DNA from: Escherichia phage vB_EcoM_112
Sequence record: NC_024125.2
Length of the DNA stretch: 64,000 bases
Direction: 5' to 3' (one strand)
In this document: piece after piece, positions 1-64,000 of the stretch
How positions within the stretch are numbered: the first letter of the stretch is position 1
Layout of the letters: the number at the start of each line of letters is the position of its first letter
Notes under the pieces: model-generated
Told to the model about the DNA's origin: nothing
The model's database searches: none
The model's input: the letters and a program-made list of their open reading frames with translations, nothing else
Made by a program: the position numbers and the translations under genes

Positions 1-1
1 T

Positions 2-1231
2 GGTGTTCAGCCGATGAACAGCCCGACTGGCCAGGTATTCGCACTGCGCGCAGTATATGGTAAAGACCCAATCGCTTCCGGCGCTAAAGAAGCATTCCAC
101 CCAATGTATGGTCCAGATGCAATGTTCTCTGGTCAGGGTGCTGCTAAGAAATTCCCAGCTCTGGCTGCTAGCACACAAACCACAGTAGGTGATATCTATA
201 CTCACTTCTTCCAGGAAACTGGTACTGTATATCTGCAAGCTTCTGCTCAAGTAACAATTAGTTCAAGTGCCGATGATGCAGCTAAATTAGATGCTGAAAT
301 TAAGAAACAAATGGAAGCTGGTGCACTGGTAGAAATCGCTGAAGGTATGGCTACTTCTATCGCTGAACTTCAGGAAGGTTTCAATGGTTCTACCGATAAC
401 CCATGGAATGAAATGGGCTTCCGTATCGATAAGCAAGTTATCGAAGCTAAATCTCGTCAGCTGAAAGCTGCTTACTCTATTGAATTAGCACAAGACCTCC
501 GCGCTGTTCACGGTATGGATGCTGATGCTGAACTGTCTGGCATTCTGGCTACAGAAATTATGCTGGAAATCAACCGTGAAGTTGTTGATTGGATTAACTA
601 CTCCGCACAGGTTGGTAAATCTGGTATGACCCTGACTCCGGGTTCTAAAGCTGGTGTATTTGACTTCCAGGATCCGATTGATATTCGTGGTGCTCGCTGG
701 GCAGGTGAATCCTTTAAAGCTCTGTTGTTCCAGATTGACAAAGAAGCAGTTGAAATTGCTCGTCAGACTGGTCGCGGCGAAGGTAACTTCATTATCGCTT
801 CCCGTAACGTAGTTAACGTTCTGGCTTCAGTTGATACAGGCATTTCTTATGCTGCACAGGGTCTGGCTACTGGCTTTAACACTGATACTACCAAGTCAGT
901 ATTTGCTGGTGTTCTGGGTGGTAAATACCGCGTATATATCGACCAGTATGCTAAACAGGATTATTTCACTGTAGGTTATAAAGGTCCGAACGAAATGGAT
1001 GCTGGTATTTACTATGCTCCATATGTAGCTCTGACTCCGCTGCGTGGTTCCGATCCGAAGAACTTCCAACCGGTAATGGGATTCAAAACTCGTTACGGTA
1101 TCGGTATCAACCCATTTGCAGAATCCGCTGCTCAGGCTCCGGCTTCTCGCATCCAGAGCGGTATGCCTTCTATTCTGAATAGCCTTGGTAAAAACGCTTA
1201 CTTCCGCCGTGTATATGTTAAAGGTATCTAA
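2..1231 (+). CDS. 23: Major capsid protein gp23, C-terminal ~409 codons (5' end lies upstream of window)
   Basis: Open frame from window start; translation ends ...AYFRRVYVKGI and matches remembered T4 gp23; followed by hairpin terminator and gene 24. Confidence 0.93.
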   Translation, partial: GVQPMNSPTGQVFALRAVYGKDPIASGAKEAFHPMYGPDAMFSGQGAAKKFPALAASTQTTVGDIYTHFFQETGTVYLQASAQVTISSSADDAAKLDAEIKKQMEAGALVEIAEGMATSIAELQEGFNGSTDNPWNEMGFRIDKQVIEAKSRQLKAAYSIELAQDLRAVHGMDADAELSGILATEIMLEINREVVDWINYSAQVGKSGMTLTPGSKAGVFDFQDPIDIRGARWAGESFKALLFQIDKEAVEIARQTGRGEGNFIIASRNVVNVLASVDTGISYAAQGLATGFNTDTTKSVFAGVLGGKYRVYIDQYAKQDYFTVGYKGPNEMDAGIYYAPYVALTPLRGSDPKNFQPVMGFKTRYGIGINPFAESAAQAPASRIQSGMPSILNSLGKNAYFRRVYVKGI

Positions 1232-1246
1232 TCTTTGACGATTTAA

Positions 1247-1275
1247 GGGACCTTCGGGTCCCTTTAGTTGTTTTT
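1247..1275 (+). terminator. Rho-independent terminator after gene 23
   Basis: GGGACCTTCGGGTCCC hairpin followed by T-rich tract. Confidence 0.75.
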
Positions 1276-1279
1276 ATGG

Positions 1280-1287
1280 TATAAATA
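1280..1287 (+). promoter_or_regulatory. Late promoter TATAAATA for gene 24
   Basis: Exact T4 late consensus ~28 nt upstream of the gene 24 ATG. Confidence 0.7.
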
Positions 1288-1314
1288 AATCATATAAACT
1301 GAAAGGAAAGCGCA

Positions 1315-2598
1315 ATGGCTAAAATCAACGAACTTCTGCGCGAATCAACCACAACGAATAGCAACTCAATCGGTCGCCCAAATCTCGTTGCTTTGACTCG
1401 CGCTACCACTAAATTAATATATTCTGACATTGTAGCAACGCAAAGAACTAATCAACCTGTTGCTGCTTTTTATGGTATCAAATACCTTAACCCAGACAAT
1501 GAATTTACATTTAAAACTGGTGCTACTTATGCTGGCGAAGCTGGATATGTAGACCGAGAACAAATCACAGAATTAACAGAAGAGTCTAAATTAACTCTCA
1601 ATAAGGGCGATTTATTCAAATATAATAATATCGTTTATAAAGTATTAGAAGATACACCATTTGCTGATATTGAAGAAAGCGACTTAGAGTTAGCTCTTCA
1701 GATTGCAATTGTTCTTTTAAAGGTTCGTCTATTTTCTGACGCAGCGTCAACAAGCAAATTTGAAAGCTCTGATAGTGAAATCGCGGATGCTAGATTCCAG
1801 ATTAATAAATGGCAAACCGCAGTTAAATCTCGCAAACTTAAAACTGGCATCACAGTTGAATTAGCACAAGATTTAGAAGCAAATGGATTCGATGCTCCTA
1901 ATTTCTTGGAAGATTTGCTTGCAACTGAAATGGCAGATGAAATCAATAAAGACATTCTGCAGTCTTTGATTACAGTGTCAAAACGCTATAAAGTTACAGG
2001 AATTACTGATAGTGGATTCATCGATTTGAGTTATGCATCTGCTCCTGAAGCTGGTCGTTCATTATACCGAATGGTATGTGAAATGGTTTCGCATATCCAA
2101 AAAGAATCAACTTATACAGCAACGTTCTGTGTTGCTTCAGCTCGTGCCGCTGCGATTCTTGCTGCATCAGGTTGGTTAAAACATAAACCAGAAGATGATA
2201 AATATCTTTCACAAAATGCCTATGGGTTCTTAGCTAATGGTTTACCGCTTTATTGCGATACTAACAGCCCATTAGATTATGTAATCGTTGGCGTAGTAGA
2301 AAATATCGGTGAAAAAGAAATTGTTGGATCAATTTTCTATGCTCCGTATACAGAAGGTCTCGACTTAGATGACCCTGAACATGTAGGTGCATTTAAAGTT
2401 GTTGTTGATCCAGAAAGCTTGCAACCGTCTATCGGTTTATTAGTTAGATATGCTTTATCTGCAAATCCTTATACCGTAGCAAAAGATGAAAAAGAAGCAA
2501 GAGTAATTGATGGTGGAGACATGGATAAAATGGCGGGCCGTTCAGATTTGTCTGTTTTATTAGGTGTTAAGCTACCAAAAATTATCATTGATGAATAA
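1315..2598 (+). CDS. 24: Capsid vertex protein gp24 (gp23 paralog)
   Basis: 427 aa, same length as T4 gp24; preceded by TATAAATA late promoter and SD GGAAAG; capsid-fold paralog of upstream gp23. Confidence 0.92.
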   Translation: MAKINELLRESTTTNSNSIGRPNLVALTRATTKLIYSDIVATQRTNQPVAAFYGIKYLNPDNEFTFKTGATYAGEAGYVDREQITELTEESKLTLNKGDLFKYNNIVYKVLEDTPFADIEESDLELALQIAIVLLKVRLFSDAASTSKFESSDSEIADARFQINKWQTAVKSRKLKTGITVELAQDLEANGFDAPNFLEDLLATEMADEINKDILQSLITVSKRYKVTGITDSGFIDLSYASAPEAGRSLYRMVCEMVSHIQKESTYTATFCVASARAAAILAASGWLKHKPEDDKYLSQNAYGFLANGLPLYCDTNSPLDYVIVGVVENIGEKEIVGSIFYAPYTEGLDLDDPEHVGAFKVVVDPESLQPSIGLLVRYALSANPYTVAKDEKEARVIDGGDMDKMAGRSDLSVLLGVKLPKIIIDE

Positions 2599-2604
2599 AA
2601 CAAA

Positions 2605-2626
2605 GGGACCGAAAGGTCCCTTTTTA
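2605..2626. terminator. Bidirectional terminator between gene 24 and rnlB
   Basis: GGGACCGAAAGGTCCC hairpin flanked by A-run and T-run. Confidence 0.75.
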
Positions 2627-2627
2627 T

Positions 2628-3632
2628 TTAGCTCACCAACTCAATCCAAGCTGGACGAAGTACATCTTGTACCATTTTAACTAATTCCTTTTTAATCAAA
2701 GAAGGATTATCTGCTTGAGTTAGAGTAATACCTTCACGAGAAGTTTCTTCCAAAATATCTTGAACAGTTAGCCCCATCACCTTTCCAAAATCTTTAGGAC
2801 CAATTTCGCCAATTTTAGAAATAACGTTATTTACTCGGTTCAGTGTAACGTAACAAGCTAAAATTCCCACCAATTTGTTATTGGCTTCTGATAGCTCAAC
2901 TTTAGCTTTAATAGGCTTATCAGACTTTTTCTTTTCACTAAATTTAGAATTCTTGCATTTGATAGCGACACGATTTCCATTACGAAGCCAAGAAGGATAA
3001 CAAGGTTTCAATACATATCCTTCAGCGGTAAATACTTCGCCTTTTGCTTCGGCATTCCAGACGCATTTATTTGCATCAACTAATCCAGCATGGTCTACTG
3101 TAAAATTATAATCTTGGACGACAGAATCTAAATCATTTGGCAATTTAATAAGCTCTTCAAATTTACCGCGACCTAAAAGTGGAGCCATTTTAAATTTAAA
3201 TGTATTGCAGAATGATTCCATCATATAATCGTCGACATAAGTCACATCACCACTTTCTGTAGTGACAATAATGTCAAATACATAAAAATCTTTATCGCCA
3301 TAATCGACATTCTTCTGAATGCCAGGTCCAGCGAATTCGCCAAAGACTTGATAAGATACAACTGCTGAAGTTTCCATAATATCTTGTACTGCTTTAATGG
3401 AATCAGCGTAATTCTTTAAAATAATTTCATACCCAAAGAAATCTTCAGCAGGAAGAATTGGTCCAGTACGTTTAGCGCAAGTTACTTTATCACGCTCAAT
3501 AATCAATGAGAAATTTGTACCATGAATCTTTTCACGAGCTACCCATTCGCCGCCAGTCAATCCCAAGCTATAAAGTTTTTCAATAAATTTAGAGTTGTAA
3601 TGATTTTCAAGACTGCTATACTTTTTAAACAT
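2628..3632 (-). CDS. rnlB: RNA ligase 2
   Basis: 334 aa; N-terminus [16 protein letters not shown]...[10 protein letters not shown] contains nucleotidyltransferase motif I (KxHG); matches remembered T4 Rnl2. Confidence 0.9.
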
Positions 3633-3641
3633 AATTAATCC

Positions 3642-3920
3642 TCAAAATGTAATTTCTAACCAATCACCATCACGCTGATCACTATTAACTTTAAAGCTGA
3701 ATCCTTCTTTTCTCAGCCAATCACCAATTTCTTCAGTAATCAATTTATCACGAGCAATACAATAATAATTAAAATGTGTTTTACCTTGTTCAGCTGCTTT
3801 ATTAGCAAGTTCTGAAAAATCTTTAATAAAACACTCTAGCTTAAACTGTTTACTTTTAAGTGCTTTTTCGCGTAATTGATTAGCAAAAGATTCATTTTCA
3901 TAAAGATCATACTGTTCCAT
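3642..3920 (-). CDS. Hypothetical protein (T4 24.2 position)
   Basis: 92-aa ORF, synteny between rnlB and hoc. Confidence 0.6.
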   Translation of the reverse strand: MEQYDLYENESFANQLREKALKSKQFKLECFIKDFSELANKAAEQGKTHFNYYCIARDKLITEEIGDWLRKEGFSFKVNSDQRDGDWLEITF

Positions 3921-4122
3921 TTTTCACCTTTTTATTAATATGTCTTTTTCTATAGACAACTTTTTCTCGAGTCTCAAATTTATTCTTAGCAGTCATAGCT
4001 CGAGCCCATAATACAGCCACTTCTTTCGCCTGTAAGTTCAATTCACGAGCAATTTCAATGAATGACTTTCCAGACTCATGGAGTGTAAACACCACAACCT
4101 CAGTTCTCATAATCAATCTCAT
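3907..4122 (-). CDS. Hypothetical protein (T4 24.3 position)
   Basis: 71-aa ORF, basic, synteny. Confidence 0.55.
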   Translation of the reverse strand: MRLIMRTEVVVFTLHESGKSFIEIARELNLQAKEVAVLWARAMTAKNKFETREKVVYRKRHINKKVKNGTV

Positions 4123-4190
4123 GTTATCGAGTTGGTGCCATTATATACATCATTTTCTGATTGTGTTTTGTGTGCTTTCAAAATGAAGAA

Positions 4191-4206
4191 AGGGGCCGAA
4201 GCCCCT
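4191..4206 (-). terminator. Hairpin terminator downstream of hoc
   Basis: AGGGGCCGAAGCCCCT. Confidence 0.6.
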
Positions 4207-4211
4207 TATGA

Positions 4212-5342
4212 TTATGGATAGGTATAGATGATACCAGTTTCTAAAGCAGTTTTATGAATGATGTATCCATTACGCGATTCTTGGACATCAACTTCTGGAT
4301 AATCTTTCATCATCTTCTGAAGAGTGTAACGATGCAGGTAGTATTTACTATCTGGATCTTCAGTTTTCCAATCTTTACCTTCTTCAGTCATTTTTTGGAT
4401 TTCATCCATAACCCACCAACCGCACCAGATGTAAGCTGAAGTACGATGTGGAAGAGGATGAACATAAGGTAATTCACCTTCTGGTTCCGGAGCAACTTTA
4501 TCAGTTACCTGAACTTGACCTTCTGCCGTAATAGTTTTGCTATCATAATCAGCAGCAGTAACAGTTGCAGTAACTTCAATAGTTTGACTTCCAATAGATG
4601 AGGTATCAACGGTATATACATTAGTTGACCCTTCTACAGGAGAAGAATCTTTCTTCCATGAATAAGCAATTTGCGCTTCTTCTGGAGCATTAGTGACATT
4701 AGCGGTAAATGTAGCCGAAGCATCTTGCTGCACGTTAATAGAAGGAGGAGTCAATGTAACCTGTGGATTCATTGTCTTCTTATTAACCGTTAATGACACT
4801 TCATTAGAAGTAACTTCCTTTGCATCATAATCTGTCGCGGTTACTTGAGCCACACACTTAATTCTTTTTACCCCGCTTTCGGCAGGAGTATAATTGAATG
4901 TAGCAGAAGTTGCTTCGCCCACAGGAGAACCGTCAACGTACCATTGATACGTAGCAGATGCACCTGATGGCTGTGAAGCTAAGGCAGCGGTAAATTCAAC
5001 AGCTGTTCCGATTACTCCTTCCGGAGGACTATTAGGAGTTACAGCTAAGGTAGTCGTTTGTGTCTTATTTTGAACTGTGATAGTTGTAGTAGCTTCTGCT
5101 GTTTCAGCTTCAGCTTCTGGAACTGTATTTGTTGCAACTACTTTAATAGTCTTTTGTCCAGCAGGTCCTTTTAATACATAATCAAAAGTTGCTTCAGCTC
5201 CATCTTGTGGAGCATCATCTACAGTCCAAGCATAGGTAATAGTTCCACTTCCAGTTTCACCACTGGGTGTAGCAGTAAACTGCTGAGTCTGATCTATAAC
5301 TCCAGTAGGTGTTTTAGGAGTTATATCAACTGTAAAAGCCAT
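4212..5342 (-). CDS. hoc: Highly immunogenic outer capsid protein Hoc (Ig-like domains)
   Basis: 376 aa (T4 Hoc length); repeated T/S/V-rich beta-strand Ig-like segments; synteny. Confidence 0.9.
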   Translation of the reverse strand: MAFTVDITPKTPTGVIDQTQQFTATPSGETGSGTITYAWTVDDAPQDGAEATFDYVLKGPAGQKTIKVVATNTVPEAEAETAEATTTITVQNKTQTTTLAVTPNSPPEGVIGTAVEFTAALASQPSGASATYQWYVDGSPVGEATSATFNYTPAESGVKRIKCVAQVTATDYDAKEVTSNEVSLTVNKKTMNPQVTLTPPSINVQQDASATFTANVTNAPEEAQIAYSWKKDSSPVEGSTNVYTVDTSSIGSQTIEVTATVTAADYDSKTITAEGQVQVTDKVAPEPEGELPYVHPLPHRTSAYIWCGWWVMDEIQKMTEEGKDWKTEDPDSKYYLHRYTLQKMMKDYPEVDVQESRNGYIIHKTALETGIIYTYP

Positions 5343-5351
5343 AAGTTATCC

Positions 5352-6032
5352 TTATTTTAATGTTACGAAAGAAGAATTGCGTGTTTCACGAATTAAAACT
5401 GATCCATCACGATTAATGTAATAAATTAAGCTAAATAAAGTTTGGTGTGCTGACGCATGTTCAAAACTAGTTGGGTGAGATTTCCAATCCGGAGTTTCAG
5501 CAATCCATTGATAAATCCACCAAGGAACAGTACAGAATCCTGGATTTTTTCCAATCAGCTGAAGATTCGGACTAAAGTTTTCCGGAAGAGTAAATACAGA
5601 CGGCTTTTCAGATTCAACAATCTCAGCTACAGCCTGTTCGAATTTTTCTTCAACAAAAGGAGTATCTTCAATCAAAACTGAGGTATTTTCAGGAATTTTA
5701 TCCGTTTCTACTACTTCAATTTTAATGTCAGATTTAACCGGAGAATCAATCAGAAGTGCTGCTTCTGGATTGACTTCTTCATCGTCATATTTTAATCCCT
5801 CTGCGGCATCAGCAGCATCAATTAGGTCTTTAATAGATAACCCATCAGTCTCAGGCATAGGTTCACTAGCGAGCTTCTGGAGGGCTTCTTCAATATCAAT
5901 AACGATATTATCAAAAGATTTATTCTTTTTGACCTTTATACCAAACTGTTCAGCATATTCAGCTAATTTAGCCTTAGCTTCTTTATTATCATCAAGAGCC
6001 TTCAGCTCTGCAATATAATCTTTATCTATCAT
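5352..6032 (-). CDS. inh: Inh, inhibitor of prohead protease
   Basis: 226-aa acidic protein at T4 inh position between hoc and uvsW. Confidence 0.8.
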   Translation of the reverse strand: MIDKDYIAELKALDDNKEAKAKLAEYAEQFGIKVKKNKSFDNIVIDIEEALQKLASEPMPETDGLSIKDLIDAADAAEGLKYDDEEVNPEAALLIDSPVKSDIKIEVVETDKIPENTSVLIEDTPFVEEKFEQAVAEIVESEKPSVFTLPENFSPNLQLIGKNPGFCTVPWWIYQWIAETPDWKSHPTSFEHASAHQTLFSLIYYINRDGSVLIRETRNSSFVTLK

Positions 6033-6046
6033 AATATTTCCTCAGT

Positions 6047-6054
6047 ATAAATAT
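6047..6054 (+). promoter_or_regulatory. Late promoter TATAAATA upstream of uvsW
   Basis: Exact consensus ~29 nt upstream of ATG. Confidence 0.65.
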
Positions 6055-6082
6055 AGATATATTTATTACATGGTATTTAGAC

Positions 6083-7594
6083 ATGACTGACATTAAAGTA
6101 CATTTTTATGATTTTAGTCACGTGAGAATTGATTGTGAAGAAAGTACATTTCATGAACTCCGTGATTTCTTTAGCTTTGAAGCTGACGGGTATCGTTTTA
6201 ATCCGAAATACAAATATGGCCACTGGGATGGACGAATCCGTCTTTTAGATTATAATCGTCTTCTTCCATTTGGCTTAGTCGGGCAAATTAAAAAGTTCTG
6301 TGATAACTTTGGCTATAAAGCCTGGATTGACCCGCAAATTAATGAAAAAGAAGAATTATCAAGAAAAGATTTTGATGAATGGCTTTCTAAATTAGAAATC
6401 TATTCAGGAAATAAAAGAATTGAACCACACTGGTATCAAAAAGATGCAGTGTTCGAAGGATTAGTTAATCGTCGTAGAATTCTTAATCTTCCAACATCCG
6501 CTGGTAAATCGTTAATTCAAGCTTTGCTTGCGCGATATTATTTGGAAAATTATGAAGGTAAAATTCTTATCATTGTTCCAACAACTGCTCTGACAACTCA
6601 GATGGCTGATGACTTTGTTGACTATCGTTTATTCAGTCATGCAATGATAAAGAAAATTGGTGGCGGAGCATCAAAAGATGATAAATATAAAAATGATGCA
6701 CCAGTCGTTGTTGGTACATGGCAAACTGTAGTTAAACAACCAAAAGAATGGTTCTCACAGTTTGGAATGATGATGAATGATGAATGCCATCTTGCTACAG
6801 GAAAAAGTATTTCATCTATCATATCAGGTTTAAATAACTGTATGTTTAAATTTGGTCTATCAGGTTCATTACGTGATGGCAAAGCTAATATCATGCAGTA
6901 TGTTGGAATGTTTGGTGAAATATTTAAGCCAGTAACGACTTCTAAGTTAATGGAAGATGGGCAAGTAACTGAGTTAAAAATTAATAGTATTTTTCTTCGC
7001 TATCCCGATGAGTTCACTACTAAATTAAAGGGAAAAACTTACCAAGAAGAAATAAAAATTATTACTGGGCTCAGTAAAAGAAATAAATGGATCGCTAAAT
7101 TAGCTATTAAGCTTGCACAAAAAGATGAAAACGCTTTTGTCATGTTTAAACATGTATCACATGGTAAAGCTATTTTCGATTTAATTAAAAATGAATACGA
7201 TAAAGTTTATTACGTATCAGGGGAAGTTGATACCGAAACCCGCAATATAATGAAAACCTTAGCTGAAAATGGTAAAGGAATAATTATAGTAGCAAGTTAT
7301 GGTGTATTTTCTACTGGTATTTCAGTTAAAAATCTGCATCATGTTGTTTTAGCGCACGGTGTTAAATCAAAAATCATTGTATTACAAACAATCGGTCGTG
7401 TATTACGTAAGCATGGTTCTAAGACAATAGCAACTGTCTGGGACCTCATAGATGATTGTGGTGTTAAGCCAAAATCTGCTAATACGAAAAAGAAATATGT
7501 TCATTTGAACTATCTTTTAAAACACGGCATTGATCGTATTCAGCGCTACGCAGATGAAAAATTTAATTACGTAATGAAAACAGTTAATTTATAA
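6083..7594 (+). CDS. uvsW: UvsW DNA/RNA helicase (SF2)
   Basis: 503 aa; Walker A LPTSAGKS, DECH box (MMMNDECH), helicase C motifs; late promoter TATAAATA upstream. Confidence 0.92.
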   Translation: MTDIKVHFYDFSHVRIDCEESTFHELRDFFSFEADGYRFNPKYKYGHWDGRIRLLDYNRLLPFGLVGQIKKFCDNFGYKAWIDPQINEKEELSRKDFDEWLSKLEIYSGNKRIEPHWYQKDAVFEGLVNRRRILNLPTSAGKSLIQALLARYYLENYEGKILIIVPTTALTTQMADDFVDYRLFSHAMIKKIGGGASKDDKYKNDAPVVVGTWQTVVKQPKEWFSQFGMMMNDECHLATGKSISSIISGLNNCMFKFGLSGSLRDGKANIMQYVGMFGEIFKPVTTSKLMEDGQVTELKINSIFLRYPDEFTTKLKGKTYQEEIKIITGLSKRNKWIAKLAIKLAQKDENAFVMFKHVSHGKAIFDLIKNEYDKVYYVSGEVDTETRNIMKTLAENGKGIIIVASYGVFSTGISVKNLHHVVLAHGVKSKIIVLQTIGRVLRKHGSKTIATVWDLIDDCGVKPKSANTKKKYVHLNYLLKHGIDRIQRYADEKFNYVMKTVNL

Positions 7595-7607
7595 GGGCTT
7601 CGGCCCT

Positions 7608-7850
7608 TTGGAGAAAAAGATGTTACTAGAATTTAAACAATTTCTTTATGAAGCTTCTATTGATGAATTTATGGGTAAAATTGCCTCCTGTCAAACATTA
7701 GAAGGTTTAGAAGAACTTGAAGCTTATTATAAGAAAAGAGTTAAAGAAACTGAATTAAAAGATACTGATGACATCTCAGTCAGAGATGCTTTGGCAGGAA
7801 AAAGAGCTGAATTAGAAGATTCAGACGATGAAGTAGAAGAAAGCTTTTAA
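7608..7850 (+). CDS. uvsW.1: UvsW.1 small acidic protein
   Basis: 80-aa ORF immediately after uvsW, SD GGAG upstream; T4 synteny. Confidence 0.75.
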   Translation: MEKKMLLEFKQFLYEASIDEFMGKIASCQTLEGLEELEAYYKKRVKETELKDTDDISVRDALAGKRAELEDSDDEVEESF

Positions 7851-7905
7851 ATTAAAAAAGGCCCAACCAAAAAGGAAGGGCCAAAACTATAGACTAAAGG
7901 TCACA

Positions 7906-8073
7906 CTATAGCAAAAGTTGTGTTTCATTTAATTGTTCTTCCGAACTTTCTGAAACTGGTAGTTCTTTAATGTAATTATAGCAAGGCCCAGGATGCACAG
8001 GACCTTTGTCTGTTTCAACAACCAATGCAGAATCGATTGGAGTTTTACAGACAACACAAATCTTATCTGACAT
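7906..8073 (-). CDS. Small 55-aa Cys-containing protein (T4 uvsY.-2 position)
   Basis: Hand-translated: MSDKICVVCKTPIDSALVVETDKGPVHPGPCYNYIKELPVSESSEEQLNETQLLL; CxxC...C pattern suggests a small zinc-ribbon; below ORF-track size cutoff. Confidence 0.45.
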   Translation of the reverse strand: MSDKICVVCKTPIDSALVVETDKGPVHPGPCYNYIKELPVSESSEEQLNETQLLL

Positions 8074-8196
8074 GATTGTCTCCTCTGAATTATATATCTA
8101 TTTATAACCCCATCTTAAAACGCATTTCTTGTACACGCTTTAAACATGCTTCCATTTCTGCTAAAAGTCTAAATACTTCTTTATAATTTGTCATAT

Positions 8197-8424
8197 TTAC
8201 CCCATATCTCTCATATGCATATCAATGCCCATATCTTTAGAATAAAAATATTCATCAAGATATCCGGCAAATTTTCCTTTAATATAAAGGACATCTTCAC
8301 CACACGGGTGGTCGGCCAGGATACGAATATCCTGACGCTTAAGATTATGCTTTTTCATTAAGAATTGAATTTCCGTTTCAAATTCTTCTTCATAATTAAA
8401 AGCATCATCAATGCTATATCTCAT
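8197..8424 (-). CDS. Hypothetical protein (T4 uvsY.-1 position)
   Basis: 75-aa ORF translationally coupled to uvsY (overlapping stop/start). Confidence 0.6.
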   Translation of the reverse strand: MRYSIDDAFNYEEEFETEIQFLMKKHNLKRQDIRILADHPCGEDVLYIKGKFAGYLDEYFYSKDMGIDMHMRDMG

Positions 8425-8837
8425 TATTTTCCAGCCTCAAATGCCCGCATGTCTTGAATATGCTTAATAGCAAATCCGCGTGATTTAATAGCATCAAGAG
8501 CTCCGCTACAGAAATCTAATAAAATCCCCCAATACTGTAACGAGGTATCAACCTTTAAAACATCCTTATCAGCTGATAGAACTGTCTTCATTTCTGATTT
8601 CTCGTAACGATCCATACTAAATTCATCACCATCTCCTCGTCCCGAGTAGTAGTCTAATTTAGCTTTAAGAGCAACTTTTTTCTGTGCTTCAATTCTAAGC
8701 ATTTCCTTTTTAATACTTGAATGCTTATTAAGCCATTTACTATATAACATCACATTATTAGCTGCTTCATACTGTAATTTAGTCGAATCTATAAACACAT
8801 CTTTCTTCAATTCTTCTTGAAGATCTTCTAATCTCAT
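8424..8837 (-). CDS. uvsY: UvsY recombination mediator protein
   Basis: 137 aa (T4 UvsY length); synteny. Confidence 0.88.
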   Translation of the reverse strand: MRLEDLQEELKKDVFIDSTKLQYEAANNVMLYSKWLNKHSSIKKEMLRIEAQKKVALKAKLDYYSGRGDGDEFSMDRYEKSEMKTVLSADKDVLKVDTSLQYWGILLDFCSGALDAIKSRGFAIKHIQDMRAFEAGK

Positions 8838-8903
8838 ATTGTTCTCTATTCAATTGTTATTGGATGGACTTAGATTCATTATACCACGTTTATACGTGAA
8901 GCA

Positions 8904-9302
8904 TTATACTCTATTACTGGAAGCCAATTGCAGTTTTATCTGTTCAATGTCATCGGGGTTATCAATGACTGAAAAGCGTATTTCTACTATAAGAGTATAA
9001 TCATCATAAACGGGTATCACATTAACTGCTAATTTATCAATACGTGGCTCATAGTTTCTTACTGCGCTTTCGATATTGCGCTCAACTGTGTCAGCAGTAA
9101 GAGGAGTCATATTTTCAAAAAGCTGGTCGGACAAATCGCATCCAAATTCAGGGTCAAACGGTCTTGAACCTTTTCTTGTTGTAATAATTCCCAAAAGACT
9201 GTTTTTAATTGACCTTAATCCAAGTGATCTGGAAACGTCTTTGTTCCAATCCATTTTCATTTCCGGGTCAATGTCAGAATAAAGCTTATTAATATTTGCC
9301 AT
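8904..9302 (-). CDS. 25: Baseplate wedge protein gp25
   Basis: 132 aa (T4 gp25 length); GPW/gp25 family; synteny. Confidence 0.88.
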   Translation of the reverse strand: MANINKLYSDIDPEMKMDWNKDVSRSLGLRSIKNSLLGIITTRKGSRPFDPEFGCDLSDQLFENMTPLTADTVERNIESAVRNYEPRIDKLAVNVIPVYDDYTLIVEIRFSVIDNPDDIEQIKLQLASSNRV

Positions 9303-9928
9303 TATAGTAACTCAAAGAACTCTTTGAGGCCTCTTATTACATGAGCATGGGTTTTTCCACACTCTGGACACTTAATTGGAACAGCCAAATAAACGGTAGG
9401 CTTTAAAAGCATATCTTTTATAGCTACAATATCTGACTCTGTGATGATAGAATATAAATCTTCTAGTTCCTTTTCATTTAAGTCTTCAACTGGAATGCTT
9501 TCCCCGTTAGCATGAATCGTTTCTATGCATGATACTATCATGTGGGCTATATTTTTATCATCAAAAATTTTAGGGTATCGGAATTTAATTTTAATGTCAC
9601 CCAGTGTATACCAGAGGTCTTCTGGTGCATCTATTTGTGCATGTAATAGATTTATATGGGTTGGTATTTCAGTTCCACAGGTGCACTTCCAGGAGTTTTC
9701 GTGATTAACTTCGCCGAGAGAATGTGCCCATAAATGAATCAGCAGTAGTTCTGATTCTTGGCGGTTTAAATCTTTTGCATTTGTGCAGTCTTTGATTAGC
9801 TTTTTAACAATTGCTTCTACAGAACCATTATTTTTGGCAGTAATAAGTTCTAGATATTCTTTAAGCGTGAATGCGCGACAATTGATTATTTTAGAACCAA
9901 CTCTCACATCAAATTTGTATTCATACAT
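9302..9928 (-). CDS. 26: Baseplate hub protein gp26
   Basis: 208 aa; synteny; divergent late promoter upstream. Confidence 0.85.
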
Positions 9929-9949
9929 ATTTAGCTCCTTTATTTATCA

Positions 9950-9961
9950 TATTTATAAATA
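9950..9961. promoter_or_regulatory. Overlapping divergent late promoters (TATTTATAAATA) for gene 26 (minus) and gene 51 (plus)
   Basis: TATAAATA on plus at 9954-9961 and its reverse complement at 9950-9957 within the 50-bp divergent intergenic region. Confidence 0.65.
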
Positions 9962-9978
9962 GAATAAAAGGAGCATCT

Positions 9979-10728
9979 ATGGCAAACATTATTCGTTGTA
10001 AATTACCAGATGGTGTTCATCGTTTTAAACCATTTACGGTAGAAGATTATCGAGATTTTTTGTTAGTTCGAAACGATATAGAACATCGGTCACCACAAGA
10101 ACAAAAAGAAATAATTACTGATTTAATTGATGATTATTTTGGAGACTATCCGAAGACTTGGCAACCATTTATATTTTTGCAGGTATTTGTAGGGTCGATA
10201 GGTAAAACTAAAGTACCAGTCACATTCGTATGTCCAAAATGTAAAAAAGAAAAGACAGTTCCATTTGAAATATACCAAAAAGAATTAAAGGAACCTGTTT
10301 TTGATGTAGCTAATGTTAAAATTAAATTAAAGTTTCCTTCTGAGTTTTATGAAAATAAAGCAAAGATGATTACTGAAAATATTCATTCTGTTCAAGTAGA
10401 TGAAATTTGGTATGATTGGAAGGAAATTAGCGAGTCTAGTCAAATAGAACTCGTTGACGCCATCGAGATAGAAACATTAGAACAAATTCTCGATGCAATG
10501 AATCCTATTAATTTAACTCTACATATGTCATGCTGTAATAAGTACATTAAAAAATACACTGATATAGTAGACGTGTTTAAGCTATTAGTTAACCCAGATG
10601 AGATATTTACTTTTTATCAAATTAATCACACACTCGTAAAAAGTAATTATAGCTTAAATTCAATAATGAAAATGATTCCTGCTGAGCGCGGATTCGTATT
10701 AAAACTGATTGAGAAGGATAAACAATAA
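9979..10728 (+). CDS. 51: Baseplate hub assembly protein gp51
   Basis: 249 aa; late promoter TATAAATA at 9954; SD AAAGGAG. Confidence 0.85.
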
Positions 10729-11903
10729 TGAGTATGTTGCAACGCCCCGGATATCCAAATCTCAGCGTTAAATTATTTGATAGCTACGACGCTTGGAGTA
10801 ATAATAGATTTGTTGAATTAGCTGCTACTATTACCACATTAACTATGCGGGATTCTCTTTATGGACGAAATGAAGGAATGCTGCAGTTTTATGATTCTAA
10901 AAATATCCACACAAAAATGGATGGAAATGAAATAATTCAAATTTCTGTAGCTAATGCAAACGATATTAATAATGTTAAAACACGAATTTATGGATGCAAG
11001 CATTTTTCCGTGTCAGTAGATTCAAAAGGTGATAACATCATTGCTATTGAATTGGGAACTATTCATTCTATAGAAAATCTTAAATTTGGTAGACCATTTT
11101 TCCCTGATGCAGGTGAATCTATAAAAGAAATGCTTGGTGTCATTTATCAAGACCGCACATTATTAACTCCAGCAATAAATGCTATAAATGCTTATGTTCC
11201 TGATATTCCATGGACTAGTACATTTGAAAATTATTTGTCCTATGTAAGAGAAGTTGCTCTAGCTGTAGGAAGTGACAAATTTGTATTTGTGTGGCAAGAC
11301 ATCATGGGAGTTAACATGATGGACTATGATATGATGATAAATCAAGAACCATATCCAATGATTGTCGGCGAGCCATCTTTAATAGGTCAATTCATCCAAG
11401 AATTAAAATATCCATTAGCATATGATTTCGTTTGGTTGACTAAATCGAATCCTCACAAACGTGACCCAATGAAAAACGCTACTATCTATGCGCATTCGTT
11501 TTTGGATTCTTCATTGCCAATGATTACTACAGGAAAGGGCGAAAACTCTATTGTAGTGTCAAGGTCAGGTGCTTATTCTGAAATGACTTATAGGAATGGA
11601 TATGAAGAAGCTATTCGTCTTCAAACTATGGCGCAATACGATGGCTATGCTAAATGTTCTACTGTCGGTAATTTTAACTTGACTCCTGGCGTTAAAATTA
11701 TTTTTAATGATAGTAAAAATCAATTTAAAACCGAATTTTACGTTGATGAAGTTATCCATGAATTATCAAATAATAATTCCGTAACTCATCTATATATGTT
11801 CACTAATGCAACGAAACTGGAAACAATAGACCCAGTTAAGGTTAAAAATGAATTTAAATCTGATACTACCACTGAAGAAAGTAGTTCTTCCAATAAGCAA
11901 TAA
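10728..11903 (+). CDS. 27: Baseplate hub protein gp27
   Basis: 391 aa (T4 gp27 length); synteny. Confidence 0.9.
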
Positions 11904-12381
11904 AGAAGTTTCTATTCCTAAAATGGGTCTTAAACACTATAACATTTTAAAAGATGTTAAAGGTCCTGATGAAAATTTAAAACTTCTTATTGATTCTATT
12001 TGTCCGAATTTATCACCGGCAGAAGTTGATTTCGTTTCTATTCATCTATTGGAATTTAATGGAAAGATTAAATCTCGTAAAGAAATAGATGGTTATACTT
12101 ATGACATTAATGATGTTTATGTATGCCAAAGATTGGAATTTCAATACCAAGGAAATACATTTTATTTTAGACCTCCTGGAAAATTTGAACAATTTTTAAC
12201 TGTAAGCGATATGTTATCCAAATGCTTGCTTAAGGTCAATGATGAAGTTAAAGAAATTAATTTTCTTGAGATGCCAGCATTCGTTTTAAAATGGGCAAAT
12301 GATATTTTTACAACTTTAGCAATTCCTGGCCCTAATGGTCCAATAACTGGAATTGGCAATATTATTGGATTATTTGAATGA
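11848..12381 (+). CDS. 28: Baseplate hub distal protein gp28
   Basis: 177 aa; overlaps gp27 3' end as in T4. Confidence 0.8.
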
Positions 12382-14150
12382 AAAAGCCACAAGAAATGCA
12401 AACGATGCGTAGAAAAGTTATTTCAGATAATAAACCAACACAGGAAGCGGCTAAATCCGCTTCCAATACTTTATCTGGACTTAATGATATATCTACGAAA
12501 TTGGATGATGCTCAAGCTGCTTCTGAATTAATAGCTCAAACTGTCGAAGAAAAATCGAATGAAATAGTTGGAGCAATTGGTAACGTAGAAAGCGCAGTGA
12601 GTGATACTACTGCCGGTTCTGAGTTAATTGCTGAAACTGTCGAAATTGGCAACAATATTAATAAAGAAATCGGTGAATCACTCGGAAGCAAATTAGATAA
12701 ATTAACAAGTTTACTAGAGCAAAAAATTCAGACAGCTGGAATTCAACAGACTGGAACTAGTTTAGCCACGGTTGAAAGCGCTATTCCTGTTAAAGTTGTT
12801 GAGGATGATACTGCTGAATCTGTGGGTCCTTTATTACCGGCTCCCGAAGCAGTTAATAATGATCCTGATGCTGATTTTTTCCCGACTCCTCAGCCAGTTG
12901 AACCCAAACAAGAATCGCCAGAAGAAAAACAGAAAAAAGAAGCATTTAACTTAAAATTATCTCAAGCTTTAGATAAATTAACAAAGACTGTTGATTTTGG
13001 ATTTAAGAAATCCATTTCAATTAGTGATAAAATATCAAGCATGTTATTTAAGTACACCATAAGTGCTGCTATTGAAGCTGCTAAAATGACTGCAATGATA
13101 TTGGCTGTTGTTGTTGGAATAGACCTGTTGATGGTTCATTTTAAATACTGGTCAGATAAATTTTCAAAAGCCTGGGATTTATTTAATACTGACTTTACTA
13201 AATTCTCTAGCGAAACCGGAACATGGGGTCCTTTATTACAGAGCATCTTTAGTTCTATTGATAAAATTCAACAATTTTGGGAAAAGGGAGATTGGGGCGG
13301 ATTGACGGCAGCTATCATAGAAGGACTCGGAAGTGTTCTTTTTAATTTAGGAGAGCTTATTCAATTAGGTATGGCTAAATTATCTGCTGCAATTCTTCGA
13401 GTCATTCCTGGCATGAAAGACACTGCTGATGAAGTAGAAGGAAGAGCACTGGAAAATTTCCAAAATACTACTGGAGCATCTCTCAATAAAGAAGACCAGG
13501 AAAAAGTTGCAAATTATCAGTACAAAAGAATGAATGGAGACCTTGGTCCGATAGCAAAAGGATTAGACAAAATTGCGAACTGGAAAACTCGTGCATCTAA
13601 CTGGATTCGTGGTGTAGATAATAAAGAAGCACTAACATCTGATGAAGAGAGAGCAGAGGAAGAAGAAAAATTAAAGCAGCTTTCTCCAGAGGAAGCTAAA
13701 ATTGCTTTAATGAAAGCTAATGAAGCTCGTGCTGCTATGAATCGTTTTGAAAAATATGCTGATTCAGCTGATATGAGTAAAGACTCAACGGTTAAATCTG
13801 TTGAATCTGCCTATGAAGACCTTAAAAAACGGATGGATGACCCGGATTTAAACAATTCACCGGCAGTTAAAAAAGAACTTGCTGCTAGATTTTCTAAAAT
13901 TGATGCTACTTATCAAGAGCTCAAGAAAAATCAGCCTAATGCCAAACCTGAAACTTCTGCTAAATCGCCAGAAGCGAAACAGGTCCAGGTTATTGAAAAG
14001 AACAAAGCACAGCAAGCTCCTGTTCAGCAAGCATCTCCTTCAATCAATAATACTAATAATGTTATTAAGAAAAATACTGTCGTTCATAATATGACACCTG
14101 TCACAAGCACAACTGCTCCTGGTGTATTTGATGCGACTGGAGTTAATTAA
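12378..14150 (+). CDS. 29: Baseplate hub / tail length determinator gp29
   Basis: 590 aa (T4 gp29 length); coiled-coil rich. Confidence 0.88.
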   Translation: MKKPQEMQTMRRKVISDNKPTQEAAKSASNTLSGLNDISTKLDDAQAASELIAQTVEEKSNEIVGAIGNVESAVSDTTAGSELIAETVEIGNNINKEIGESLGSKLDKLTSLLEQKIQTAGIQQTGTSLATVESAIPVKVVEDDTAESVGPLLPAPEAVNNDPDADFFPTPQPVEPKQESPEEKQKKEAFNLKLSQALDKLTKTVDFGFKKSISISDKISSMLFKYTISAAIEAAKMTAMILAVVVGIDLLMVHFKYWSDKFSKAWDLFNTDFTKFSSETGTWGPLLQSIFSSIDKIQQFWEKGDWGGLTAAIIEGLGSVLFNLGELIQLGMAKLSAAILRVIPGMKDTADEVEGRALENFQNTTGASLNKEDQEKVANYQYKRMNGDLGPIAKGLDKIANWKTRASNWIRGVDNKEALTSDEERAEEEEKLKQLSPEEAKIALMKANEARAAMNRFEKYADSADMSKDSTVKSVESAYEDLKKRMDDPDLNNSPAVKKELAARFSKIDATYQELKKNQPNAKPETSAKSPEAKQVQVIEKNKAQQAPVQQASPSINNTNNVIKKNTVVHNMTPVTSTTAPGVFDATGVN

Positions 14151-14158
14151 GGAATAAT

Positions 14159-15253
14159 ATGGCAATTGTTAAAGAAATAACTGCTGATTTAATTAAAAAG
14201 TCCGGTGAGAAAATTTCAGCCGGACAGAGTACTAAATCAGAAGTAGGAACTAAAACATACACAGCCCAGTTTCCAACTGGGCGTGCTAGTGGTAATGACA
14301 CTACAGGGGACTTCCAGGTAACAGATCTATATAAGAATGGATTATTATTTACTGCATACAATATGTCATCTAGGGATTCTGGAAGTCTTAGATCGATGAG
14401 ATCTAACTACTCTTCTTCATCTTCGAGTATTTTACGTACAGCCAGAAACACTATCAGTAATACAGTATCAAAACTATCAAATGGATTAATATCAAATAAT
14501 AATTCAGGAACAATAAGTAAAGCTCCTATCGCAAACATTCTTTTACCGAGATCTAAATCTGATGTTGATACATCATCACATAGATTTAATGATGTTCAAG
14601 AAAGCCTTATCAGTAGAGGCGGAGGTACTGCTACTGGAGTGCTAAGTAATATTGCTTCAACCGCAGTATTTGGGGCACTGGAAAGTATAACACAAGGTAT
14701 AATGGCTGATAATAATGAACAGATTTATACGACAGCCAGAAGTATGTATGGTGGTGCTGAAAATAGAACTAAAGTGTTTACTTGGGATTTGACTCCACGT
14801 TCAACAGAAGATTTAATGGCTATTATTAATATCTATCAATATTTTAACTATTTTTCTTATGGTGAAACTGGTAAATCTCAATATGCTGCTGAAATAAAGG
14901 GGTATTTAGATGATTGGTATCGTTCTACGTTAATTGAACCTTTATCTCCGGAAGACGCAGCTAAAAATAAAACACTATTTGAGAAAATGACATCGAGTTT
15001 AACTAACGTTCTAGTAGTTTCAAACCCGACAGTTTGGATGGTGAAAAACTTTGGTGCAACATCTAAGTTTGATGGAAAAACGGAAATATTTGGTCCATGC
15101 CAAATACAGAGCATTAGATTTGATAAAACACCTAATGGTAACTTTAACGGATTAGCTATTGCTCCAAACCTCCCTAGTACATTTACTCTCGAGATTACTA
15201 TGAGAGAAATTATCACGTTAAACCGTGCTTCTTTATATGCGGGGACTTTTTAA
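14159..15253 (+). CDS. 48: Baseplate tail-tube junction protein gp48
   Basis: 364 aa; synteny. Confidence 0.88.
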   Translation: MAIVKEITADLIKKSGEKISAGQSTKSEVGTKTYTAQFPTGRASGNDTTGDFQVTDLYKNGLLFTAYNMSSRDSGSLRSMRSNYSSSSSSILRTARNTISNTVSKLSNGLISNNNSGTISKAPIANILLPRSKSDVDTSSHRFNDVQESLISRGGGTATGVLSNIASTAVFGALESITQGIMADNNEQIYTTARSMYGGAENRTKVFTWDLTPRSTEDLMAIINIYQYFNYFSYGETGKSQYAAEIKGYLDDWYRSTLIEPLSPEDAAKNKTLFEKMTSSLTNVLVVSNPTVWMVKNFGATSKFDGKTEIFGPCQIQSIRFDKTPNGNFNGLAIAPNLPSTFTLEITMREIITLNRASLYAGTF

Positions 15254-16176
15254 TGTATTCTTTAGAGGAATTTAATAATCAAGCAATAAACGCAGATTTC
15301 CAACGTAATAATATGTTTAGCTGCGTTTTTGCGACAACTCCATCAACTAAAAGCTCTTCGTTGATAAGTTCAATTAGCAACTTTTCTTATAATAACTTGG
15401 GCCTAAATTCAGATTGGTTAGGATTGACTCAAGGTGATATTAATCAGGGAATTACCACGCTAATTACTGCTGGCACACAAAAACTGATAAGAAAATCAGG
15501 GGTTAGTAAATATCTTATTGGTGCCATGAGTCAACGTACAGTTCAAAGTTTATTAGGCTCATTTACAGTTGGTACATATTTAATTGACTTCTTTAACATG
15601 GCATATAACTCATCTGGATTGATGATATACTCTGTAAAAATGCCAGAGAATAGATTATCCTATGAAACTGACTGGAACTATAATTCTCCTAATATTCGTA
15701 TAACTGGGAGAGAATTAGACCCTTTGGTTATTTCATTTAGAATGGATTCAGAAGCTTGTAACTATCGTGCAATGCAAGACTGGGTTAACTCCGTTCAAGA
15801 CCCAGTAACTGGACTGCGTGCTTTGCCACAGGATGTCGAGGCAGATATTCAGGTTAATCTTCATTCTCGTAATGGATTGCCTCATACTGCGGTGATGTTC
15901 ACTGGATGCATTCCAATATCAGTGAGCGCTCCTGAGTTATCATATGATGGAGATAACCAAATAACTACATTTGATGTTACTTTTGCGTATAGAGTGATGC
16001 AGGCTGGAGCAGTTGATAGGCAAGCTGCGCTTGAATGGCTTGAATCTGCTGCTATAAATGGTATTCAAAGCGTTCTCGGAAATAGTGGAGGTGTTACTGA
16101 ACTATCTAATTCGCTTTCACGACTCAGTAGATTAGGTGGAACTGCAGGAAGCATTTCAAATATTAGTATACTATGA
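15253..16176 (+). CDS. 54: Baseplate tail-tube junction protein gp54
   Basis: 307 aa; synteny; followed by bidirectional terminator. Confidence 0.88.
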   Translation: MYSLEEFNNQAINADFQRNNMFSCVFATTPSTKSSSLISSISNFSYNNLGLNSDWLGLTQGDINQGITTLITAGTQKLIRKSGVSKYLIGAMSQRTVQSLLGSFTVGTYLIDFFNMAYNSSGLMIYSVKMPENRLSYETDWNYNSPNIRITGRELDPLVISFRMDSEACNYRAMQDWVNSVQDPVTGLRALPQDVEADIQVNLHSRNGLPHTAVMFTGCIPISVSAPELSYDGDNQITTFDVTFAYRVMQAGAVDRQAALEWLESAAINGIQSVLGNSGGVTELSNSLSRLSRLGGTAGSISNISIL

Positions 16177-16224
16177 CAGGGATTGTCAATTCGCAGAGTA
16201 AAATATTAGGAGCAATATAACAAC

Positions 16225-16248
16225 GGGGACCTTTCGGTCCCCATATTT
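16225..16248. terminator. Bidirectional terminator between gene 54 and the alt region
   Basis: GGGGACCTTTCGGTCCCC + TATTTTTATTT. Confidence 0.75.
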
Positions 16249-16539
16249 TTATTTGCGGAATGAAATGAAAGCAGAAACTGAAGCAACTAAACTGTCTTCA
16301 ATATAAACTTCAATTTTTACCGGAGCTTCTGACTCAAATTTACCTGTTACTACACCCTGAAAAATACTTTCAGTCTGTTCTGGCTTTGAAAAATTTTCAG
16401 AAGGAAAAATTCCAAACTTTTTATCTGTTCCGAAAATTTTGATAAATTCATCATAAACTGCTTCATTAAAAGCATTATCAGCAGGAATAACGCCTTCAAC
16501 TACAAGTTCTTGACCTAAAAAGCGTAAAGAAGATTTCAT
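16249..16539 (-). CDS. Hypothetical protein (T4 alt.-3 position)
   Basis: 96-aa ORF with SD GAGGAA, downstream of an early promoter cassette. Confidence 0.6.
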   Translation of the reverse strand: MKSSLRFLGQELVVEGVIPADNAFNEAVYDEFIKIFGTDKKFGIFPSENFSKPEQTESIFQGVVTGKFESEAPVKIEVYIEDSLVASVSAFISFRK

Positions 16540-16546
16540 TTTGTGT

Positions 16547-16600
16547 TCCTCATGTTATGTCAGTAAGACTACTATAACACAACACGAGGGACTTGTAAAC
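16547..16600. repeat. 54-bp perfect direct repeat, copy A (promoter-leader cassette)
   Basis: TCCTCATGTTATGTCAGTAAGACTACTATAACACAACACGAGGGACTTGTAAAC identical at 30140-30193. Confidence 0.9.
16571..16600 (-). promoter_or_regulatory. Early promoter (GTTTAC -35, TATAGT -10), copy 1 of 54-bp repeat
   Basis: Minus-strand GTTTAC-18-TATAGT followed by leader and SD GAGGAA. Confidence 0.6.
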
Positions 16601-16957
16601 TACATTTTGAACTTTTTAGTACGCGTAATAGGCATGCGTCGATTTTATACTGTTTCATTGTTTGAAGAGCAGTATCAAAAACAGCATTAATGACACCAAT
16701 TGGATTTCCACCCAAGTTTTTAAGCTTAACTAATGATAGTTTCTCATTAACACCTATCATTACGATATGCATCATTTTATCGCCCGGCTTAACGTTTTAT
16801 TCGTATCACCGCCAGAGGTGTATGTACAAAATCTAAATCCAGGAAGCACGCTTTCTTCGCCGGCTTGAATAGCAAAAATTTGTGGTATTTTATGCTTAGG
16901 ATTTAAGTTAACAACCGGCGCCGAAGCGCCGTCAAATAATTCTGTAATAAGTTCCAT
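16572..16957 (-). pseudogene. Two adjacent ORFs (16772-16957, 16572-16775) that are frame-shifted paralogous copies of the alt N-terminus (T4 alt.-1/alt.-2 position)
   Basis: MELITELFDGASAPVVNLNPKHKIPQIF...GFRFCTYTSGGDTN aligns to Alt residues ~2-60; MMHIV...LGGNPIGVINAVFDTALQTMKQYKIDACLLRVLKS aligns to Alt ~65-125. Confidence 0.6.
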
Positions 16958-16960
16958 GAT

Positions 16961-19012
16961 TTATCCTTGAACGAACTTGTAAGGCATGTTTGCAATATCT
17001 ATGCAAGACGCAATAATTCCAAGAGATGATTCTACTTTCTGTTTAACATTTGATGAAACAAATGATGCAAAGTCAACTCTATCTTCTATATCACCTGTCA
17101 TTGTAACCAATTCACCAGTTTCCATTAAACGGTCACCGTCATAAATTACCGATTCGGTGAGTTCTTCTGTGGTCATAACTTCAGCTTGAATAAGCTTGTT
17201 GTTAGTTCTAACTGTTCCATCGTTGTAAGATGCATCGGTTATTTTATTAACTTTGACCATTAATCCACGTGGCAAAATGACTTCCATTTCATTTGAAGGC
17301 GCTAAACTTCCACCGGGTAAAACAACATTGACCTTATCAGCCCCAGTAATAACCCATCCAATTCCAACTAAATTATCGCTAGAATTTACAAGTCCTTCAT
17401 CAGTTTTATCAATAGAAACACTTAAACGCTTTTCGTCTGGTAAAACACCCACAGATGAATCAGTCATCCAAGTACCAAAAATATTTGGATATAATGATGT
17501 TGACACAAAGTTTCTAAAATAAAAAACTCGATTTTTTACCATTGCTTCATATATTGAAGGTAACATTCGTTGTGAACGATACAAAGTAATACCTTTTGGT
17601 AATCGTTCACCATTTTTAAAGGCTGAATCTAAATTATCAATGGCTTGTTCTATTTCAGGTGCTGTTAAAATACTTGTACGCTCATCTGGATTATATAATC
17701 CCAAAAGAGCATTATTTATGTCTACATATCCTGAACCTACATATTCACGAATTCCGCGTTTTTGCGCTGGTGTGTATTTAGATGAATCTTTATTTTCGAC
17801 TATAGGATGTAATGACCATCCAGCGGTAAGAGCATATCCACGTAATTCTCTTCGAATAATCTTTGTTTTTATTGCATTCCAAGAATTTTGTACTAACTCA
17901 TTTGCAGCATCTTGGTTTAAATGCGAATGTCTGTTAATATTTCTTTCAAACCAAGCACCTTTATATTTTTCTAAAGTATCATCGACGATAGAAGCAATAG
18001 TTTCTAAAGTTTTTATTGAAGTAATAGATTCTTTTCGTAATTTTTCTAAAGCTTTATTTTTTATTTCTGCATTAATAATGGATTCTTTATCTTCAGGAAT
18101 TATAGAAGCTTCTCTGAATGCCATCCCAGCTGTAACACTGCTAAGAGCATTCTCTAGTGCAAATCCTGAAGTAGAAATTACCGTTAATTCATTAGAATCA
18201 GAAATTAAAGGAGCGTCCGCTGGTTTATTTAATTCTGCCGCTGAAGCCTCAAATTTTTGAAACATCGGTGTTTCAAATCTAGAAGATTCCAATGACTGAC
18301 TTTGTGCAATTGCTCTACGGGAAATTTTAACTTTAACGATTACAGCTTGGTCAGAACGTTTATCATTTTCTTGTGCAATAGATGCTGCAATTGCCTCATT
18401 TTTAGTTACTTGAGCTCCAGTATCTTTATTGATATAAACATCACCGACCTTCGATTCAACTTTAGTAAAGAGCTCGGTACTAATTTCCGGAACCCCTGGA
18501 ATGTCTTCTAGTGATACATTTTTGCGATGTATAAGAATATATGCATACTTTTTATCATAATCCCAGAGTTCCTTAAGAAGGACGTATCTGCCACCTGAAC
18601 GACTACGGATAAGTCTATCAGCAATAACTTGAATTTGTCGAGCTTGGCCAGCAGTTTTAGACTTAAGAATACGAAGCATACAAGCATCAATTTTATACTG
18701 ACGCATTGTTTGCAATGCAACAGTAAAAACCGAATTGATATAATTAATTGGGCTTGGACCAAGACCTTTCAATTTAGCAATTGAACCTTTAGCGGTTAAT
18801 GTAAAAGGAACAATATGCATCATTTTATCGCCCATCTTTAAATCACGATTAGTATCACCTCCAGATGTATAGGTACATAAACGAAAGCCTGGTTGTTCAA
18901 TTGCGTCATCAACATGAACTGAAAAAATTTGCGGTATTTTCTTCTTTGGATTTAAGTTTGTAATCGGAAGAGTAGTATCTTCGTCAAATAATTCTGTAAT
19001 TAGTTCCATCAT
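16961..19012 (-). CDS. alt: Alt, ADP-ribosyltransferase packaged in the head
   Basis: 683-codon ORF (T4 Alt 682 aa); N-terminus MELITELF; late-promoter-like TATAAATA on minus strand at 19033-19040. Confidence 0.9.
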   Translation of the reverse strand: MMELITELFDEDTTLPITNLNPKKKIPQIFSVHVDDAIEQPGFRLCTYTSGGDTNRDLKMGDKMMHIVPFTLTAKGSIAKLKGLGPSPINYINSVFTVALQTMRQYKIDACMLRILKSKTAGQARQIQVIADRLIRSRSGGRYVLLKELWDYDKKYAYILIHRKNVSLEDIPGVPEISTELFTKVESKVGDVYINKDTGAQVTKNEAIAASIAQENDKRSDQAVIVKVKISRRAIAQSQSLESSRFETPMFQKFEASAAELNKPADAPLISDSNELTVISTSGFALENALSSVTAGMAFREASIIPEDKESIINAEIKNKALEKLRKESITSIKTLETIASIVDDTLEKYKGAWFERNINRHSHLNQDAANELVQNSWNAIKTKIIRRELRGYALTAGWSLHPIVENKDSSKYTPAQKRGIREYVGSGYVDINNALLGLYNPDERTSILTAPEIEQAIDNLDSAFKNGERLPKGITLYRSQRMLPSIYEAMVKNRVFYFRNFVSTSLYPNIFGTWMTDSSVGVLPDEKRLSVSIDKTDEGLVNSSDNLVGIGWVITGADKVNVVLPGGSLAPSNEMEVILPRGLMVKVNKITDASYNDGTVRTNNKLIQAEVMTTEELTESVIYDGDRLMETGELVTMTGDIEDRVDFASFVSSNVKQKVESSLGIIASCIDIANMPYKFVQG

Positions 19013-19032
19013 ATCCTCTCTAGTGTTTATTC

Positions 19033-19040
19033 TATTTATA
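19033..19040 (-). promoter_or_regulatory. Late promoter (TATAAATA on minus strand) upstream of alt
   Basis: Plus-strand TATTTATA ~20 nt upstream of the alt start. Confidence 0.55.
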
Positions 19041-19045
19041 AAATT

Positions 19046-19063
19046 AAAGGCCCGAAGGCCTTT
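19046..19063 (-). terminator. Hairpin downstream of the gene 30 operon
   Basis: AAAGGCCCGAAGGCCTTT. Confidence 0.55.
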
Positions 19064-19250
19064 AGTAATCTAGTGGTAAGAGAGTACGATATATTTCAAA
19101 CTTTGGTCCTTTTTCATAGGCATCAAATGTTTCTGTGAATTTATTATAAGCGTATGCATCTACAAATTCGAGAACGATTTGTGATACAGAAGTAGAAACA
19201 TCTCCACCTTCTTTTTGAGCAATGACAATTGCTTCTAAGTAAGCTTTCAT
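19062..19250 (-). CDS. Hypothetical 62-aa protein between alt and gene 30
   Basis: ORF translationally coupled to gene 30 stop. Confidence 0.55.
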   Translation of the reverse strand: MKAYLEAIVIAQKEGGDVSTSVSQIVLEFVDAYAYNKFTETFDAYEKGPKFEIYRTLLPLDY

Positions 19251-20710
19251 AGACCAGTTACCTCATGAAAATCGCCAAATACATCTTCGAACGTATTAGC
19301 TTTAGTTTTATCTTCGCGTAAACGAATCGCAATCGGAAGAAATAATTTAACGTAATCAGTGCGGCCATCAGATTTTAACCAACCGTTGCATTCGCACTCT
19401 AGAATTTTTCCAATATAATAATTTTGGTTTTCCATAATGCGAGTACGGTCAAGTTCATGCGATTTTACACCGGCTTTATCTTTTAAGCCTGAACCAGCAT
19501 TTACCTTAATTTTTCCACACTCTGACTCAAGAATAAATCCACCTGCTTTAGTAGGGTCTTTACGGTGAGGATAAATTCCTACAATTTTTAAATCAACATC
19601 AATTACTTCTTTAAATTTATAAAGATTTTTTGAACGGGCATTTTCCCATAACCCATCAACGTTTTTGAGAATAATACCTTCAAGACCTTGGTCAATATAC
19701 TTTTTATAAATTACCTTGGCTTCGTCTAGGTTATTTACTACCTGGTTTTCAATTAAAATTACTTTATCATAGCCTGATGTCATTTGTTCTAGTTTAGAAA
19801 AACGTACATCATATTTCAAACGAAATGCAGGAAGACCGTATATTTCTACCAACGGTACATAATCCCAGACCTGAAACTTCATGCATTGAGCTTCTTTTTC
19901 AGAAATGGTTCCCTTTAAAGATTTATTAGCGATTCCATTAGAAGTAGTACGTGATTCAGCTACTTCGGCGAATTCTTTGGCTTTACTAATTTCAGGATAA
20001 GCATCAAAAAGAAAATCTAGGCCTTCTGGTTCCTTTTTAACTTGCTCATGGTATACCAATTCGCCATCAATTAACACACCTTCTGGATGAATCTGGCGGG
20101 CTTCAGCAGTCATTTTGATTAACTCTTCCTTAAGAAGATCTAATCCTAGATATTCATTACCAGCTCGTGATAAAAGACGAACATCATCTAATTCATCACC
20201 TCTGACTTCGGCAAAGCACCGAGCTCCATCAGCTTTTAATTGGGCAAAGGCTGGAAATTTGATATTCTTATTAATGCCTTTTTCATCATAAGAACTTGCC
20301 AGCATTTGAGGTTGTTCAGGAATTAAACCTGGCCAAACTTTGTTTGCAATAGATACTGAAGCACCGCATTCAAGGTCTCGCATCATCACCCGACGCAAAA
20401 CTTCAACATCATCTTTTTTACCGTCAGTAATATATCCAGTTAATTCCTCAATTGCTGCATTGCCAGTTAATTTCCGAGTAGCTAACGTGAATTCAATGAA
20501 GTCAAGCATATCGGTAATAGTCAGCATTCCAAAACTCTGGGTAGCAATACCAGGTTTAGGCCATTTCTTGATATAATACTGCAACCCACGAGAATAAGTT
20601 AAACGATATACTCGTTTAAGCAATTCATTATCTTTATTCTTTTCAAGAATTGCTTGCTTCTGCTTAGTTGAACCAATAGATGCTATTTCGTTCAGAATTT
20701 TAAGAATCAT
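19247..20710 (-). CDS. 30: ATP-dependent DNA ligase gp30
   Basis: 487 aa; near-identical to remembered T4 DNA ligase; motif I AQLKADGAR (KxDG). Confidence 0.95.
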   Translation of the reverse strand: MILKILNEIASIGSTKQKQAILEKNKDNELLKRVYRLTYSRGLQYYIKKWPKPGIATQSFGMLTITDMLDFIEFTLATRKLTGNAAIEELTGYITDGKKDDVEVLRRVMMRDLECGASVSIANKVWPGLIPEQPQMLASSYDEKGINKNIKFPAFAQLKADGARCFAEVRGDELDDVRLLSRAGNEYLGLDLLKEELIKMTAEARQIHPEGVLIDGELVYHEQVKKEPEGLDFLFDAYPEISKAKEFAEVAESRTTSNGIANKSLKGTISEKEAQCMKFQVWDYVPLVEIYGLPAFRLKYDVRFSKLEQMTSGYDKVILIENQVVNNLDEAKVIYKKYIDQGLEGIILKNVDGLWENARSKNLYKFKEVIDVDLKIVGIYPHRKDPTKAGGFILESECGKIKVNAGSGLKDKAGVKSHELDRTRIMENQNYYIGKILECECNGWLKSDGRTDYVKLFLPIAIRLREDKTKANTFEDVFGDFHEVTGL

Positions 20711-20976
20711 TGTTCATCCTTTAGAGTTTGGTTTACAGCTCTATTATAAATCAATTCATCATTAAGCTCAGTCAAAGACCTATGATATGTAGTTCTAACT
20801 TTATTTCCTTGCATCCAGTGCTTGACGTAAATGAAACCTTGTTCTACGCATTTTTTAAAAATTCGTTCGTCTTTTTGAGCACGGAATTCTGGATTGCATC
20901 TAAAAAATTGATTTACGTGACCGTAATCACGTGTAGTATTACCTTCATTTTCATAAATAGTATGAACAACAAACAT
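20707..20976 (-). CDS. Hypothetical protein (30.1 position)
   Basis: 89-aa ORF, coupled to neighbours. Confidence 0.6.
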   Translation of the reverse strand: MFVVHTIYENEGNTTRDYGHVNQFFRCNPEFRAQKDERIFKKCVEQGFIYVKHWMQGNKVRTTYHRSLTELNDELIYNRAVNQTLKDEQ

Positions 20977-21815
20977 TAGAATGCTCCTTGGAAAATATTA
21001 TCACCACTAGTAGGTCTATTATACAAATACTCTATACCGCCGGGTTTAATATAGTTCCATGTCTGAAACGGATGTGTCTGATATGGATGATATAGATGAT
21101 TATAAGGATTAAATCCAGGAGTTCTCCAGGTAGTGTTCCAAGGAAAAGAATCGTTTTTAATCATCTTTTCAATTACATCTTTTATAGCTTTTTCACTATC
21201 AAAACTTTCTTTATTTTCCTTCGGTGAAAAAAGCTTATTCTCTACATCGTTCCATGTATAAACTCGCTGAGCAGTTTTTGGAATACTGTCACGTTCCCCT
21301 CGAGCCATCCAATAAACAGGAACATTTAATATTTCACTCGCGTGATCGCAGTGGTGAGCGAGATCGTCAATATAACAAATCACGTTATATTTCTCTTTTG
21401 CCTTTTTAAACAACTCTTCTTTTGAAGAATCATGACCACACATCAGTACTTCTGAGAAGGCACCAGGAAAAAGAGCATTCAAATTAAATTGACGATTCAG
21501 CAGAGCGTCAATAGAATCACCCAATGCTGTAACAGCTACAAAATTATAATCTTCTTTTAATTTGTTAATTACACACAGGGCATCTTTATATGGAGACAAG
21601 TAACGAATAAAATCTGAACGATTGTATTTTTCAATTAACTTGACGCCAAGTTCTTCATCACAATTAAAAAGTTTACCAGGAGAAATAAATTTTTCATCTT
21701 GGATCATTTTTAAAATATGTTCCAATGGAAGATTATATTTCTGAGCAAAATAAGGAAGGCCTGATTGCCAGCTTAAACATACTCCATCAATATCAGTTAA
21801 AATAGTAGGCTTCAT
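20976..21815 (-). CDS. HAD-superfamily hydrolase / 5'-deoxynucleotidase-like protein (30.2 position)
   Basis: 279 aa; N-terminal ILTDIDGVC matches HAD motif I (DxDGV). Confidence 0.7.
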   Translation of the reverse strand: MKPTILTDIDGVCLSWQSGLPYFAQKYNLPLEHILKMIQDEKFISPGKLFNCDEELGVKLIEKYNRSDFIRYLSPYKDALCVINKLKEDYNFVAVTALGDSIDALLNRQFNLNALFPGAFSEVLMCGHDSSKEELFKKAKEKYNVICYIDDLAHHCDHASEILNVPVYWMARGERDSIPKTAQRVYTWNDVENKLFSPKENKESFDSEKAIKDVIEKMIKNDSFPWNTTWRTPGFNPYNHLYHPYQTHPFQTWNYIKPGGIEYLYNRPTSGDNIFQGAF

Positions 21816-22276
21816 AGAGAGTCTCTTAATAGGTTTAACACATCAATAAATTCAGCTTCGGTTAGTATTGTATCATCTTTTGTTAGACCACTAGCCATGC
21901 TGTGCTTCAAAACTTTTCCTTTCGAGGCTTGTAATGCATCACGAAAGCCCTTGTTTTGGATTGCTGCTTCAAAATATGCATTTGTGTATAATTCTTTCCA
22001 CGCCGGGGAGTATCTTGAAAACGGAACTCCAAGCCAGAAGAGGGTCCCACGGTCCTGAGCTCTAGCATAAGACCTTCCAGCTTGTTGAGCGGCAAGCCCG
22101 GATAACCCAAATATACGACGTTGTTGTTCAACATTTTTCACCTTGCATCCTTGGAGGAATCCTTCAAGACCTCCAAATTGAATACCATCCATAACGAAAG
22201 GCCATTGGGCGAAATTACTTAATGCACATGATGGCCACCTAAAATTGCTTCTAATCTCTAACTCAGACATTTTCAA
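21812..22276 (-). CDS. NADAR (YbiA/DUF1768-like) domain protein (30.3 position)
   Basis: 154 aa; LSNFAQWPFVMDGIQFGGLEGFLQGCK resembles YbiA/NADAR core (SNFxxWP...DG...E.fQ..K). Confidence 0.65.
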   Translation of the reverse strand: MKMSELEIRSNFRWPSCALSNFAQWPFVMDGIQFGGLEGFLQGCKVKNVEQQRRIFGLSGLAAQQAGRSYARAQDRGTLFWLGVPFSRYSPAWKELYTNAYFEAAIQNKGFRDALQASKGKVLKHSMASGLTKDDTILTEAEFIDVLNLLRDSL

Positions 22277-22469
22277 TGCTTATAATTTCAACATCAGCCC
22301 AATGACCATAGCAAGGAAGACGAAATTCAACTGGCCAGTTAGGGTCCTTTTCTAATATAATAGACTCAACTCGTGGTTCTTCATGTTCATCAGTATATGG
22401 ATTTTTATCTGTTACTTTATATGTGACCTTAATGTACTGAATTCCAAAAATCTTATTAATTATATTCAT
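22263..22469 (-). CDS. Hypothetical 68-aa protein
   Basis: ORF in operon, overlapping starts/stops. Confidence 0.5.
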   Translation of the reverse strand: MNIINKIFGIQYIKVTYKVTDKNPYTDEHEEPRVESIILEKDPNWPVEFRLPCYGHWADVEIISIENV

Positions 22470-22663
22470 ACTAATTCCTTTAATCCGTAGATAGGAGATA
22501 ATTCATCGCCCATATGAAGGTCTTCATTTCCATCTACCCAAGAAACAATATAAGCCTCTTTTACTTGAACATCTCCCAATTTAAATGCGGGTAAAACCTT
22601 AGAAATTAATCCAGGTATACCAACTCCCTTTAATTCAACGGTTTGACCTAAAAAGAATTTCAT
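22466..22663 (-). CDS. Hypothetical 65-aa protein
   Basis: ORF in operon. Confidence 0.5.
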   Translation of the reverse strand: MKFFLGQTVELKGVGIPGLISKVLPAFKLGDVQVKEAYIVSWVDGNEDLHMGDELSPIYGLKELV

Positions 22664-22953
22664 TAGAACCTCATCTGAAACCCATGTGATTTAACATTAC
22701 CGCCATTAATATCAGAACTATTAATTTCGCGTGCAATTGAGGGATCAATGTCAATTTCACGATTGAGTTTAGCGATAGCTAGAGTATCACGCCCATTTAC
22801 AGTACGAAACTCTAAAGGGCAGACTGCATTAACATAGTTTTTAATCGATTCACTGGTAGGTTGCAAATGAGCAGGAAGGTCTTTAGGCGCCTTAGAGAAA
22901 ACCACTTCACAGAAATTTTTGCGGGTATCAAAATAAGTAGTCATAAACATAGT
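22663..22953 (-). CDS. Hypothetical protein (start moved to MFMTTYF)
   Basis: SD GAGGAAAA 7 nt upstream of ATG at 22953; the longer track ORF would run through terminator hairpin 22967-22982. Confidence 0.55.
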   Translation of the reverse strand, partial: TMFMTTYFDTRKNFCEVVFSKAPKDLPAHLQPTSESIKNYVNAVCPLEFRTVNGRDTLAIAKLNREIDIDPSIAREINSSDINGGNVKSHGFQMRF

Positions 22954-22966
22954 ATTTTCCTCAGTA

Positions 22967-22982
22967 AGGGGCCGAAGCCCCT
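22967..22982 (-). terminator. Hairpin terminator within the 30.x cluster
   Basis: AGGGGCCGAAGCCCCT. Confidence 0.6.
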
Positions 22983-22990
22983 GTTTTATT

Positions 22991-23356
22991 TTAAATATCA
23001 AATTCGTTAAGAACTACATCAAAGATTGCTTCAAGATGCTCAGGTTTAGCTCTGTTACTCAGAATATGACGAATCCAAGTTTTAACCAGAAGCTTACGAT
23101 TGACGCCATTCCAGCAAGGATGAGTCCCTAAATCACGTTGACGAAAATCATCATCTAATGCGATTTTAAAAGAAGAACCTTCTTTCGTGATTGAAACCGT
23201 GATGCCATTTTCAAATCGCATATAAACGTAGTTAGGAGTCATATACTGTTCAATTTCGCATACTGATCCATTTTGATGTTTCCAAAGGCAGATAGTATCA
23301 ATAGAACCTGCAATACCGTTAGAAACATATTTACGTTCAAAGTTGATGTAGTTCAT
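22991..23356 (-). CDS. Hypothetical 121-aa protein
   Basis: Preceded by early promoter (GTTTAC-17-TATTAT) at 23393-23422 and SD GGAGAA. Confidence 0.6.
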   Translation of the reverse strand: MNYINFERKYVSNGIAGSIDTICLWKHQNGSVCEIEQYMTPNYVYMRFENGITVSITKEGSSFKIALDDDFRQRDLGTHPCWNGVNRKLLVKTWIRHILSNRAKPEHLEAIFDVVLNEFDI

Positions 23357-23392
23357 TTTTATTCTCCGAGATGTTTAATTGCGGTACAGATA

Positions 23393-23422
23393 TATAATAT
23401 CATATCCTGTACCAAAGTAAAC
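23393..23422 (-). promoter_or_regulatory. Early promoter GTTTAC-17-TATTAT
   Basis: Sigma-70 / T4 early consensus upstream of ORF 22991-23356. Confidence 0.6.
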
Positions 23423-23424
23423 AA

Positions 23425-23757
23425 TTATTTTACTACTTTCCAATGCTTCATGTCAAGTTTACCAACTTTTTTCATCTTCTCAATTAAGCGTTCGGCACGT
23501 TGGCGAGCTGTAACATAATACCATTCACCTAATTCATTTTGTTCAATTTTTCCAACGATTACTGTATTCAATTCATAAATCCAACCAGTAAAGAAATTAT
23601 GAACTTGGATTGTAAAGGTGAAATCTGTTCCCATACCTTCTGTTGTTTCTACTTCAATAATATCACCTTCAACTGCCATTAAGAACCACATAGTTTCATC
23701 ATATTTACCATTGAAGCATTTAGTTTTAACTGTAGCGTTCAGATTAATCGTTTTCAT
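23425..23757 (-). CDS. Hypothetical 110-aa protein
   Basis: ORF with SD AAGGAG upstream. Confidence 0.6.
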   Translation of the reverse strand: MKTINLNATVKTKCFNGKYDETMWFLMAVEGDIIEVETTEGMGTDFTFTIQVHNFFTGWIYELNTVIVGKIEQNELGEWYYVTARQRAERLIEKMKKVGKLDMKHWKVVK

Positions 23758-23843
23758 TTTATTCTCCTTTGTTTGTGTAAGATAATACTATCACAAAGGA
23801 ACCGTACTGTAAACAACTTTATGCAATCTTTGGAAAATAAAAA

Positions 23844-23863
23844 AGGACTCCCGAAGGAGTCCT
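23844..23863 (-). terminator. Hairpin terminator
   Basis: AGGACTCCCGAAGGAGTCCT with flanking A/T runs. Confidence 0.65.
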
Positions 23864-23867
23864 CAAC

Positions 23868-24044
23868 TTATGCTTTCTGCTTACCAAAACGAGAAGCATC
23901 ATCTCGAAGAACCGCACGTGCTCGGCGCATGATCTTCTCAACAGTTTGATTGATACGAGAGTTCGACCCACGCTTGTAGCCAGCGCGTTTAGAATCACCA
24001 ACTTTCTTTTCAACTGCTTTCTTTGCTTTAGCTTGTTTTGCCAT
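23868..24044 (-). CDS. Small basic protein (MAKQAKAKKAVEKK...)
   Basis: Start moved to internal ATG preceded by SD AAGAG; lysine/arginine rich. Confidence 0.5.
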   Translation of the reverse strand: MAKQAKAKKAVEKKVGDSKRAGYKRGSNSRINQTVEKIMRRARAVLRDDASRFGKQKA

Positions 24045-24332
24045 TATAAATTCTCTTTTAAATGAAAATGCAGGACTTATTGGCATTGCCTGCGCAAGCC
24101 CTCAAGGGGAACATAGGTTTTGAATATTTACCGACAGGATAACCATAAACCTCGTCAACATACCACCAAGACTTACACAGATAACACTTTTCTGACGCAT
24201 GATAGTAACATTCAAGAGGTACACCATAAAACTGCCGGGGTCTTAAAACTATAATGATTCGCAAATCATTAATCAGACAGTTCGATGGCTCCTCGATTTT
24301 AGCTCACACTAAGGCAGTGAATCTCCAATAAA

Positions 24333-24581
24333 TTACTTCAGTGTTACCACAAAGTGACGAACTGCTTTTCGTGCAGCAGAAGCCAAAGGCTTAGCATACT
24401 TAAGTTCATCTTTTTCCTGGAGCTCAGCAGCTAATGCAGTTTGAGCAGGATTTAGATGTTTGAAATAACGCAGGATTTCAAGAGCTTCGGCTTCAACATC
24501 AATAGATGCGCCATAGTTTTCGTGACCATTATTCCATGCGTTTCGTTGCAGTTCAAGAGCGTGTTGTAATTGTTTAATCAT
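24333..24581 (-). CDS. rIII: rIII lysis inhibition accessory protein
   Basis: 82 aa (T4 rIII length); position between 30.x cluster and gene 31. Confidence 0.82.
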   Translation of the reverse strand: MIKQLQHALELQRNAWNNGHENYGASIDVEAEALEILRYFKHLNPAQTALAAELQEKDELKYAKPLASAARKAVRHFVVTLK

Positions 24582-24728
24582 TTAAAAATTCTCGTTAGAG
24601 ATTAAAACTCGGTAGTCACGTTCTTCTGAATTTCATCTTCTTTCGACAGATCTCTCAGTTGTAGACTACCACATAGAATTGTTCGGTTAACTTATTATTC
24701 CGACACCCAATTCATATTATTATTTATA

Positions 24729-25064
24729 TCACTTATAAAGACATGGAATAGCTTTATAGTGACAAGTAACGAATTTTTGTTTAATTTCTTTTGGCTGCTT
24801 AAGACCCAGAGCTACAAAAGGATGCGGAACATTTCGAATTTGACCAACTGGAAGAGAAGTCAAATCACCAACTTCGCAGAAACCTTCAGGAACATCAGGA
24901 CCAACAGAGTGAACTACACACAATTCAGGAACTTCACCTTGAACACGTTTACCGATAATAAGCCCTGATTCTGTGACTTCTTCATCGCCAGCTTGTGCAG
25001 GTTCAGAAACTAAAATAACATATTCACCGACAGCACGAATTGGTAGCTGTTGTACTTCAGACAT
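24729..25064 (-). CDS. 31: gp31 co-chaperonin (GroES analog)
   Basis: 111 aa; matches remembered T4 gp31 ([18 protein letters not shown]...). Confidence 0.92.
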
Positions 25065-25120
25065 CGTTTTTCCTTTTTGTTAACAGATGAATTAATAATA
25101 ACAAATAATTCTTAAAGCAT

Positions 25121-25429
25121 TTATTTACCAATAAATTGGAGCAAATGCTCAACTTTCATACCATTAACGGAAATCAATTTGTCAATAGAAAAACCTCGCC
25201 ATGCGCCAAGTTCAACATCAAATACTGGAATCATGTCAGTAGATTCTTTCCGAGTAGATTCAGTCAATTTACCAGTTTGCATGGTTGGCATAAAGTCTGC
25301 ATCACGAGTACCTTTCATAGTACGAATAGTACCATCAGACTTTTCAAAAACTACGTTTGAAACACCCATGGACAATTTAGTTTTCAAAATTTCGCGAATT
25401 GCTACTTTCTGCTCAGTTGTCAGTTTCAT
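25121..25429 (-). CDS. Hypothetical protein (31.1 position)
   Basis: 102-aa ORF. Confidence 0.6.
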   Translation of the reverse strand: MKLTTEQKVAIREILKTKLSMGVSNVVFEKSDGTIRTMKGTRDADFMPTMQTGKLTESTRKESTDMIPVFDVELGAWRGFSIDKLISVNGMKVEHLLQFIGK

Positions 25430-25669
25430 TTATTTACCTATTACAGTTTTAATATGAGTTGTTCCACGTTCTTTAAGGGTGGAAAGTAATTTTTGGCATT
25501 TTTCTAAATCAGATTTCCAACTATATGGTTTATCAATACAAACCCAATTTGTCTTATAATACTGTTTCCATTTAGAGAAAAAATATTTCTTATACTCTAC
25601 AGCAAATGAGATGTTCTCATTAGAATAAGAACTAATTGCTGTGAGCTTTACCAAACGAAATTTCATCAT
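25430..25669 (-). CDS. Hypothetical protein (31.2 position)
   Basis: 79-aa ORF coupled to cd. Confidence 0.55.
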   Translation of the reverse strand: MMKFRLVKLTAISSYSNENISFAVEYKKYFFSKWKQYYKTNWVCIDKPYSWKSDLEKCQKLLSTLKERGTTHIKTVIGK

Positions 25670-26247
25670 TCACCACAGAATTCGTTGATATTTTCCCAGT
25701 TTAACTTATTCAAGTTTTTCTTAGGAACATTAAACACTTCAATACCTGCATTTCGCAAAATATCATCCCAACCAGGTTTATTTTTATCATATGTTTCGCA
25801 ATAAACCAGCTTTTTAATACCAGATTGAGCTATCGCTTTTGCACAATCTGGACAAGGAGAAAGTGTTACATACATAGTAGCACCTTCAATAGAAGAACCA
25901 TTTCGTGCAGCAAACAAAATTGCATTTAATTCAGCATGAATTTCATTTTTAGATGACCATTCCGAGTGAGCGCTGCGGTGTTCTTTCGCCAAGACAAAAC
26001 GATCAGTTGAACCAAATGATACACATTCAGGCTTATGACCTTGAATGATAGTATGTTTAGGCTTATTCAATAACCAACCTTGCTCAGCAGCATAATCACA
26101 ACAGTTCACACCCCCTGCGGGTGAACCATTATACCCAGTAGAAATAATACGTCCATTCTTTTCAATTACTGCTCCTACCTTCCAGGAGCAACATTTTGAT
26201 TCTTGTGATACTAAATATGCAATTTGAAGTACTGTACTCGCTTTCAT
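25666..26247 (-). CDS. cd: dCMP deaminase
   Basis: 193 aa; cytidine/deoxycytidylate deaminase zinc motifs HAELNAI and PCPDCAKAI. Confidence 0.9.
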   Translation of the reverse strand: MKASTVLQIAYLVSQESKCCSWKVGAVIEKNGRIISTGYNGSPAGGVNCCDYAAEQGWLLNKPKHTIIQGHKPECVSFGSTDRFVLAKEHRSAHSEWSSKNEIHAELNAILFAARNGSSIEGATMYVTLSPCPDCAKAIAQSGIKKLVYCETYDKNKPGWDDILRNAGIEVFNVPKKNLNKLNWENINEFCGE

Positions 26248-26582
26248 TTCATAATCACCAGATAAGCAGATTTAGCAGTTTCAACACGATAAATTTCGTG
26301 ACGAAGTTTAGTTATACTTTTAATAACAGAACTAATTATATTCTGCCCATCTTTAAAGCGGTTTTTCTTATCAATAAAAACTGCGCCAGTCATCTTTTTG
26401 TGAAGCTCAACTGGATACTTCGTCACAATAATAGCATCATATACAGAAGGATGAATACTATTTACTAGAGTGTCATTCATTAAAGTTATTCTAATGAACT
26501 GTGCCGTTTCAGAGTCAAGCGCTCTATGATCGCCAGTATCATTTTCAAGACAATTATCAATTATATCAGTTAAATTCATCAT
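26244..26582 (-). CDS. Hypothetical protein (cd.1 position)
   Basis: 112-aa ORF. Confidence 0.55.
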   Translation of the reverse strand: MMNLTDIIDNCLENDTGDHRALDSETAQFIRITLMNDTLVNSIHPSVYDAIIVTKYPVELHKKMTGAVFIDKKNRFKDGQNIISSVIKSITKLRHEIYRVETAKSAYLVIMK

Positions 26583-26818
26583 AGTACGCCATACACCCTT
26601 TGTGCTTCAACTAATCCATCAAAATCTAATTTAAGATGCGATATTTGATCGCCATCACCTGGATTCACAATTACTAATACTGAGCGAGGAGTTTCGGTAA
26701 TAACACGAACCGATGTTTCAGGAAATCGTTCAGAAACCTTATTTACCAATTCCTGTGCAAATAGCTTAACTTTTTCTTGGAATTCTTTAACAGTAATCGG
26801 TTTTTCACTTAACAGCAT
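26579..26818 (-). CDS. Hypothetical protein (cd.2 position)
   Basis: 79-aa ORF; early promoter at 26848-26877. Confidence 0.55.
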   Translation of the reverse strand: MLLSEKPITVKEFQEKVKLFAQELVNKVSERFPETSVRVITETPRSVLVIVNPGDGDQISHLKLDFDGLVEAQRVYGVL

Positions 26819-26847
26819 TTTGTTTTCCTCATTTGTTTGGTAGAGCT

Positions 26848-26877
26848 ATAATATCACAACTCTACCGTAAAGTAAAC
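26848..26877 (-). promoter_or_regulatory. Early promoter GTTTAC-18-TATTAT with -10 inside an inverted repeat
   Basis: Upstream of ORF 26579-26818; -10 lies between 7-bp inverted repeats GGTAGAG/CTCTACC. Confidence 0.55.
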
Positions 26878-26879
26878 TA

Positions 26880-27185
26880 TTAAATTGCTTTGAATTCTGC
26901 TGTCTGCGATTCAAAACGAATATCGCCTTGGATAACTAGCTCAGCATCAAGACCGAATACAACAATGATATGTGCAGAACCTGGATACAGCGTAATTGCA
27001 ATAGAATCCACCTGGTCTGGAAGCAAAGTGTTCAATACATGAGTCACTTGAGCATGGATTCGAAGTTCGGCTGCGTTATCAAGCTTTTCAAACATATTAT
27101 TAGCGATAATTTGACTAAACACTACTTCTACGATTTTAGAATAAGTCGGAAACATATTTACCTCACATAATTTTCTTCGAGCCAA
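26880..27185 (-). CDS. Hypothetical protein (cd.3 position)
   Basis: 101-aa ORF. Confidence 0.55.
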   Translation of the reverse strand: MARRKLCEVNMFPTYSKIVEVVFSQIIANNMFEKLDNAAELRIHAQVTHVLNTLLPDQVDSIAITLYPGSAHIIVVFGLDAELVIQGDIRFESQTAEFKAI

Positions 27186-27350
27186 TCAATAACATCCAAC
27201 GCATTATCAAAAGTTGAACCATCTACTTTGTCTTCTGTTTCATAATCAAGAACATCTAAACCTACTCTTCCATCAACAATAGGCCATAAACAAAACAGGT
27301 ATTTCTTTTCTTTTTCAATTTTATCGCAAAGACGATAAATCTTTTCTATG

Positions 27351-27358
<8 letters not shown>
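27158..27358 (-). CDS. Hypothetical protein (cd.4 position)
   Basis: 66-aa ORF. Confidence 0.5.
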
Positions 27359-28764
<1,406 letters not shown>

Positions 28765-28992
28765 TTATTTTTTCTCAACCAGTGATTGAATATAATCATG
28801 CAGGTCTTTAGATGCTTTGCCCCACTTATTTTGATATTCATTTTTGAGATTAGCACGTGATTGAGCTAATAAAACATCATTAGTTGGAGGTAAAGATTCT
28901 AACCGCTGAATTTGGCGTCCATAAATCATTGCTGCCATCTCGGATTCATAAATCAATCCTTTGAGATGTTCAAATTGATGCCATGAAATCAT
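28765..28992 (-). CDS. Hypothetical protein (pseT.2 position)
   Basis: 75-aa ORF. Confidence 0.5.
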   Translation of the reverse strand: MISWHQFEHLKGLIYESEMAAMIYGRQIQRLESLPPTNDVLLAQSRANLKNEYQNKWGKASKDLHDYIQSLVEKK

Positions 28993-29288
28993 TTACATTT
29001 ATCCTCTTTTAACTCTTGACGATAATAACATATCATAGTTTTCTGGTCATGTACATATCGTTTTACATCATTAAGCCAAATACGGAATTCCTGAGAATCT
29101 TCAAATGGCATACCGACCCAAGCTTTACCATCGATAACTTTAACTTGCCAAGATAGTTTAGCTTCGTCATATGACTTTATTTGTACAGGCCAATTAGGAT
29201 GAACTGTTTCTTTCTTTACTTCTAGAGGCTTTGTCGAACAACCAACTAGAAGACCAATAGATAATATTACTGCTGATAGTTTAATCAT
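28989..29288 (-). CDS. Predicted lipoprotein
   Basis: N-terminus MIKLSAVILSIGLLVGCS = signal peptide with lipobox L-V-G-C. Confidence 0.6.
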   Translation of the reverse strand: MIKLSAVILSIGLLVGCSTKPLEVKKETVHPNWPVQIKSYDEAKLSWQVKVIDGKAWVGMPFEDSQEFRIWLNDVKRYVHDQKTMICYYRQELKEDKCK

Positions 29289-29638
29289 TTAGAAAGGTCC
29301 TGGATGTCTTCTGCGAACTTGTTGAAGGAGTTGTTGATTTGTTTTTCAACCAATCCTGGCTTATGAGCCACCACATCCGCCTTCTTTGCGGCTTTGCGCA
29401 GTGTTTCATTTTCACGCTCAATAGCAGCAATTGCCTCACGATTTTTATTATTCATCGCATCAATATAATTATACTGAATTCGCAAATTATTTAATGCTAA
29501 AGCGTTTTCATTGGCTGTTTTTGTAATTTCAGTAACTGATGTTTCTAATCTTTCTACCTTATTTTTTAAAATAATAGATGTTCCGCCAAATGCTATTACA
29601 AGTAATAGCAATCCAGCTGTAAAATTACTTACATGCAT
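29285..29638 (-). CDS. Predicted membrane-anchored coiled-coil protein
   Basis: N-terminal hydrophobic helix LLLLVIAFGGTSIIL followed by heptad-rich sequence. Confidence 0.55.
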   Translation of the reverse strand: MHVSNFTAGLLLLVIAFGGTSIILKNKVERLETSVTEITKTANENALALNNLRIQYNYIDAMNNKNREAIAAIERENETLRKAAKKADVVAHKPGLVEKQINNSFNKFAEDIQDLSK

Positions 29639-30135
29639 AAAGTTTTAATAACCTCTATAATATCGTCTTGAGAAAGACCGTTAATTAAAATATGATGTTC
29701 AGCTGGAGATTTAGAAATTTTAAAGCATGCCTCAACATCTTCTGCCATATCCGATGCACTACGATTTGGATTACTAATCCCAAGGCGGTGTTTTCCCGTC
29801 AAAGGATTAACAATAATGTAGCATTTACAACTATTGATATGAACATTAGGCTGAGTCTGATTAATGAACACTTCACAATCATACTTAGCGAGTTGATTTT
29901 CTAAAAAGACTTTCATCTCTTCAACCGCATCAGGAAGCATATCACGGGCTTGCTCAAGACGACGATTTCGATATTCTTTAATGGTCGTTTTCCGCTTGAC
30001 TTGCTTAGCTAAATCTTTCTTAAGATCAGTGATATATCCAACTCGACGATTTCCTTTGAATACCGAAATCCCATCTGTAGTATCACCGTATGCTTCAACG
30101 ACCATTTCAGTAGTAATAAGCTGCAAATCCATCAT
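29629..30135 (-). CDS. alc: Alc, host transcription (unmodified-cytosine DNA) inhibitor
   Basis: 168-codon ORF (T4 Alc ~167 aa); early promoter cassette and SD GAGGA upstream. Confidence 0.78.
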   Translation of the reverse strand: MMDLQLITTEMVVEAYGDTTDGISVFKGNRRVGYITDLKKDLAKQVKRKTTIKEYRNRRLEQARDMLPDAVEEMKVFLENQLAKYDCEVFINQTQPNVHINSCKCYIIVNPLTGKHRLGISNPNRSASDMAEDVEACFKISKSPAEHHILINGLSQDDIIEVIKTLCM

Positions 30136-30139
30136 AAAG

Positions 30140-30193
30140 TCCTCATGTTATGTCAGTAAGACTACTATAACACAACACGAGGGACTTGTAAAC
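30140..30193. repeat. 54-bp perfect direct repeat, copy B
   Basis: Identical to 16547-16600. Confidence 0.9.
30164..30193 (-). promoter_or_regulatory. Early promoter upstream of alc, copy 2 of 54-bp repeat
   Basis: Identical to 16547-16600 over 54 bp. Confidence 0.6.
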
Positions 30194-30196
30194 AGC

Positions 30197-31784
<1,588 letters not shown>

Positions 31785-31811
31785 AATAAAATGGGCCTTA
31801 CGGCCCACTCC

Positions 31812-32314
31812 TTAAAAATATTTTTTAAAACTCATCATAACTTTATCATCAACATCATTATCAATCTGTGCAACAAGGTAAGATGACAGTTCTACTTCTT
31901 GTGGCGCGGATTGAACATTATCAGAATTAAGATATTCACGAATCCAAGGATACGGATGTTTAACCGGAGCATCGGTAATTGGGCATGGAAGACCACACTG
32001 TTTCATACGAGATACAGTTAAGTAATCAATAAAGCTCCACATGCTATTTGTATTTAATCCAGGAACATCGCCATCTTTAAATAAATGAACTGCCCAATCT
32101 TTTTCTTGGCGGTTAACTTCCATGAAAATATCAACTGCTTCTTGTTCACACTCTTGAGCAATTTTAACCCATTCATCGCCATCAGTGCCAAGTTGAAGTT
32201 GACGAATAATATATTGAGTGCCTTTAAGGTGAAGCTGCTCATCACGTGCAATGAACTTCATAATCTTGGCATTACCTTCCATGATTTCCATGTTCTTATG
32301 GAAGTTGAAAGTAC
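31812..32314 (-). CDS. nrdB: Ribonucleotide reductase beta subunit, exon 2
   Basis: MEIMEGNAKIMKFIARDEQLHLKGTQY aligns to E. coli NrdB [20 protein letters not shown]; exon start inferred at 32314 so that junction reads YVSFA-C-TFNF. Confidence 0.85.
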
Positions 32315-33405
32315 CGTTATGTTCGATTGAGCTCGCTAATTCTCAACCCGTTCTCTTATGAACTGCTACATATTACTATGCAGACCAGACTATATCACAA
32401 TCCCAGAGGGATTCTCCCCATTTCGAGTCGCTTGACCCTACGTCCGAAGACTAGTCGTTGAACCTTGCTTTGCAATTGTCGCCGTGCCATCGTTTATATG
32501 TTGATGGTGATAAATCTTTCTTATCACAATATGGACAATTCAATTGAATTCTATTTGGATTTAATTTACATCTGTCATTATGTTTTAGATAAAATCCAGG
32601 ACCTTTACCAATGTGACCGCAGAAATCACATGTGATTTCTTTTTGTGCAGGATGGGTCCCGTTCTTAACCATTTCTAATGTTTTTGCTGATGTTCTTTTC
32701 TTATGGTCTTCTGACAAGAAATGATGTGAACCGTCATTTACCCGTTTTGATTGAGTTTCTGACTGCATTTTACCACCGCAAAATACATGAGTACCTTCTT
32801 TTATAGCTGCAATATTGCGTTCTTTAACTTTTGCAATATGCTCAGCTTGTTGAAAATTATGTATACCTAATGCAACTCTATTTAAATTAGATTTACGCTG
32901 TATTTCACCATCTAAAAGATGAAATGTACCATTTTCTATCTTAGATTTAATAGAGGCAATATTTTTAGCTCGTACTTCAGGGATATTAAAAATCTGGATT
33001 TCTCTAGATTTTGCGGCTTTAGAAGCTAATTCAGAAATTTCTTCAGGAGAATATTTCATTCTAAGCTTTATAGCATGACAAGCCTGGTAATCTTTTTGAG
33101 CTAAATGTATATCATAATGTTCCTGTATAGAAAGGCACATCAAATTATCTAAATCATTATTTTCACGGTTACCGTCTTTATGATGGATTTCGTATGTTCT
33201 TCCATCAGAATCTTTAGGTATAGGTCCGTTAGCATCTATCCAAATTTTTCTATAGTTCAATTGTGCATCCTCTTAAAAGTATAATCATATTTATATTATA
33301 CTAATTAAAGGTGCAAGCAAAACCTTGGCTGCTAGTTTTCCTATAAAGGACTTTCCAGCAATTAAAGGAGTTTTCGATAAACGTTACCGTTTAAAGGCGC
33401 ATTTT
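32315..33405 (-). ncRNA. Group I self-splicing intron in nrdB (1091 nt) carrying I-TevIII ORF
   Basis: Interrupts conserved NrdB sequence; exon 1 ends in U, intron ends in G; joining restores conserved FYVSFAC; internal HNH ORF. Confidence 0.8.
32451..33260 (-). CDS. I-TevIII: HNH homing endonuclease, full length (I-TevIII-like)
   Basis: 269 aa; HNH motif EIHHKDGNRENNDLDNLMCLSIQEH; C-terminal Cys-rich zinc-finger-like region (CDFCGH...CPYCDKK). Confidence 0.82.
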   Translation of the reverse strand: MNYRKIWIDANGPIPKDSDGRTYEIHHKDGNRENNDLDNLMCLSIQEHYDIHLAQKDYQACHAIKLRMKYSPEEISELASKAAKSREIQIFNIPEVRAKNIASIKSKIENGTFHLLDGEIQRKSNLNRVALGIHNFQQAEHIAKVKERNIAAIKEGTHVFCGGKMQSETQSKRVNDGSHHFLSEDHKKRTSAKTLEMVKNGTHPAQKEITCDFCGHIGKGPGFYLKHNDRCKLNPNRIQLNCPYCDKKDLSPSTYKRWHGDNCKARFND

Positions 33406-34081
33406 ACGCAAAAGATACATAAAAACGAATAGCTTCTAAGGCATTAATAACGTGCAAACAGAGGTAAAGAGATTTCATTAAAGCACGTTTAGCTTCGGCT
33501 TCTTGCTTAATAGCTCGGTTTAAACGAAAGTCGGCATCAGGAGATTCTTTAGCTAGTTCTACAAATTCTTTAGCATTTTCCCATTCACGGGTTTTAACCA
33601 AGACATCATCATAATAGCGACCAATAGATTCAGCACGTTTCATGATAGCTTCATCTAATACAATCTCATCAAATACCTTTGACGGATCAGTATAAAGATT
33701 TCGCATGATATGTGTATATGAACGGCTGTGAATAGTTTCACTAAAAGTCCACGTAGCAATCCATGTATCAAGGCTTGGGTCTGAAATTAATGACATAAGT
33801 ACAGCAGATGGCGCACGACCCTGAATGCTATCCAAAAGTGATTGATACTTCAGATTATTAGTAAAAATATTTTGCTGATACTGAGGAAGCTTATTAAACT
33901 GTGCAGCATCCATCATCAAGTTTACTTCTTCAGGACGCCAGAAAAATGACAACTGCTTTTCGGTCAAATCTTCAAAAACTTTATGACGTTGAATATCATA
34001 ACGCGCAATACCAAGACCTGAACCAAAAAACATGGGTTCTTTTAAAACATCAACTGGATTTGTATTAAAAACTGTGCTCAT
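33406..34081 (-). CDS. nrdB: Ribonucleotide reductase beta subunit, exon 1
   Basis: 225 codons ending ...EAIRFYVSFA, matching class Ia R2 up to the conserved FYVSFA segment. Confidence 0.85.
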
Positions 34082-34132
34082 AAATTTTCCGCTTAGTTAA
34101 TAGTTGGTGACTCGTCCGTGAGTCAAATTATA

Positions 34133-35122
34133 TCATAATTTACAGGATGAACAATCTTCAGCTTTTGGAGTTTCTATTTCATAATCATCAGTACCAGAAC
34201 CATCACGGGTATTATGATAATAGAAATTTTTTCCGCCAAAATACCAGAAATACAAAAGGTCATCAATCATTATTGACATTGGAACCTTTCCTTTAGGGAA
34301 GATTTGGGGGTCATAGTATGTATTCGCTGAAGCTGATTGACATACCCATTTCAGCATAATAGCTACCTGCGTAAGATAAGGTTTATTACCTTTCTTAGCT
34401 AATTTCCATGTATAATCATAGAGGTCTATGTTATGCTCAATATTGGGCACGACTTGATTAAAGGAGCCCTCTTTTGATTCTTTAACAGAGACTGGTCCAC
34501 GTGGAGGCTCGATACCGTTTGTACTGTTAGAAACTTGGGAAGATGACTCACATGGCATAAGTGCTGATAATGTGCTATTACGGATGCCAAAGAGCTTAAG
34601 GTCTTCCCGCAGCGACGACCAGTCACAAACGTATTTTGGAGCTGCGATTTGGTCAATCTTTTTATTGTACCAGTCGATAGGTAGTTCGCCTCGAGACCAA
34701 CGAGTGTCTGAATAATATTCGCAAGGTCCTTTTTCTTTGGCGAGCTTAATGGATGCTTTAATGAGTCCATACTGTAATCTCTCAAATAGTTCATGTGTTA
34801 AATCGTTAGCATCTTCATAAGAAGCAAAGTTACTTGCCAGCCAAGCTGCATAGTTAGTAACACCTACACCAAGGTTTCGACGCTTTTTAGCTTTTTCTGC
34901 TTCAGGAACTGGATATCCTTGGTAATCCAAAAGATTATCAAGAGCACGAACTTGAACTTCTGCCAATTCATTAATTTTATCTTGGTCTTGCCAGTCAAAA
35001 TTATCTAGTACGAATGCAGAGAGAGTACAAAGCCCCACTTCTCCCTTGTTTTCAATAACTTTTATTGTAGTATACTCATCATCTTCGTAAAATTCATCTA
35101 CAAATTCATAATCAATATTCAT
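34133..35122 (-). CDS. nrdA: Ribonucleotide reductase alpha subunit, C-terminal piece (NrdA-b-like)
   Basis: 329 aa; from ...IENKGEVGLCTLSAF aligns to E. coli NrdA DENGEIALCTLSAF onward, including C-terminal CxxC (DCSSCKL); has its own ATG and a 22-aa non-homologous N-terminal extension. Confidence 0.85.
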   Translation of the reverse strand: MNIDYEFVDEFYEDDEYTTIKVIENKGEVGLCTLSAFVLDNFDWQDQDKINELAEVQVRALDNLLDYQGYPVPEAEKAKKRRNLGVGVTNYAAWLASNFASYEDANDLTHELFERLQYGLIKASIKLAKEKGPCEYYSDTRWSRGELPIDWYNKKIDQIAAPKYVCDWSSLREDLKLFGIRNSTLSALMPCESSSQVSNSTNGIEPPRGPVSVKESKEGSFNQVVPNIEHNIDLYDYTWKLAKKGNKPYLTQVAIMLKWVCQSASANTYYDPQIFPKGKVPMSIMIDDLLYFWYFGGKNFYYHNTRDGSGTDDYEIETPKAEDCSSCKL

Positions 35123-35960
35123 TTAATTCTTTTACCTTTTTTCTAGTAATTCCTAAAGCTTTAGATGCTCGATGTATTGATTGATATTCTATACCGTTTA
35201 TTTTTACAGCAATTAAGTTATGGGGTTTTAATCCCTTTGGATGAGGTTTACTGACGAAAACTAAATTATCAAGTTCTGAAATCTTATCCAATTTCTTACA
35301 CTTAAATCCTTTGTGATGCGACCGTTTACCTTTACAAACGGCTGACATTGCAGATGGATTTAAATTATGCTCTTTACAAAATTCGTTAAGACCTCGATGA
35401 ATTTCCTCATGACCATCCGGAAATGTAAACACCCAAGATGTTTGAAGTCGAGATTTAACTTCTGGAGACATAGGAATACCTTTGTTCCAAGCTGGTTTGC
35501 CTTTATTATTTTCAGATACAGAAATAGCCAATTTTCTTCTAAGCCACCCATGGCGTTTATTGGTGTTCTTTCGTTCAATATTATCTTCAGAATAAACACA
35601 CATCATATTAGCGGCAAATATCAATTTATGATTATTTGGATATATCTTTACTAATAATTGATGAGCTATGTAATGCTCTTCTGGTGTCAAATCTACCAGG
35701 TTTTCCTTTGTATCAGAACCACCAATACACAGAGGTATAATATGGTGTGATTCGGTATAGCAATCTAATTTTCTATTCTTAGCTTTAGAAATAAGGTTAT
35801 TGTAAATTTTAAAATAATCCATAACTTTTCCTCTTGTTATGGATTATTTATTAACGGTCTGTGTACTTTATTTGCTTTGAATTATACCGCCAGGATTAGC
35901 TTCATAAAACTTAGCTACATCCGACTTCTTAATTTTGATTAAACGGGTTTGTTGGCTATT
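35057..35960 (-). mobile_element. ~0.9 kb insertion carrying the HNH endonuclease gene that interrupts nrdA
   Basis: Boundaries defined by loss of NrdA homology: after ...CCEIAIPTNDV (35961) and before IENKGEVGLC (35056). Confidence 0.75.
35112..35822 (-). CDS. Free-standing HNH homing endonuclease inserted in nrdA (MobE-like)
   Basis: 236 aa; HNH motif ESHHIIPLCIGGSDTKENLVDLTPEEHYIAH; NUMOD-like GKPAWNKGIPMSPEVKSRL; C-terminal helix-turn-helix-like segment; own SD AGAGGAAAAG. Confidence 0.85.
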   Translation of the reverse strand: MDYFKIYNNLISKAKNRKLDCYTESHHIIPLCIGGSDTKENLVDLTPEEHYIAHQLLVKIYPNNHKLIFAANMMCVYSEDNIERKNTNKRHGWLRRKLAISVSENNKGKPAWNKGIPMSPEVKSRLQTSWVFTFPDGHEEIHRGLNEFCKEHNLNPSAMSAVCKGKRSHHKGFKCKKLDKISELDNLVFVSKPHPKGLKPHNLIAVKINGIEYQSIHRASKALGITRKKVKELNEY

Positions 35961-37301
35961 CACATCATTTGTTGGAATAGCAATTTCACAGCACAAGTTA
36001 CTCTGACGAATAGGTGCCTTTTCACGAATAAATGGAGTATAGTTATTCGTATTATCAATGAACTGCACATAAATCCTTGCTGTTCCTGAACGTTCAGTCA
36101 TGAGCAATTCAAATAGTTCACGGGCTTTAATACGCTTTTTACGAATATTAGGGTCTTTTTCTGCTGCTTCGTATAATTCACGGAAACGGTCTTGGTCTTT
36201 AAAATAAGAATAATAAAGCTCGCCACCCATTTCATGCGGACTGAACAAAGTAATGTAATCGTTCTTTCCGAATCGTTCCATCATCAAATCATTCAGTTGA
36301 ACACCATAATCCATATGACGAATGCGGTTTTCTTCTACGCCTTTGTTATTTTTCAAAACGAGAAGATTTTCAACTTCCAAATGCCAAATAGGATAATAAG
36401 CAGTAGCAGCGCCGCCACGAATTCCACCCTGTGAACATGATTTAACAGCAGTCTGAAAATGTTTCCAAAAAGGAATAACACCAGTATGGCGTACTTCACC
36501 CATGCCAATCTTAGAACCTTCAGCACGAATCATACCAACGTTAATACCAATTCCAGCGCGTTTAGAGATATATTCAACAATTGAAGCGGAAGCCTTATTG
36601 ATAGACTTCAATGAATCTCCTGCCTCAATAACAACACATGAACTAAACTGTCGAGTCGGAGTACGGCAACCAGCCATAATAGGAGTTGGCAATGAAATCT
36701 GTCGAGTAGATACTGCTTCATAAAAACGAATAACATGTTTTAATCTATCAACAGGTTCATCTTGATGCAATGCCATTCCAATAGTCATAAATGCAAACTG
36801 TGGAGTTTCATAAATTTGACCAGTGGTTTTATCTTTAACTAGATATTTTTCTTTTAATTGCATCGCCCCGGAATAAGTAAATTCCATATCCCGTTCGTGC
36901 TTAATTTTTGATTCTAAAAATGTAATTTCTTCTGCTGAATATTTTGACAATAATTCAGGGTCATATTTACCTTCATTTACACAGTAAGAAATATGGTCAA
37001 TAAATGAACGTGGTTCATACTGCCCATAAACATGCTTACGAAGAGCAAACATTAAACAGCGTGCAGCTACATATTGATAATCAGGTTCTTCAACCGAAAT
37101 AGAATTCGCAGCAGCCTTAATGACAATAGTCTGAATGTCATCAGTTGTCATTCCATCACGGAGATATGATTTAATATTTTCATATAATTCATAAGGATCT
37201 ACTGATGTTCCCTCAGCTGCCCAAGATAAAACTTTAATAATTTTTTGTGGGTCAAAGCTCTGAGAAACACCACTACTTTTGATAACATTAATTAATTGCA
37301 T
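35868..37301 (-). CDS. nrdA: Ribonucleotide reductase alpha subunit, N-terminal piece (NrdA-a-like)
   Basis: 477 aa; class Ia R1 homology through active-site region PIRQSNLCCEIAIPTNDV, then 30 non-homologous residues and a stop. Confidence 0.85.
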   Translation of the reverse strand: MQLINVIKSSGVSQSFDPQKIIKVLSWAAEGTSVDPYELYENIKSYLRDGMTTDDIQTIVIKAAANSISVEEPDYQYVAARCLMFALRKHVYGQYEPRSFIDHISYCVNEGKYDPELLSKYSAEEITFLESKIKHERDMEFTYSGAMQLKEKYLVKDKTTGQIYETPQFAFMTIGMALHQDEPVDRLKHVIRFYEAVSTRQISLPTPIMAGCRTPTRQFSSCVVIEAGDSLKSINKASASIVEYISKRAGIGINVGMIRAEGSKIGMGEVRHTGVIPFWKHFQTAVKSCSQGGIRGGAATAYYPIWHLEVENLLVLKNNKGVEENRIRHMDYGVQLNDLMMERFGKNDYITLFSPHEMGGELYYSYFKDQDRFRELYEAAEKDPNIRKKRIKARELFELLMTERSGTARIYVQFIDNTNNYTPFIREKAPIRQSNLCCEIAIPTNDVNSQQTRLIKIKKSDVAKFYEANPGGIIQSK

Positions 37302-37618
37302 AAGTCCTCAACTTGAAAATCGTCTTTAAACAATCGGTTAACTATATGAGCTATTATATCACCATGACACGGCTTTGGTTTACATGTGCATCCTAGCCTC
37401 ATTCCACGTAAAGGCTCTAAATGTGCTTTAGTTATTTCTCCGGATTTAATTCGACGTATAAAATCTTTTTTGAATAATTCAATGGCAGCCTCTCGGCTGC
37501 CAGCATCTTTACCGACGTAATTTCCCCAAAATGTACCACGGTGAATATTAACATCAAAGTCGGATTTATATTTATTCACTACCCGGCATAAACGGTCCGC
37601 GCGGTGATAATTCGGCAT
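37292..37618 (-). CDS. Hypothetical protein (nrdA.1 position)
   Basis: 108-aa ORF between td and nrdA. Confidence 0.6.
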
Positions 37619-37835
37619 ATTGTTTTTCCGTTAAAACAGTAATATCGTAGTAACAGTCAGAAGAAGTTTTAACTGTGGAAATTTTATTATCAAAATACTC
37701 ACGAGTCATTTTATGAGTATAATATTTTTTGCCATAAATGATAATAGGCTGATTTGGTCCTGGAACTTCTAACTCGCTTGGGTTAGGAAGTGTAAAAAGA
37801 ACTACACCAGAAGTGTCTTTAAATCGTAAAATCAT
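37572..37835 (-). CDS. Hypothetical protein (nrdA.2 position)
   Basis: 87-aa ORF; 5' part overlaps neighbour so the true start may be internal. Confidence 0.5.
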
Positions 37836-38143
37836 ATTGCCATTTTCCCTTTAATTGCTGGATGCGATTCATAATTTTCAAGGATAAAATCTTTCGGTTT
37901 CATGTATTCAGTTAACCAGTAAAGCTGTGTTTCGGTGTCACAATTTCCAAACTCTATAGGCCAATCAATTTTAAGTTCACACAGTTCTTTAGGCTCACGA
38001 CGTAAAATTTCTTTACATTGCTCAGTATGATTCATATAGATGTGAGTATTACCACCAGAAAATATCAAATCTCCTGGGATAAGATTACACATCTTAGCCA
38101 CAATATGTGTCAAGGCAGCGTACGAGGCAATGTTAAACGGTAG
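37832..38143 (-). CDS. td: Thymidylate synthase, exon 2
   Basis: [36 protein letters not shown] matches ThyA C-terminal half; exon start CTACCGTTTAAC follows intron 3' end ...CATAATG. Confidence 0.9.
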
Positions 38144-38585
38144 CATTATGTTCAGATAAGGTCGTTAATCTTACCCCGGAATTATATCCAGCTGCATGTC
38201 ACCATGCAGATCAGACTATATCTCCATCTTGATAAAGCAAGATGTCTATCGTTTCGAGTCACTTGACTCTACTCCCTAAAGGGATAGTCGTTAGGCATTT
38301 ATGTAGAACCAATTCCAGTTATCAGATTTTACACGATAAGTAACTAATCCAGACGAAATTTTAAAATGCCTCTTCCATCTCTTTTCAAAATCTTTAGCAC
38401 TTCCTACATATACTTTATTGTTTAAAGTATTTTTAATCTGATAAATTCCGCTTTTCATAAATACCTCTTTAAATATAGAAGTATTATTAAAGGGCAGTCC
38501 TACAATTTAGCACGGGATTGTCTACTAGAGAGGTTCCCCGTTTAGATAGATTACAAGTATAAGTCACCTTATACTCAGGCCTCAA
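38144..38585 (-). ncRNA. td group I intron, shortened (442 nt) by deletion within the I-TevI ORF
   Basis: 5' end TAATTGAGGCCTGAGTATAAGGTGACTTATACTTGTAATCTATCTAAACGGGGAACC and 3' end ...GGGGTAAGATTAACGACCTTATCTGAACATAATG match the T4 td intron as I recall it. Confidence 0.85.
38291..38458 (-). pseudogene. I-TevI: I-TevI remnant: in-frame fusion of N-terminal 34 and C-terminal 21 codons (55 aa)
   Basis: Hand-translated MKSGIYQIKNTLNNKVYVGSAKDFEKRWKRHFKISSGLVTYRVKSDNWNWFYINA; keeps GIY-YIG start and C-terminal tail but lacks catalytic and DNA-binding domains. Confidence 0.75.
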
Positions 38586-39960
<1,375 letters not shown>

Positions 39961-39970
39961 ATTATTTTCC

Positions 39971-40213
39971 TTAAACAGACTTTTTCACAATTTTCCAATC
40001 AGCTTTAAACTGATTAACATCAGAATGATAAATCCAGAATCCTGCGCTTTCTCCGTCTTCATAAAGAGGACACCCATCGCATTCATCTTCCCATCCCATA
40101 TCACGTAAAAGATGTTCAGCTTTTTCAACGAGCTCAGAATCTTTACCGATGATATTAAAATACCATTTACCTCTAACTTCTGAATCTTTGATGCTTTGGC
40201 GTTGTAATCTCAT
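39971..40213 (-). CDS. Hypothetical protein (frd.2 position; start moved to MRLQRQ)
   Basis: SD GAGGAG upstream of ATG at 40213; the longer track ORF would begin inside the early promoter at 40225-40256. Confidence 0.55.
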   Translation of the reverse strand: MRLQRQSIKDSEVRGKWYFNIIGKDSELVEKAEHLLRDMGWEDECDGCPLYEDGESAGFWIYHSDVNQFKADWKIVKKSV

Positions 40214-40224
40214 TTTATTCTCCT

Positions 40225-40256
40225 CATGTAGTTGATAGGGTAATAGTATCACACTA
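40225..40256 (-). promoter_or_regulatory. Early promoter GTTTAC...TACTAT with CTATCAACTAC leader
   Basis: Upstream of the frd.2 re-called start. Confidence 0.5.
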
Positions 40257-40271
40257 CTACCCTACTGTAAA

Positions 40272-40658
40272 CTACTTTTTGAAAGTTTTTCGCAAAAGTT
40301 CAATGATTTCATCTACATTGTTTTCGTCTACAATGCAGTGAATTTTTGTTACACCAGAAACTATACCTTCATTAGCGGATTGAGGCTTTTCTAAAGTTAC
40401 CTCAGTAAAGTATTTGAATTCTTCAGAGTAAATCTCAAAATACGTCTCAAGTGGGCCACCCGCCATGTATTCAGTGCCATCTTCCATAGTTACACGTACC
40501 ACACATTCACCAGCACAATCATCACTTTCCATTTCATCTACAACAAAACTAGGTCCGTGCTTCTCTATTAAATTTAGCATCATTACATTGCAACGGCACT
40601 CGTTAGCAAAGTCATTTTTAAATAAAGGGTTAATGATATAAGTTTTTCCAACTTCCAT
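40272..40658 (-). CDS. Hypothetical protein (frd.3 position)
   Basis: 128-aa ORF. Confidence 0.6.
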   Translation of the reverse strand: MEVGKTYIINPLFKNDFANECRCNVMMLNLIEKHGPSFVVDEMESDDCAGECVVRVTMEDGTEYMAGGPLETYFEIYSEEFKYFTEVTLEKPQSANEGIVSGVTKIHCIVDENNVDEIIELLRKTFKK

Positions 40659-40704
40659 TTTGATTTCCTCATTTTAACGGGGCTATCAAATAGCCCCTTG
40701 ATAA

Positions 40705-40932
40705 TTATTGTTCAATCAGTCCCATGTAAAATTCTGCGTCTTCAGAACCCATGTCATCACAATATTCATTAGCCATAAAGAGGGTGAGGTCTTCAAGAGG
40801 ACCTTTAATAACGATTTGAATACTCCAAAACTTAGAATCTTGCACGCTTGTGATACTAAGTTCAGGATAACGATTACGAATAATTTCTTCGATATATTCA
40901 AAATCAACGATGTCAATATCAACTTTAGCCAT
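40705..40932 (-). CDS. Hypothetical 75-aa acidic protein (start MAKVDIDIV)
   Basis: SD AAGAGGAAA upstream; early promoter cassette at 40976-41005. Confidence 0.55.
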
Positions 40933-40975
40933 ATTATTTTCCTCTTTAATCATCAGCAGTATTGCCGATAGTTGT

Positions 40976-41005
40976 ATAGTACCATGGAAGGACAAGGATG
41001 TAAAC
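40976..41005 (-). promoter_or_regulatory. Early promoter cassette (GTTTAC-18-TACTATAC) with A/T-rich UP element
   Basis: Shares ~75 bp with 58261-58336. Confidence 0.6.
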
Positions 41006-41036
41006 AGTTTTGTGAAAAAATTTTTGAAATAAAAAA

Positions 41037-41055
41037 GGGGACCTCTAGGGTCCCC
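41037..41055 (-). terminator. Hairpin terminator downstream of gene 32
   Basis: GGGGACCTCTAGGGTCCCC. Confidence 0.65.
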
Positions 41056-41077
41056 AATTAATTAGTAATATAATCTA

Positions 41078-41983
41078 TTAAAGGTCATTCAAAAGGTCAT
41101 CCAGGTCCGTGTCATCAGCACTAGATGAACTGCCAGAGCTTGAGCTCATAAAATCATCTTCAGTTTTTGTATTGAAGTCATCAACATTGAATGCATCCAA
41201 ATCATCAGCAACTTTATCAGCTTTCTTAGCAGCAGTTGCAGCGGCACCGCCCATCACAGCAGTTCCCATGACTTGACCGAATTTAGTATTCAGTTCTTCA
41301 AATGATTTGAATTTATCTTTAGAAGTCATTTCAGAAAGGTCAACCATTTGTTCGAACAGTTCTTTCTGGAAAGATTCATCGTCAATGTTTGGAATCGCAG
41401 ATTGATTCAGGAATTTAGATTCATCGTAGTTACTAAATCCAGAAACCTGTTTAACTTTCAGTACAAAGTTAGCACCTTCCCACGGACAAGTTACATCAAC
41501 TGGAGTTTCACCCATTTCAACATCAACTGCAATCATTGCATTGATTTTATCCCAGATTTTCTTACCGAAACGGTATTTAAATACTTTACCTTCATTTTCT
41601 GGAGCAGCTGGGTCTTTTACAACAAGAATGTTAGCCCAGTAAGAAGTTTTACGTTTAACAAGACCATACTCTTTATTGTCAGTGTTGTACAGATCATTTT
41701 TACTGATGTATTGACATACTGGGCAAGAATCGTAATCACCATGGGTAGATGAACATGTTTCAATATACCATTTACCATTTTTCTTGAAACCGTGATTTAC
41801 AAGAATTGCGAATGGTGCTTGTTCATCATTTTTAGACGGAAGAAAACGAATTACTGCTTGACCGTTACCCGCATTATCGAGTTTCAGTTTCCACTCGCCT
41901 TTATCTTCAGAAGAAAAACCTTTATTGCCATTCAGTTTAGCCATTTGTGCAGCAAGTTCAGCAGTAGATTTACGTTTAAACAT
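41078..41983 (-). CDS. 32: Single-stranded DNA-binding protein gp32
   Basis: 301 aa; matches remembered T4 gp32 incl. acidic Ser-rich C-terminus. Confidence 0.93.
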
Positions 41984-42042
41984 TTTATTTCCTTTTTAAT
42001 TTAATTTAATTTAATTAACAGTTGGTGCTATGACACTTTACC

Positions 42043-42675
42043 TCATAGCTGGCATAATTCGCAATACTCTGGGTCTTCGAGAGGTATCCAACCTGAGTTG
42101 AAATACTTTACCATCGATTTAGCAGTTGTATCAGTTATATTTATATTACCTTTAACTCTTCGCCATCCAGGAGTTTTACCGTACAGATTAGAGGATAATA
42201 ATAACACATAATTCTCGTAAGCAATATGAGATAATTTCCAAGACTCTATATTAGCTCGTGATGTTTTCCAAGGTCTAAAATCGTCACGGTTCATATAATT
42301 AGCCAATCTCATATGCTCTCTAACTTCCGGGTCTTTGGCTGGATGAGTTTCACCACTCACACCAAATCCACCACCAGCATATACCAGATTAAAATAGTCT
42401 GGATTATCTCTGGCATTTACTTCAAGTTGGTATTTTCGTTCTGCTTCAATAACATCCAAGTCATCATCAATTTGAATTATTTTAACGCTCGGTTTTTGAA
42501 GCATTAGCGCATTCAAAAATCTTTTTTGTTTACATGAGCTCCAGTATTCCTTTCCGGAAGAGTCATATATTATTCCGTTCTCAAATGAGCAATTTAATTT
42601 ACTACCGATATAGTAGTATGGCGGAGTCTTATTTTTGACACGGTCTTCAAATGTAAACCAATATACTATATTCAT
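42043..42675 (-). CDS. segG: GIY-YIG-type putative site-specific endonuclease between genes 32 and 59 (SegG-like)
   Basis: 210 aa; N-terminal IVYWFTF...YYYIGSKLN resembles GIY-YIG motif; position corresponds to T4 segG (formerly 32.1). Confidence 0.65.
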   Translation of the reverse strand: MNIVYWFTFEDRVKNKTPPYYYIGSKLNCSFENGIIYDSSGKEYWSSCKQKRFLNALMLQKPSVKIIQIDDDLDVIEAERKYQLEVNARDNPDYFNLVYAGGGFGVSGETHPAKDPEVREHMRLANYMNRDDFRPWKTSRANIESWKLSHIAYENYVLLLSSNLYGKTPGWRRVKGNINITDTTAKSMVKYFNSGWIPLEDPEYCELCQL

Positions 42676-42676
42676 A

Positions 42677-43330
42677 TCAATACTTACAAGATTTCACAGT
42701 TTCAATGAAAACATTTTTAGCTTTCTGTGAATCAATATTTAAAATTTTTCTATAAGCCTTTAACTTTATAGAATAATTATTCCAGACTAAATTATCAGTC
42801 TGTTCATCATGTTTATCAATTATATTTAAAAACGAATCAAGCAAGATAAACGTCTCAAACGAAATTATATTCGATTGTAGAAGTTTAAAAATATAACTTG
42901 ACTGAACCTTTGGATTATATTCAAAGATTTCTTTAAAAGCAGAAACTTCAACTTTTTTACTAAAATAATAAATGTTGCGAATATCTTCTTCAAACTTAAA
43001 TTTAATTTGCTTTAAGCGTCCGATATATTCACGATAAAACACAAGTGCATCAGCGTCAGAGATGTCACCAATCCAAGCATCTTGGTTAGCAACCAAATTA
43101 CTTATAAAAATTAAAGCAAGTTCCTTTAATTTATATTTTTCTGATAACTTCTGGAAAAAATACTTATCCCTTCGCTTTTGATAAGCGGCATCAGACACCC
43201 GCATGCACCAATTATACTTAATTACATCATACTTTCCATTCATATGCTGTTTTATCATTAAGTATAATTTATAAACTGATTTACCATCAATGTATCTTTC
43301 ACCACCAGCAGGCATGCGGAGTTTAATCAT
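42677..43330 (-). CDS. 59: gp59 helicase loader
   Basis: 217 aa (T4 gp59 length); synteny. Confidence 0.9.
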   Translation of the reverse strand: MIKLRMPAGGERYIDGKSVYKLYLMIKQHMNGKYDVIKYNWCMRVSDAAYQKRRDKYFFQKLSEKYKLKELALIFISNLVANQDAWIGDISDADALVFYREYIGRLKQIKFKFEEDIRNIYYFSKKVEVSAFKEIFEYNPKVQSSYIFKLLQSNIISFETFILLDSFLNIIDKHDEQTDNLVWNNYSIKLKAYRKILNIDSQKAKNVFIETVKSCKY

Positions 43331-43665
43331 AGCAGAAAATCTAATGTATTAGTTTTTTCACAACGAACAACAGAAGGACGTAAAAGATTTTCGTCAATAG
43401 CTTCTGACTGAATTTTTTCAATTATACCCGAAGGAATAAATTTAGCAAATTGAGTTTCAGGAATAGAATTTTCTTCCAAGAATGCTGTCGTAGCTTCAAG
43501 ATAACTCATTCCAAACTCTTCTACCATTTTTTCAATAATAAATCCATTTTCTTGACGATCAAGAAGCTTTGCTATTTCATCCTTTTCTTTCTTAATTGAA
43601 AGTTCTTTTTCTGAAAGACCGGTCTCATCGACCGGACGAATATCATTTAGAGAAAACTGTGTCAT
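43327..43665 (-). CDS. 33: gp33 late transcription co-activator
   Basis: 112 aa from MTQFSLNDIRP; track ORF has 3 extra N-terminal codons. Confidence 0.85.
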   Translation of the reverse strand: MTQFSLNDIRPVDETGLSEKELSIKKEKDEIAKLLDRQENGFIIEKMVEEFGMSYLEATTAFLEENSIPETQFAKFIPSGIIEKIQSEAIDENLLRPSVVRCEKTNTLDFLL

Positions 43666-43912
43666 AAAGTTCAACTACCTCTTCAGTTTCAGCTTCAAAC
43701 ACATCACGGTTATCTTTATGATACAAAGCTAATAGACGATTAAACATCTTACCATCAACGCCAAGTTCATCTTTGGCACGAATTCGAATATCTTTAATCA
43801 GTTCATTATAACCGGAAATTTTCAGTTTATGATCAGATGCTTCTTTAATAAATTTAGCCAAGTCTTCGCCATGGATAGCTTCATCAAATTCAACCATTTC
43901 TTTTTTAGCCAT
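43643..43912 (-). CDS. dsbA: DsbA, dsDNA-binding late transcription enhancer
   Basis: 89 aa; synteny between rnh and gene 33. Confidence 0.82.
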   Translation of the reverse strand: MAKKEMVEFDEAIHGEDLAKFIKEASDHKLKISGYNELIKDIRIRAKDELGVDGKMFNRLLALYHKDNRDVFEAETEEVVELYDTVFSK

Positions 43913-43920
43913 TATTCACC

Positions 43921-44838
43921 TCAAAATTCATTAATGCTATTAGTTAATTTAGAAAGACCCGCTTTTACAAAATATGAATAAATTTTGCCACGCGGTGGTA
44001 ATTTATATGAATTATAGTAATTCACAATGTTTGAAGCAATATTATCAGGAATATAATCAAAATCAATTAGAACTAAATTTTCTTTATAACGATTATATTC
44101 AGATTCTGTGAGAAGCACCTTAGCTTGCTCACGGTCATTAGCAATAGCTTCAACGATTGAAGTTTTCATTGAAGGAGTTCGTTCACCTTCAACTTTGGTA
44201 AACCAAAAGTCAGATCGTACTTTAACTGAAGCAACGTTATCCTTTTTATCGCCTTTAAGGATTTTAGTCATACAGTCAATTTCAGCAGAACCGCTTTTAA
44301 TTTTAACCCATTTCTTGTGCATCGGTGACCATTGCTTAACATTTGGATATTTGTGAAGTTGAGTAAAGTCACCATCCGACGAAATGATTAAAATCTTATG
44401 TCCTTCTAAAGAGAACTTTTTAACAAGAACAGCAATGTGGTCATCCGCTTCATACTTATCAATATCCATAACAATGTATGGCATATAAGCTTTCAATTCA
44501 TCTATAACTTTATGGCTGGATTCAAAATAACCTTCCCAGTCCCAAGTAGATTCTTCTCGTGCTTTTCCACGGTTTTTCTTATAATAATACGCGAAATCAC
44601 GACGCCAGTATCCAGATTTCGCATTATCAATACACAGTACAATTTTAGTGTATCCAAGAGTTTTTGCTTTTTTGACATTAAACTTAATTGAGTTCAATAT
44701 CAAATGACGAACCATTGATAAATTAATTTTTTCTTTATCTGGGAAGTTTACCAAAGCAGTTGAAAGAGCAATTTGACTAAAGTCAATTAAGCAGATTCCT
44801 TCTTTGTAATCTTCATCCAGCATCATTTCTAAATCCAT
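43921..44838 (-). CDS. rnh: RNase H (5'-3' exonuclease, FEN family)
   Basis: 305 aa from MDLEMMLDEDYKEG; early promoter GTTTAC-18-TATAAT at 44868-44897. Confidence 0.9.
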   Translation of the reverse strand: MDLEMMLDEDYKEGICLIDFSQIALSTALVNFPDKEKINLSMVRHLILNSIKFNVKKAKTLGYTKIVLCIDNAKSGYWRRDFAYYYKKNRGKAREESTWDWEGYFESSHKVIDELKAYMPYIVMDIDKYEADDHIAVLVKKFSLEGHKILIISSDGDFTQLHKYPNVKQWSPMHKKWVKIKSGSAEIDCMTKILKGDKKDNVASVKVRSDFWFTKVEGERTPSMKTSIVEAIANDREQAKVLLTESEYNRYKENLVLIDFDYIPDNIASNIVNYYNSYKLPPRGKIYSYFVKAGLSKLTNSINEF

Positions 44839-44867
44839 ATGAACCTCGTTCAATTAGTGAGATTTCT

Positions 44868-44897
44868 ATTATATACCATCCAAATCTTAAAGTAAAC
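44868..44897 (-). promoter_or_regulatory. Early promoter GTTTAC-18-TATAAT for rnh
   Basis: Consensus -35 and -10; back-to-back with the gene 34 late promoter. Confidence 0.6.
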
Positions 44898-44900
44898 AAG

Positions 44901-44908
44901 TATAAATA
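44901..44908 (+). promoter_or_regulatory. Late promoter TATAAATA for gene 34
   Basis: Exact consensus ~35 nt upstream of ATG. Confidence 0.7.
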
Positions 44909-44942
44909 CTTATTATTGAAAACACAATAGGAGCCCGGGAGA

Positions 44943-47900
44943 ATGGCCGAGATTAAAAGAAAGTTCAGAGCAGAAGATGGTCTGGACGCAGGTGGTGATA
45001 AAATAATCAACGTAGCTTTAGCTGATCGTACCGTAGGAACTGACGGTGTTAACGTTGATTACTTAATTCAAGAAAACACAGTTCAACAATATGATCCAAC
45101 TCGTGGATATTTAAAAGATTTTGTAATCATTTATGATAACCGCTTTTGGGCTGCTATAAATGATATTCCAAAACCAGCAGGAGCTTTTAATAGCGTACGA
45201 TGGAGAGCGTTACGTACCGATGCAAACTGGACAACTGTTTCATCAGGACCTTATCAATTAAAGTCAGGTGAATCAATTTCAGTTAATACTGCAGCAGGAA
45301 ATGATATCACATTTACTTTACCATCTTCTCCAATTGATGGTGATACTATCGTTCTCCAAGATATTGGAGGAAAACCTGGAGTTAACCAAGTTTTAATTGT
45401 AGCTCCAGTGCAAAGTATTGTAAACTTTAGAGGTGAACAGGTACGTTCAGTACTAATGACTCATCCAAAGTCACAGCTAGTTTTAATTTTTAGTAATCGT
45501 CTGTGGCAAATGTACGTTGCTGATTATAGCAGAGAAGCTGTAGTTGTAACACCGGCAAGTCTCTATCAGGCGCAATCTAACGATTTTATCGTGCGTAGAT
45601 TTACTTCTGCTGCACCAATTAATGTTAAACTTCCAAGATTTGCTAATCATGGCGATATTATTAATTTCGTCGATTTAGATAAACTAAATCCGCTTTATCA
45701 TACAATTGTTACTACATACGATGAAACGACTTCAATACAAGAAGTTGGAACTCATTCCATTGAAGGCCGTACAACGATTGACGGTTTCTTGATGTTTGAT
45801 GATAATGAGAAATTGTGGAGATTGTTTGACGGGGATAGTAAAGCGCGTTTACGTATTATAACAACTAATTCTAATATTCGTCCAAATGAAGAAGTTATGG
45901 TATTTGGTGCGAATAACGGAACAGCTCAGACAATTGAGCTTAAGCTTCCGACTGATATTTCTGTTGGTGATACTGTTAAAATTTCCATGAATTACATGAG
46001 AAAAGGACAAACAGTTAAAATCAAAGCTGCCGGTGAAGATAAAATTGCTTCTTCAGTTCAATTGCTGCAATTCCCAAAACGCTCAGAATATCCGCCTGAA
46101 GCTGAATGGGTTACAGTCCAAGAATTAGTTTTTAATGGTGAAACTAATTATGTTCCGGTTTTACAACTTGCTTATATAGAAGATTCTGACGGAAAATACT
46201 GGGTAGTACAGCAAAACGTTCCAACTGTAGAAAGAGTAGATTCTTTAAATGATTCTACTAGAGCAAGATTAGGCGTAATTGCTTTAGCTACACAAGCTCA
46301 AGCAAATGCTGATTTAGAAAATTCTCCACAAAAAGAATTGGCAATTACTCCAGAAACGTTAGCTAATCGTACTGCTACAGAAACTCGTAGAGGTATCGCA
46401 AGAATAGCAACTACTGCTCAAGTTAACCAGGATACTACATTCTCTTTTGCAGATGACCTTATCATTACTCCTAAAAAGCTGAATGAAAGAACAGCTACTG
46501 AAACTCGCAGAGGTGTTGCTGAAATTGCTACGCAGCAAGAAACTAATGCAGGAACCGATGATACTACAATCATCACTCCTAAAAAGCTTCAAGCTCGCCA
46601 AGGTTCTGAATCATTATCTGGTATTGTAACTTTTGTATCTACTGCAGGAGCTACTCCAGCTTCTAGTCGTGAATTAAATGGTACGAATGTTTATGATAAA
46701 AACACTAATAATTTAGTTGTTTCACCTAAAGCTTTGGATCAGTATAAAGCTACTCCAACGCAACAAGGCGCAGTAATTTTAGCAGTTGAAAGTGAAGTAA
46801 TTGCTGGACAAAGCCAAGAAGGATGGGCAAATGCGGTTGTAACGCCAGAAACGTTACATAAAAAGACATCAACTGATGCAAGAATTGGTTTAATTGAAAT
46901 TGCTACGCAAAGTGAAGTTAACACAGGAACTGACTATACTCGTGCAGTCACTCCTAAAACTTTAAATGACCGTAGAGCAACTGAAAGTTTAAGTGGTATA
47001 GCTGAAATTGCTACGCAAGTTGAATTCGACACAGGCGTCGACGATACTCGTATCTCTACACCATTAAAAATTAAAACCAGATTTAATAGTACTGATCGTA
47101 CTTCTGTTGTTGCTCTATCTGGATTAGTTGAATCAGGAACTCTCTGGGACCATTATACCCTCAATATTCTTGAAGCAAATGAGACACAACGTGGTACACT
47201 TCGTGTAGCTACACAAGTTGAAGCTGCTGCAGGAACATTAGATAATGTTTTAATAACTCCTAAAAAGCTTTTAGGTACTAAATCTACTGAAGCGCAAGAA
47301 GGTGTTATTAAAGTTGCAACTCAGTCTGAAACTGTGACTGGAACATCAGCAAATACTGCTGTATCTCCAAAAAATTTAAAATGGATTGTGCAGAGTGAAC
47401 CTACTTGGGCAGCAACTACTCTGATAAGAGGTTTTGTTAAAACTTCATCTGGTTCAATTACGTTTGTTGGTAATGATACAGTCGGTTCTACCCAAGATTT
47501 AGAACTGTACGAGAAAAATAGTTATGCAGTATCACCATATGAATTAAATCGCGTATTAGCAAATTATTTGCCGTTAAAAGCAAAAGCGGTAGATAGTAAT
47601 TTATTAGATGGTCTAGATTCACTCCAGTTCATTCGTAGGGATATTGCGCAGACAGTTAATGGATCATTAACCTTAACCCAACAAACGAATCTGAGTGCCC
47701 CTCTTGTATCATCTAGTACTGCTACGTTTGGTGGTTCAGTTTCGGCAAATAGTGTACTAACTATTTCTAATACTGGAACAGAAACTCATCTGATTTTTGA
47801 GAAAGGACCTCAAACTGGAACTAACCAAGCGCAGACGGTGACTATTAGAGTGTGGGGTAATCAATTTAGTGGGGAATCAGACACAACACGTTCTACTGTA

Positions 47901-48812
47901 TTTGAAGTTGGTGATGAAACGTCTAATCATTTTTATTCTCAGCGCAATAAAGCTGGAAATATAACATTTAATATCAACGGTACAGTAACACCTATAAATG
48001 TTAATGCTTCAGGAACATTGAATGCAAATGGTGTAGCAACATTTGGTAATTCAGTCACTGCAACTGGTGAAATTATTTCTCGAAGCGCAAATGCTTTCCG
48101 TGCTATTAACGGAAATTATGGTTTCATTGTTCGCAATGATGGATCAGTAACGAATTTTATGCTTACTGCATCGGGTGATCAGACTGGCGGATTTAATGGA
48201 TTGCGTCCTTTAGCTATCAATAATGCATCTGGTCAAGTAACGATTGGCGAAAGCTTAATCATTGCCAAAGGTGCTACTATAAATTCAGGCGGTTTGACTG
48301 TTAACTCGAGAATTCGTTCTCAGGGTACTAAAACATCTGACTTATATACCCGTGCGCCAACATCTGATACTGTAGGATTCTGGTCAATCGATATTAACGA
48401 TTCAGCCACTTATAACCAGTTCCCGGGTTATTTTAAAATGGTTGAAAAAACTAATGAAGTGACTGGACTTCCATACTTAGAACGTGGTGAAGAGGTTAAA
48501 TCTCCTGGTACACTGACTCAGTTTGGTAACACACTTGATTCGCTTTACCAAGATTGGATTACTTATCCAACAACACCAGAAGCGCGTACCACTCGTTGGA
48601 CGCGCACATGGCAGAAAACCAAAAACTCTTGGTCAAGTTTTGTTCAGGTATTTGACGGAGGTAACCCTCCTCAACCATCTGACATCGGTGCTTTACCATC
48701 TGATAATGCTATAATGGGTAATCTTACTATTCGTGATTTCTTACGAATTGGTAATGTTCGCATTGTTCCTGACCCAGTGAATAAAACGGTTAAATTTGAA
48801 TGGGTTGAATAA
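44943..48812 (+). CDS. 34: Long tail fibre proximal subunit gp34
   Basis: 1289 aa (T4 gp34 length); internal ~40-aa repeats (ITPKKL...TRRG...IATQ); late promoter TATAAATA at 44901. Confidence 0.93.
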   Translation: MAEIKRKFRAEDGLDAGGDKIINVALADRTVGTDGVNVDYLIQENTVQQYDPTRGYLKDFVIIYDNRFWAAINDIPKPAGAFNSVRWRALRTDANWTTVSSGPYQLKSGESISVNTAAGNDITFTLPSSPIDGDTIVLQDIGGKPGVNQVLIVAPVQSIVNFRGEQVRSVLMTHPKSQLVLIFSNRLWQMYVADYSREAVVVTPASLYQAQSNDFIVRRFTSAAPINVKLPRFANHGDIINFVDLDKLNPLYHTIVTTYDETTSIQEVGTHSIEGRTTIDGFLMFDDNEKLWRLFDGDSKARLRIITTNSNIRPNEEVMVFGANNGTAQTIELKLPTDISVGDTVKISMNYMRKGQTVKIKAAGEDKIASSVQLLQFPKRSEYPPEAEWVTVQELVFNGETNYVPVLQLAYIEDSDGKYWVVQQNVPTVERVDSLNDSTRARLGVIALATQAQANADLENSPQKELAITPETLANRTATETRRGIARIATTAQVNQDTTFSFADDLIITPKKLNERTATETRRGVAEIATQQETNAGTDDTTIITPKKLQARQGSESLSGIVTFVSTAGATPASSRELNGTNVYDKNTNNLVVSPKALDQYKATPTQQGAVILAVESEVIAGQSQEGWANAVVTPETLHKKTSTDARIGLIEIATQSEVNTGTDYTRAVTPKTLNDRRATESLSGIAEIATQVEFDTGVDDTRISTPLKIKTRFNSTDRTSVVALSGLVESGTLWDHYTLNILEANETQRGTLRVATQVEAAAGTLDNVLITPKKLLGTKSTEAQEGVIKVATQSETVTGTSANTAVSPKNLKWIVQSEPTWAATTLIRGFVKTSSGSITFVGNDTVGSTQDLELYEKNSYAVSPYELNRVLANYLPLKAKAVDSNLLDGLDSLQFIRRDIAQTVNGSLTLTQQTNLSAPLVSSSTATFGGSVSANSVLTISNTGTETHLIFEKGPQTGTNQAQTVTIRVWGNQFSGESDTTRSTVFEVGDETSNHFYSQRNKAGNITFNINGTVTPINVNASGTLNANGVATFGNSVTATGEIISRSANAFRAINGNYGFIVRNDGSVTNFMLTASGDQTGGFNGLRPLAINNASGQVTIGESLIIAKGATINSGGLTVNSRIRSQGTKTSDLYTRAPTSDTVGFWSIDINDSATYNQFPGYFKMVEKTNEVTGLPYLERGEEVKSPGTLTQFGNTLDSLYQDWITYPTTPEARTTRWTRTWQKTKNSWSSFVQVFDGGNPPQPSDIGALPSDNAIMGNLTIRDFLRIGNVRIVPDPVNKTVKFEWVE

Positions 48813-48820
48813 GAGGTATT

Positions 48821-49939
48821 ATGGAAAAATTTATGGCAGAGTTTGGACAAGGATATGTCCAAACGCCATTTTTATCGGAAAGCAATTCAGTAAGATACAA
48901 AATAAGTATAGCGGGTTCTTGTCCGCTTTCTACTGCAGGACCACCATATGTTAAATTTCAGGATAATCCTGTAGGAAGTCAAACATTTAGCGCAGGCCTT
49001 CATTTAAGAGTTTTTGACCCTTCCACCGGAGCATTAGTTGATAGTAAGTCATATGCTTTTTCGACTTCAAATGATACTACATCAGCTGCTTTTGTTAGTT
49101 TCATGAATTCTTTTTCAAACAACAGACTTGTTGCTATATTAACAAGTGGAAAGGTTAATTTTCCTCCTGAGGTAGTATCTTGGCTAAGAGCCGCGGGAAC
49201 GTCTGCTTTTCCATCTGATTCTATATTGTCAAGATTTGACGTATCATATGCTGCCTTTTATACTTCTTCTAAAAGAGCTATTGCATTAGAACATGTTAAA
49301 CTAAGTAATAGAAAAAGCACAGACGATTATCAAACTATTTTAGATGTTGTATTTGATAGTTTAGAAGACGTTGGAGCTACAGGATTTCCTAAAAGAACAT
49401 ACGAAAGCGTTGAGCAATTTATGTCAGCGGTTGGTGGAACTAATAACGAAATTGCACGTTTACCAACTTCATCCGCGATAAGTAAACTCTCTGATTATAA
49501 TTTAATTCCTGGCGATGTTCTTTATCTTAAAGCACAGCTATATGCTGATGCCGATTTACTTGCGCTTGGAACTACAAATATATCTATCCGTTTTTATGAT
49601 GAATCGAATGGATATATTTCTTCAACACATGCTGAGTTTACTGGACAAGCTGGGTCATGGGAATTAAAGGAAGATTATGTAGTTATTCCAGAAAATGCAG
49701 TAGGATTTACGATATATGCACAAAGAACTGCCCAAGCAGGTCAAGGAGGCATGAGAAATTTAAGCTTTTCTGAAGTATCAAGAAATGGCGGCATTTCAAA
49801 ACCTGCTGAATTTGGCGTCAACGGTATTCGCGTTAATTATGTCTGTGAATCCGCTTCGCCTCCAGATATAATGGTACTTCCTACACAAGCATCGTCTAAA
49901 ACTGGTAAAGTGTTTGGGCAAGAATTTAGAGAAGTTTAA
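48821..49939 (+). CDS. 35: Long tail fibre hinge protein gp35
   Basis: 372 aa; synteny. Confidence 0.9.
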   Translation: MEKFMAEFGQGYVQTPFLSESNSVRYKISIAGSCPLSTAGPPYVKFQDNPVGSQTFSAGLHLRVFDPSTGALVDSKSYAFSTSNDTTSAAFVSFMNSFSNNRLVAILTSGKVNFPPEVVSWLRAAGTSAFPSDSILSRFDVSYAAFYTSSKRAIALEHVKLSNRKSTDDYQTILDVVFDSLEDVGATGFPKRTYESVEQFMSAVGGTNNEIARLPTSSAISKLSDYNLIPGDVLYLKAQLYADADLLALGTTNISIRFYDESNGYISSTHAEFTGQAGSWELKEDYVVIPENAVGFTIYAQRTAQAGQGGMRNLSFSEVSRNGGISKPAEFGVNGIRVNYVCESASPPDIMVLPTQASSKTGKVFGQEFREV

Positions 49940-49944
49940 ATTGA

Positions 49945-49968
49945 GGGAGCCTTCGGGTTCCCTTTTTC
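49945..49968 (+). terminator. Terminator after gene 35
   Basis: GGGAGCCTTCGGGTTCCC + TTTTTCTTT. Confidence 0.7.
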
Positions 49969-49970
49969 TT

Positions 49971-49978
49971 TATAAATA
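49971..49978 (+). promoter_or_regulatory. Late promoter TATAAATA for gene 36
   Basis: Exact consensus ~24 nt upstream of ATG. Confidence 0.7.
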
Positions 49979-50001
49979 CTATTAAAATAAAGGGGCATAC
50001 A

Positions 50002-50658
50002 ATGGCTGATTTAAAAGTAGGTTCAACAACCGGAGGCTCTGTCATTTGGCATCAAGGAAATTTTCCATTGAATCCAGCCGGTGACGATGTACTCTATAAA
50101 TCATTTAAAATATATTCAGAATATAATAAACCACAAGCTGCTGATAACGATTTCGTTTCTAAAGCTAATGGCGGTACTTATTTAAATAAAGTAATTTTTA
50201 ATAAAGGAATGACTGTTCCTGGCGCAGGGTCAGGTGATAATGGTATTTTTGCTGGTCCTGGTGATAGTGCCACGTATGATACTACAAATATGGATATTGT
50301 TTCGTGGTATGGTATTGGTTTTAAATCATCACAAGGAACAGCAGGTAGAACTGTAGTAATTAACACACGAAATGGAGATATTAGCTCAAAGGGCGTAATT
50401 GAAGCATCACAAATCCGTGTAACTTCGTTATCACCAGTAAATAATTATGACCTTACGCGGAAAGATTATGTTGATGGAGCAATAAATATTGTTACAGCAA
50501 ACGCAAACTCTAGGGTATTACGCTCTGGAGACACTATGACAGGAAATTTAACTGCGCCAAACCTTTTTTCACAGAATCCTGCATCTCAACCCTCGCATGT
50601 TCCACGATTTGACCAAATTGTTATTAAGGATTCTGTTCAAGATTTCGGCTATTATTAA
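50002..50658 (+). CDS. 36: Long tail fibre distal subunit connector gp36
   Basis: 218 aa; late promoter TATAAATA at 49971; synteny. Confidence 0.88.
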   Translation: MADLKVGSTTGGSVIWHQGNFPLNPAGDDVLYKSFKIYSEYNKPQAADNDFVSKANGGTYLNKVIFNKGMTVPGAGSGDNGIFAGPGDSATYDTTNMDIVSWYGIGFKSSQGTAGRTVVINTRNGDISSKGVIEASQIRVTSLSPVNNYDLTRKDYVDGAINIVTANANSRVLRSGDTMTGNLTAPNLFSQNPASQPSHVPRFDQIVIKDSVQDFGYY

Positions 50659-50666
50659 GAGGACTT

Positions 50667-54819
<4,153 letters not shown>

Positions 54820-54849
54820 TTTGAATAAATATCCTTAAAAGGAGGGTCT

Positions 54850-55506
54850 ATGTCAGCACCTAGAATATCATTTTCGCCCTCTGATATTCTATTTGGTGTT
54901 CTAGATCGCTTGTTCAAAGATAACGCTACCGGGAAAGTTCTTGCTTCCCGGGTAGCTGTCGTAATTCTTTTGTTTATGATGGCGATTGTTTGGTATAGGG
55001 GAGATAGTTTCTTTGAGTACTATAAGCAATCAAAGTATGAAACATACAGTGAAATTATTGAAAAGGAAAGAACTGCACGCTTTGAATCTGTCGCCCTGGA
55101 ACAACTCCAGATAGTTCATATATCATCTGAGGCAGACTTTAGTGCGGTGTATTCTTTCCGCCCTAAAAACTTAAACTATTTTGTTGATATTATAGCATAT
55201 GAAGGAAAATTACCTTCAACAATAAGCGAAAAATCACTTGGAGGATATCCTGTTGATAAAACTATGGATGAATATACAGTTCATTTAAATGGACGTCATT
55301 ATTATTCCAACTCAAAATTTGCTTTTTTACCAACTAAAAAGCCTACTCCCGAAATAAACTACATGTACAGTTGTCCATATTTTAATTTGGATAATATCTA
55401 TGCTGGAACGATAACCATGTACTGGTATAGAAATGATCATATAAGTAATGACCGCCTTGAATCAATATGTGCTCAGGCGGCCAGAATATTAGGAAGGGCT
55501 AAATAA
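54850..55506 (+). CDS. t: Holin T
   Basis: 218 aa (T4 T length); N-terminal TM segment VAVVILLFMMAIVWY; position after gene 38. Confidence 0.88.
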   Translation: MSAPRISFSPSDILFGVLDRLFKDNATGKVLASRVAVVILLFMMAIVWYRGDSFFEYYKQSKYETYSEIIEKERTARFESVALEQLQIVHISSEADFSAVYSFRPKNLNYFVDIIAYEGKLPSTISEKSLGGYPVDKTMDEYTVHLNGRHYYSNSKFAFLPTKKPTPEINYMYSCPYFNLDNIYAGTITMYWYRNDHISNDRLESICAQAARILGRAK

Positions 55507-55779
55507 TTATTTGTTTGTATACATCTCTAGATATCGATATACACCCTCAAAACCCTCGTTGAATTCGTCGATGAGGGTTTTCTTATCTTCTTGGGTTAAT
55601 TCAGAAACAATTTTACGAAATGAATTCTGATTTAACTTTCTACCTTCATGCGTTACTCCAATCTCATTCAGAAATGCAATAAAATTAGCACGATTCTCAA
55701 CAATATCTTCTCTGGAAAATTTAATCAAAATAGACGCAACAGTAATAATTTCACGAACTGTATCAATGTTTTTATTCAT
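55507..55779 (-). CDS. asiA: AsiA anti-sigma-70 factor
   Basis: 90 aa; matches remembered AsiA (MNKNIDTVREIITVASILIKFSRE...); early promoter at 55811-55840. Confidence 0.9.
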   Translation of the reverse strand: MNKNIDTVREIITVASILIKFSREDIVENRANFIAFLNEIGVTHEGRKLNQNSFRKIVSELTQEDKKTLIDEFNEGFEGVYRYLEMYTNK

Positions 55780-55810
55780 TAACTATACCACTCAATTAGT
55801 TGACTTTGTT

Positions 55811-55840
55811 ATAATATCATCAGACGCTTGATTTGTAAAC
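55811..55840 (-). promoter_or_regulatory. Early promoter GTTTAC-18-TATTAT for asiA
   Basis: ~30 nt upstream of asiA ATG. Confidence 0.6.
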
Positions 55841-55940
55841 TGGTCTGTGTTATTTTCTTCAAAAATTTTTTCTGCGAATTCCTTGAACGACTCACGTTCC
55901 TGAGCTACATTGTGCTCGATTACCTTTTCAAGATTATGAC

Positions 55941-56219
55941 TCATTCGAAATAATCTTCAATTTCGTAATCATGGACATAAATCATTATAGTTTTTAATAC
56001 ATCATCAATACTTTTTCCTGGAGCTGGAATTACGTAAAAATATCCTGCTTTTGAGAGGTCTTTATAAGTTCCAACCAAGAAATCATTATTCTCAAGATGT
56101 AGTTCTTCAACTAATTCATTGACAATTGAATGGTATAAATTTGGTAGAAACTTATATAGCTTTTCTAGAATATCAATTTTGATTGTGTATTGAACCACAG
56201 ATTGAGAATCAATAATCAT
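55941..56219 (-). CDS. arn: Arn-like acidic protein (anti-restriction nuclease position)
   Basis: 92 aa, acidic; synteny adjacent to asiA. Confidence 0.7.
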   Translation of the reverse strand: MIIDSQSVVQYTIKIDILEKLYKFLPNLYHSIVNELVEELHLENNDFLVGTYKDLSKAGYFYVIPAPGKSIDDVLKTIMIYVHDYEIEDYFE

Positions 56220-56302
56220 AGACCTTCCCCTTATGTTTCTGTTTGCGATTAGATTCTTTAAACGCTTTCTTCTTATCTTTATGGACAGAAGCTTTATTAA
56301 AA

Positions 56303-56521
56303 TTATGTTTTGCGACTAAATTGTTCATAATGCTGAATTACCTCTCTCAAACATTTGCATGTGAATGAAAACTTTTTAGCTACACCACATTCAAATATAT
56401 GTTCTCTTAAATCGCGTGTATCGGTATATCCCATCTCAACAATAAAATGCCGTATTAGATTTTTATCTTTATCATTGAGAGAATTAAAATAATCAGATTT
56501 TGAATTAATTTCCCTGGCCAA
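56303..56521 (-). CDS. Hypothetical 72-aa protein (arn.x cluster)
   Basis: ORF; contains CxxC...C pattern. Confidence 0.5.
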   Translation of the reverse strand: MAREINSKSDYFNSLNDKDKNLIRHFIVEMGYTDTRDLREHIFECGVAKKFSFTCKCLREVIQHYEQFSRKT

Positions 56522-56801
56522 ATTGAATCACCTTCAGTTGACGTTTTAATTCTTTTATCATTTCTTCGTTCATCGCAATATAAAGATCGCGTAAAGCAGG
56601 TTTTAGCATTCCATTTACTGGAGAACTAAATGGACATACATAATCTTTTCCTACAAGCTTTTTGGTGAATTCCATATCACAGAACTTAAATCCCGGTTCA
56701 TTGGTATAAATTCCCCAATTAGTTGACATCATTTTATTGGCATATTCTAGTGCCTGGATTTGATTCATAATTCCATCAATTTGAAACTTTTTAATATTCA
56801 T
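56505..56801 (-). CDS. Hypothetical 98-aa protein (arn.x cluster)
   Basis: ORF in operon. Confidence 0.55.
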   Translation of the reverse strand: MNIKKFQIDGIMNQIQALEYANKMMSTNWGIYTNEPGFKFCDMEFTKKLVGKDYVCPFSSPVNGMLKPALRDLYIAMNEEMIKELKRQLKVIQFGQGN

Positions 56802-57262
56802 TAGTAAAGGTCCTCAGAGTAAAGTTCTTTTTCATTACCACCACGTTCAATACGTACTTGTCCAGCGTAAGTTGCAATAATCATTGCTTCTTCACGTGTC
56901 CAATAATTACTATATTGGTCAATAAACCCTTGGTCATCATTACAAACTTGCTGAGTAACTAATTGAGGTTTAACTACATCTAAAACTTCTGCCATATCTT
57001 TAGAATAATGACGAGCACCTGGAATAACAAGAGTTCGTCCATCTTTTAATTTAAAACGGTTGGCTGCACAGACAATTCGTCGTTGATACTTTTGGTTTTC
57101 ATCCCAGTACGCAGTCTGCCAACAGATTTCAGGAACTTCTTTCAGAATATCTTCTTCTGTGCATTTATAACCATGCGCTTTAAATTTTTCAACAAGACTT
57201 TCTGGAGTCTCACGAGATAAAGGAACATTCAGCATTTTTAAACGATTAATAAATGGGTTCAT
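56801..57262 (-). CDS. Hypothetical 153-aa protein (arn.x cluster)
   Basis: ORF in operon. Confidence 0.55.
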
Positions 57263-57588
57263 TTAAACCATCCTTTAATACGCTGCCACAAAGTTTTCTG
57301 TTGAGCTTTGTTAACACCAATTGAACGAATAACTGGTTGAGATTCCTGGAATTCTTTATAATCAGCAAGGTAAATTTCGTAAGCTGCATCCGTAAATGAA
57401 CTTATCGCTGCCATAAAATTATTGCGAATACCTACTGGAGCATCTTTACTTTCACGAATAATCATGTATTTACCAGTCTTAATCTTTACGATAGTTCCAA
57501 GATAAGCTCCATGGTACCAAATATCCCAACCCTCTTGAGTAGGTTCTGCACAACGACGAAGTTCATTGACAATTTCTAACTTGTTCAT
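57259..57588 (-). CDS. Hypothetical 109-aa protein (motA.1 position)
   Basis: ORF immediately downstream of motA. Confidence 0.55.
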
Positions 57589-57598
57589 TATTTATTCC

Positions 57599-58234
57599 TC
57601 ACAGTTCAGATGCTACAGTGATTACAGCTTCAATGTTTTCTGCCGAGCGTTTAATGTCAAGATACACATTACCGTTTTTAGCGATTTTACATGACATTCC
57701 GATGTCAGTAAATTTCTGAATATGATGTTCCATCATTTTGTATCCAAAAATTCGCATATTTCCATTATTGTTAATTTCAAAATTACGAATTCCGTGAGTG
57801 CGTTTTTCTAAAATAGCGAGATAGTTACTGCGATAAGTTTCAACCTTTTTAAGAACAAATCCATTTTCATCTAAAAGTTTTAACATGAAGTCTTTATCTT
57901 CTTCCATATCGGAAGTAATCTCGCGAGCTTTACGAGTTGCTCGTTTTTTCAGCAGTTCCGGAGCATTTTCTTGTGCGTATAAAGTTGCTGCATTTGAAAT
58001 AATATCCTGAGCTTCACCAGTAATGATTAATCCATCACCAGATTTCTCCACCAGGCCTTTTTTAATCAATACCCCAATATTACTATTAACTACTGCGTTA
58101 CCTAAATCTGGATGCACCTCACGAACTTCTGCAGCTGTAATGAAATCTTTCTTAGCAATAGTAATTAAAATCGCAGCAGTTTTTTCATTCAGAACATCGT
58201 TAGAAGCTTTGATGATGTAAGTTACTTTAGACAT
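57599..58234 (-). CDS. motA: MotA middle transcription activator
   Basis: 211 aa; matches remembered T4 MotA; early promoter cassette at 58276-58305. Confidence 0.92.
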   Translation of the reverse strand: MSKVTYIIKASNDVLNEKTAAILITIAKKDFITAAEVREVHPDLGNAVVNSNIGVLIKKGLVEKSGDGLIITGEAQDIISNAATLYAQENAPELLKKRATRKAREITSDMEEDKDFMLKLLDENGFVLKKVETYRSNYLAILEKRTHGIRNFEINNNGNMRIFGYKMMEHHIQKFTDIGMSCKIAKNGNVYLDIKRSAENIEAVITVASEL

Positions 58235-58275
58235 TTTCTAATCTCCGTAATTCTGTATCAGTAGTTGATAGTTGT

Positions 58276-58305
58276 ATAGTACCACAGTATGCTTTGGTTG
58301 TAAAC
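58276..58305 (-). promoter_or_regulatory. Early promoter cassette upstream of motA
   Basis: GTTTAC-18-TACTATAC plus UP element TTTTGTGAAAAAATTTTTGAAATAAAAAA; repeated at 40976-41036. Confidence 0.65.
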
Positions 58306-58336
58306 CGTTTTGTGAAAAAATTTTTGAAATAAAAAA

Positions 58337-58356
58337 GGGAGAGCCTCGGCTCTCCC
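58337..58356 (-). terminator. Hairpin terminator downstream of gene 52
   Basis: GGGAGAGCCTCGGCTCTCCC. Confidence 0.7.
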
Positions 58357-58507
58357 TAAAATTACTGTATGACTGTGATAACTGTCATGATAACACGCTG
58401 AATACCAAAAGCAAGAAGACCTCCTGCTACGGCTGGAACAACACCTAAACCCGCCAGTAAAATGGCACCAGATACTAACGCAGCGCTTGTAATACCTACG
58501 AATGGAC

Positions 58508-59836
58508 TCATTTGATTTCCTCTAAATCTTTGGTGTATTCTGTAACTACATCAGTAGTTTTCCAATATTCGTTTTCTTCTTTCTTAGCTTTAGCTTCTTC
58601 GGCAAGTTTCTTTGCTTCATCGGAAGTCATATGAAAAATATTCATTCCAACTAGTTTATCAACATAAGAAGAATACATATCGATTTTCGAAAGTTCTTCG
58701 GTCAGTTCTTTGCGAGTTTTACCCTGTACAACGATTTCACCTGAAATTACTTTCTTAATGAAATGTGCCTTGGCAAAGGCTAAACGAAATGCTGATTCAG
58801 TTTCTTTGATTTTGTTATCAATTCGTTTTTGGACATAAGTTTTACGAACTTCAACGAAGTCTTTGATTAAATCAACTACGTTATCGTAAACTTGCAGCTT
58901 TCCTTTCTCATTAATAACCGTAATATTCTGAGAACGACGCTCAATCAGTCCGAAGTCTTTCATAATTTTTGCATGGCGTTCTTCTTCATTATCGCTCAAA
59001 GAATATTCTTTGCGGAATTTAACTTTGAATCCAAAACCATGCTCACCACAAGCATCATCCCATGTAATGAAGCCTTTATCTTCAAGTGGGTCTAAGATTT
59101 TACTCACATAAGTTTCACGATCATACTTATACGGAATCTCAGTGATATGCATTTGAGTTCGTGAAGTAAACTTATATGTTCCACGAATTTCATATTGACC
59201 ATCAATCTCAACGACTTCACCACGAAATTCTGGGAATTCTACCTTCGGTTTAGTTACTTTCTTTCCTTGAAGAGCTTGCAGTACAGCTTTCTTAACAGAA
59301 GAAACACTATGAGGAAGAATGTAAGTTGCATAACCAGTTGCAATACCGGAAACGCCATTAAGAAGAACAGTAGGAATAATAGGCAAATAGAAAGCAGGCG
59401 GAATGTGTTCTTTATCTTGATGTACCGGAGCATATTCAGTATCTTTATATACGTTATAGAAATTTTTACTTACACGAGCAAAAATATAACGACTTGCTGC
59501 TGCTTTTTGGACGGTACGAGAACCAAAGTTTCCTTGACCATCTAACAGAGGAAAGTTATTATTCCAAGTGTTAGCCATCAAAGCACCTGCGTCTTGCGCA
59601 GAGTTTTCACCATGATGATATCCAAGGTCCGCTACACCACCTGCAATAGAAGCGAGTTTGTGAAACTTATCTTTATTCCCTCGTGCCAAATCAAGAGCTC
59701 GAGCAATAACAAATCGTTGAACTGGCTTAAATCCGTCAATCATATTTGGGATAGCACGATTTTCAACCGTGTACATAGCATAAGCCAATGCTTCATTATC
59801 AATGATACTTTTTAAATCGCGATTATTCAGTTGCAT
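58508..59836 (-). CDS. 52: DNA topoisomerase II medium subunit gp52
   Basis: 442 aa; GyrA/ParC-like N-terminal region (...AIPNMIDGFKPVQRFV...). Confidence 0.92.
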   Translation of the reverse strand: MQLNNRDLKSIIDNEALAYAMYTVENRAIPNMIDGFKPVQRFVIARALDLARGNKDKFHKLASIAGGVADLGYHHGENSAQDAGALMANTWNNNFPLLDGQGNFGSRTVQKAAASRYIFARVSKNFYNVYKDTEYAPVHQDKEHIPPAFYLPIIPTVLLNGVSGIATGYATYILPHSVSSVKKAVLQALQGKKVTKPKVEFPEFRGEVVEIDGQYEIRGTYKFTSRTQMHITEIPYKYDRETYVSKILDPLEDKGFITWDDACGEHGFGFKVKFRKEYSLSDNEEERHAKIMKDFGLIERRSQNITVINEKGKLQVYDNVVDLIKDFVEVRKTYVQKRIDNKIKETESAFRLAFAKAHFIKKVISGEIVVQGKTRKELTEELSKIDMYSSYVDKLVGMNIFHMTSDEAKKLAEEAKAKKEENEYWKTTDVVTEYTKDLEEIK

Positions 59837-59840
59837 AAAT

Positions 59841-59981
59841 TTACCATACTAGTGAATGTAGTGCCATAATAACATCAGAAATGAAAAGCACGACTTGAAT
59901 TAATCCGAACATTACTCCATAATATAGTGCTACTAATAAAGTAGCAAGGGCTAATGAATAGCCCAAGATTTTCTTAATCAT
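59841..59981 (-). CDS. Small hydrophobic protein (~46 aa; T4 52.1 position)
   Basis: Hand-translated MIKKILGYSLALATLLVALYYGVMFGLIQVVLFISDVIMALHSLVW; coordinates approximate. Confidence 0.45.
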   Translation of the reverse strand: MIKKILGYSLALATLLVALYYGVMFGLIQVVLFISDVIMALHSLVW

Positions 59982-60132
59982 TAGTAGATAACAACACAAA
60001 TGTTAAATATGCACACATACCCTGGGCTAAAGCTTGTGAAAACACACTGCTAGCATCGATACAGATAGTTAAAACACATGCTACTATCCAACAAATAAAT
60101 GAAATAACTCCTAATAATTTTGCGATATTCAT
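59974..60132 (-). CDS. ac: Small membrane protein (~51 aa; Ac-like)
   Basis: Hand-translated MNIAKLLGVISFICWIVACVLTICIDASSVFSQALAQGMCAYLTFVLLSTND; size and position fit T4 ac; coordinates approximate. Confidence 0.5.
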   Translation of the reverse strand: MNIAKLLGVISFICWIVACVLTICIDASSVFSQALAQGMCAYLTFVLLSTND

Positions 60133-60139
60133 ATTTTCC

Positions 60140-60220
60140 TCACTGGCGTCCGAAGACGCCTTTAGTTTTAAGATTATTACGATAGAACTGCATCACGTGT
60201 TCGTTGTGGAAATTACTCAT
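60140..60220 (-). CDS. stp: Stp peptide (26 aa)
   Basis: Hand-translated [26 protein letters not shown], matching the T4 Stp peptide as I recall it; ATG overlaps ndd stop (TAATG). Confidence 0.7.
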
Positions 60221-60678
60221 TAATATGCCTGCAAAACGAATTTAAAATTATCAGCCAACATACGGTTCATTTCTTCAAGTGTTTGATACTCAGAATGATG
60301 ATTACGAGTAAACGCTAAAGCTAACTGTCCTTTTCCAAATCCCGTCGTCAGAGGTTTCATCTTAGAAGCAGGCAGATAAAATACTGTGTATGGAACATTG
60401 TTATTTGCAATAGTACGTGCAAGCTGAGACCGACGTTGACGAATATGACTTAGAACTGCACTGAATCCTTGCTTAGAACGCTGATTACCTACATAAAATC
60501 GCGCAGACACACATGGATTACTAAATGGACGACCATCTAATTTACTTACTAAAAAGTAAAATCCAGGTTTAGACAAAATGTCTTTGTGCGGAGTTCCCAA
60601 AAACCACTCACCACCCTTGATTGTACCAATAACAGTTGCGCCTGCATTGTTCAAATCAGTAACAGTCATGTATTTCAT
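60220..60678 (-). CDS. ndd: Ndd nucleoid disruption protein
   Basis: ~152 aa from [18 protein letters not shown] (SD AGAGGAAA upstream); track ORF has a 17-codon extension lacking an RBS. Confidence 0.85.
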
Positions 60679-60738
60679 ATTAATTTCCTCTAAATTATTT
60701 TCTACTCCAAGGCCGCATGAATACACACGGCCATTAAA

Positions 60739-60954
60739 TTAATCGTCGCAGTCGACGCTCAATTCCCAAAACTCTTCTACGGTATAAGTTTCAATATCAT
60801 TTTCAATACAGAAACGTTCATTACTGTTGTTTGCTAAAGTAGCGTTAACTGTCATTTTTTCGCTAGTGCTCTTAAGAGGTGAAATACGAATTAACTGATC
60901 ACCGTTATCTAAACAAAAAATTTCACCAACTTTTACATCTTTAAAACTTTTCAT
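60739..60954 (-). CDS. Hypothetical 71-aa protein (ndd.1 position)
   Basis: ORF. Confidence 0.5.
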   Translation of the reverse strand: MKSFKDVKVGEIFCLDNGDQLIRISPLKSTSEKMTVNATLANNSNERFCIENDIETYTVEEFWELSVDCDD

Positions 60955-61069
60955 AATTCACCTCAAGGAGTATAAAATCCAAACGCAGTTGTTGACCATC
61001 CCATCCAATACGGGAAATTTGCGCCAATGTAAAACATAAGAATATAAAACCAACCGCTCAGCAAATTCA

Positions 61070-61288
61070 TCATTTTACACCATTCCAAATTGTTTCAACC
61101 ACGGATTTTAAACCATTTTGATGAATATCCATTCCGACTACCGCCATCAAATAGATTCCAACTACAACTGAACCTAAGGCAAAAATCAGCATGAAAATGA
61201 ATAAAGCCGGAAAAATATTATCGAAAAACCATTCAATAAATGTAAAAGCACTGCGTTTACGCTTCATATTTTCCTCACATAAATCCAA
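61070..61288 (-). CDS. Small membrane protein (72 aa)
   Basis: Two predicted TM helices (IFPALFIFMLIFALGSVVVGIYLMAVVGM). Confidence 0.5.
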   Translation of the reverse strand: MDLCEENMKRKRSAFTFIEWFFDNIFPALFIFMLIFALGSVVVGIYLMAVVGMDIHQNGLKSVVETIWNGVK

Positions 61289-61388
61289 AGTAAACGTTTA
61301 ATACATCAATCATTAAAACGATTGGGAATATACTCAAAACTATTAGTATTATAACTACATTCCATATAGCTTTAATAATCTTTTTCAT
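61275..61388 (-). CDS. Small membrane protein (37 aa; start MKKIIKAIW)
   Basis: SD GGAGGAAC 6 nt upstream of internal ATG; the longer track ORF begins upstream of the early promoter at 61417-61446. Confidence 0.5.
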   Translation of the reverse strand: MKKIIKAIWNVVIILIVLSIFPIVLMIDVLNVYFGFM

Positions 61389-61416
61389 TTTCTGTTCCTC
61401 CGTAGTTGATAGGGTA

Positions 61417-61446
61417 ATAGTACCACGGAAGAACAGTCTTGTAAAC
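61417..61446 (-). promoter_or_regulatory. Early promoter cassette (GTTTAC...TACTAT, leader CTATCAACTACGGAGGAAC)
   Basis: Repeat family member. Confidence 0.55.
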
Positions 61447-61630
61447 AACTTTTTAAAAATATTCGTAATAAATGTGAATACCAACTACTACCGCTGAAAC
61501 CTGCGCAACCCACCACGCACAAGCAATAAGTACAGAATTCAAAATTTTCATAATAACCTCATCACAAAAGTAAATGTTAAACAAATTACTGGAATACTAA
61601 TTAACCAAACAAAACACCACCATAGTGAAC

Positions 61631-61894
61631 TCATAGCTCAATCTCAATGATTTCAAGATTATTTTCTTTAATAGCTTTCTTTAAATCATCGTAAATAAGA
61701 ACTTCCCAAGAATTGTTTAAATCACCATTCAACAAACGCTCTTGCTGCAATTTATCAGTAAGATATGGTTGATCTGATTCATATTTAGACAATCCCAATG
61801 AAATAAATGATGTTGCATCGTCAATTTCAGAATATTGTACATGAACAAATTCACCTGTGATTTTATGTTTAACATAAAAGAATTTAAATTTCAT
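61631..61894 (-). CDS. Hypothetical 87-aa protein
   Basis: SD GGAGGAAC upstream; early promoter cassette at 61922-61951. Confidence 0.6.
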   Translation of the reverse strand: MKFKFFYVKHKITGEFVHVQYSEIDDATSFISLGLSKYESDQPYLTDKLQQERLLNGDLNNSWEVLIYDDLKKAIKENNLEIIEIEL

Positions 61895-61921
61895 TTTTGT
61901 TCCTCCGTAGTTGATAGTTGT

Positions 61922-61951
61922 ATAGTACCACGGTCCTTGTGGTATGTAAAC
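61922..61951 (-). promoter_or_regulatory. Early promoter cassette (GTTTAC-18-TACTATAC, leader CAACTATCAACTACGGAGGAAC)
   Basis: Repeat family member; drives ORF 61631-61894. Confidence 0.6.
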
Positions 61952-61972
61952 CGTTTTGTGAAAAAATTTTTT

Positions 61973-62530
61973 TTAAATGGAAAGATACCATCCGTTGTAG
62001 TTGCTTTTTCTTACAACCTTACGAAGGTCTTCTCTATCACCAATGAACTTCGGAGTGTACTGGATGACACCTGGATGAATTTCTTTAGTGTTGAATATAA
62101 TTATACAGTCAGCGACTTGATGATTCAGAATGGGCCCTAGATTTATTCCAGAACCGTATGGATACTCTCCGCTGCATCCGGTTGTTACCGAAATCCATCG
62201 TGAGTCAGTTTGATGTGTTTTGACTTCTACACGAAGCCCACAGTATTTTGGATGCGCCAATACATCCCATGCATATGTATATGGGTCATTAACATCCTCT
62301 TGGCCTTTGTTAACATACCCGCTTAGCCAATCTGCTACAAAAAATTCTGCGTACACAGCGATACGGCATCTTTCGATAACTTCTGCCTTATCCTGATTCG
62401 GATTTTGTTTTAAAGAGTATCTTGCTGTATCAGCAATTTTGACCTTCATTTCACTAGTCAAGTCACTGTTCGATAGGGTAAATGTCGGAATCTGAAATAG
62501 TCTCTGTAACCCCGGATTCGTTTTCTGCAT
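61973..62530 (-). CDS. denB: DenB endonuclease IV
   Basis: 185 aa (T4 DenB length); synteny next to rIIB. Confidence 0.78.
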   Translation of the reverse strand: MQKTNPGLQRLFQIPTFTLSNSDLTSEMKVKIADTARYSLKQNPNQDKAEVIERCRIAVYAEFFVADWLSGYVNKGQEDVNDPYTYAWDVLAHPKYCGLRVEVKTHQTDSRWISVTTGCSGEYPYGSGINLGPILNHQVADCIIIFNTKEIHPGVIQYTPKFIGDREDLRKVVRKSNYNGWYLSI

Positions 62531-62792
62531 TTAAACTTTCCTTTTTACCACTAAGATAAGCGTTATACACTTTAAGAGTACCATAGTAAATTCGATCATT
62601 TTCATCTAAAGAATTACGATCAAGTTCATCGAGATTCTTTTTGTCCATGACTATAACATCATTGCAGTAAAGAACTCCAAGTTTTTCATGCCCAAACTCG
62701 AATTTATTGCAGTACACAATATTAGCGTAATGATTACCATGTAGAGAAATTTCTTTTATGTCGGTGTCACCGATATTCATACAATAAATCAT
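62463..62792 (-). CDS. Hypothetical 109-aa protein
   Basis: ORF; 3' end overlaps the denB 5' region. Confidence 0.5.
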   Translation of the reverse strand: MIYCMNIGDTDIKEISLHGNHYANIVYCNKFEFGHEKLGVLYCNDVIVMDKKNLDELDRNSLDENDRIYYGTLKVYNAYLSGKKESLNAENESGVTETISDSDIYPIEQ

Positions 62793-62809
62793 AATTTACC
62801 TTAAAACAA

Positions 62810-62825
62810 AAGGGCCGAAGCCCTT
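62810..62825 (-). terminator. Hairpin (GGGCCGAAGCCC) between rIIB-proximal small ORFs
   Basis: Same hairpin core repeated at 63037-63054. Confidence 0.55.
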
Positions 62826-62828
62826 ATT

Positions 62829-63023
62829 TTATTTGAATTGTTCAATTCTTTTCTCTAAACAGTCAGCATAAGATTTCATTGAGATAAACTGCGAAAGTAA
62901 CAGTTCTTGCTCAACTGCACTAACTGTTAGAAACTTTGCGCTTTCTAAAAATTTGCTCAGTGCATTAATTTTGAGCATTAATTGATCGTATTCTTCTTTT
63001 ACTCGTGCTTGATAACCTAACAT
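62829..63023 (-). CDS. Hypothetical 64-aa coiled-coil protein
   Basis: ORF flanked by GGGCCGAAGCCC hairpins. Confidence 0.5.
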   Translation of the reverse strand: MLGYQARVKEEYDQLMLKINALSKFLESAKFLTVSAVEQELLLSQFISMKSYADCLEKRIEQFK

Positions 63024-63051
63024 AATTTTCCTTAGTTAAGGGCCGAAGCCC

Positions 63052-63990
63052 TTATTTAAATTGTTCAGTAGCGTCTTCAACTACTTCGTATTGACAGGTA
63101 CGCATTTTAGCATCGTTGTAATCAATCGGAATTGATACTACATCACGCGGATGTACTTTAACTTTTACAACTCGACTAGTTGAACTGCCAAAGTGACGAA
63201 TATAAGATTTAGAACACACATGCAGACCACGAGAACAAGTTTGTGTATCATCGTCATTCACACGAGTACGTGGCATTTTAACTACTTTACCAGGACTGTT
63301 ATCAAAGGTATTTGAGTGACAGTCAAAGTAATTGCTACGAACTACTTTCCAAGCATAGAAGTAACCATCTTCTGTAATTTCAATATCGTTTGCTACCAAG
63401 AAATCAAAGAGTCGAGATACCGCTTTTTGGCTTGGGTTTTCCAGCAGATTTTCCAAGAACGGAAAATAAAATTCAAAGTTTTCGCCTTTTTCCATCGAGT
63501 CAAGAATACGATCAACCAAACCAGACCGCAATTCAATATTTTGATAGAACAAGCTTCCACCTTCAATTCGAACATCGCCGGAAATATATTTTTCAACAGC
63601 GCGACGAACATTAATTTTTTGTGCCGCTTCTTCCAACTTATCCGCTACAAGCAGATTAAGAATTTCCTGGAAGTTTGAATGAGTATTAGGAGTTGCATTA
63701 TAAGTTACACCGTCAACAGTAATTGAAATGAATTTTTTAGATGCATTCCAAATAATGTCAGATTTAGCAACTGGAGCAATAACTGCATCGCTATTAACTT
63801 TAACTGTAATATCACCGCTAATAGTAACTTTAGGGCGTTTAGCTTCTTCAGCATTTTTCAAAACACGACGGATTGTGTCAACCGATACACCTTGCCAATC
63901 AGCCAATTCCTGTTGGGTGTAATTACCACTTGAATACAGTTTAACAATTTCAGCTTGTTCGTTTTTGGTCAGGCATTTAATATTGTACAT
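63052..63990 (-). CDS. rIIB: rIIB
   Basis: 312 aa; matches remembered T4 rIIB (MYNIKCLTKNEQAEIVKLYSSGNY...). Confidence 0.92.
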   Translation of the reverse strand: MYNIKCLTKNEQAEIVKLYSSGNYTQQELADWQGVSVDTIRRVLKNAEEAKRPKVTISGDITVKVNSDAVIAPVAKSDIIWNASKKFISITVDGVTYNATPNTHSNFQEILNLLVADKLEEAAQKINVRRAVEKYISGDVRIEGGSLFYQNIELRSGLVDRILDSMEKGENFEFYFPFLENLLENPSQKAVSRLFDFLVANDIEITEDGYFYAWKVVRSNYFDCHSNTFDNSPGKVVKMPRTRVNDDDTQTCSRGLHVCSKSYIRHFGSSTSRVVKVKVHPRDVVSIPIDYNDAKMRTCQYEVVEDATEQFK

Positions 63991-64000
63991 AATTTTCCTT

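Follow-up and report, generated by a model that had tools for sequence, protein, structure and literature searches.

The alt gene of phage T4 encodes a packaged and injected ADP-ribosyltransferase (phrog_802), and between alt and alt.-3 the T4 genome carries two small open reading frames, alt.-1 (NP_049810, 61 residues) and alt.-2 (NP_049809, 67 residues). According to the T4 RefSeq notes, these two frames are an old duplication of the first part of alt, within which a stop codon and a new start arose. They were also listed among the T4 open reading frames that are paralogous duplications of alt by Nolan et al. 2006, who mention a full-length alt duplicate in phage 44RR (PMC1524935). That this sequence originated from alt has been known since the T4 genome was annotated.

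Here, the corresponding locus of Escherichia phage vB_EcoM_112 (NC_024125.2) was analysed in a stretch of 64,000 nucleotides, referred to as the window. Comparison with related phages indicates that alt.-1 and alt.-2, together called the stump, are very probably a unitary pseudogene, the 5' stump of a full-length second Alt-like ADP-ribosyltransferase gene that stood in tandem with alt. The stump is a transcribed pseudogene and a deletion scar that had already been annotated, and the refinement concerns its ancestry only.

Identity of alt.-1 and alt.-2

Over the 3.1 kb around the stump, identity is 99.4% with Escherichia phage vB_EcoM_G8 and 97-98% with T4, whose gene order is conserved (gene 48, gene 54, alt.-3, alt.-2, alt.-1, alt, alt.1, gene 30). 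The shared synteny and the identity to T4 establish that the open reading frames at 16772-16957 and 16572-16775, both on the minus strand, are the T4 genes alt.-1 and alt.-2. They have the same positions and lengths as in T4 (61 and 67 residues), and profile searches match them over their entire lengths to phrog_23015 (positions 1-61 of 61, E = 1.7e-46) and phrog_15247 (positions 1-67 of 67, E = 8.8e-50), respectively. Translation of these frames would give the peptides LFDGASAPVVNLNPK and IPQIFAIQAGEESVLPGFR of Alt.-1 and NLGGNPIGVINAVFDTALQTMK of Alt.-2. The window and T4 have the same deletion junction and the same A4 frameshift, and their stumps differ by few substitutions, for example in the frameshifted tail, which reads SRAIK in the window versus NQAIK in T4. 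Both frames lie between alt (16961-19012) and alt.-3 (16249-16539), all on the minus strand; alt.-3 is an intact gene of 96 residues (DUF5498) downstream of the stump. The reading frame annotated as alt in T4 encodes 683 residues in the window and carries the ADP-ribosyltransferase domain PF03496 (residues 375-615, E = 1.4e-34); the stump resembles this functional paralog.

The original prediction, made from the letters of the window, had described the two frames as matching Alt residues ~2-60 and ~65-125 consecutively, in different frames. BLASTP against the adjacent 683-residue Alt bears this out, with the frame at 16772-16957 aligning to residues 2-58 (63% identity, E = 6e-24) and that at 16572-16775 to residues 64-118 (64% identity, E = 1e-21); the matches are consecutive, but homology ends at residue 118 and not at ~125. 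The Alt profile phrog_802 matches alt.-1 at 2-59 (E = 8e-19) and alt.-2 at 64-120 (E = 8e-20). At the nucleotide level, the identity to the 5' region of alt is about 68-72% (72.4% over 203 nt in the window, 68.3% over 341 nt in T4), and a one-base gap in the alignment of stump and alt DNA accounts for the change of frame.

The N-terminal 118 residues of Alt that are homologous to the stump include the MELITE motif. Unlike Alt, the stump lacks the catalytic domain and its Arg, Ser-Thr-Ser and Glu-x-Glu motifs. A frameshift divides it into frames of 61 and 67 residues where the Alt family has an uninterrupted frame of ~680 residues, and it gives no sign of a protein product. The PF03496 domain is absent, with no Pfam match for alt.-1, alt.-2 or the fused form of 128 residues. 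For the N-terminal region of Alt itself, the PDB holds no solved structure, its weak matches covering the catalytic domain only. An AlphaFold2 model of Alt residues 1-240 built from the single sequence has a mean pLDDT of 45, with residues 1-117 all below 50.

An intact paralog in T2-type phages

When the stump was searched by BLAST against 50,697 phage records, 488 of these covered at least 80% of it. A T4-like minority of the records matches throughout, whereas for most (T2, RB32, RB18, RB3, RB14 and others) the match ends at query base 72, inside a second gene annotated as Alt-like. About 80% of the related Tequatrovirus records carry an intact Alt paralog of 685 residues at the position of the stump. 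In RB32 and T2 this is a 2,058-nt reading frame exactly between alt and alt.-3 (2791-4848 of the extracted locus in each; 'alt.-2' ABI95018 in RB32, YP_010073850 in T2), orthologous to the stump locus, and the intact 2,058-nt paralog is annotated there in all seven T2-type phages sampled.

The intact paralog is 41% identical to the Alt of the window over its whole length. It keeps PF03496 at ~375-620 and retains both the MELITE N-terminus and an Alt-like C-terminal region, and its L-E-E/SVYDGD site aligns with the C-terminal gp21 cleavage site of Alt. It is probably a second packaged and injected enzyme without a counterpart in T4; a search of the literature found no functional study of it. 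Identity of the stump is 96-98.6% with the 5' end of this full-length gene but just about 70% with alt. In the RB32 and T2 paralogs, the first 348 nt and last 20 nt match the stump at 96-100% identity, and the ribosome-binding site and start are shared. Unlike the stump, the T2-type gene possesses the catalytic domain and the C-terminal region, an A5 run instead of A4, and both copies of a 9-bp repeat.

A hairpin, GGCGC-UUCG-GCGCC, with a 5-bp G+C stem and a UUCG tetraloop, is found in codons 10-14 of alt.-1 (16917-16930, minus strand), 27 nt into the coding sequence of the paralog. It is invariant in 20 out of 20 stumps and intact paralogs and absent from alt. The hairpin is predicted to fold, but compared with shuffled sequences the surrounding 81 nt do not stand out (z = -1.2). 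A role as an mRNA-stabilising or processing element is conceivable.

Deletion junction and frameshift

Two matches at 97% identity connect the window with RB32, one reaching to 16619 and the other beginning at 16611, with an overlap of 9 bp. At this junction (16611-16619, minus strand) there is a single copy of the 9-bp repeat CTAAAAAGT (gene orientation). The window has this repeat once, and the RB32 and T2 loci have precisely two copies of it, one at each breakpoint, at a distance of 1,699 bp. A repeat that is single in the short form and doubled in the long one is a deletion signature, and the removal of DNA between direct repeats is the classic mark of slipped mispairing or illegitimate recombination. 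The fragments are indeed a scar, one of the two possibilities raised in the original prediction.

On the far side of the junction, the last 20 nt of the paralog are still present in the stump, and the final 11 nt of them (TCAAAATGTAG, 16600-16610, minus strand) are identical to the 3' end of the RB32 gene, which encodes KKFKM followed by the stop. The fusion does not keep the frame, as 1,699 equals 3 x 566 + 1. The original TAG stop at 16600-16602 is now out of frame, and the fused frame continues for nine more codons beyond it, into the intergenic region. The catalytic domain lies within the deleted 1,699 bp, codons 117-683 being lost.

The frameshift site is located at 16795-16798 (minus strand), where the alignments with RB32 and T2 show an A4 run in place of the A5 run of the intact paralog. 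The intact genes read AATAAAAACG, and the window and T4 read AATAAAACG, with one A fewer. The shifted frame terminates at a TGA that overlaps the ancestral Met-Met codons, and for this reason alt.-2 appears to begin with a 'new' ATG in the original frame. In terms of the ancestral paralog, alt.-1 is composed of codons 1-53 followed by the frameshifted tail KTLSRAIK and the TGA overlapping the alt.-2 ATG. The alt.-2 frame consists of codons 62-116 in the original frame followed by 12 out-of-frame codons (SKCSLQVPRVVL), which cross the deletion junction and the old stop and reach the alt.-3 promoter. Relative to RB32 and T2, the locus carries a 1,699-bp out-of-frame deletion and a -1 frameshift, as expected of a pseudogene.

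Programmed -1 frameshifting at the A run was considered and rejected. The site, GAAUAAAACG, contains no X XXY YYZ slippery heptamer, Rfam gives only sub-threshold chance matches at E <= 1, and the length of the run is polymorphic among phages.

Deletions at short direct repeats, as in rII, and frameshifts in base runs (Streisinger slippage) are classic mutational mechanisms of T4. The 9-bp microhomology and the A5-to-A4 change fit both of them but, unlike laboratory mutants, the lesions of the stump are fixed natural variants, present in about a fifth of the relatives.

Decay of the stump among sister phages

Thirteen T4-type loci bearing the deletion were aligned. They were partly picked for odd annotation, and the lesion frequencies among them are not population estimates. 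SYGD1 has the deletion, keeps A5 and contains a single reading frame of 128 residues, a state that corresponds to the intermediate expected if the deletion preceded the frameshift. In EC128 and PTE-Eco15, A5 is also kept and codon 6 has changed from GAA to TAA, which turns MELITE into MELIT followed by a stop. JEP6 combines the codon 6 stop with the A4 frameshift, FN has both of these together with an in-frame 9-nt deletion in alt.-2, and in LH2 the start codon has changed from ATG to GTG. The stop at codon 6, inside MELITE, is therefore found in four of the 13 sampled phages.

These further independent lesions (codon 6 stop, 9-nt deletion and start change) are those expected of a pseudogene. 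Given that they vary by phage, the annotated reading frames differ from one phage to another, with structures of 61+67, 128, 92 and 34+68 residues. The alt.-2 frame is open in all 13 phages, the 9-nt deletion in one of them being in frame. This is little evidence of constraint given the low divergence, at which less than one disabling hit is expected by chance.

The frequency of the deletion was estimated with a 77-nt query spanning the junction. It is fully covered in 88 of the 467 matching records, and the remaining records match it over just 43 nt, towards alt.-3; because the collection contains GenBank and RefSeq duplicates, this places the deletion in roughly one-fifth of the records and is not an exact proportion. 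A scan of IMG/VR for the exact deletion junction recovered two contigs only, one of which is phage G8, and a homologue search with the 128-residue form of SYGD1 returned only three matches, of 84-118 residues.

The same junction is linked to an alt gene of 2,049 nt in T4, EC128, FN and PTE-Eco15, of 2,055 nt in LH2, and of 2,094 nt in SYGD1, Geo, SP1 and JEP6. The middle of alt (~17780-18200 of the window) does not align with the alt of RB32. With three alt lengths at one junction and a middle part of alt that does not align, the locus is a mosaic. The association of one junction with different alt alleles indicates, from the alignments, either recombination or recurrent deletion at the same repeats.

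At codon 17 of alt.-1, the old T4 reference NC_000866 reads AAC TTA where the recent T4 assembly OZ209023 and all other phages, the window included, read ACA TTA. A second difference, from the window, FN and RB32, affects the loop of the terminator that separates gene 54 from alt.-3 (GGGGACCGAAAGGT--CC versus GGGGACCTTTCGGTCCCC). Both differences are probably legacy sequencing errors.

Selection on the stump and on the intact paralog

Variation in the 116 ancestral codons, which contain 272 nonsynonymous and 76 synonymous sites, was polarised with seven intact paralogs. The changes private to T4-type stumps comprise five synonymous, ten nonsynonymous and one nonsense, and fit neutrality (binomial p = 0.37). 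The intact genes do not (p = 2e-15), with 26 synonymous and two nonsynonymous polymorphic codons over the same 116 codons. The counts of stump and intact genes differ significantly (Fisher p = 3.3e-5), in a comparison that ignores phylogeny and recombination and that is based on a small, partly hand-picked sample in which a few differences, such as the AC/CA of T4, may be sequencing errors. The neighbouring gene alt.-3, taken as a conserved control, has 16 synonymous to five nonsynonymous polymorphic codons. These counts point to relaxed constraint on the stump, as in a pseudogene, and to strong purifying selection on the N-terminal 116 codons of the intact paralog. The alt.-2 frame taken alone has three nonsynonymous and no synonymous private changes in addition to the in-frame deletion, and shows no sign of constraint, the counts being too few for more.

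An apparent weak constraint on the stump, seen as 16 synonymous to 11 nonsynonymous changes when variation was polarised with two intact genes only, was discarded. With five more intact genes, most of the synonymous variants proved to be shared with functional paralogs, and for this reason the test was based on private changes.

Origin of the stump

Most Tequatrovirus phages carry an intact paralog of 685 residues between alt and alt.-3, and the comparison shows that two lesions changed it in the T4-type lineage. The first was the 1,699-bp out-of-frame deletion between the 9-bp repeats, probably through slipped mispairing or illegitimate recombination, with loss of the whole catalytic domain. 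The second was the loss of one A from the A5 run, probably through slippage, splitting the frame of 128 codons in two. The resulting stump, which keeps the ribosome-binding site of the paralog, would be transcribed by read-through from alt but would specify no selected protein product, and the only functional sequence that it overlaps would be the early promoter of alt.-3, spared by the deletion.

The original prediction had read this region as a decayed duplication of the 5' ~400 bp of alt. The decay of an alt paralog is upheld, but the duplicated unit appears to have been a full-length paralog, shortened by the 1,699-bp deletion. A duplication that only ever comprised the first ~400 bp of alt, with the stop and the new start arising within the copy, is what the T4 RefSeq notes for these two genes say, and as far as the window itself goes, a second copy exists for no more than the 5' ~350 nt of alt. 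Such a partial duplication is nonetheless very unlikely to be the explanation, since the stump is 96-98.6% identical to the full-length T2-type paralog against about 70% to alt, the last 20 nt of the paralog are retained, and the stump ends in one copy of a 9-bp repeat whose two copies in the intact gene bracket exactly the missing 1,699 bp. Taken together, these three observations attribute the shortness of the stump to a later internal deletion. The opposite direction of change, with an ancestral T4-type arrangement and a 1.7-kb insertion in T2-type phages, would agree with the 'apparent insertion in alt.-2' noted in the RB32 record. It is hardly credible, as the inserted DNA would have had to complete a reading frame homologous to Alt from end to end, with an in-frame catalytic domain, the doubling of the repeat in the long form and its single occurrence in the short form are a deletion signature, and the intact form appears to be under strong purifying selection. 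An insertion in T2-type phages was rejected on the repeat pattern, the whole-length homology to Alt and the purifying selection.

With loss from a full-length paralog as the preferred reading, the database notes ('duplication of first part' for T4 and 'apparent insertion' for RB32) would have the history backwards or incomplete, and a single pseudogene would be a more fitting annotation for alt.-1 and alt.-2 than two hypothetical proteins. T4, the laboratory model, is among the roughly one-fifth of sequenced Tequatrovirus records without the second Alt-like enzyme. The new ancestry leaves the biology unchanged, and the intact T2-type paralog is more interesting than the stump.

Expression and the question of a protein product

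The sequence TATAAATA, the T4 late-promoter consensus, is found at 19033-19040 (minus strand), 20 nt upstream of alt. A terminator scan of the minus strand found no terminator-like site between alt and the bidirectional terminator at 16223-16244, and the stump is therefore probably co-transcribed with alt. An AAGGA ribosome-binding site (16964-16968, minus strand) precedes the alt.-1 ATG by 6 nt and falls within the final part of alt. RB32 and T2 have the identical site, indicating that it was inherited unchanged from the intact paralog. In T4, the transcripts of alt.-1 and alt.-2 belong to the same temporal class as that of alt, and the time-resolved proteome contains Alt, Alt.1 and Alt.-3 but not the Alt.-1 and Alt.-2 proteins (PMC9697503 Table S2). 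Given that small proteins are easily missed by shotgun proteomics, this non-detection is supportive and not decisive.

Mass spectrometry has shown that gp21 removes six N-terminal residues (ITE-6) and 63 C-terminal residues (LTE-619) from Alt (PMC5694885). Alt.-1 starts with MELITE/L like Alt and contains the gp21 cleavage motif (L/I)-x-E. The stump shares this N-terminal propeptide motif with the internal head proteins of T4 (IPs and Alt), the E6 codon being a stop in the four sister phages described above. The original prediction had regarded the Alt N-terminus as the part processed during head packaging and the fragments as a possible source of short head-targeted peptides. The N-terminus is indeed processed, but six residues are removed and not the ~120 covered by the fragments (PMC5694885). 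The peptides themselves find no support, given the codon 6 stop, the private substitutions that look neutral and the proteins not being detected in T4 (PMC9697503), and a retained head-targeting role is very improbable.

It may be considered whether Alt.-1, Alt.-2 or both are functional micro-proteins, for example with prohead entry led by MELITE or modulation of Alt packaging. The alt.-1 frame has the AAGGA site and the ITE-6 motif, the ATGA overlap of stop and start could allow re-initiation at alt.-2, transcripts exist in T4, and the alt.-2 frame is open in all sampled phages. This would be surprising when the stop at codon 6 destroys the ITE motif in four of 13 phages and the start codon is changed in one more, when the structure of the reading frames differs among phages and the private substitutions look neutral, and when neither a Pfam domain nor detection in the T4 proteome speaks for a protein. 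The specific version in which a 61-residue Alt.-1, translated from the intact ribosome-binding site, would be drawn into the prohead core via MELITE and be packaged or compete with Alt, with Alt.-2 made by re-initiation at ATGA, has slightly less in its favour still. Ribosomal or transcriptional slippage at the A run, restoring an N-terminal-domain protein of 128 residues, would agree with the position of the frameshift within a homopolymer and with the plain 128-residue frame of SYGD1. It is the least plausible of these products, as AAU AAA ACG does not have the X XXY YYZ form of a slippery heptamer and no stimulatory structure and no match to an Rfam family were found. Four A are also far short of the runs that give transcriptional slippage, and the codon 6 stop in the A5 phages EC128 and PTE-Eco15 argues against selection for the 128-residue product.

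The alt.-3 promoter and neighbouring sequences

The tail of the alt.-2 frame is overlapped by a 54-bp early-promoter cassette for alt.-3 (16547-16600, minus strand). It comprises the -35 element (G)TTTACA at 16599-16594, a 17-nt spacer and TATAGT, the extended -10 TGTTATAGT ending at 16571, and beyond it the 5'UTR and a GAGGA ribosome-binding site. This is the best promoter-like site in the region, with 10 of 12 matches and the upstream TG, and the equivalent site in phage ASO78A is annotated as a T4 early promoter. In T4, alt.-3 is early in both RNA and protein (PMC9697503 Table S2). The deletion endpoint lies 11 nt upstream of the promoter, and the expression of alt.-3 is thus spared.

The cassette is one copy of a 54-bp exact direct repeat (GTTTACAAGTCCCTCGTGTTGTGTTATAGTAGTCTTACTGACATAACATGAGGA), found at 16547-16600 and 30140-30193, both on the minus strand and 13.6 kb apart. 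The first copy is upstream of alt.-3 and the second is upstream of alc, between rnlA and alc; no exact repeat of 54 bp is expected by chance. T4 has the same pair, its alt.-3 copy differing by one base. In its make-up the repeat resembles the PeSLs, mobile promoter cassettes known from T4-type phages (PMC2839356, PMC4122927).

On the plus strand, gene 54, which encodes the baseplate tail-tube initiator, has 307 residues in the window versus 320 in T4 and 321 in RB32. Near its end (~16165-16176 of the window), a 2-nt insertion (ATTAGTATAC versus ATTA--ATAC) causes a frameshift and leaves the protein truncated at its C-terminus. The same insertion is present in phage FN.

Follow-up and report, generated by a model that had tools for sequence, protein, structure and literature searches.

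Within the 64,000-nucleotide stretch of DNA analysed here (the window), which derives from a Tequatrovirus, one 54-nt sequence stands in front of two genes 13.6 kb apart without a single difference between its copies. This raises two questions: what the element does, and what has kept its copies alike. The explanation that we consider rather likely is that they are two copies of one cassette of the 'promoter-early stem-loop' (PeSL) type, equipped with a hairpin that gates the Shine-Dalgarno (SD) sequence, and that the two loci exchange sequence by ectopic gene conversion.

A repeated early-promoter cassette

The 54-mer (TCCTCATGTTATGTCAGTAAGACTACTATAACACAACACGAGGGACTTGTAAAC on the plus strand) matches the window exactly at 16547-16600 (copy A, upstream of alt.-3) and 30140-30193 (copy B, upstream of alc), as a direct repeat. 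No third copy was found in the window at up to three mismatches, and no chance match arose in 100 dinucleotide-preserving shuffles. Its borders are sharp: on the gene strand, identity is 100% inside the repeat, 29% over the 80 nt upstream and 32% over the 47 nt downstream. Identity within the window's remaining cassette families is 61-78%, versus 100% for this pair. A preliminary description had reported a perfect direct repeat, and this was confirmed. The T4 orthologs lie at 123040-123093 for copy A (one base different) and 136283-136336 for copy B (identical), and both loci show position-for-position orthology with T4.

Both copies run from a -35 box through an SD on the minus strand, where they read TTTACA-N17-TGnTATAGT followed by a leader ending in GAGGA. 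A consensus scan of each gave TTTACA, a 17-nt spacer, TATAGT and the TG extension, with 10/12 matches. The -35 hexamer of copy A lies at 16594-16599 (the G of GTTTAC being 16600) and its -10 hexamer at 16571-16576, with TGn at 16577-16579; from the usual 7-nt distance, transcription is predicted to start near 16564. The corresponding features of copy B are at 30187-30192 and 30164-30169, with a predicted start near 30157. The SD at 16547-16551 precedes by 7 nt the ATG (16539) of alt.-3 (16249-16539, minus strand), which encodes 96 aa with a DUF5498 domain (Pfam PF17602, E 5e-64), and the SD at 30140-30144 precedes by 4 nt the ATG (30135) of alc (29629-30135, minus strand), which encodes the 168-aa inhibitor of host transcription (Pfam PF17527 ALC, E 2.5e-92); both names follow the T4 annotation. 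A published T4 time course assigns both the RNA and the protein of alt.-3 and alc to the early class (PMC9697503 supplement). The consensus match, the orthology with T4 and this time course together support the original reading of each copy as an early-promoter and leader/SD cassette for its gene.

The repeat had also been called non-coding. This describes copy B, which occupies the rnlA-alc intergenic space, the stop codon of rnlA (RNA ligase 1; 30197-31321, minus strand, start at 31321 from the 1125-nt T4 annotation) lying 3 nt before its -35 box, but it does not describe copy A. There the 3' end of the alt.-2 ORF (16572-16775, minus strand), a remnant of a second alt gene, makes up the first 29 nt as read on the gene strand; this ORF crosses the -35 box and spacer and ends with the TAG within TTATAGT.

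The repeat is an element of a known kind, in that it fits the published anatomy of the PeSL cassettes of T4-type phages (Arbiol et al. 2010, PMC2839356; Comeau et al. 2014, PMC4122927). As in PeSLs, a strong sigma-70-type early promoter fitting the PST/T4 promoter consensus TTTACW-N17-TAYWAT is combined with a stem-loop that contains G-T pairs and lies in the spacer or overlaps the -10 box; the 3' end is formed by the SD and start codon; and one gene's stop codon and the next gene's ATG flank the element. PeSLs are likewise repeated and their copies recombine, with crossovers mapped between the -10 box and the SD/ATG. Unlike PeSLs, the present copies do not flank a dispensable ORFan in a hyperplastic region but lie 13.6 kb apart around essential genes, so that only conversion, and not excision, could persist. 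Their stem also lacks a poly-G/poly-C run, the SD itself serving as its 3' arm.

The hairpin and the Shine-Dalgarno sequence

A 42-nt hairpin is predicted on the sense strand at 16548-16589 in copy A and, with the same structure, at 30141-30182 in copy B. It comprises a 14-bp lower stem (CCUCGUGUUGUGUU of the spacer with GACAUAACAUGAGG), a 2-nt bulge, a 4-bp upper stem and the loop GUCU. Its minimum free energy is -22 kcal/mol (z -5.39), and none of 200 shuffles was equally stable. The hairpin, the main structural feature of the cassette, had been overlooked in the preliminary description. It was kept in all 21 natural haplotypes (-15.8 to -25.6 kcal/mol); covariation within the genus is weak, with one compensatory pair and an observed value reached by 78/500 shuffles.

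The helix pairs the promoter spacer (CCUC...) with the SD (...GAGG) and encloses the -10 box close to the stem's upper end. Because of this position of the box, transcripts from the cassette's own promoter would lack the 5' arm, whereas read-through RNA would carry an occluded SD. The calculated probability that the SD of alc is unpaired was 0.008 in read-through RNA and 0.71 in RNA from the predicted start. For alt.-3 (copy A) it was 0.001 in a 224-nt read-through context and 0.16 in promoter-proximal RNA, the latter within a fold of only -4.5 kcal/mol.

Upstream read-through into both copies is plausible, as the scan detected no terminator upstream of either and a late-promoter consensus precedes alt. 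No terminator-like site was found at 29500-30700, and none between rnlA and copy B, so that rnlA transcripts should enter the cassette. The match to the T4 late-promoter consensus TATAAATA (19033-19040, minus strand), about 20 nt upstream of alt, probably supplies late read-through RNA to copy A; T4 records annotate Alt as a virion-packaged protein. Transcription of the alt.-3 unit ends at a bidirectional terminator-like hairpin in the alt.-3/gene 54 gap (16223-16244), which was found by the scan and is listed as a terminator in the record of phage G8. In the T4 time course, alt.-1 and alt.-2, just upstream of alt.-3, give 'middle' RNA with protein undetected, and rnlA gives early RNA and late protein (PMC9697503 supplement). 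For neither site did the literature searched report measurements of transcription start, RNA structure or translation.

These features suggest a model in which RNA from the cassette's own promoter would start at about position 37, contain the 3' arm only and leave the SD accessible. Upstream RNA would contain both arms and fold the SD into the helix; alc would receive such RNA from rnlA, and alt.-3 from the late promoter of alt by way of the alt remnant. On these folding predictions, Alc and Alt.-3 are probably translated only from their own immediate-early transcripts. The arrangement resembles the ribosome-binding-site hairpins of T4 e, soc, 49 and I-TevI (Uzan and Miller 2010, PMC3014915), in which the SD is buried in upstream-derived transcripts and a promoter in or over the 5' arm yields transcripts that lack the arm and, in known cases, are translated. 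In those genes the internal promoter is a late one (TATAAATA) and translation is delayed until late, whereas here a sigma-70 early promoter is predicted to have the reverse effect. Neither alc nor alt.-3 is among the hairpin cases listed in PMC3014915.

Complementarity between the spacer and the SD also occurs upstream of alc in at least five other lineages, with different sequences (arm pairs such as TCTCCATTTGGTT/AACCAAATGGAGA, TCCTCATTTCGTT/AACGAAATGAGGA and CCTCGTTTGTT/AACAAACGAGG). A GTTTAC promoter with such a spacer was found at alc in JS98 (Dhakavirus), Citrobacter phages CF1/Moon and Serratia phage CHI14, and further in Potts1-like Klebsiella phages and in locus L021. Outgroup alc hairpins with this complementarity had z-scores of -3.7 to -6.7, and the SD was fully paired in 9 of the 11 cross-genus alc cassettes. 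Arms paired more stably with their cognate partner than with non-cognate ones (-16.4 vs -9.0 kcal/mol, permutation p = 1e-5), the cognate arm being the best partner in 7/9 lineages. In the cross-genus MAFFT alignment used for a fixed-register count, the helix changes register between lineages. In three outgroup lineages (L026/27, L017 and L016) the hairpin is absent or the SD lies outside it, and L018-20 lack a promoter dedicated to alc.

In the PeSL papers the stem-loop is read as terminating transcription, and translation is nowhere mentioned. By their proposal, a terminator or attenuator would insulate alc and alt.-3 from upstream transcription, and occlusion of the SD would be incidental. 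An RB49/phi1 PeSL stem-loop placed before lacZ reduced expression roughly as strongly as the rrnB T1 terminator did (PMC2839356), and the SA20RB record annotates copy A as a rho-independent terminator (WebGeSTer). However, neither copy is followed by a U-tract, the terminator scan was empty at both sites, and the outgroup hairpins lead into A-rich tails (0-4 U in 8 nt) and so are not intrinsic terminators. Moreover, the trait conserved across genera, an SD within the 3' arm, is one that a terminator does not need. A purely insulating role is therefore unlikely, although termination and SD occlusion could coexist.

The inverted repeat might instead act at the DNA level, by forming a cruciform or by binding a dimeric protein, in early-promoter shut-off or recombination targeting. 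The centre of the palindrome coincides with the -10/+1 region, the PeSL authors speculated on a stem-loop DNA-binding protein (PMC2839356), and early-promoter shut-off in T4 is not fully explained (PMC2988021). In most outgroups, furthermore, the antisense strand folds about as well as the sense strand, and this parity leaves RNA-level action of the helix short of established. The sense fold is clearly favoured only in Tequatrovirus (-22 vs -12.8 kcal/mol), where the helix contains three G-U pairs that would be mismatches in DNA and in the other strand. The arms also differ between genera yet stay mutually complementary, a signature of nucleic-acid pairing and not of a conserved protein site. 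Action in DNA consequently appears very unlikely.

Probable exchange between the two loci

The cassette is distributed genus-wide, with 995 copies in about 498 Tequatrovirus phage records, or about two per record. The two copies of a genome differ by 1-5 bases in T4, G8, T6 and others (in T4 they are identical at 53/54 positions and differ at cassette position 40), and the haplotype of both window copies is the commonest at both loci (10/49 copies). Exchange was analysed in 23 mutually related genomes, a sample chosen to be rich in variant copies. Among them there was no fixed difference between A and B, and at 7 of the 10 sites polymorphic in B the same allele was polymorphic in A. The two-site haplotype 29A+32A occurs in both copies of PP01 and UFV10, and 32A+34T in copy B of SA20RB and copy A of Shfl2. 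The A-B distance was 2.30 within genomes and 2.72 between genomes (permutation p = 0.014). The absence of fixed differences, together with alleles and two-site haplotypes common to both loci, indicates recurrent ectopic gene conversion and not one recent event. The shared single-site polymorphisms could in part reflect recurrent mutation at the few unconstrained positions (loop, bulge).

It may be objected that old duplicates of a strong early promoter would stay alike by purifying selection on the promoter and ribosome-binding site only, their identity reflecting shared ancestry and no exchange. The prevalence of one haplotype at both loci agrees with this, as does the distribution of variation, which is least in the -35 box and stem arms (pi 0-0.06) and concentrated in the -10 region and loop (pi about 0.10). 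A copying event shortly before the radiation of the genus would likewise leave no net divergence between the loci. However, the loci share the same derived alleles at seven sites, independent mutation would rarely place two different two-site haplotypes at both, and copies in one genome are the more alike. Diversity of the repeat (0.039-0.055) is not below that of the flanking coding DNA (0.028-0.087), so that constraint alone does not explain the likeness. Descent without exchange is thus doubtful. Recurrent conversion gives a pattern like the concerted evolution of dispersed repeats, with its shared polymorphisms and haplotypes, lack of fixed paralog differences and greater likeness within genomes; it differs in that the unit is a regulatory cassette, not a gene, and spans only 54 bp, near the lower limit for homologous recombination in T4.

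The perfect identity of the copies had at first been attributed to a recent conversion or transposition in the source genome, with a substrate for deleting the intervening 13.6 kb as its main consequence. Exchange between the loci is borne out by the 23 genomes, but a recent event in this genome is not supported, as both copies are present throughout the genus and here carry its commonest haplotype. The interval contains gene 30 (DNA ligase) and gene 31 (co-chaperonin), both of which are essential in T4, and a deletion phage could not grow alone; records retain about two copies each. Deletion is formally possible, 54 bp being close to the homology required for recombination in T4 (Singer 1982, as cited in PMC2839356), and PeSL recombination yields circles in RB49/phi1. 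A single recent event with this outcome is nevertheless highly improbable.

The direction of the original transfer is suggested by the outgroup alt.-3 cassettes, in which a comparable hairpin is absent (z +0.4 to -2.4) and which share 41-61% identity with the alc cassette in their own genome. Because they lack the hairpin, we infer that the alc cassette probably overwrote that of alt.-3. Identity of the Tequatrovirus cassette to outgroup cassettes is 63-80% for the alc and alt.-3 kinds alike, so sequence identity does not identify the donor. The hairpin design would then be ancestral at alc, and in the Tequatrovirus ancestor the alc cassette would have replaced a different alt.-3 cassette, in a tract ending in the -35 and SD motifs common to all early cassettes. 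Since then, short tracts may have been swapped by ectopic gene conversion through the phage recombination system, and only non-crossover products would survive, because a crossover deletes or duplicates 13.6 kb including essential genes. In the Dhakavirus-like contig L012, the alc cassette is chimeric, its last 29 nt being the alt.-3 leader of its relatives.

An early promoter cassette shared by alc and alt.-3

The 54-nt cassette occurs exactly twice in the window, at 16547-16600 (copy A) and 30140-30193 (copy B) on the plus strand (repeat family D5), and no third copy with three or fewer mismatches was found there. No 54-mer repeat was obtained in 100 shuffled sequences, and the exact repeat reported in the preliminary description was confirmed by this self-comparison of the window. 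Read on the gene strand, the cassette is GTTTACAAGTCCCTCGTGTTGTGTTATAGTAGTCTTACTGACATAACATGAGGA. Identity between the copies is 100% inside the repeat but falls to 29% over the 80 nt upstream and 32% over the 47 nt downstream; the cassette borders are therefore sharp. Copy A lies directly upstream of alt.-3 (16249-16539, minus strand; DUF5498) and overlaps the final 29 nt of the alt.-2 ORF. Copy B occupies the gap between rnlA and alc (29629-30135, minus strand; Pfam ALC), with the rnlA stop codon 3 nt ahead of its -35 element; at copy A of T6-type genomes, GTTTAC shares its G with the TAG of the alt paralogue. The DNA upstream of the -35 element is coding and, by eye, A/T-rich (ACTAAAAAGTTCAAAATGTA at copy A; a TTTTTTGAAAAATTATAAAAAATTTA run farther upstream at copy B). 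The window belongs to Tequatrovirus: its alt region is 99.3% identical to that of vB_EcoM_G8 and 97.7% identical to that of T4, and its alc region has 97-98% identity to many T4-type phages.

A consensus scan identified TTTACA, a 17-nt spacer, a TG extension and TATAGT at both copies (10 of 12 matches), in agreement with the UP/-35/TGn/-10 organization described for T4 early promoters (PMC2988021). The 3' end of the cassette is the Shine-Dalgarno (SD) motif GAGGA, placed 7 nt ahead of the alt.-3 ATG and 4 nt ahead of the alc ATG. In a T4 time course (PMC9697503 supplement), alt.-3 and alc were early for both RNA and protein, alt.-1 and alt.-2 (just upstream of copy A) were classed as 'middle' for RNA without detected protein, and rnlA had early RNA and late protein. 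The early class of alt.-3, set against the 'middle' class of alt.-1 and alt.-2, agrees with an early promoter of its own immediately before alt.-3. A mapped promoter or start site for alc or alt.-3 was not found in the literature searched. The consensus elements at both copies, the SD and the early class in T4 together bear out the earlier reading of the repeat as a promoter plus leader.

The alt.-1 and alt.-2 ORFs (16572-16957) are what an internal deletion of ~1.7 kb has left of a second alt gene, which is full-length (685 aa) in T6, PP01, RB27 and others. The deletion joint falls in a 9-bp direct repeat, CTAAAAAGT (16611-16619), which precedes copy A by 11 nt. The edge of copy A itself was also considered as the joint and was rejected, as the flank GTTCAAAATGTA is unchanged in genomes with the full-length alt paralogue.

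A hairpin joining the promoter spacer to the SD

Folding of the gene-strand 54-mer as a single strand produced a hairpin that the preliminary description had missed: an 18-bp interrupted helix of -22 kcal/mol (z -5.39), equalled in stability by none of 200 shuffles. The helix spans the spacer, the -10 box and the leader, and contains three G-U pairs. The promoter spacer (cassette positions 12-25, CCUCGUGUUGUGUU) pairs with the leader and SD (40-53, GACAUAACAUGAGG); the -10 box (25-30) falls at the bulge and in the upper stem, below a GUCU loop. The 5' arm covers positions 12-31 and the predicted transcription start is near position 37, so RNA from the cassette's own promoter would carry the 3' arm only. 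Leader-only folds had energies of -2.2 and -4.8 kcal/mol with z near 0. The predicted probability that the SD is unpaired was 0.001-0.008 in read-through contexts of 221-224 nt; in promoter-proximal RNA it was 0.71 for alc and 0.16 for alt.-3, the alt.-3 fold amounting to only -4.5 kcal/mol. Read-through RNA is expected, since a terminator scan detected no terminator-like site upstream of either copy and a match to the T4 late-promoter consensus (TATAAATA, 19033-19040, minus strand) lies about 20 nt ahead of the start of alt, as fits a protein that is packaged into the virion.

The helix is kept in all 21 natural haplotypes, with energies from -15.8 to -25.6 kcal/mol, and the frequent variants either fall in the loop or bulge or preserve pairing. 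One genome carries a compensatory C-G to U-A change in the helix. A covariation test within the genus, where variation is too low to be informative, gave a single compensatory pair, and 78 of 500 shuffles reached the observed value.

The hairpin does not have the features of an intrinsic terminator: a G+C-rich hairpin followed by a U-run was not detected at either copy, the tails being ACACAAAAUG and CUUUAUGAUG. Rfam returned no matches across the whole window at the gathering threshold. The cassette is unmarked in most records and is called a terminator in at least one public record, that of phage SA20RB (OL960581.1, locus L036:1702-1751), where copy A is labelled as rho-independent (WebGeSTer) with no U-tract after it. 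That label is likely a mis-annotation of the promoter hairpin.

Loci from Tevenvirinae lineages outside Tequatrovirus (outgroups) were obtained with gp31 as the anchor; four of the lineages were identified as JS98 (Dhakavirus), Citrobacter phages CF1/Moon, Serratia phage CHI14 and Potts1-like Klebsiella phages. The 54-mer, allowing 14 mismatches, was absent from all of the outgroup loci obtained. Most outgroups have a GTTTAC promoter before alc with a spacer complementary to the SD region, in sequences that differ between lineages (spacer/SD arm pairs TCTCCTCAT/ATGAGGAGA, TCTCCATTTGGTT/AACCAAATGGAGA, TCCTCATTTCGTT/AACGAAATGAGGA, CCTCGTTTGTT/AACAAACGAGG and ATCTCCGTTT/AAACGGAGAT). The outgroup alc hairpins have z values of -3.7 to -6.7, 9 of 11 distinct cassettes pair the whole SD, and the tails that follow the helices are A-rich, not U-rich. 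There are exceptions: the hairpin ends before the SD at loci L026/27 and L017 and is missing at L016. At three further loci of a single lineage (L018, L019 and L020; alc at ~3200-4400), neither a GTTTAC promoter nor a hairpin was seen within 95 nt upstream of the alc start.

RNAalifold predicted no pairs from a MAFFT alignment of the multi-genus alc cassettes, and a fixed-register pair count on the MAFFT alignment was no better than a slide of -1. The helix register varies between lineages, and a register-free comparison of cognate with non-cognate arms was therefore used. Across nine lineages, cognate arms gave a pairing energy of -16.4 kcal/mol and non-cognate ones -9.0 kcal/mol (permutation p = 1e-5); in seven of the nine, no arm was a better partner than the cognate one. 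A comparison of sense with antisense folding in the various genera gave no consistent sign that the helix acts as RNA.

Probable exchange between the loci and likely origin of the alt.-3 copy

A blastn search with the 54-mer matched 995 places in 498 phage records, about two per record; the best copy had at least 99% identity in 256 records and 95-99% in 237. In T4 the alc copy is the same as the window's and the alt.-3 copy differs by one base, a marker between the copies that makes the conversion rate directly measurable. Both loci were compared in 23 genomes, drawn mainly from GenBank records since IMG/VR yielded few Tequatrovirus contigs, and picked partly for variable copies, which biases the sample towards differences between A and B. 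The copies were identical in 5 of these genomes and differed by 1-5 bases in the remainder, and there was no fixed difference between the loci. Seven of ten sites variable at the alc locus are also variable, with the same allele, at the alt.-3 locus. The two-site haplotype 29A+32A is found in both copies in PP01 and UFV10, and 32A+34T occurs at alc in SA20RB and at alt.-3 in Shfl2. A-B differences were 2.30 within genomes and 2.72 between genomes (permutation p = 0.014, only indicative as the genomes are interrelated), and the repeat is not less diverse (0.039-0.055 per site) than the coding DNA that flanks it.

From the sequence comparison, these patterns are read as recurrent short-tract exchange between both loci, not as simple conservation or a single recent event. 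The perfect identity had been attributed to a recent conversion or transposition, an account largely overturned by the presence of both copies across ~498 Tequatrovirus records and by the alleles and haplotypes common to both loci. The cassette pair shows an unusually clean record of concerted evolution.

The copies had also been proposed as a substrate for deletion of the 13.6 kb between them. Within this interval lie alt, gene 30 (DNA ligase), rIII, gene 31, cd, pseT and alc. Two of them, genes 30 and 31, are essential according to established T4 genetics, so the crossover product would be unable to grow alone, and we infer that only non-crossover conversion is able to persist. With these two genes in the interval and two copies in each record, the deletion proposal is largely wrong.

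A different early promoter (e.g., GTTTACAACACCACAAGGATGTGGTA...) precedes alt.-3 in the outgroups; it lacks a strong hairpin (z +0.4 to -2.4), and its cassette shares only 41-61% identity with the one before alc in the same genome. As the spacer-SD hairpin is found at outgroup alc, with no strong one at outgroup alt.-3, alc is its ancestral site. The most economical account is that, in the ancestor of Tequatrovirus, the cassette of alc took the place of the one before alt.-3, the direction being given by architecture only; the incoming tract would end in the -35 and SD motifs common to all early cassettes. Sequence identity was also tried as a guide to the donor and was rejected, as the cassette is 63-80% identical to outgroup cassettes of both kinds. 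A chimeric alc cassette occurs in a Dhakavirus-like contig, L012 (IMGVR_UViG_2706795356_000001, ~3880-3940): toward the 5' end it matches the JS98-like alc cassette, and the final 29 nt (CCTTACACAAACATGAGGAGAACATTATG) coincide with the alt.-3 leader in the related contigs L011, L013 and L015. This shows exchange between alc and alt.-3 in a second genus as well. The alc/alt.-3 pair is probably a clean natural example in which an entire regulatory module (promoter, RNA switch and RBS) was copied to a second gene and has since been held uniform by conversion over 13.6 kb of essential DNA.

Relation to known cassettes and a possible translational gate

The cassette is a member of the PeSLs, the 'promoter-early stem-loop' cassettes of T4-type phages. 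PeSLs have an SD and ATG at the 3' end, with crossovers mapped between the -10 box and the SD/ATG (PMC2839356), and the T4/PST pair was added to them, with TTTACW-N17-TAYWAT as its consensus (PMC4122927). The promoter studied here is TTTACA-N17-TATAGT, with one mismatch to TAYWAT in the -10 box, and the natural 29A variant is TATAAT. The 18-bp interrupted helix across spacer, -10 and leader corresponds to the stem-loop, and the cassette likewise ends at the SD and start codon of the downstream gene and, at its 5' end, at the stop codon of the upstream gene. The recombination typical of PeSLs (indels, mini-circles, chimeric cassettes) is probably represented by the alleles and haplotypes common to both loci and by the L012 chimera. 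In both PeSL papers the stem-loop is interpreted as a terminator, and translation goes unmentioned (PMC2839356, PMC4122927). At the two copies studied here, the helix has no U-tract after it and the terminator scan was empty.

The hairpins of e, soc, 49 and I-TevI (PMC3014915) pair the SD/AUG in transcripts from upstream, as is predicted for the cassette, and transcripts from the proximal promoter lack the 5' arm, as would those from the predicted start here. Those genes have an internal late promoter (TATAAATA), whereas the cassette promoter is of the sigma-70 early type and TATAAATA is absent from the cassette. The cassette thus lies outside the e/soc/49/I-TevI class as defined, although it is alike in its predicted working.

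With an early promoter inside a hairpin that buries the SD, Alc would be translatable only from its own immediate-early transcript, and in Tequatrovirus the same gate would apply to Alt.-3. Such a gate would mirror in time the late-promoter hairpins at e, soc, 49 and I-TevI; it would be preserved through covariation in five or more other Tevenvirinae lineages, and 54-bp gene conversion could carry it from gene to gene. It might also operate at other early genes, e.g., behind the cassettes at 61446 and 23814. For this cassette, an early-specific gating role, as modelled from predicted folds, is unproven and testable. It is conceivable, if somewhat short of probable, that the stem-loops of PeSL-type early cassettes are translational gates, instead of or besides being terminators. 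Alc shuts off host transcription, and the timing of its synthesis therefore matters. If the proposal is true, T4-type phages limit Alc synthesis to the first minutes by a cis-acting RNA device that is not known to be listed in any review of T4 post-transcriptional control, and PeSL stem-loops gain a function beyond termination.

Further GTTTAC-type early promoters with hairpins across the spacer, -10 box and leader are present at 61386-61446, 26816-26877, 40211-40272, 23755-23814 and 23354-23422 (all minus strand), so the design is not unique to the alc/alt.-3 pair. The SD is fully paired in the hairpin at 61446 (z -5.5) and paired in that at 23814 (z -2.1); it is free in those at 40272 and 23422. 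A family of 98-nt repeats (40967-41064, 58267-58364 and 61913-62010; 61-78% identity) combines an early promoter with an AT-rich tract, to which two of the copies add a G+C-rich hairpin; the family resembles PeSLs with a terminator upstream. Hairpins of the GGGGCCGAAGCCCC type (4187-4206, 22963-22982, 62806-62825 and 63034-63053; 80-95% identity) are probably shared intrinsic terminators.

What the first reader, a model, noticed from the sequence alone, without database searches (positions are those of the whole stretch)
20976..22276. HAD-like hydrolase and NADAR-domain protein pair in the gene 30 accessory cluster
ORF 20976-21815 starts with the HAD motif ILTDIDGVC. The adjacent ORF 21812-22276 has the YbiA/NADAR core (LSNFAQWPFVMDGIQFGGLEGFLQGCK). 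NADAR domains have been reported to hydrolyse ADP-ribose from guanine in DNA and so counter DarT-type ADP-ribosylating defence toxins. A phage-encoded NADAR next to a nucleotidase-like HAD enzyme is therefore a candidate counter-defence or nucleotide-repair module. The annotation is from motif recognition only.
Basis: partly seen in the sequence, partly recalled or inferred. Interest (0 to 1): 0.55.

Follow-up and report, generated by a model that had tools for sequence, protein, structure and literature searches.

The report
T4 adfN plus neighbouring HAD phosphatase
These are phage T4 genes 30.2 and 30.3: 30.3 is the already characterised enzyme AdfN, which strips ADP-ribose off phage DNA to defeat the bacterial DarTG1 defence, and 30.2 is an uncharacterised HAD-type phosphatase that published data show is not needed for that job.

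Summary
The window is a Tequatrovirus (T4-like) genome. On the minus strand, ORF 20976-21815 is gene 30.2 and ORF 21812-22270 is gene 30.3. The true 30.3 start is the ATG at 22270, not the TTG at 22276.

gp30.3 is 151/152 identical to T4 gp30.3, which is AdfN. AdfN is a NADAR-fold DNA ADP-ribosylglycohydrolase shown in 2024-2025 to remove guanine-ADP-ribose and to be necessary for T4 and T2 resistance to DarTG1. Fold search and transitive profile links here confirm NADAR membership, with E36, K43 and the phage-type H123. The query itself does not hit Pfam NADAR.

The "module" idea is not supported:
- In a published T4 transposon screen, insertions in 30.2 are neutral under DarTG1, while 30.3 insertions are lost.
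- Adjacency to the NADAR holds in only 21 of 79 related loci, whereas 30.2 sits beside DNA ligase in 68.
- A Krischvirus genome has the NADAR but no 30.2.

Verdict: correct reading of an already known counter-defence gene, next to an ordinary uncharacterised phosphatase.

The parts
21812..22270 (-). Gene 30.3 = adfN. It encodes a NADAR-fold DNA ADP-ribosylglycohydrolase of 152 aa. Catalytic codons: E36 at 22163-22165, K43 at 22142-22144, H123 at 21902-21904.
   Evidence: PF08010 at E=2e-70. 151/152 identical to T4 gp30.3. AF2 pLDDT 93. Foldseek top hits are 2b3w, 8bau and 8bat. E36 and H123 are invariant and K43 is >=90% conserved. Function was shown for the T4 protein.
20976..21815 (-). Gene 30.2. 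It encodes a HAD-superfamily (subfamily IA, C1-cap) phosphatase-like protein of 279 aa. The catalytic core is residues 1-197 (nt 21225-21815). Residues 198-279 (nt 20979-21224) form a low-confidence aromatic/proline-rich C-terminal tail.
21780..21794 (-). HAD motif I codons D8-I-D10-G-V12. D8 is the predicted nucleophile and D10 the predicted general acid/base.
   Evidence: Seen directly in the sequence. D8, D10 and G11 are invariant in 41 homologues.
21812..21815 (-). ATGA overlap of the 30.3 stop codon with the 30.2 start codon.
   Evidence: Sequence. The same arrangement occurs in T4.
22263..22469 (-). Gene 30.4 (68 aa). It lies immediately upstream of adfN, and its last 8 nt overlap the adfN start. 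It is context, not part of the enzyme pair.
   Evidence: ORF. It is the only other gene significantly depleted under DarTG1 in the T4 transposon screen. It is restricted to T-even coliphages and is split in T2.
19247..20976 (-). Genes 30.1 (DUF3045, 20707-20976) and 30 (ATP-dependent DNA ligase, 19247-20710). These are the conserved downstream neighbours of 30.2.
   Evidence: Pfam DUF3045, T4 annotation, synteny counts.

Best explanation
The two ORFs are Tequatrovirus genes 30.3 (adfN) and 30.2.

AdfN. It is an orphan, antitoxin-like NADAR enzyme. During infection it hydrolyses the N-glycosidic bond between ADP-ribose and guanine that the host DarT1 toxin puts on phage DNA. This restores replicable DNA and defeats DarTG1 defence. 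This mechanism was shown experimentally for the T4 protein and is carried over here on the basis of 99% identity. The catalytic residues are E36, K43 and the phage-specific H123.

gp30.2. It is an independent, dispensable HAD-superfamily phosphomonoesterase. The following steps are inferred, not shown: D8 forms an aspartyl-phosphate intermediate, D10 acts as acid/base, T96 and K132 hold the phosphate, D150/D151 hold Mg2+, and a four-to-five-helix C1 cap closes over a small substrate. Its closest relatives are NT5C-type 5'(3')-deoxyribonucleotidases, so the most likely substrate is a (deoxy)nucleoside monophosphate.

Relationship. The two genes are neighbours because both sit in the tightly packed early-gene block upstream of DNA ligase, not because they work together against DarTG1. 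The evolutionarily stable neighbour of 30.2 is the ligase gene, not the NADAR.
For: AdfN identity and fold:
- 151/152 identical to T4 gp30.3 and PF08010 at 2e-70.
- Foldseek's only matches with probability >=0.99 are the three NADAR structures.
- The family profile aligns SNFa..EGFlQ..K with YbiA at E=0.009.
- 15 of 39 homologues hit Pfam NADAR, best 1.5e-7.

AdfN function (literature):
- T4 and T2 deleted for adfN cannot plaque on DarTG1 hosts.
- Purified AdfN, but not the E36A mutant, removes ADP-ribose from DarT1-modified DNA.
- It does not act on DarTG2 (thymidine) modification.
- In vitro guanine-ADPr hydrolysis was shown independently.
- Genome-wide Tn-seq gives 30.3 a log2FC of -7.25 under DarTG1.

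gp30.2 as a HAD enzyme:
- Motif residues are conserved, and the core is modelled with confidence.
- 9 of 41 homologues hit Pfam Hydrolase and 6 of 41 hit NT5C.
- Distant relatives P0315 and P0325 exceed the NT5C gathering score.
- In the profile alignment to mouse cdN, the invariant W16 falls on the F of DGVLADF.

Independence of the two genes:
- 30.2 insertions are neutral in LB, in M9 and under DarTG1.
- Of 79 IMG/VR loci carrying 30.2, the NADAR is adjacent in 21, lies 0.2-1.2 kb upstream in 16 and is absent from the flanks in 39. Ligase lies within 700 nt in 68.
- The NADAR sits elsewhere in Karamvirus and Jiaodavirus.
- Krischvirus KMB43 has a NADAR directly upstream of ligase and no 30.2 anywhere in its genome.
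- The most distant 30.2 relatives still sit within 0.7 kb of a ligase gene, with no NADAR nearby.
Against: - No enzymatic activity or substrate of gp30.2 has been measured. The query itself gets no significant Pfam or NCBIfam hit, and the sequence-only PDB hit to cdN is not significant (E=0.13-1.4). The nucleotidase assignment therefore rests on fold ranking and transitive hits.
- The Tn-seq data cover one host, one plasmid-borne DarTG1 and pooled competition. They do not exclude a modulatory or redundant contribution of 30.2.
- At whole-genome level 30.2 and 30.3 have nearly the same taxonomic spread (1451 vs 1509 phage records).
- AdfN is reported to need an unidentified T-even factor for full activity.
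Confidence: 0.85

Rival explanations
1. First reader's model. gp30.2 and AdfN form one counter-defence or repair module. For example, gp30.2 could be the unidentified T-even 'potentiating factor' that AdfN needs, or it could dispose of the ADP-ribose-derived product.
For: - The genes show a 4-nt ATGA overlap and are co-oriented in T4-, RB69- and JS98-type phages.
- AdfN from T4 fails in uninfected E. coli and only partly rescues T5 and Bas25, but fully rescues RB69. Mosigvirus-type (RB69-like) loci carry 30.2.
- The two genes have a similar genome-level distribution.
Against: - In Tn-seq, 30.2 has 71 TA sites, log2FC -0.12, p 0.61 and adjusted p 1.0 under DarTG1. Only 30.3 and 30.4 are significant.
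- Purified AdfN works alone in vitro.
- Adjacency is lost in most genera.
- A Krischvirus genome keeps a His-type AdfN-like NADAR with no 30.2.
- Any T-even-specific gene would fit the host-range argument equally well.
Confidence: 0.05
2. gp30.2 is a polynucleotide 3'-phosphatase (PNKP/Tpp1-like) that heals DNA ends for the adjacent DNA ligase.
For: - Linkage of 30.2 to ligase is very stable: 68 of 79 loci within 700 nt, and it persists even where gene order is inverted.
- There is a weak phrog_415 'polynucleotide kinase' hit at E=0.004.
Against: - gp30.2 has a roughly 75-residue helical C1 cap inserted after motif I. From general knowledge of HAD enzymes, such caps go with small-molecule substrates, whereas polynucleotide phosphatases are capless.
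- Capped subfamily-IA and NT5C enzymes score higher than Pnkp.
- 30.2 is fully dispensable whereas ligase is essential.
- Linkage to a core gene may simply reflect conserved synteny.
Confidence: 0.08
3. The pair handles riboflavin-pathway intermediates, like E. coli YbiA (an N-glycosidase) together with YigB-type HAD phosphatases.
For: YbiA is the best structural match of gp30.3. One gp30.2 homologue carries the automatic JGI name 'FMN phosphatase YigB'. The riboflavin role of YbiA-type NADARs is cited.
Against: The T4 protein is experimentally a DNA ADP-ribosylglycohydrolase. The phage clade has His in place of the YbiA-type Glu and is reported to be closest to DarT1-linked NADARs. No riboflavin genes are nearby.
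Confidence: 0.02

Closest known systems
T4 AdfN (gp30.3, anti-DarT factor NADAR; Johannesman et al. 2025, PMC11825919)
   Same: 151/152 residues are identical, with the same length, the same flanking genes (30.4 upstream, 30.2 downstream) and the same catalytic E36/K43/H123.
   Different: There is one substitution, M125 here versus I125 in T4, two residues after H123. Both residues are common at that position in the family alignment. No functional difference is expected.
DarG1-type NADAR antitoxins of DarT1-NADAR operons (e.g. Geobacter lovleyi NADAR, PDB 8bat)
   Same: Same fold (Foldseek probability 0.99). According to the literature it has the same chemistry, guanine de-ADP-ribosylation.
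   Different: AdfN is an orphan with no cognate DarT described. It lacks the N-terminal extension and has His where DarG1-type proteins have Asp. It cannot neutralise DarT1 in uninfected E. coli.
E. coli YbiA (PDB 2b3w), founding NADAR/DUF1768 member
   Same: It is the best structural match (E=5e-5, TM 0.60-0.66) and shares the SNF...E..Q..K motif.
   Different: Identity is 18%. It has Glu rather than His at the third catalytic position and is a housekeeping enzyme linked to riboflavin metabolism.
NT5C family 5'(3')-deoxyribonucleotidases (cdN/mdN; PDB 2jao, 2i7d, 1q92; Staphylococcus 3bwv)
   Same: HAD core plus a helical C1 cap of similar size, and a DxDGV(L)xx[F/W] start. These give the highest target coverage in Foldseek (TMt 0.62-0.71). 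Distant gp30.2 relatives pass the Pfam NT5C threshold.
   Different: Identity is only 14-21%. The query does not hit the NT5C HMM. gp30.2 has family-specific invariant residues (W16, S18, Y64, S67, R108, N111, R172). In T-even-type members it also has an extra ~80-residue disordered tail. The substrate is unknown.
T4 polynucleotide kinase 3'-phosphatase domain (PDB 1ltq, 5uj0)
   Different: The match covers only the core: 126-129 aligned residues against 150-180 for the capped enzymes. From general knowledge, Pnkp lacks a cap and acts on polynucleotide ends.

Membership tests
NADAR superfamily (YbiA fold) | [quoted passage not shown] | tested here: met
   The AF2 model has pLDDT 93 and pTM 0.87. 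The only Foldseek PDB hits with probability >=0.99 are 2b3w, 8bau and 8bat.
NADAR superfamily (YbiA fold) | Conserved catalytic Glu and Lys in the E-x(6)-K helix motif | tested here: met
   E36 is invariant and K43 is >=90% conserved in 39 homologues. Both align to the E and K of YbiA in the profile hit. The E36A and K43A mutant phenotypes are in the literature.
NADAR superfamily (YbiA fold) | Charged catalytic residue in the last strand (Glu in YbiA type, Asp in DarT1-linked type, His in phage gp30.3 type) | tested here: met
   H123 is invariant. The His variant is the described hallmark of the phage gp30.3 clade.
NADAR superfamily (YbiA fold) | Significant match to the Pfam NADAR HMM (PF08719) | tested here: not met
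   The query gets no hit even at E<=10. The link is only transitive: 15 of 39 homologues hit PF08719, best 1.5e-7. The query belongs to the separate Pfam model PF08010.
NADAR superfamily (YbiA fold) | Hydrolysis of guanine-linked ADP-ribose on DNA | not testable with these tools
   Reported for the 99%-identical T4 protein.
AdfN (T4 gp30.3) orthologue | Near-identity and conserved position between 30.4 and 30.2 | tested here: met
   151/152 identity and the same gene order as NC_000866.
AdfN (T4 gp30.3) orthologue | Full-length C-terminal helix (lost in the inactive RB69 allele) | tested here: met
   The ORF is a full 152 aa and ends ...LNLLRDSL. The model has a helix at residues 138-151. The RB69 truncation is described.
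HAD superfamily | Motif I DxDx[T/V] | tested here: met
   The sequence is D8-I-D10-G11-V12. D8, D10 and G11 are invariant in 41 sequences.
HAD superfamily | Motif II (S/T), motif III (K/R), motif IV (DD) | tested here: met
   T96 is >=90% conserved, K132 is invariant, and D150/D151 are >=90% conserved.
HAD superfamily | Rossmann-like HAD core fold | tested here: met
HAD superfamily | Significant match to a curated HAD HMM | tested here: not met
   The query gets no Pfam or NCBIfam HAD hit. 9 of 41 homologues hit PF00702 only weakly, best 3.5e-4.
NT5C 5'(3')-deoxyribonucleotidase family (PF06941) | Match to the NT5C HMM above the gathering score | tested here: inconclusive
   The query has no hit. 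6 of 41 close homologues hit, best 1.2e-4. Distant relatives P0315 (34.6 bits) and P0325 (26.6 bits) exceed the 24.8-bit cut-off.
NT5C 5'(3')-deoxyribonucleotidase family (PF06941) | Helical C1 cap after motif I, with an aromatic residue at DGVLxx[F] that contacts the base | tested here: inconclusive
   The model has cap helices at residues 16-86. The invariant W16 aligns to F of cdN DGVLADF. The base-stacking role of that Phe is recalled from the cdN/mdN literature and was not checked here.
NT5C 5'(3')-deoxyribonucleotidase family (PF06941) | dNMP phosphatase activity | not testable with these tools
   No biochemical data on gp30.2 were found. 'gp30.2' returned no paper, and the '30.2' hits checked were unrelated.

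The most novel reading that the evidence does not exclude
The unidentified 'T-even factor' that AdfN needs for full activity may be encoded next door. The candidate is not the HAD gene 30.2, which Tn-seq excludes, but the 68-aa gene 30.4, whose stop codon overlaps the adfN start.

For: 30.4 is the only other T4 gene significantly depleted under DarTG1 (log2FC -1.79, adjusted p 0.014). It is neutral in M9 medium. It is restricted to T-even coliphages. In the loci sampled it always abuts adfN.

Against: the milder depletion fits a polar or translational-coupling effect on adfN. In addition, 30.4 is split in both T2 records examined, although T2 resists DarTG1 through AdfN.
Probability: 0.07. Interest if true: 0.55.

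Novelty: already known. Interest (0 to 1): 0.2.

Why it matters
AdfN matters as the first lytic-phage orphan antitoxin homologue that enzymatically reverses a DNA-modifying defence, but that finding was published in 2024-2025. This window adds only another near-identical allele.

What this analysis adds is mostly negative. The neighbouring HAD gene, an obvious suspect for AdfN's missing helper, is structurally a real phosphatase. However, published genome-wide data show it is dispensable for DarTG1 resistance, and it tracks the DNA ligase gene rather than the NADAR across T4-like phages.

gp30.2 remains one of the roughly 100 T4 genes with no assigned function. It is cheap to test: all catalytic residues are intact and a soluble domain is confidently modelled.

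Tried and rejected
- Direct HMM scans of both proteins found nothing for gp30.2 except a chance TPK match, and nothing for gp30.3 except PF08010. The libraries were Pfam at E<=10, NCBIfam and PADLOC.
- Single-sequence phmmer against PDB gave nothing significant for either protein.
- A literature search for gp30.2 returned no paper mentioning it. The '30.2' hits checked were journal volume numbers.
- The promoter and terminator scan was not above shuffled background (22 vs 20.1 promoter-like sites). It gives no sign of a private transcription unit for the pair. The nearest strong signals bracket the whole 30.8-alt.1 block.
- Fusion partners of gp30.2 relatives (P0253, P0304, P0207, P0245 and others) were scanned for hints, but Pfam recognises nothing in the extra regions.
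- Whether a HAD gene follows the NADAR in jumbo-phage contigs carrying P0141 was checked. It does not.
- gp30.4 was considered as AdfN's helper and down-weighted after finding it split in two T2 records and in a T2-like contig.

Full report
What is there

The window is a T4-like (Tequatrovirus) genome. The 2.1 kb around the finding matches about 660 phage records at 80-99% DNA identity. The gene order alt, alt.1, 30 (DNA ligase), 30.1, 30.2, 30.3, 30.4 to 30.8 on the minus strand is that of T4 NC_000866.

ORF 20976-21815 is gene 30.2 (279 aa, 273/279 identical to T4 gp30.2). ORF 21812-22270 is gene 30.3 (152 aa, 151/152 identical to T4). The T4 annotation and the published residue numbering (E36, K43) both fix the start at 22270. 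The 30.3 stop codon and the 30.2 start codon overlap as ATGA. Both quoted motifs are present.

Gene 30.3 is AdfN, a known anti-DarTG1 enzyme

The query hits Pfam PF08010 (Phage_30_3) at E=2e-70. It does not hit the Pfam NADAR model PF08719 even at E<=10. Membership in the NADAR superfamily nevertheless holds on four lines of evidence:
- Fifteen of 39 homologues hit PF08719, best 1.5e-7.
- A profile of the family finds E. coli YbiA in the PDB at E=0.009, aligning the SNF...EGF.Q..K core.
- The AlphaFold2 model (pLDDT 93) has as its only meaningful PDB matches YbiA 2b3w (E=5e-5), the Phytophthora NADAR-ADP-ribose complex 8bau, and the Geobacter DarT1-linked NADAR 8bat.
- E36 and H123 are invariant and K43 is nearly so. 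His at the third position is the described signature of the phage gp30.3 clade.

Johannesman et al. (Nat Commun 2025, PMC11825919) mapped DarTG1 resistance of T-even phages to 30.3 and renamed it adfN. They showed the following:
- T4 and T2 deleted for adfN cannot plaque on DarTG1 hosts.
- Ectopic AdfN rescues RB69.
- Purified AdfN, but not the E36A mutant, strips ADP-ribose from DarT1-modified DNA.

A Toxins 2024 paper (PMC11125620) showed guanine-specific de-ADP-ribosylation by the T4 protein in vitro. A T4 transposon-sequencing study (bioRxiv 10.1101/2025.11.20.689424) independently found that 30.3 insertions are lost under DarTG1. This half of the finding is correct and already known.

Gene 30.2 is a real HAD-superfamily enzyme of untested function

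The query has no significant curated-HMM hit. An alignment of 41 homologues shows D8, D10 and G11 (motif I) and K132 (motif III) invariant. T96 (motif II) and D150/D151 (motif IV) are at least 90% conserved.

A profile search of 1.84 billion representative proteins finds 1316 relatives, mostly 190-220 aa, which is the core domain alone. Some distant relatives pass the Pfam NT5C gathering threshold, and 6 of 41 close homologues hit NT5C weakly. In the profile alignment to mouse cdN, the invariant W16 falls on the Phe of DGVLADF.

The best inference is a Mg2+-dependent small-molecule phosphatase, most likely acting on a (deoxy)nucleoside monophosphate. The chemistry is inferred from the superfamily. 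The substrate is a guess from nearest relatives. No paper in the library mentions gp30.2.

Do the two genes form a module?

Three independent lines say no, at least for DarTG1.

(a) Genetics. The HIDEN-SEQ supplementary sheet Data S6 (control versus DarTG1) lists exactly two significant genes. They are 30.3 (mean reads 261.0 to 0.7, log2FC -7.25) and 30.4 (375.9 to 108.0, log2FC -1.79, adjusted p 0.014). Gene 30.2 has 71 TA sites and goes from 271.5 to 249.8, with log2FC -0.12, p 0.61 and adjusted p 1.0. Gene 30.2 is also non-essential in LB (72 of 72 TA sites hit) and neutral in M9 medium.

(b) Synteny. Seventy-nine IMG/VR loci encode a gp30.2 relative. The NADAR is directly adjacent in 21, lies 0.2-1.2 kb upstream in 16, and is absent from at least 3 kb of flank in 39. 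DNA ligase lies within 700 nt in 68 of these loci. In Karamvirus the NADAR sits in an unrelated early region, and in Jiaodavirus it sits inside the tRNA cluster. The most distant gp30.2 relatives I could place (39-40% identity) still lie within 0.7 kb of a ligase gene, in inverted order, with no NADAR nearby.

(c) Presence and absence. The complete Krischvirus genome OR525698 has a His-type NADAR immediately upstream of ligase and no gp30.2 homologue at E<=10 anywhere.

At whole-genome level both genes are near-universal in Straboviridae, with 1509 and 1451 phage records and similar host breakdowns. Co-occurrence therefore reflects shared ancestry rather than coupling. No private promoter or terminator sets the pair apart. 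The genes from 30.8 to alt.1 form one tightly packed co-directional block.

The open question in the literature

AdfN from T4 does not rescue DarT1-intoxicated uninfected E. coli and only partly rescues T5 and Bas25. The authors therefore postulate an unknown T-even factor. gp30.2 was the obvious positional candidate, but the Tn-seq result argues against it.

The only other hit, 30.4, encodes a 68-aa protein whose last 8 nt overlap the adfN start. It is confined to T-even coliphages (718 records). In my sample it always abuts adfN and never occurs without it.

There are also arguments against a direct role for 30.4:
- Its depletion is modest, so it may be a local polar or translational-coupling effect. 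Insertions further upstream in 30.6 and 30.7 are neutral.
- The gene is split into two short ORFs in two independent T2 records and in a T2-like contig, although T2 resists DarTG1 in an AdfN-dependent way.

I therefore give a helper role for gp30.4 only about 7%.

Verdict

That biology is published, and the protein here is one substitution away from the characterised one. The HAD neighbour is a genuine but ordinary uncharacterised phosphatase, and its stable partner in evolution is the ligase gene. The proposed two-gene counter-defence module is not supported. Novelty: already known. Interest: low.

Noticed in passing
window 22263-22469 (-), gene 30.4: This 68-aa ORF overlaps the adfN start by 8 nt. 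It is the only T4 gene besides adfN significantly depleted under DarTG1 in published Tn-seq (log2FC -1.79, adjusted p 0.014; neutral in M9). It is restricted to T-even coliphages and always abuts adfN, but it is split in two T2 records and in a T2-like contig. It is either a polar effect or a candidate AdfN helper.
   Followed up: partly
window 19247-21815 (-); loci L002-L080, L088, L090: Gene 30.2 is linked to the DNA ligase gene far more stably than to the NADAR. Ligase lies within 700 nt in 68 of 79 loci, and remains within about 0.7 kb where the order is inverted. Whether this reflects function or only conserved synteny is unresolved.
   Followed up: partly
window 20979-21224 (-), gp30.2 residues 198-279: This is a low-confidence aromatic/proline-rich tail that many homologues (190-220 aa) lack. 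It ends in a short motif, G-[T/I/G]-G-I-E-Y-[L/W/Y]-x-x-[Q/R]-P-T, that is conserved between proteins only about 50% identical in the core. It looks like a tethered docking peptide for an unknown partner. Its presence does not track NADAR adjacency.
   Followed up: partly
protein P0015 (metagenomic contig, 302 aa): This looks like a natural fusion of a gp30.2 core to a gp30.1-like (DUF3045, PF11243) C-terminal domain. It is either a Rosetta-stone hint of a 30.2-30.1 link or a frameshift or assembly artefact.
   Followed up: no
window 21907-22134 (-), ORF 30.3': This 75-aa ORF lies in the +1 frame inside adfN and is annotated in T4 as 30.3'. The open frame (76 codons stop to stop) is retained in nearly all the Tequatro-, Mosig- and Dhakavirus loci examined, but not in more distant NADAR genes. 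There is no evidence either way that it is translated.
   Followed up: partly
L083 6001-6444 (= OR525698.1 125388-125831, minus strand): The record for Krischvirus phage vB-Eco-KMB43 does not annotate its intact NADAR gene (E=1.5e-50 to the family profile), which lies directly upstream of DNA ligase. Only two small overlapping 'hypothetical' CDSs are listed there.
   Followed up: yes
window 16961-19012 (-), gene alt: The phage's own packaged ADP-ribosyltransferase Alt lies 2.8 kb downstream of the ADP-ribose-removing NADAR in the same orientation. Iyer et al. (PMC9503650) noted this co-location of ART and NADAR early genes. Tn-seq shows alt is neutral under DarTG1.
   Followed up: no
L082 (Klebsiella phage UTI-K4, Jiaodavirus) 6001-6450: In Jiaodavirus the AdfN-family NADAR sits inside the phage tRNA gene cluster, about 4 kb upstream of a Nudix hydrolase and the lysozyme gene, and far from the ligase region.
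   Followed up: no

What the first reader, a model, noticed from the sequence alone, without database searches (positions are those of the whole stretch)
28989..29638. Lipoprotein and membrane-anchored coiled-coil protein pair between pseT and alc
ORF 28989-29288 has a classical lipoprotein signal with lipobox (MIKLSAVILSIGLLVGC|S). The adjacent ORF 29285-29638 has one N-terminal TM helix followed by coiled-coil-like sequence. There are four small ORFs between pseT and alc, where I recall three in T4, so one may be an extra accessory gene. Phage envelope proteins of this kind often act in superinfection exclusion or receptor masking, which would pair with the OMP-targeting gp38 adhesin, or in spanin-like lysis functions.
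Basis: inference. Interest (0 to 1): 0.45.

Follow-up and report, generated by a model that had tools for sequence, protein, structure and literature searches.

The report
Known T4 spanin lysis gene pair
The flagged lipoprotein and membrane-anchored coiled-coil protein are this phage's copies of T4 PseT.2 and PseT.3, the already characterised two-part "spanin" that breaks the host outer membrane in the last step of lysis, so the finding is real but ordinary.

Summary
Both ORFs exist exactly at the stated coordinates, on the minus strand. ORF 28989-29288 (99 aa) has a lipoprotein signal: lipobox LVGC, Cys17, Ser at +2. ORF 29285-29638 (117 aa) has one N-terminal transmembrane helix followed by a heptad-patterned helical domain.

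They are not novel. They are 98/99 and 114/117 residues identical to T4 PseT.2 (o-spanin) and PseT.3 (i-spanin), and they hit the PHROG "Rz-like spanin" families at E 3.5e-43 and 1.2e-36. They lie in the T4 gene order pseT / pseT.1 / pseT.2 / pseT.3 / alc / rnlA.

For the T4 proteins, Kongari et al. 2018 (PMC6139136) showed complementation of the lambda Rz-am/Rz1-am lysis defect. They also showed that PseT.2 C87 and C98 are essential. Both cysteines are present here and are invariant in eight homologues aligned.

Superinfection exclusion or receptor masking has no support.

The extra gene is a different ORF, 28450-28764 (104 aa, helical, function unknown). It is absent from T4 but found in 698 phage records.

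Novelty: already known. Interest: low.

The parts
29285..29638 (-). pseT.3 orthologue: i-spanin (117 aa). It is a type II inner-membrane protein with a transmembrane domain at about residues 6-24, a periplasmic coiled-coil helix at about 28-87, a conserved C-terminal segment VVAHKPGLVEKQINNSF, and no cysteine.
   Evidence: ORF. 114/117 identical to T4 PseT.3. PHROG 739 'Rz-like spanin' E 1.2e-36 and PHROG 214 E 1.2e-05. Hydropathy and Cys count. Heptad pattern. C-terminal conservation across five other genera. Annotated i-spanin / Rz-like spanin in T4 and relatives.
28989..29288 (-). pseT.2 orthologue: o-spanin (99-aa precursor, 83-aa mature outer-membrane lipoprotein). Lipobox LVGC with Cys17 and Ser at +2. 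Periplasmic cysteines C87 and C98.
   Evidence: ORF. 98/99 identical to T4 PseT.2; the only difference falls at T4's ambiguous residue X86. PHROG 812 'Rz-like spanin' E 3.5e-43. Lipobox and Cys positions. C17, C87 and C98 invariant in 8 homologues. C87 and C98 shown essential in T4 (PMC6139136).
30164..30192 (-). Best-scoring sigma-70-like promoter site (TTTACA, 17-nt spacer, TG, TATAGT). It lies in the rnlA-alc gap, the only intergenic gap upstream of the tightly packed alc / pseT.3 / pseT.2 / pseT.1 / ORF104 / pseT run. It is an inferred candidate early promoter for the spanin genes.
   Evidence: Consensus scan, 10 of 12 matches with an extended -10 TG. The total number of promoter-like sites in the region is not above chance, so this is an inference from position only. 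The nearest late-promoter TATAAATA on the minus strand upstream of the pair is at 33288-33295, about 3.6 kb away.
54850..55503 (+). Holin gene t. It acts before the spanin in the lysis pathway and is not part of the pair. It lies about 25 kb away, so the spanin genes are not in a lysis cassette, as in T4.
   Evidence: tblastn with T4 holin T: 99.1% identity over 218/218 aa. The T4 arrangement is described in the Fig. 8 legend of PMC6139136.

Best explanation
[quoted passage not shown] They form a two-component spanin with the 'separated' gene architecture.

Mechanism, taken from the T4 and lambda work rather than shown here:
1. PseT.3 inserts in the inner membrane by its N-terminal transmembrane helix, with its helical coiled-coil domain in the periplasm.
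2. PseT.2 is exported, lipid-modified on Cys17, cleaved by signal peptidase II, and sorted by Lol to the inner leaflet of the outer membrane (Ser at +2).
3. The C-terminal parts of the two proteins bind each other, giving a complex that spans the periplasm through the peptidoglycan meshwork.
4. PseT.2 C87 and C98 go from an intramolecular disulfide to two intermolecular disulfides in a PseT.2 homodimer. This step is needed for function.
5. When the holin T and the endolysin E destroy the peptidoglycan, the complexes are freed to change conformation and bring the inner and outer membranes together. Probably by fusing them, they remove the outer membrane as the last barrier to phage release.

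Shown here: the anatomy, the near-identity to the tested T4 proteins, the synteny, and conservation of the critical residues.
Inferred here: the function of this phage's own alleles, and early transcription from the promoter-like site upstream of alc.
For: - 98/99 and 114/117 residue identity to T4 PseT.2 and PseT.3.
- Same gene order as T4, pseT / pseT.1 / pseT.2 / pseT.3 / alc / rnlA, at 97-98% nucleotide identity for the pseT.1-to-rnlA genes.
- PHROG 812 and 739 'Rz-like spanin', E 3.5e-43 and 1.2e-36.
- Annotated i-spanin/o-spanin or Rz/Rz1 in many related records.
- Lipobox LVGC with Cys17 and Ser at +2; single transmembrane domain at 6-24; C87 and C98 present; no Cys in the i-spanin.
- Heptad pattern.
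- C17, C87 and C98 invariant in 8 homologues: six Straboviridae genera (including Tequatrovirus itself) plus one Demerecviridae phage.
- alc / i-spanin / o-spanin order kept in four of the five other Straboviridae genera fetched, and the i-spanin / o-spanin pair in all five. The i-spanin C-terminus VVAxKPGLVEKQINxSF is conserved.
- Experimental basis for the orthologues: T4 pseT.3 plus pseT.2 complement lambda Rz-am/Rz1-am; the C87S and C98S mutants are lysis-defective; the disulfide-linked PseT.2 dimer forms only when PseT.3 is present (PMC6139136, read).
- Holin t and rIII are present in the window.
Against: Nothing found here contradicts it.

Caveats:
- No experiment has been done on this phage's own alleles. 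PseT.3 differs from T4 at three positions: H26N, K79T, D83A.
- No dedicated signal-peptide or transmembrane predictor was available.
- Pfam and NCBIfam have no model that captures these proteins. There were only sub-threshold hits, for example TIGR03495 LysB at E 0.09.
- No solved structure exists for either protein.
- The membrane-fusion step is a model derived mainly from lambda Rz/Rz1.
Confidence: 0.96

Rival explanations
1. The pair, or the lipoprotein alone, is a superinfection-exclusion or receptor-masking envelope protein. On this reading it blocks adsorption or DNA entry of related phages, in the manner of T5 Llp or Cor-type lipoproteins, and is functionally coupled to the gp38 adhesin.
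For: Only the generic anatomy: a small phage-encoded outer-membrane lipoprotein and a small membrane protein. There is also probable early rather than late transcription: no late promoter lies within about 3.6 kb upstream, and a sigma-70-like site lies upstream of alc.
Against: - The orthologues at 97-99% identity have a demonstrated spanin function.
- PHROG hits at E <= 0.001 are spanin families only, plus one weak family of unknown function.
- No hit in PADLOC, Pfam or NCBIfam suggests exclusion.
- The pair is conserved in T4 itself, whose gp38 is a fibre-assembly chaperone and not an adhesin (annotation note). It is therefore not linked to the adhesin type.
- From general knowledge, T4-type exclusion is assigned to imm and sp.
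Confidence: 0.02
2. One of the two flagged ORFs is an accessory gene that is extra relative to T4.
For: The window does have four small ORFs between pseT and alc, against three in T4.
Against: Both flagged ORFs have full-length T4 counterparts, pseT.2 and pseT.3. The insertion relative to T4 maps to 28451-28757, which is the 104-aa ORF next to pseT and lies outside the flagged coordinates.
Confidence: 0.01
3. The ORFs are chance open frames in AT-rich DNA and the lipobox is coincidental.
For: None. Short AT-rich ORFs are common: many spurious antisense ORFs appear.
Against: Protein-level conservation extends to 33-55% identity in other genera, with the lipobox Cys and both C-terminal cysteines invariant. 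The T4 proteins have been detected by western blot.
Confidence: 0.005

Closest known systems
Phage T4 PseT.3 / PseT.2 two-component spanin (separated architecture; Summer et al. 2007 from own knowledge; Kongari et al. 2018, PMC6139136)
   Same: - Lengths are identical (117 and 99 aa), with 97% and 99% residue identity.
- The gene order and the 4-nt ATGA overlap are the same.
- The lipobox, the transmembrane domain, C87 and C98, and the absence of Cys in the i-spanin all match.
- The position between alc and pseT.1, far from holin t, is the same.
   Different: - PseT.3 has three substitutions: H26N, K79T, D83A.
- PseT.2 residue 86 is Ile where the T4 reference is ambiguous (X).
- A 104-aa ORF that T4 lacks sits two genes downstream, between pseT.1 and pseT.
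Phage lambda Rz / Rz1 spanin
   Same: It has the same two-component logic: a type II inner-membrane protein with a periplasmic coiled coil, plus a small outer-membrane lipoprotein. The function is interchangeable, since the T4 pair complements lambda Rz-am/Rz1-am.
   Different: - No sequence similarity was detected in any search run here.
- In lambda, Rz1 is embedded within Rz, whereas here the genes are separated.
- Lambda Rz1 is short, proline-rich and unstructured, whereas PseT.2 is 83 aa mature with a predicted beta-alpha-beta domain.
- In lambda both subunits carry cysteines, whereas here only the o-spanin does, and both of its cysteines are essential.
Phage P2 LysB / LysC spanin (overlapped architecture)
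   Same: It is a two-component spanin. There is a weak sub-threshold hit of the i-spanin to TIGR03495 'Rz-like lysis system protein LysB' (E 0.09).
   Different: The hit is far below the curated cut-off (13 against 92.75 bits). The gene architecture is different.
T5 Llp / Cor-type receptor-masking lipoproteins
   Same: A small phage-encoded outer-membrane lipoprotein.
   Different: No similarity was found in the PHROG, Pfam or NCBIfam searches. Those proteins act alone, whereas this one is paired with an i-spanin and has a demonstrated lysis role in T4.

Membership tests
Two-component spanin, T4 PseT.3/PseT.2 family | The o-spanin has a signal peptidase II signal with a lipobox Cys, and a +2 residue compatible with outer-membrane sorting (not Asp). 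| tested here: met
   MIKLSAVILSIGLLVGC|ST: lipobox LVGC, Cys17, Ser at +2. The Cys is invariant in 8 homologues. Motif and hydropathy only; LipoP was not available.
Two-component spanin, T4 PseT.3/PseT.2 family | The i-spanin has a single N-terminal transmembrane domain (type II) followed by a periplasmic helical / coiled-coil domain. | tested here: met
   Hydrophobic segment at 6-24 with Kyte-Doolittle 19-residue mean 2.24. Heptad a/d pattern from about 28 to 87, with 14 of 500 shuffles as good. N-in/C-out topology itself was not tested.
Two-component spanin, T4 PseT.3/PseT.2 family | The i-spanin gene lies immediately upstream of the o-spanin gene on the same strand (separated architecture, overlap of 8 bp or less). 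| tested here: met
   29285-29638 and 28989-29288, both on the minus strand, with a 4-nt overlap. The separated criterion is described in PMC6139136.
Two-component spanin, T4 PseT.3/PseT.2 family | Sequence homology to the experimentally validated T4 proteins. | tested here: met
   98/99 and 114/117 identities. PHROG 812 and 739 at E 3.5e-43 and 1.2e-36.
Two-component spanin, T4 PseT.3/PseT.2 family | Periplasmic cysteines for homotypic disulfide linkage: PseT.2 C87 and C98, none in PseT.3. | tested here: met
   Cys at 17, 87 and 98 in the o-spanin and none in the i-spanin. C87 and C98 are invariant in the alignment. They are essential in T4.
Two-component spanin, T4 PseT.3/PseT.2 family | Required for outer-membrane disruption: complements lambda Rz-am/Rz1-am, and loss gives a Mg2+-stabilised lysis defect. 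| not testable with these tools
   Shown for the T4 orthologues only (PMC6139136). Not tested for this phage's alleles.
Two-component spanin, T4 PseT.3/PseT.2 family | Physical complex of i-spanin and o-spanin across the periplasm. | not testable with these tools
   Indirect evidence only. In T4 the PseT.2 disulfide dimer forms only when PseT.3 is present. The i-spanin C-terminus is strongly conserved.
Superinfection-exclusion / receptor-masking lipoproteins (Llp, Cor and similar) | Sequence membership in a family annotated as exclusion or receptor-blocking. | tested here: not met
   PHROG hits at E <= 0.001 are spanin families plus one weak unknown family. Nothing in PADLOC, Pfam or NCBIfam above cut-off.
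Superinfection-exclusion / receptor-masking lipoproteins (Llp, Cor and similar) | Expression reduces adsorption or plating of homologous phages. | not testable with these tools
   A wet-lab test is needed. No report of such a phenotype was found in the two literature searches.

The most novel reading that the evidence does not exclude
The T4-type spanin genes sit in a prereplicative gene block behind a sigma-70-like promoter, not in a late lysis cassette. They might therefore have a second role in the envelope before lysis, such as hindering superinfecting phages. Separately, the neighbouring 104-aa ORF that T4 lacks (28450-28764) might be a new accessory function tied to pseT or to the spanins. 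Neither reading is excluded by the data, and neither has any positive evidence.
Probability: 0.04. Interest if true: 0.5.

Novelty: already known. Interest (0 to 1): 0.05.

Why it matters
It matters little beyond correct annotation. The two genes should be labelled i-spanin (PseT.3) and o-spanin (PseT.2), not putative exclusion proteins. Many related GenBank records still call one or both "hypothetical protein", so the assignment is useful for curation.

The only open item nearby is the uncharacterised and unusually divergent 104-aa ORF between pseT and pseT.1. It is common in T-even-like phages but missing from T4, so T4 genetics has never examined it.

Tried and rejected
1. Pfam, NCBIfam and PADLOC scans of the pair gave only sub-threshold noise: Crescentin rod, DUF4446, Lpp signal region, LysB at E 0.09. 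Those libraries have no model for this spanin family; PHROG does.
2. A PDB sequence search found no solved relative for either spanin subunit.
4. I looked for a late promoter TATAAATA upstream of the pair. The nearest one on the minus strand upstream of the pair is at 33288-33295, about 3.6 kb away.
5. An Rfam scan of 27000-32000 found nothing. The terminator-like sites are on the plus strand and no more frequent than chance.
6. For the extra 104-aa ORF I tried Pfam (single sequences of the alignment), NCBIfam, PADLOC, PDB by sequence and by profile, an AlphaFold2 model (pLDDT 69, four helices), and Foldseek against PDB (no match with E < 1). All were uninformative. The label 'putative homing endonuclease' carried by some related records found no support.
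7. The presumed source record (phage vB_EcoM_112, guessed accession KJ668714) is not in the annotated phage collection.

Full report
**Observation**

The region 27548-31357 carries a run of tightly packed minus-strand genes. The two flagged ORFs are at exactly the stated coordinates, on the minus strand.

ORF 28989-29288 encodes 99 aa beginning MIKLSAVILSIGLLVGC|ST.
- A motif and hydropathy check finds a lipobox LVGC with the lipidated Cys at position 17.
- Ser is at +2, which is compatible with outer-membrane sorting.
- Two further cysteines lie at positions 87 and 98.

ORF 29285-29638 encodes 117 aa.
- It has one hydrophobic segment, FTAGLLLLVIAFGGTSIIL (residues 6-24), and no cysteine.
- A hydrophobic a/d heptad pattern can be followed from V28 to about A87. 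Only 14 of 500 composition-preserving shuffles reached the contrast of the best 28-residue window.

The two genes overlap by ATGA.

**What it is**

The surrounding genes are recognisable:
- polynucleotide kinase PseT at 27548-28453 (Pfam HAD_PNKP, E 1.5e-59);
- Alc at 29629-30135 (Pfam ALC, E 2.5e-92);
- RNA ligase 1 (rnlA) at 30197-31357 as the mechanical ORF.

The T4 reference record NC_000866 has the order pseT / pseT.1 / pseT.2 / pseT.3 / alc / rnlA, with pseT.2 and pseT.3 both annotated "Rz-like spanin".

The flagged lipoprotein is 98/99 identical to T4 PseT.2. The single difference falls on T4's ambiguous residue X86. The flagged membrane protein is 114/117 identical to T4 PseT.3, with substitutions H26N, K79T and D83A.

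PHROG places the two in family 812 (E 3.5e-43) and family 739 (E 1.2e-36), both "Rz-like spanin, lysis". Related phage records annotate the same genes as i-spanin/o-spanin or Rz/Rz1. tblastn finds the o-spanin in 1172 phage records and the i-spanin in 680.

**Experimental basis for the family**

Kongari et al. 2018 (PMC6139136, read) report the following for T4:
- Plasmid-borne pseT.3 plus pseT.2 complement the lysis defect of a lambda Rz-am/Rz1-am lysogen.
- PseT.3 has no periplasmic cysteine and forms no SDS-stable dimer.
- PseT.2 C87S, C98S and the double mutant are all lysis-defective.
- A disulfide-linked PseT.2 dimer appears only when PseT.3 is present.
- The genes are of the "separated" architecture and are not near holin t or endolysin e.

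All of these sequence features are present in the window's proteins.

I checked conservation directly. I aligned the window pair with T4 and with homologues from Dhakavirus, Gelderlandvirus, Winklervirus, Jiaodavirus and Krischvirus. For the o-spanin I also included a Demerecviridae phage.
- C17, C87 and C98 are invariant.
- The i-spanin C-terminal segment VVAxKPGLVEKQINxSF is the most conserved part, while the coiled-coil region varies.
- The order alc / i-spanin / o-spanin is kept in four of the five other Straboviridae genera; in the fifth, Krischvirus, the pair is kept but no alc is annotated upstream.

**How it most likely works**

Steps 1 to 5 below are established for T4 and lambda, not shown here. 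Step 6 is my inference.
1. PseT.3 anchors in the inner membrane with its helical domain in the periplasm.
2. PseT.2 is lipidated on Cys17, processed, and sorted to the outer membrane.
3. The two bind through their C-terminal parts, giving a complex that spans the periplasm and is threaded through the peptidoglycan.
4. The PseT.2 cysteines isomerise into two intermolecular disulfides in a homodimer.
5. After holin T and endolysin E remove the peptidoglycan, the complexes are free to collapse and fuse or disrupt the inner and outer membranes, which completes lysis.
6. The pair is probably co-transcribed with alc from an early promoter.

The basis for step 6 is as follows:
- The best sigma-70-like site in the region (TTTACA, 17-nt spacer, TG, TATAGT; 30192 to 30164, minus strand) lies in the only intergenic gap upstream.
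- The nearest late-promoter TATAAATA on the minus strand upstream of the pair is at 33288-33295, about 3.6 kb away.
- The overall number of promoter-like sites is not above chance, so this is a positional inference only.

Holin t is in the window at 54850-55503 (99% identical to T4) and rIII is at 24336-24581. As in T4, therefore, the spanin genes are unlinked to the rest of the lysis machinery.

Superinfection exclusion or receptor masking is not supported.
- No exclusion family was hit in PHROG, Pfam, NCBIfam or PADLOC.
- The pair is equally present in T4 itself. The T4 record notes that its gp38 is a fibre-assembly protein and not an adhesin, so there is no link to the adhesin type.

The remark that there are four small ORFs where T4 has three is correct, but the extra one is neither of the flagged genes. 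Alignment with T4 shows a clean insertion of about 308 nt at 28451-28757, exactly between the pseT start and the pseT.1 stop, where T4 has no intergenic base. It encodes a 104-aa protein (28450-28764).

**The extra ORF (side finding)**

- It is 100% identical to "hypothetical protein e112_233" of Escherichia phage vB_EcoM_112, which probably identifies the source of the window.
- It occurs in 698 phage records. T4 is therefore the exception, not this phage.
- It is the most divergent gene of the block: 86.5% nucleotide identity to phage AdolfPortmann, while all neighbours except pseT (91.4%) are at 96-99%. At protein level it is 99% identical only to Yersinia phage fPS-2, and then drops to 73%, 60% and 40%.
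- It belongs to PHROG 2364, function unknown.
- It has no significant Pfam, NCBIfam, PADLOC or PDB match.
- AlphaFold2 gives a moderate-confidence four-helix model (pLDDT 69.4), with no Foldseek PDB match at E < 1.
- Conserved features are C11, C19, LDxAGKAL, FISxN and the C-terminal LGIK.
- The label "putative homing endonuclease" in some records found no support.

**Verdict**

The feature is the well-known T4 spanin pair, so it is already known and of low interest. Confidence in the spanin assignment is about 0.96. The remaining uncertainty is only that this phage's own alleles have not been tested.

Noticed in passing
window 28450-28764 (-): A 104-aa ORF lies between pseT and pseT.1 and overlaps the pseT start by ATGA. 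T4 lacks it (a clean gap of about 308 nt), but 698 phage records have it. It is the most divergent gene of the block. It is predicted to be all-helical (four helices, pLDDT 69). PHROG 2364, function unknown, with no Pfam, NCBIfam, PADLOC or PDB match. Some records call it 'putative homing endonuclease', for which I found no support. It is 100% identical to e112_233 of Escherichia phage vB_EcoM_112, which probably identifies the source of the window.
   Followed up: yes
window 28765-28992 (-): The pseT.1 orthologue (75 aa) is 100% identical to T4 PseT.1 and overlaps the o-spanin stop by ATGA. Its function is unknown (PHROG 2347). It was not examined further. No pseT.1 CDS was annotated downstream of pseT.2 within the flank fetched for JS98 (L003).
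   Followed up: partly
window 28989-29638 compared with the phage collection: Conservation of the two spanin subunits is asymmetric. The o-spanin is at least 99% identical in 349 records, many of them 100%. No record has an i-spanin at least 99% identical; the best is 98.3%, and 66 records fall at 80-90%. Variation sits in the coiled-coil helix, while the C-terminal VVAxKPGLVEKQINxSF stays fixed.
   Followed up: partly
window 30197-31357 (-): The mechanical ORF for rnlA starts at a GTG and gives 386 aa. T4 rnlA is 374 aa (1125 nt). In the ORF translation the residues after the twelfth read MQELFNNL. The real start is therefore probably the ATG at 31321.
   Followed up: partly
L008:364-819 (Escherichia phage vB_EcoM_G2494, Krischvirus): The annotated o-spanin homologue is 151 aa, with an N-terminal extension of about 55 aa that contains a second hydrophobic stretch. 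An internal Met (MFKKAHKNFQTAIIHVFAVPIVFALSSC) would give a normal lipoprotein signal. The annotated start is probably too far upstream, or the arrangement differs in that genus.
   Followed up: no
window 54850-55503 (+) and 24336-24581 (-): Holin t (99% identical to T4) and the lysis-inhibition accessory gene rIII (100% identical) are both in the window. They lie about 25 kb and about 4.4 kb from the spanin pair.
   Followed up: partly
window 27548-28453 (-): pseT (polynucleotide kinase) is noticeably more divergent than the spanin, alc and rnlA genes next to it: 91-93% nucleotide identity to T4 and AdolfPortmann, against 96-99% for those neighbours. This suggests a mosaic boundary or faster evolution around pseT and the extra ORF.
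   Followed up: no

What the first reader, a model, noticed from the sequence alone, without database searches (positions are those of the whole stretch)
32315..33405. nrdB group I intron carries a full-length HNH endonuclease (I-TevIII-like)
NrdB homology is interrupted after ...RFYVSFA and resumes at ...TFNFHKNMEIMEGNAKIM. Splicing at a U at the exon 1 end and a G at the intron end restores the conserved FYVSFAC segment. The 1091-nt intervening sequence encodes a 269-aa protein with the HNH motif (EIHHKDGNRENNDLDNLMCLSIQEH) and a Cys-rich C-terminal zinc-finger-like region. As I recall, laboratory T4 carries a truncated, inactive version of this intron ORF and phage RB3 the full-length active one; this phage has the full-length form. 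Together with the two other HNH/GIY-YIG elements in this same block, the nrd-td region is dense in mobile endonucleases.
Basis: partly seen in the sequence, partly recalled or inferred. Interest (0 to 1): 0.55.

Follow-up and report, generated by a model that had tools for sequence, protein, structure and literature searches.

The report
Known RB3-type nrdB intron with I-TevIII
The ribonucleotide reductase small-subunit gene of this T4-like phage is interrupted by the already well-studied self-splicing nrdB intron, in the full-length form known from phage RB3, which carries the intact homing endonuclease I-TevIII; it is real but ordinary.

Summary
nrdB lies on the minus strand: exon 1 at 34081..33406, a 1091-nt intervening sequence at 33405..32315, exon 2 at 32314..31812. 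Removing the intervening sequence gives one 392-aa NrdB reading through FYVSFACTFNFHK.

The intervening sequence differs from the phage RB3 nrdB intron at 2 of 1091 positions. It encodes a 269-aa protein that is 268/269 identical to RB3 I-TevIII and 100% identical to the copy in Yersinia phage phiD1. All residues shown by mutagenesis to be needed are present: H26, H27, N39, H48 and two CX2CX12-13HX3C zinc fingers.

The RNA has every group I helix (P1 to P9.2, including P7.1 and P7.2), a U•G pair at the 5' splice site and a terminal G. The ORF loops out of P6a behind a late promoter and a hairpin that sequesters its ribosome-binding site.

T4 lacks 491 nt of this ORF. The deletion lies between imperfect direct repeats GAAGA(A/C)CATA.

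About 125 phage records carry the intron, and 86 of them the full-length ORF.

Three side observations:
- nrdA is split by a mobE-like endonuclease gene, as in phage Aeh1.
- The td intron has lost most of I-TevI.
- The neighbouring GIY-YIG gene is denA, not a mobile element.

The parts
33406..34081 (-). nrdB exon 1 (225 codons + 1 nt), ends ...GCG U
   Evidence: ORF list. Pfam Ribonuc_red_sm 6.9e-20. Splice reconstruction.
32315..33405 (-). Group I (IA2-type) intron, 1091 nt, RB3 form
   Evidence: 2 differences from the RB3 intron. Rfam Intron_gpI partial hit, 33.9 bits, E 2.5e-6. All core helices found.
31812..32314 (-). nrdB exon 2 (starts GU ACU UUC ...; stop at 31812-31814)
   Evidence: Pfam Ribonuc_red_sm 7.3e-11.
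32451..33260 (-). I-TevIII ORF, 269 aa, TTG start. Its last 7 codons and the stop codon overlap the ribozyme strands P6a', P6', J6/7 and P7.
   Evidence: Residue numbering matches Robbins et al. 2007. 100% identical to the phiD1 protein.
33117..33185 (-). HNH catalytic motif, residues 26-48 (H26, H27, N39, H48)
   Evidence: In RB3 I-TevIII, alanine substitution of these four residues abolishes cleavage (PMC1865063).
32568..32630 (-). Zinc finger 1, CDFCGHIGKGPGFYLKHNDRC (residues 211-231)
   Evidence: C211/C214 are needed for zinc and DNA binding.
32472..32537 (-). Zinc finger 2, CPYCDKKDLSPSTYKRWHGDNC (residues 242-263)
   Evidence: C242/C245 are needed for zinc and DNA binding.
33313..33405 (-). 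5' half of the ribozyme core: P1 3' strand/IGS (33400-33397), P2 (33393-33378), P3 5' (33370-33365), P4-P5 (33360-33330), P6 5' (33329-33327), P6a 5' (33320-33313)
   Evidence: MFE fold of the intron with the P6a loop removed. Helix table.
32315..32473 (-). 3' half of the ribozyme core: P6a'/P6' (32473-32462), P7 (32456-32452 with 32392-32388), P7.1, P7.2, P3' (32419-32414), P8 (32412-32400), P9 (32383-32366), P9.1, P9.2 (32348-32325), terminal G at 32315
   Evidence: A-U in the window versus G-C in T4 at 32377/32372 is a compensatory change in P9.
33288..33295 (-). T4 late-promoter consensus TATAAATA, 28 nt upstream of the TTG start
   Evidence: This stretch has no difference from T4, where the intron-ORF promoters were mapped by primer extension (PMC2988022). 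The motif alone is not enriched in the window (12 found, 9 expected).
33254..33324 (-). RNA hairpin that pairs the Shine-Dalgarno AAGAGG (33274-33269) and part of the UUG start; the late promoter sits in its loop
   Evidence: Fold -17.9 kcal/mol, z -3.73, 0 of 200 shuffles as stable. [quoted passage not shown]
33303..33322 (-). Putative I-TevIII operator: 15/20 identity to the homing site (positions -8..+12 around the insertion site)
   Evidence: 5 of 500 shuffles reach 15/20. Proposed, not demonstrated, in PMC2988022.
32702..33192 (-). The 491 nt that T4 lacks (codes for the HNH domain and linker), bounded by imperfect direct repeats GAAGAACATA (33202-33193) and GAAGACCATA (32711-32702)

Best explanation
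This is the RB3-type allele of the T-even phage nrdB group I intron. The pre-mRNA folds into an IA2-type ribozyme. The ribozyme uses guanosine to cut after the U at 33406 and then joins it to the G at 32314, which restores a continuous 392-aa NrdB. Looped out of helix P6a is the gene for I-TevIII. This homing endonuclease has an N-terminal HNH nuclease domain and a C-terminal two-zinc-finger DNA-binding and dimerisation domain. [quoted passage not shown] Expression is probably confined to late infection. In long early or middle transcripts, a hairpin hides the ribosome-binding site. Transcripts started at the TATAAATA late promoter inside that hairpin cannot form it. Shown here: the sequence anatomy, the identity to the characterised element, and the retention of all required residues and helices. 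Inferred from the RB3 and T4 experiments: splicing, cleavage, homing and late expression in this phage.
For: (1) Removing 33405..32315 restores an uninterrupted NrdB across the conserved FYVSFAC segment. (2) The intron differs from the RB3 intron at 2 of 1091 nt. The flanking exons differ at 31 of 1179 nt (Fisher p 1.8e-7), as expected for a recently transferred mobile element. (3) I-TevIII is 269 aa, 268/269 identical to RB3 and 269/269 to phiD1, and keeps H26, H27, N39, H48 and both zinc fingers. These are the residues whose mutation abolishes cleavage or binding in RB3 I-TevIII, and the RB3 intron homes in an I-TevIII-dependent way (PMC1865063). (4) Pfam HNH_3 matches at 6e-13. (5) Helices P1, P2, P3, P4, P5, P6, P6a, P7, P7.1, P7.2, P8, P9, P9.1 and P9.2 are all present, in the same order as in the td and nrdD introns. 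P3, P4 and P8 differ in sequence but stay fully paired. P1 has a U•G pair at the splice site, and the last intron base is G. (6) In P9, an A-U pair here replaces a G-C pair in T4. (7) Rfam Intron_gpI hits the P7-P9 part at E 2.5e-6. The experimentally proven T4 intron scores about the same. (8) The hairpin over the Shine-Dalgarno has z -3.7, and the late promoter lies in its loop. This matches the published regulation.
Against: Nothing here measures RNA or protein. The Rfam match (33.9 bits) is below the gathering score of 50, though the same holds for the proven T4 intron (35.7 bits). Residue 23 is Tyr here and Asp in the biochemically studied RB3 enzyme, three residues before catalytic H26, and its effect is untested. 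TATAAATA is not enriched in the window (12 found, 9 expected by chance), so the promoter assignment rests on identity with the mapped T4 sequence.
Confidence: 0.95

Rival explanations
1. The intron is the RB3 type, but this I-TevIII allele (Tyr23 instead of Asp23) is catalytically impaired. The intron would then splice but no longer home by itself.
For: The single amino-acid difference from the characterised RB3 enzyme lies three residues before catalytic H26. Homing endonuclease genes do decay in these phages: T4 I-TevIII, and I-TevI in this same window.
Against: The Tyr23 protein is identical in phiD1. Many full-length tblastn hits sit at 99.6%, the same level as phiD1, whereas the RB3, RB6 and RB10 records sit at 99.3%. 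This suggests Tyr23 is the commoner allele and Asp23 the RB3-group variant. The ORF is intact over 269 codons, with only 2 nt changes from RB3. Residue 23 is not among the residues identified as catalytic.
Confidence: 0.04
2. nrdB is a gene in pieces. Two separately translated NrdB fragments flank a free-standing HNH gene, as many GenBank records annotate it (nrdB_1/nrdB_2), with no RNA splicing.
For: Several deposited genomes annotate two separate nrdB CDSs and a 'hypothetical protein' between them. A true genes-in-pieces arrangement does occur next door in nrdA.
Against: A complete group I core surrounds the ORF. The first ATG of the downstream piece (32291) lies 8 codons past the junction, so translation from it would drop conserved residues. 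The exon 1 frame stops at a codon made from the last exon base and the first two intron bases. The homologous T4 and RB3 introns are treated in the literature as self-splicing (PMC2790892; PMC1865063). The original demonstrations by Gott, Shub and Belfort 1986 and Sjöberg et al. 1986 are cited from my own knowledge.
Confidence: 0.01

Closest known systems
Phage RB3 nrdB intron with I-TevIII (Eddy & Gold 1991; Robbins et al. 2007, PMC1865063)
   Same: Same gene, same insertion site, same 1091-nt length. 1089/1091 nt identical. ORF of 269 aa, 268 identical. Same HNH residues, zinc fingers, promoter and hairpin.
   Different: Tyr23 instead of Asp23 and one silent change. The flanking nrdB exons are 2.6% different. 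RB3 has mobE between nrdA and nrdB and an unsplit nrdA; this phage does not.
Phage T4 nrdB intron (598 nt) with defective I-TevIII
   Same: Same insertion site and ribozyme core. The 5' 209 nt, including the promoter, hairpin and start codon, are identical except for one 1-nt indel.
   Different: T4 lacks 491 nt (window 33192..32702). This removes the HNH domain and shifts the frame, leaving a 97-aa C-terminal remnant. In P9, T4 has G-C where this intron has A-U. T4's intron relies on MobE for trans-homing (PMC2790892).
T4 td intron/I-TevI and nrdD (sunY) intron/I-TevII
   Same: Same IA2-type core with P7.1 and P7.2. Identical P7 (GACUA/UAGUC) and J8/7 (GAUAUAGUCUG). Similar 3' ends. Late-promoter plus hairpin control of the intron ORF.
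   Different: Those introns carry GIY-YIG endonucleases, not HNH. P3, P4 and P8 have different sequences. In nrdD the ORF loops out of P9.1, not P6a.
I-HmuI (SPO1 intron HNH endonuclease)
   Same: Intron-encoded phage HNH enzyme with an extended DNA-binding region (as compared in PMC1865063).
   Different: I-HmuI nicks as a monomer, whereas I-TevIII makes a double-strand break as a dimer and uses two zinc fingers. There is no detectable sequence match to any solved structure.

Membership tests
Group I self-splicing intron (IA2 type of the T-even phages) | Excision restores a continuous, conserved host ORF | tested here: met
   The spliced ORF is 392 aa with no stop, matches T4 NrdB throughout and reads FYVSFACTFNF across the junction.
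Group I self-splicing intron (IA2 type of the T-even phages) | P1 helix between the exon 1 end and the internal guide sequence, with a U•G pair at the 5' splice site | tested here: met
   Exon GCGU pairs with intron nt 6-9 GCGC, and U(-1) pairs with G6.
Group I self-splicing intron (IA2 type of the T-even phages) | Terminal G at the 3' end of the intron | tested here: met
   The intron ends ...AACAUAACG at 32315.
Group I self-splicing intron (IA2 type of the T-even phages) | Conserved catalytic core P3-P9 with the P3/P7 pseudoknot, plus P7.1 and P7.2 of subgroup IA2 | tested here: met
   All helices are fully paired and in the canonical order. P7 GACUA/UAGUC is identical to td and nrdD. P3, P4 and P8 stay paired with different sequences. 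The comparison is hand-registered on three sequences only.
Group I self-splicing intron (IA2 type of the T-even phages) | Match to Rfam RF00028 at the gathering score | tested here: inconclusive
   33.9 bits (E 2.5e-6) against a gathering score of 50, and only the P7-P9 part aligns well because the 839-nt P6a insert breaks the model. The proven T4 intron also fails, at 35.7 bits.
Group I self-splicing intron (IA2 type of the T-even phages) | Guanosine-dependent self-splicing | not testable with these tools
   Needs in vitro transcription and splicing, or RT-PCR. Established for the T4 homologue in the literature.
I-TevIII (HNH homing endonuclease of the nrdB intron) | HNH (ββα-Me) catalytic motif with H26, H27, N39, H48 | tested here: met
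   Pfam HNH_3 at 6e-13. All four residues are present. They are essential in RB3 I-TevIII.
I-TevIII (HNH homing endonuclease of the nrdB intron) | Two C-terminal CX2CX12-13HX3C zinc fingers | tested here: met
   Residues 211-231 and 242-263, as in PMC1865063.
I-TevIII (HNH homing endonuclease of the nrdB intron) | Orthology: near-identity to the characterised RB3 protein, and the same location in the nrdB intron | tested here: met
   268/269 identical to RB3, with the same ORF position in the P6a loop.
I-TevIII (HNH homing endonuclease of the nrdB intron) | [quoted passage not shown] | not testable with these tools
   Shown for RB3. Not measurable here.

The most novel reading that the evidence does not exclude
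The most novel reading the evidence leaves open concerns the nrd-td block as a whole, not the intron. The block shows three endonuclease elements at three different stages: an intact I-TevIII that spread recently (intron 0.18% diverged from RB3, exons 2.6%), an I-TevI that has been deleted, and a mobE-like gene that has moved into nrdA and split it, as in Aeh1. The common Tyr23 allele of I-TevIII might also differ in activity or target preference from the Asp23 enzyme that was studied.
Probability: 0.08. Interest if true: 0.3.

Novelty: already known. Interest (0 to 1): 0.1.

Why it matters
It matters little for discovery. The element, its enzyme, its regulation and its T4 deletion derivative have been described since 1991 and 2007, and an identical protein is already in public phage genomes. 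The practical value is for annotation. Many deposited T4-like genomes label the two exons as separate nrdB genes and the endonuclease as hypothetical; they should be joined and named. The sequence also adds to the evidence that the intron moves between phages: it is far more similar to RB3's intron than the surrounding exons are to RB3's exons.

Tried and rejected
- The Rfam search of the whole window at gathering thresholds found nothing. Only the permissive search showed the group I match.
- I aligned the three ORF-deleted intron cores with MAFFT. It misaligned the J6/7-P7 segment of nrdB, so I did not use it for automated pair counting. I tabulated the helices by explicit string positions instead.
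- The sigma-70 promoter and terminator scan of the region was no better than shuffles.
- TATAAATA is not enriched in the window. The late-promoter call therefore rests on identity with T4, not on the motif.
- The PDB sequence search with I-TevIII found no relative.
- The Pfam FlgM hit at residues 74-114 (26.2 bits, cutoff 25) was considered and set aside as a probable artefact of the helical, repetitive linker.
- I considered that the nrdA insertion might be another group I intron. There is no Rfam signal at E<=0.1, only about 200 nt lie outside the HNH ORF, and the arrangement matches the Aeh1 split gene.

Full report
**1. Observation**

The region is on the minus strand. The ORF list shows:
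- an NrdB N-terminal ORF at 34081..33404, ending ...RFYVSFA plus a stop;
- a 269-aa ORF at 33260..32451;
- an NrdB C-terminal ORF whose first ATG is at 32291.

Reading the sequence and reconstructing the splice gives three parts:
- exon 1, 34081..33406 (676 nt, ending GCGU);
- an intervening sequence, 33405..32315 (1091 nt, AAAAUGCGCC...AACAUAACG);
- exon 2, 32314..31812.

Joining the exons gives a 392-aa protein with no internal stop. It reads ...RFYVSFACTFNFHKNMEIMEGNAKIM... and is collinear with T4 NrdB. Both halves match Pfam Ribonuc_red_sm, and the internal ORF matches HNH_3 at 6e-13.

**2. Identity**

A 1221-nt query spanning the intron is 99.7% identical over its full length to phage RB3 (and to RB5, 6, 7, 9 and 10). 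In those records the features are annotated nrdB and I-TevIII.

- Base by base, the intron differs from RB3 at two positions. 33194 gives Tyr23 instead of Asp23, and 32910 is silent.
- The two exons differ from RB3 at 31 of 1179 positions (Fisher p 1.8e-7).
- The nearest exon differences are 193 nt upstream and 5 nt downstream of the splice sites.
- The protein is 100% identical to the copy in Yersinia phage phiD1 and differs by one residue from the copy in fPS-2.
- The tblastn identities suggest Tyr23 is the commoner allele. Many full-length hits sit at 99.6%, the same level as phiD1, whereas the listed RB3-group records sit at 99.3%.

**3. T4 comparison**

T4's annotated nrdB intron is 598 nt and carries a 97-aa 'defective' I-TevIII.
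- Relative to the window, T4 lacks 491 nt (33192..32702) and has two 1-nt indels.
- The deletion junction lies in imperfect direct repeats: GAAGAACATA at 33202-33193 and GAAGACCATA at 32711-32702.
- Because 491 is not a multiple of three, the HNH domain is lost and the frame shifts. Only the zinc-finger end remains.
- This matches the literature: T4 I-TevIII is inactive through a large deletion, and RB3's is functional (PMC2988022; PMC2790892).

**4. The enzyme**

Robbins et al. 2007 (PMC1865063) established the following for RB3:
- The RB3 intron homes in an I-TevIII-dependent way.
- H26A, H27A, N39A and H48A abolish cleavage.
- C211/C214 and C242/C245 form two CX2CX12-13HX3C zinc fingers needed for DNA binding.
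- The protein acts as a dimer, through a C-terminal interface.

In the window protein all eight residues sit at exactly those numbers, and both finger motifs are intact. This also supports the TTG at 33260 as the true start. No solved structure is detectably related by sequence.

**5. The ribozyme**

Rfam finds nothing at gathering thresholds. A permissive search gives Intron_gpI at 32606..32366, with 33.9 bits and E 2.5e-6. The confident alignment covers J6/7, P7, P3', P8, J8/7 and P9. As a control, the experimentally proven T4 nrdB intron scores 35.7 bits, also below threshold.

I removed the P6a loop (33312..32474) and folded the remaining 256 nt. The minimum-energy structure recovers P2, P3, P4, P5, P6, P6a, P7.1, P7.2, P8, P9, P9.1 and P9.2. 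P7 forms a pseudoknot with P3, so I checked it separately.

An explicit helix table for this intron, the window's td intron and the T4 nrdD intron shows:
- every helix is fully paired and in the same order;
- P7 is the same in all three (GACUA/UAGUC);
- P3, P4 and P8 have different sequences but keep their pairing;
- P1 has U(-1)•G6, and the last intron base is G.

Between this intron and T4's, P9 carries A-U (32377/32372) where T4 has G-C, a compensatory change.

The last seven codons and the stop of I-TevIII (TGC AAA GCA AGG TTC AAC GAC TAG) double as P6a', P6', J6/7 and the 5' strand of P7.

**6. Regulation**

Upstream of the TTG lies a Shine-Dalgarno AAGAGG, and 28 nt upstream lies TATAAATA, the T4 late-promoter consensus (33295..33288).

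The RNA from 33325 to 33250 folds at -17.9 kcal/mol (z -3.73; none of 200 shuffles does as well). The Shine-Dalgarno pairs with CCUUU, part of the UUG start is paired, and TATAAATA sits in the loop.

The review PMC2988022 describes this arrangement for I-TevI, II and III. Long early or middle transcripts hide the ribosome-binding site. Late transcripts start inside the hairpin and are translatable. This stretch has no difference from T4.

The motif alone is not statistically enriched in the window (12 found, 9 expected), so this step rests on homology.

A 15/20 match between the homing site (-8..+12) and 33322..33303 is reached by 5 of 500 shuffles. It corresponds to the putative autorepression operator proposed, but not demonstrated, for I-TevIII.

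**7. Distribution**

In the phage collection:
- 125 records contain the 5' 209 nt of the intron;
- 86 encode at least 80% of I-TevIII, and a further set have only the C-terminal third, as T4 does;
- 668 records match the exon-flanked query.

The full-length form is therefore a minority allele, but a common one, among T4-like phages of Escherichia, Shigella, Yersinia, Salmonella and Klebsiella.

**8. Verdict**

The finding is real and correctly interpreted. It is the known RB3-type nrdB intron with intact I-TevIII. Splicing, cleavage and homing in this particular phage are inferred from near-identity to the characterised element, not measured. Novelty: already known. Interest: low.

**9. Surroundings**

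- **nrdA is split.** NrdA-N (37301..35868) is T4 residues 1-449 plus a 28-aa basic tail (pI 10.0). A 236-aa mobE-like HNH gene follows (35822..35112; 49% identical to RB3 MobE over the first 98 residues). NrdA-C (35122..34133) starts with a 26-aa acidic head (pI 4.05 computed over its first 29 residues) and continues with the equivalent of T4 residues 452-754.
- **The split matches phage Aeh1.** It lies between the equivalents of E. coli Cys439 and Cys462, the endonuclease gene overlaps the downstream piece, and the tail charges match. The same features are reported for Aeh1 nrdA-a/mobE/nrdA-b, where the tails are essential for assembly (PMC3045599). No group I signal is present there. The same arrangement occurs in fPS-2 and others.
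- **No mobE between nrdA and nrdB.** The canonical site holds no mobE here.
- **The td intron is short.** It runs 38588..38144 and is 445 nt, against 1016 nt in T4. I-TevI is internally deleted. The same form occurs in vB_EcoM-G28 and FL18.
- **The GIY-YIG gene is denA.** The gene at 31808..31374 is identical to T4's denA.

Noticed in passing
window 34133..37301 (minus strand): nrdA is split into two genes by a 236-aa mobE-like HNH endonuclease gene (35822..35112). NrdA-N is T4 residues 1-449 plus a 28-aa basic tail (pI 10.0). NrdA-C is a 26-aa acidic head (pI 4.05 computed over its first 29 residues) plus the equivalent of T4 residues 452-754. The split lies between the Cys439 and Cys462 equivalents and the endonuclease gene overlaps NrdA-C by 11 nt. 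Position, overlap and tail charges match the genes-in-pieces nrdA of Aeromonas phage Aeh1 (PMC3045599). There is no group I signal. I found it described only for Aeh1 in the papers searched, yet about 33 phage records carry an endonuclease at least 80% identical.
   Followed up: partly
window 34082..34132: Only about 51 nt separate nrdA from nrdB. The mobE gene that sits here in T4 and RB3, and that drives trans-homing of T4's defective nrdB intron, is absent.
   Followed up: partly
window 38144..38588 (minus strand): The td group I intron is only 445 nt, against 1016 nt in T4. I-TevI keeps its first 33 codons and then is deleted and out of frame. This is the reverse of T4, which has I-TevI intact and I-TevIII deleted. 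The same 445-nt form occurs in phages vB_EcoM-G28 and FL18. Rfam Intron_gpI scores 40 bits, below the gathering score.
   Followed up: partly
window 31374..31808 (minus strand): The GIY-YIG ORF just downstream of nrdB is denA (endonuclease II), 144/144 identical to T4. It is a host-DNA-degrading enzyme, not a homing endonuclease gene.
   Followed up: yes
window 32640..32980 (I-TevIII residues ~95-206): The linker between the HNH domain and the zinc fingers contains five tandem modules of about 22 aa, each ending in G[T/S/I][H/F] (at residues 111, 132, 156, 177 and 201). A Pfam FlgM hit just above its cutoff (residues 74-114) probably reflects this helical repeat region.
   Followed up: no
window 31812..34081 vs RB3 (L002): The intron is 0.18% diverged from RB3 and the nrdB exons 2.6% (p 1.8e-7). 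An identical tract extends 193 nt upstream of the insertion site but only 4 nt downstream. This looks like an asymmetric co-conversion footprint on the side where I-TevIII cuts.
   Followed up: partly
window 31777..31903 (minus strand): A weak Rfam L20_leader match (25.1 bits, E 0.046, far below its gathering score) covers the nrdB 3' end and the GC-rich hairpin GGGCCGUAAGGCCC. It is most likely just the nrdB-denA intergenic terminator, which fPS-2 annotates at the same place.
   Followed up: no
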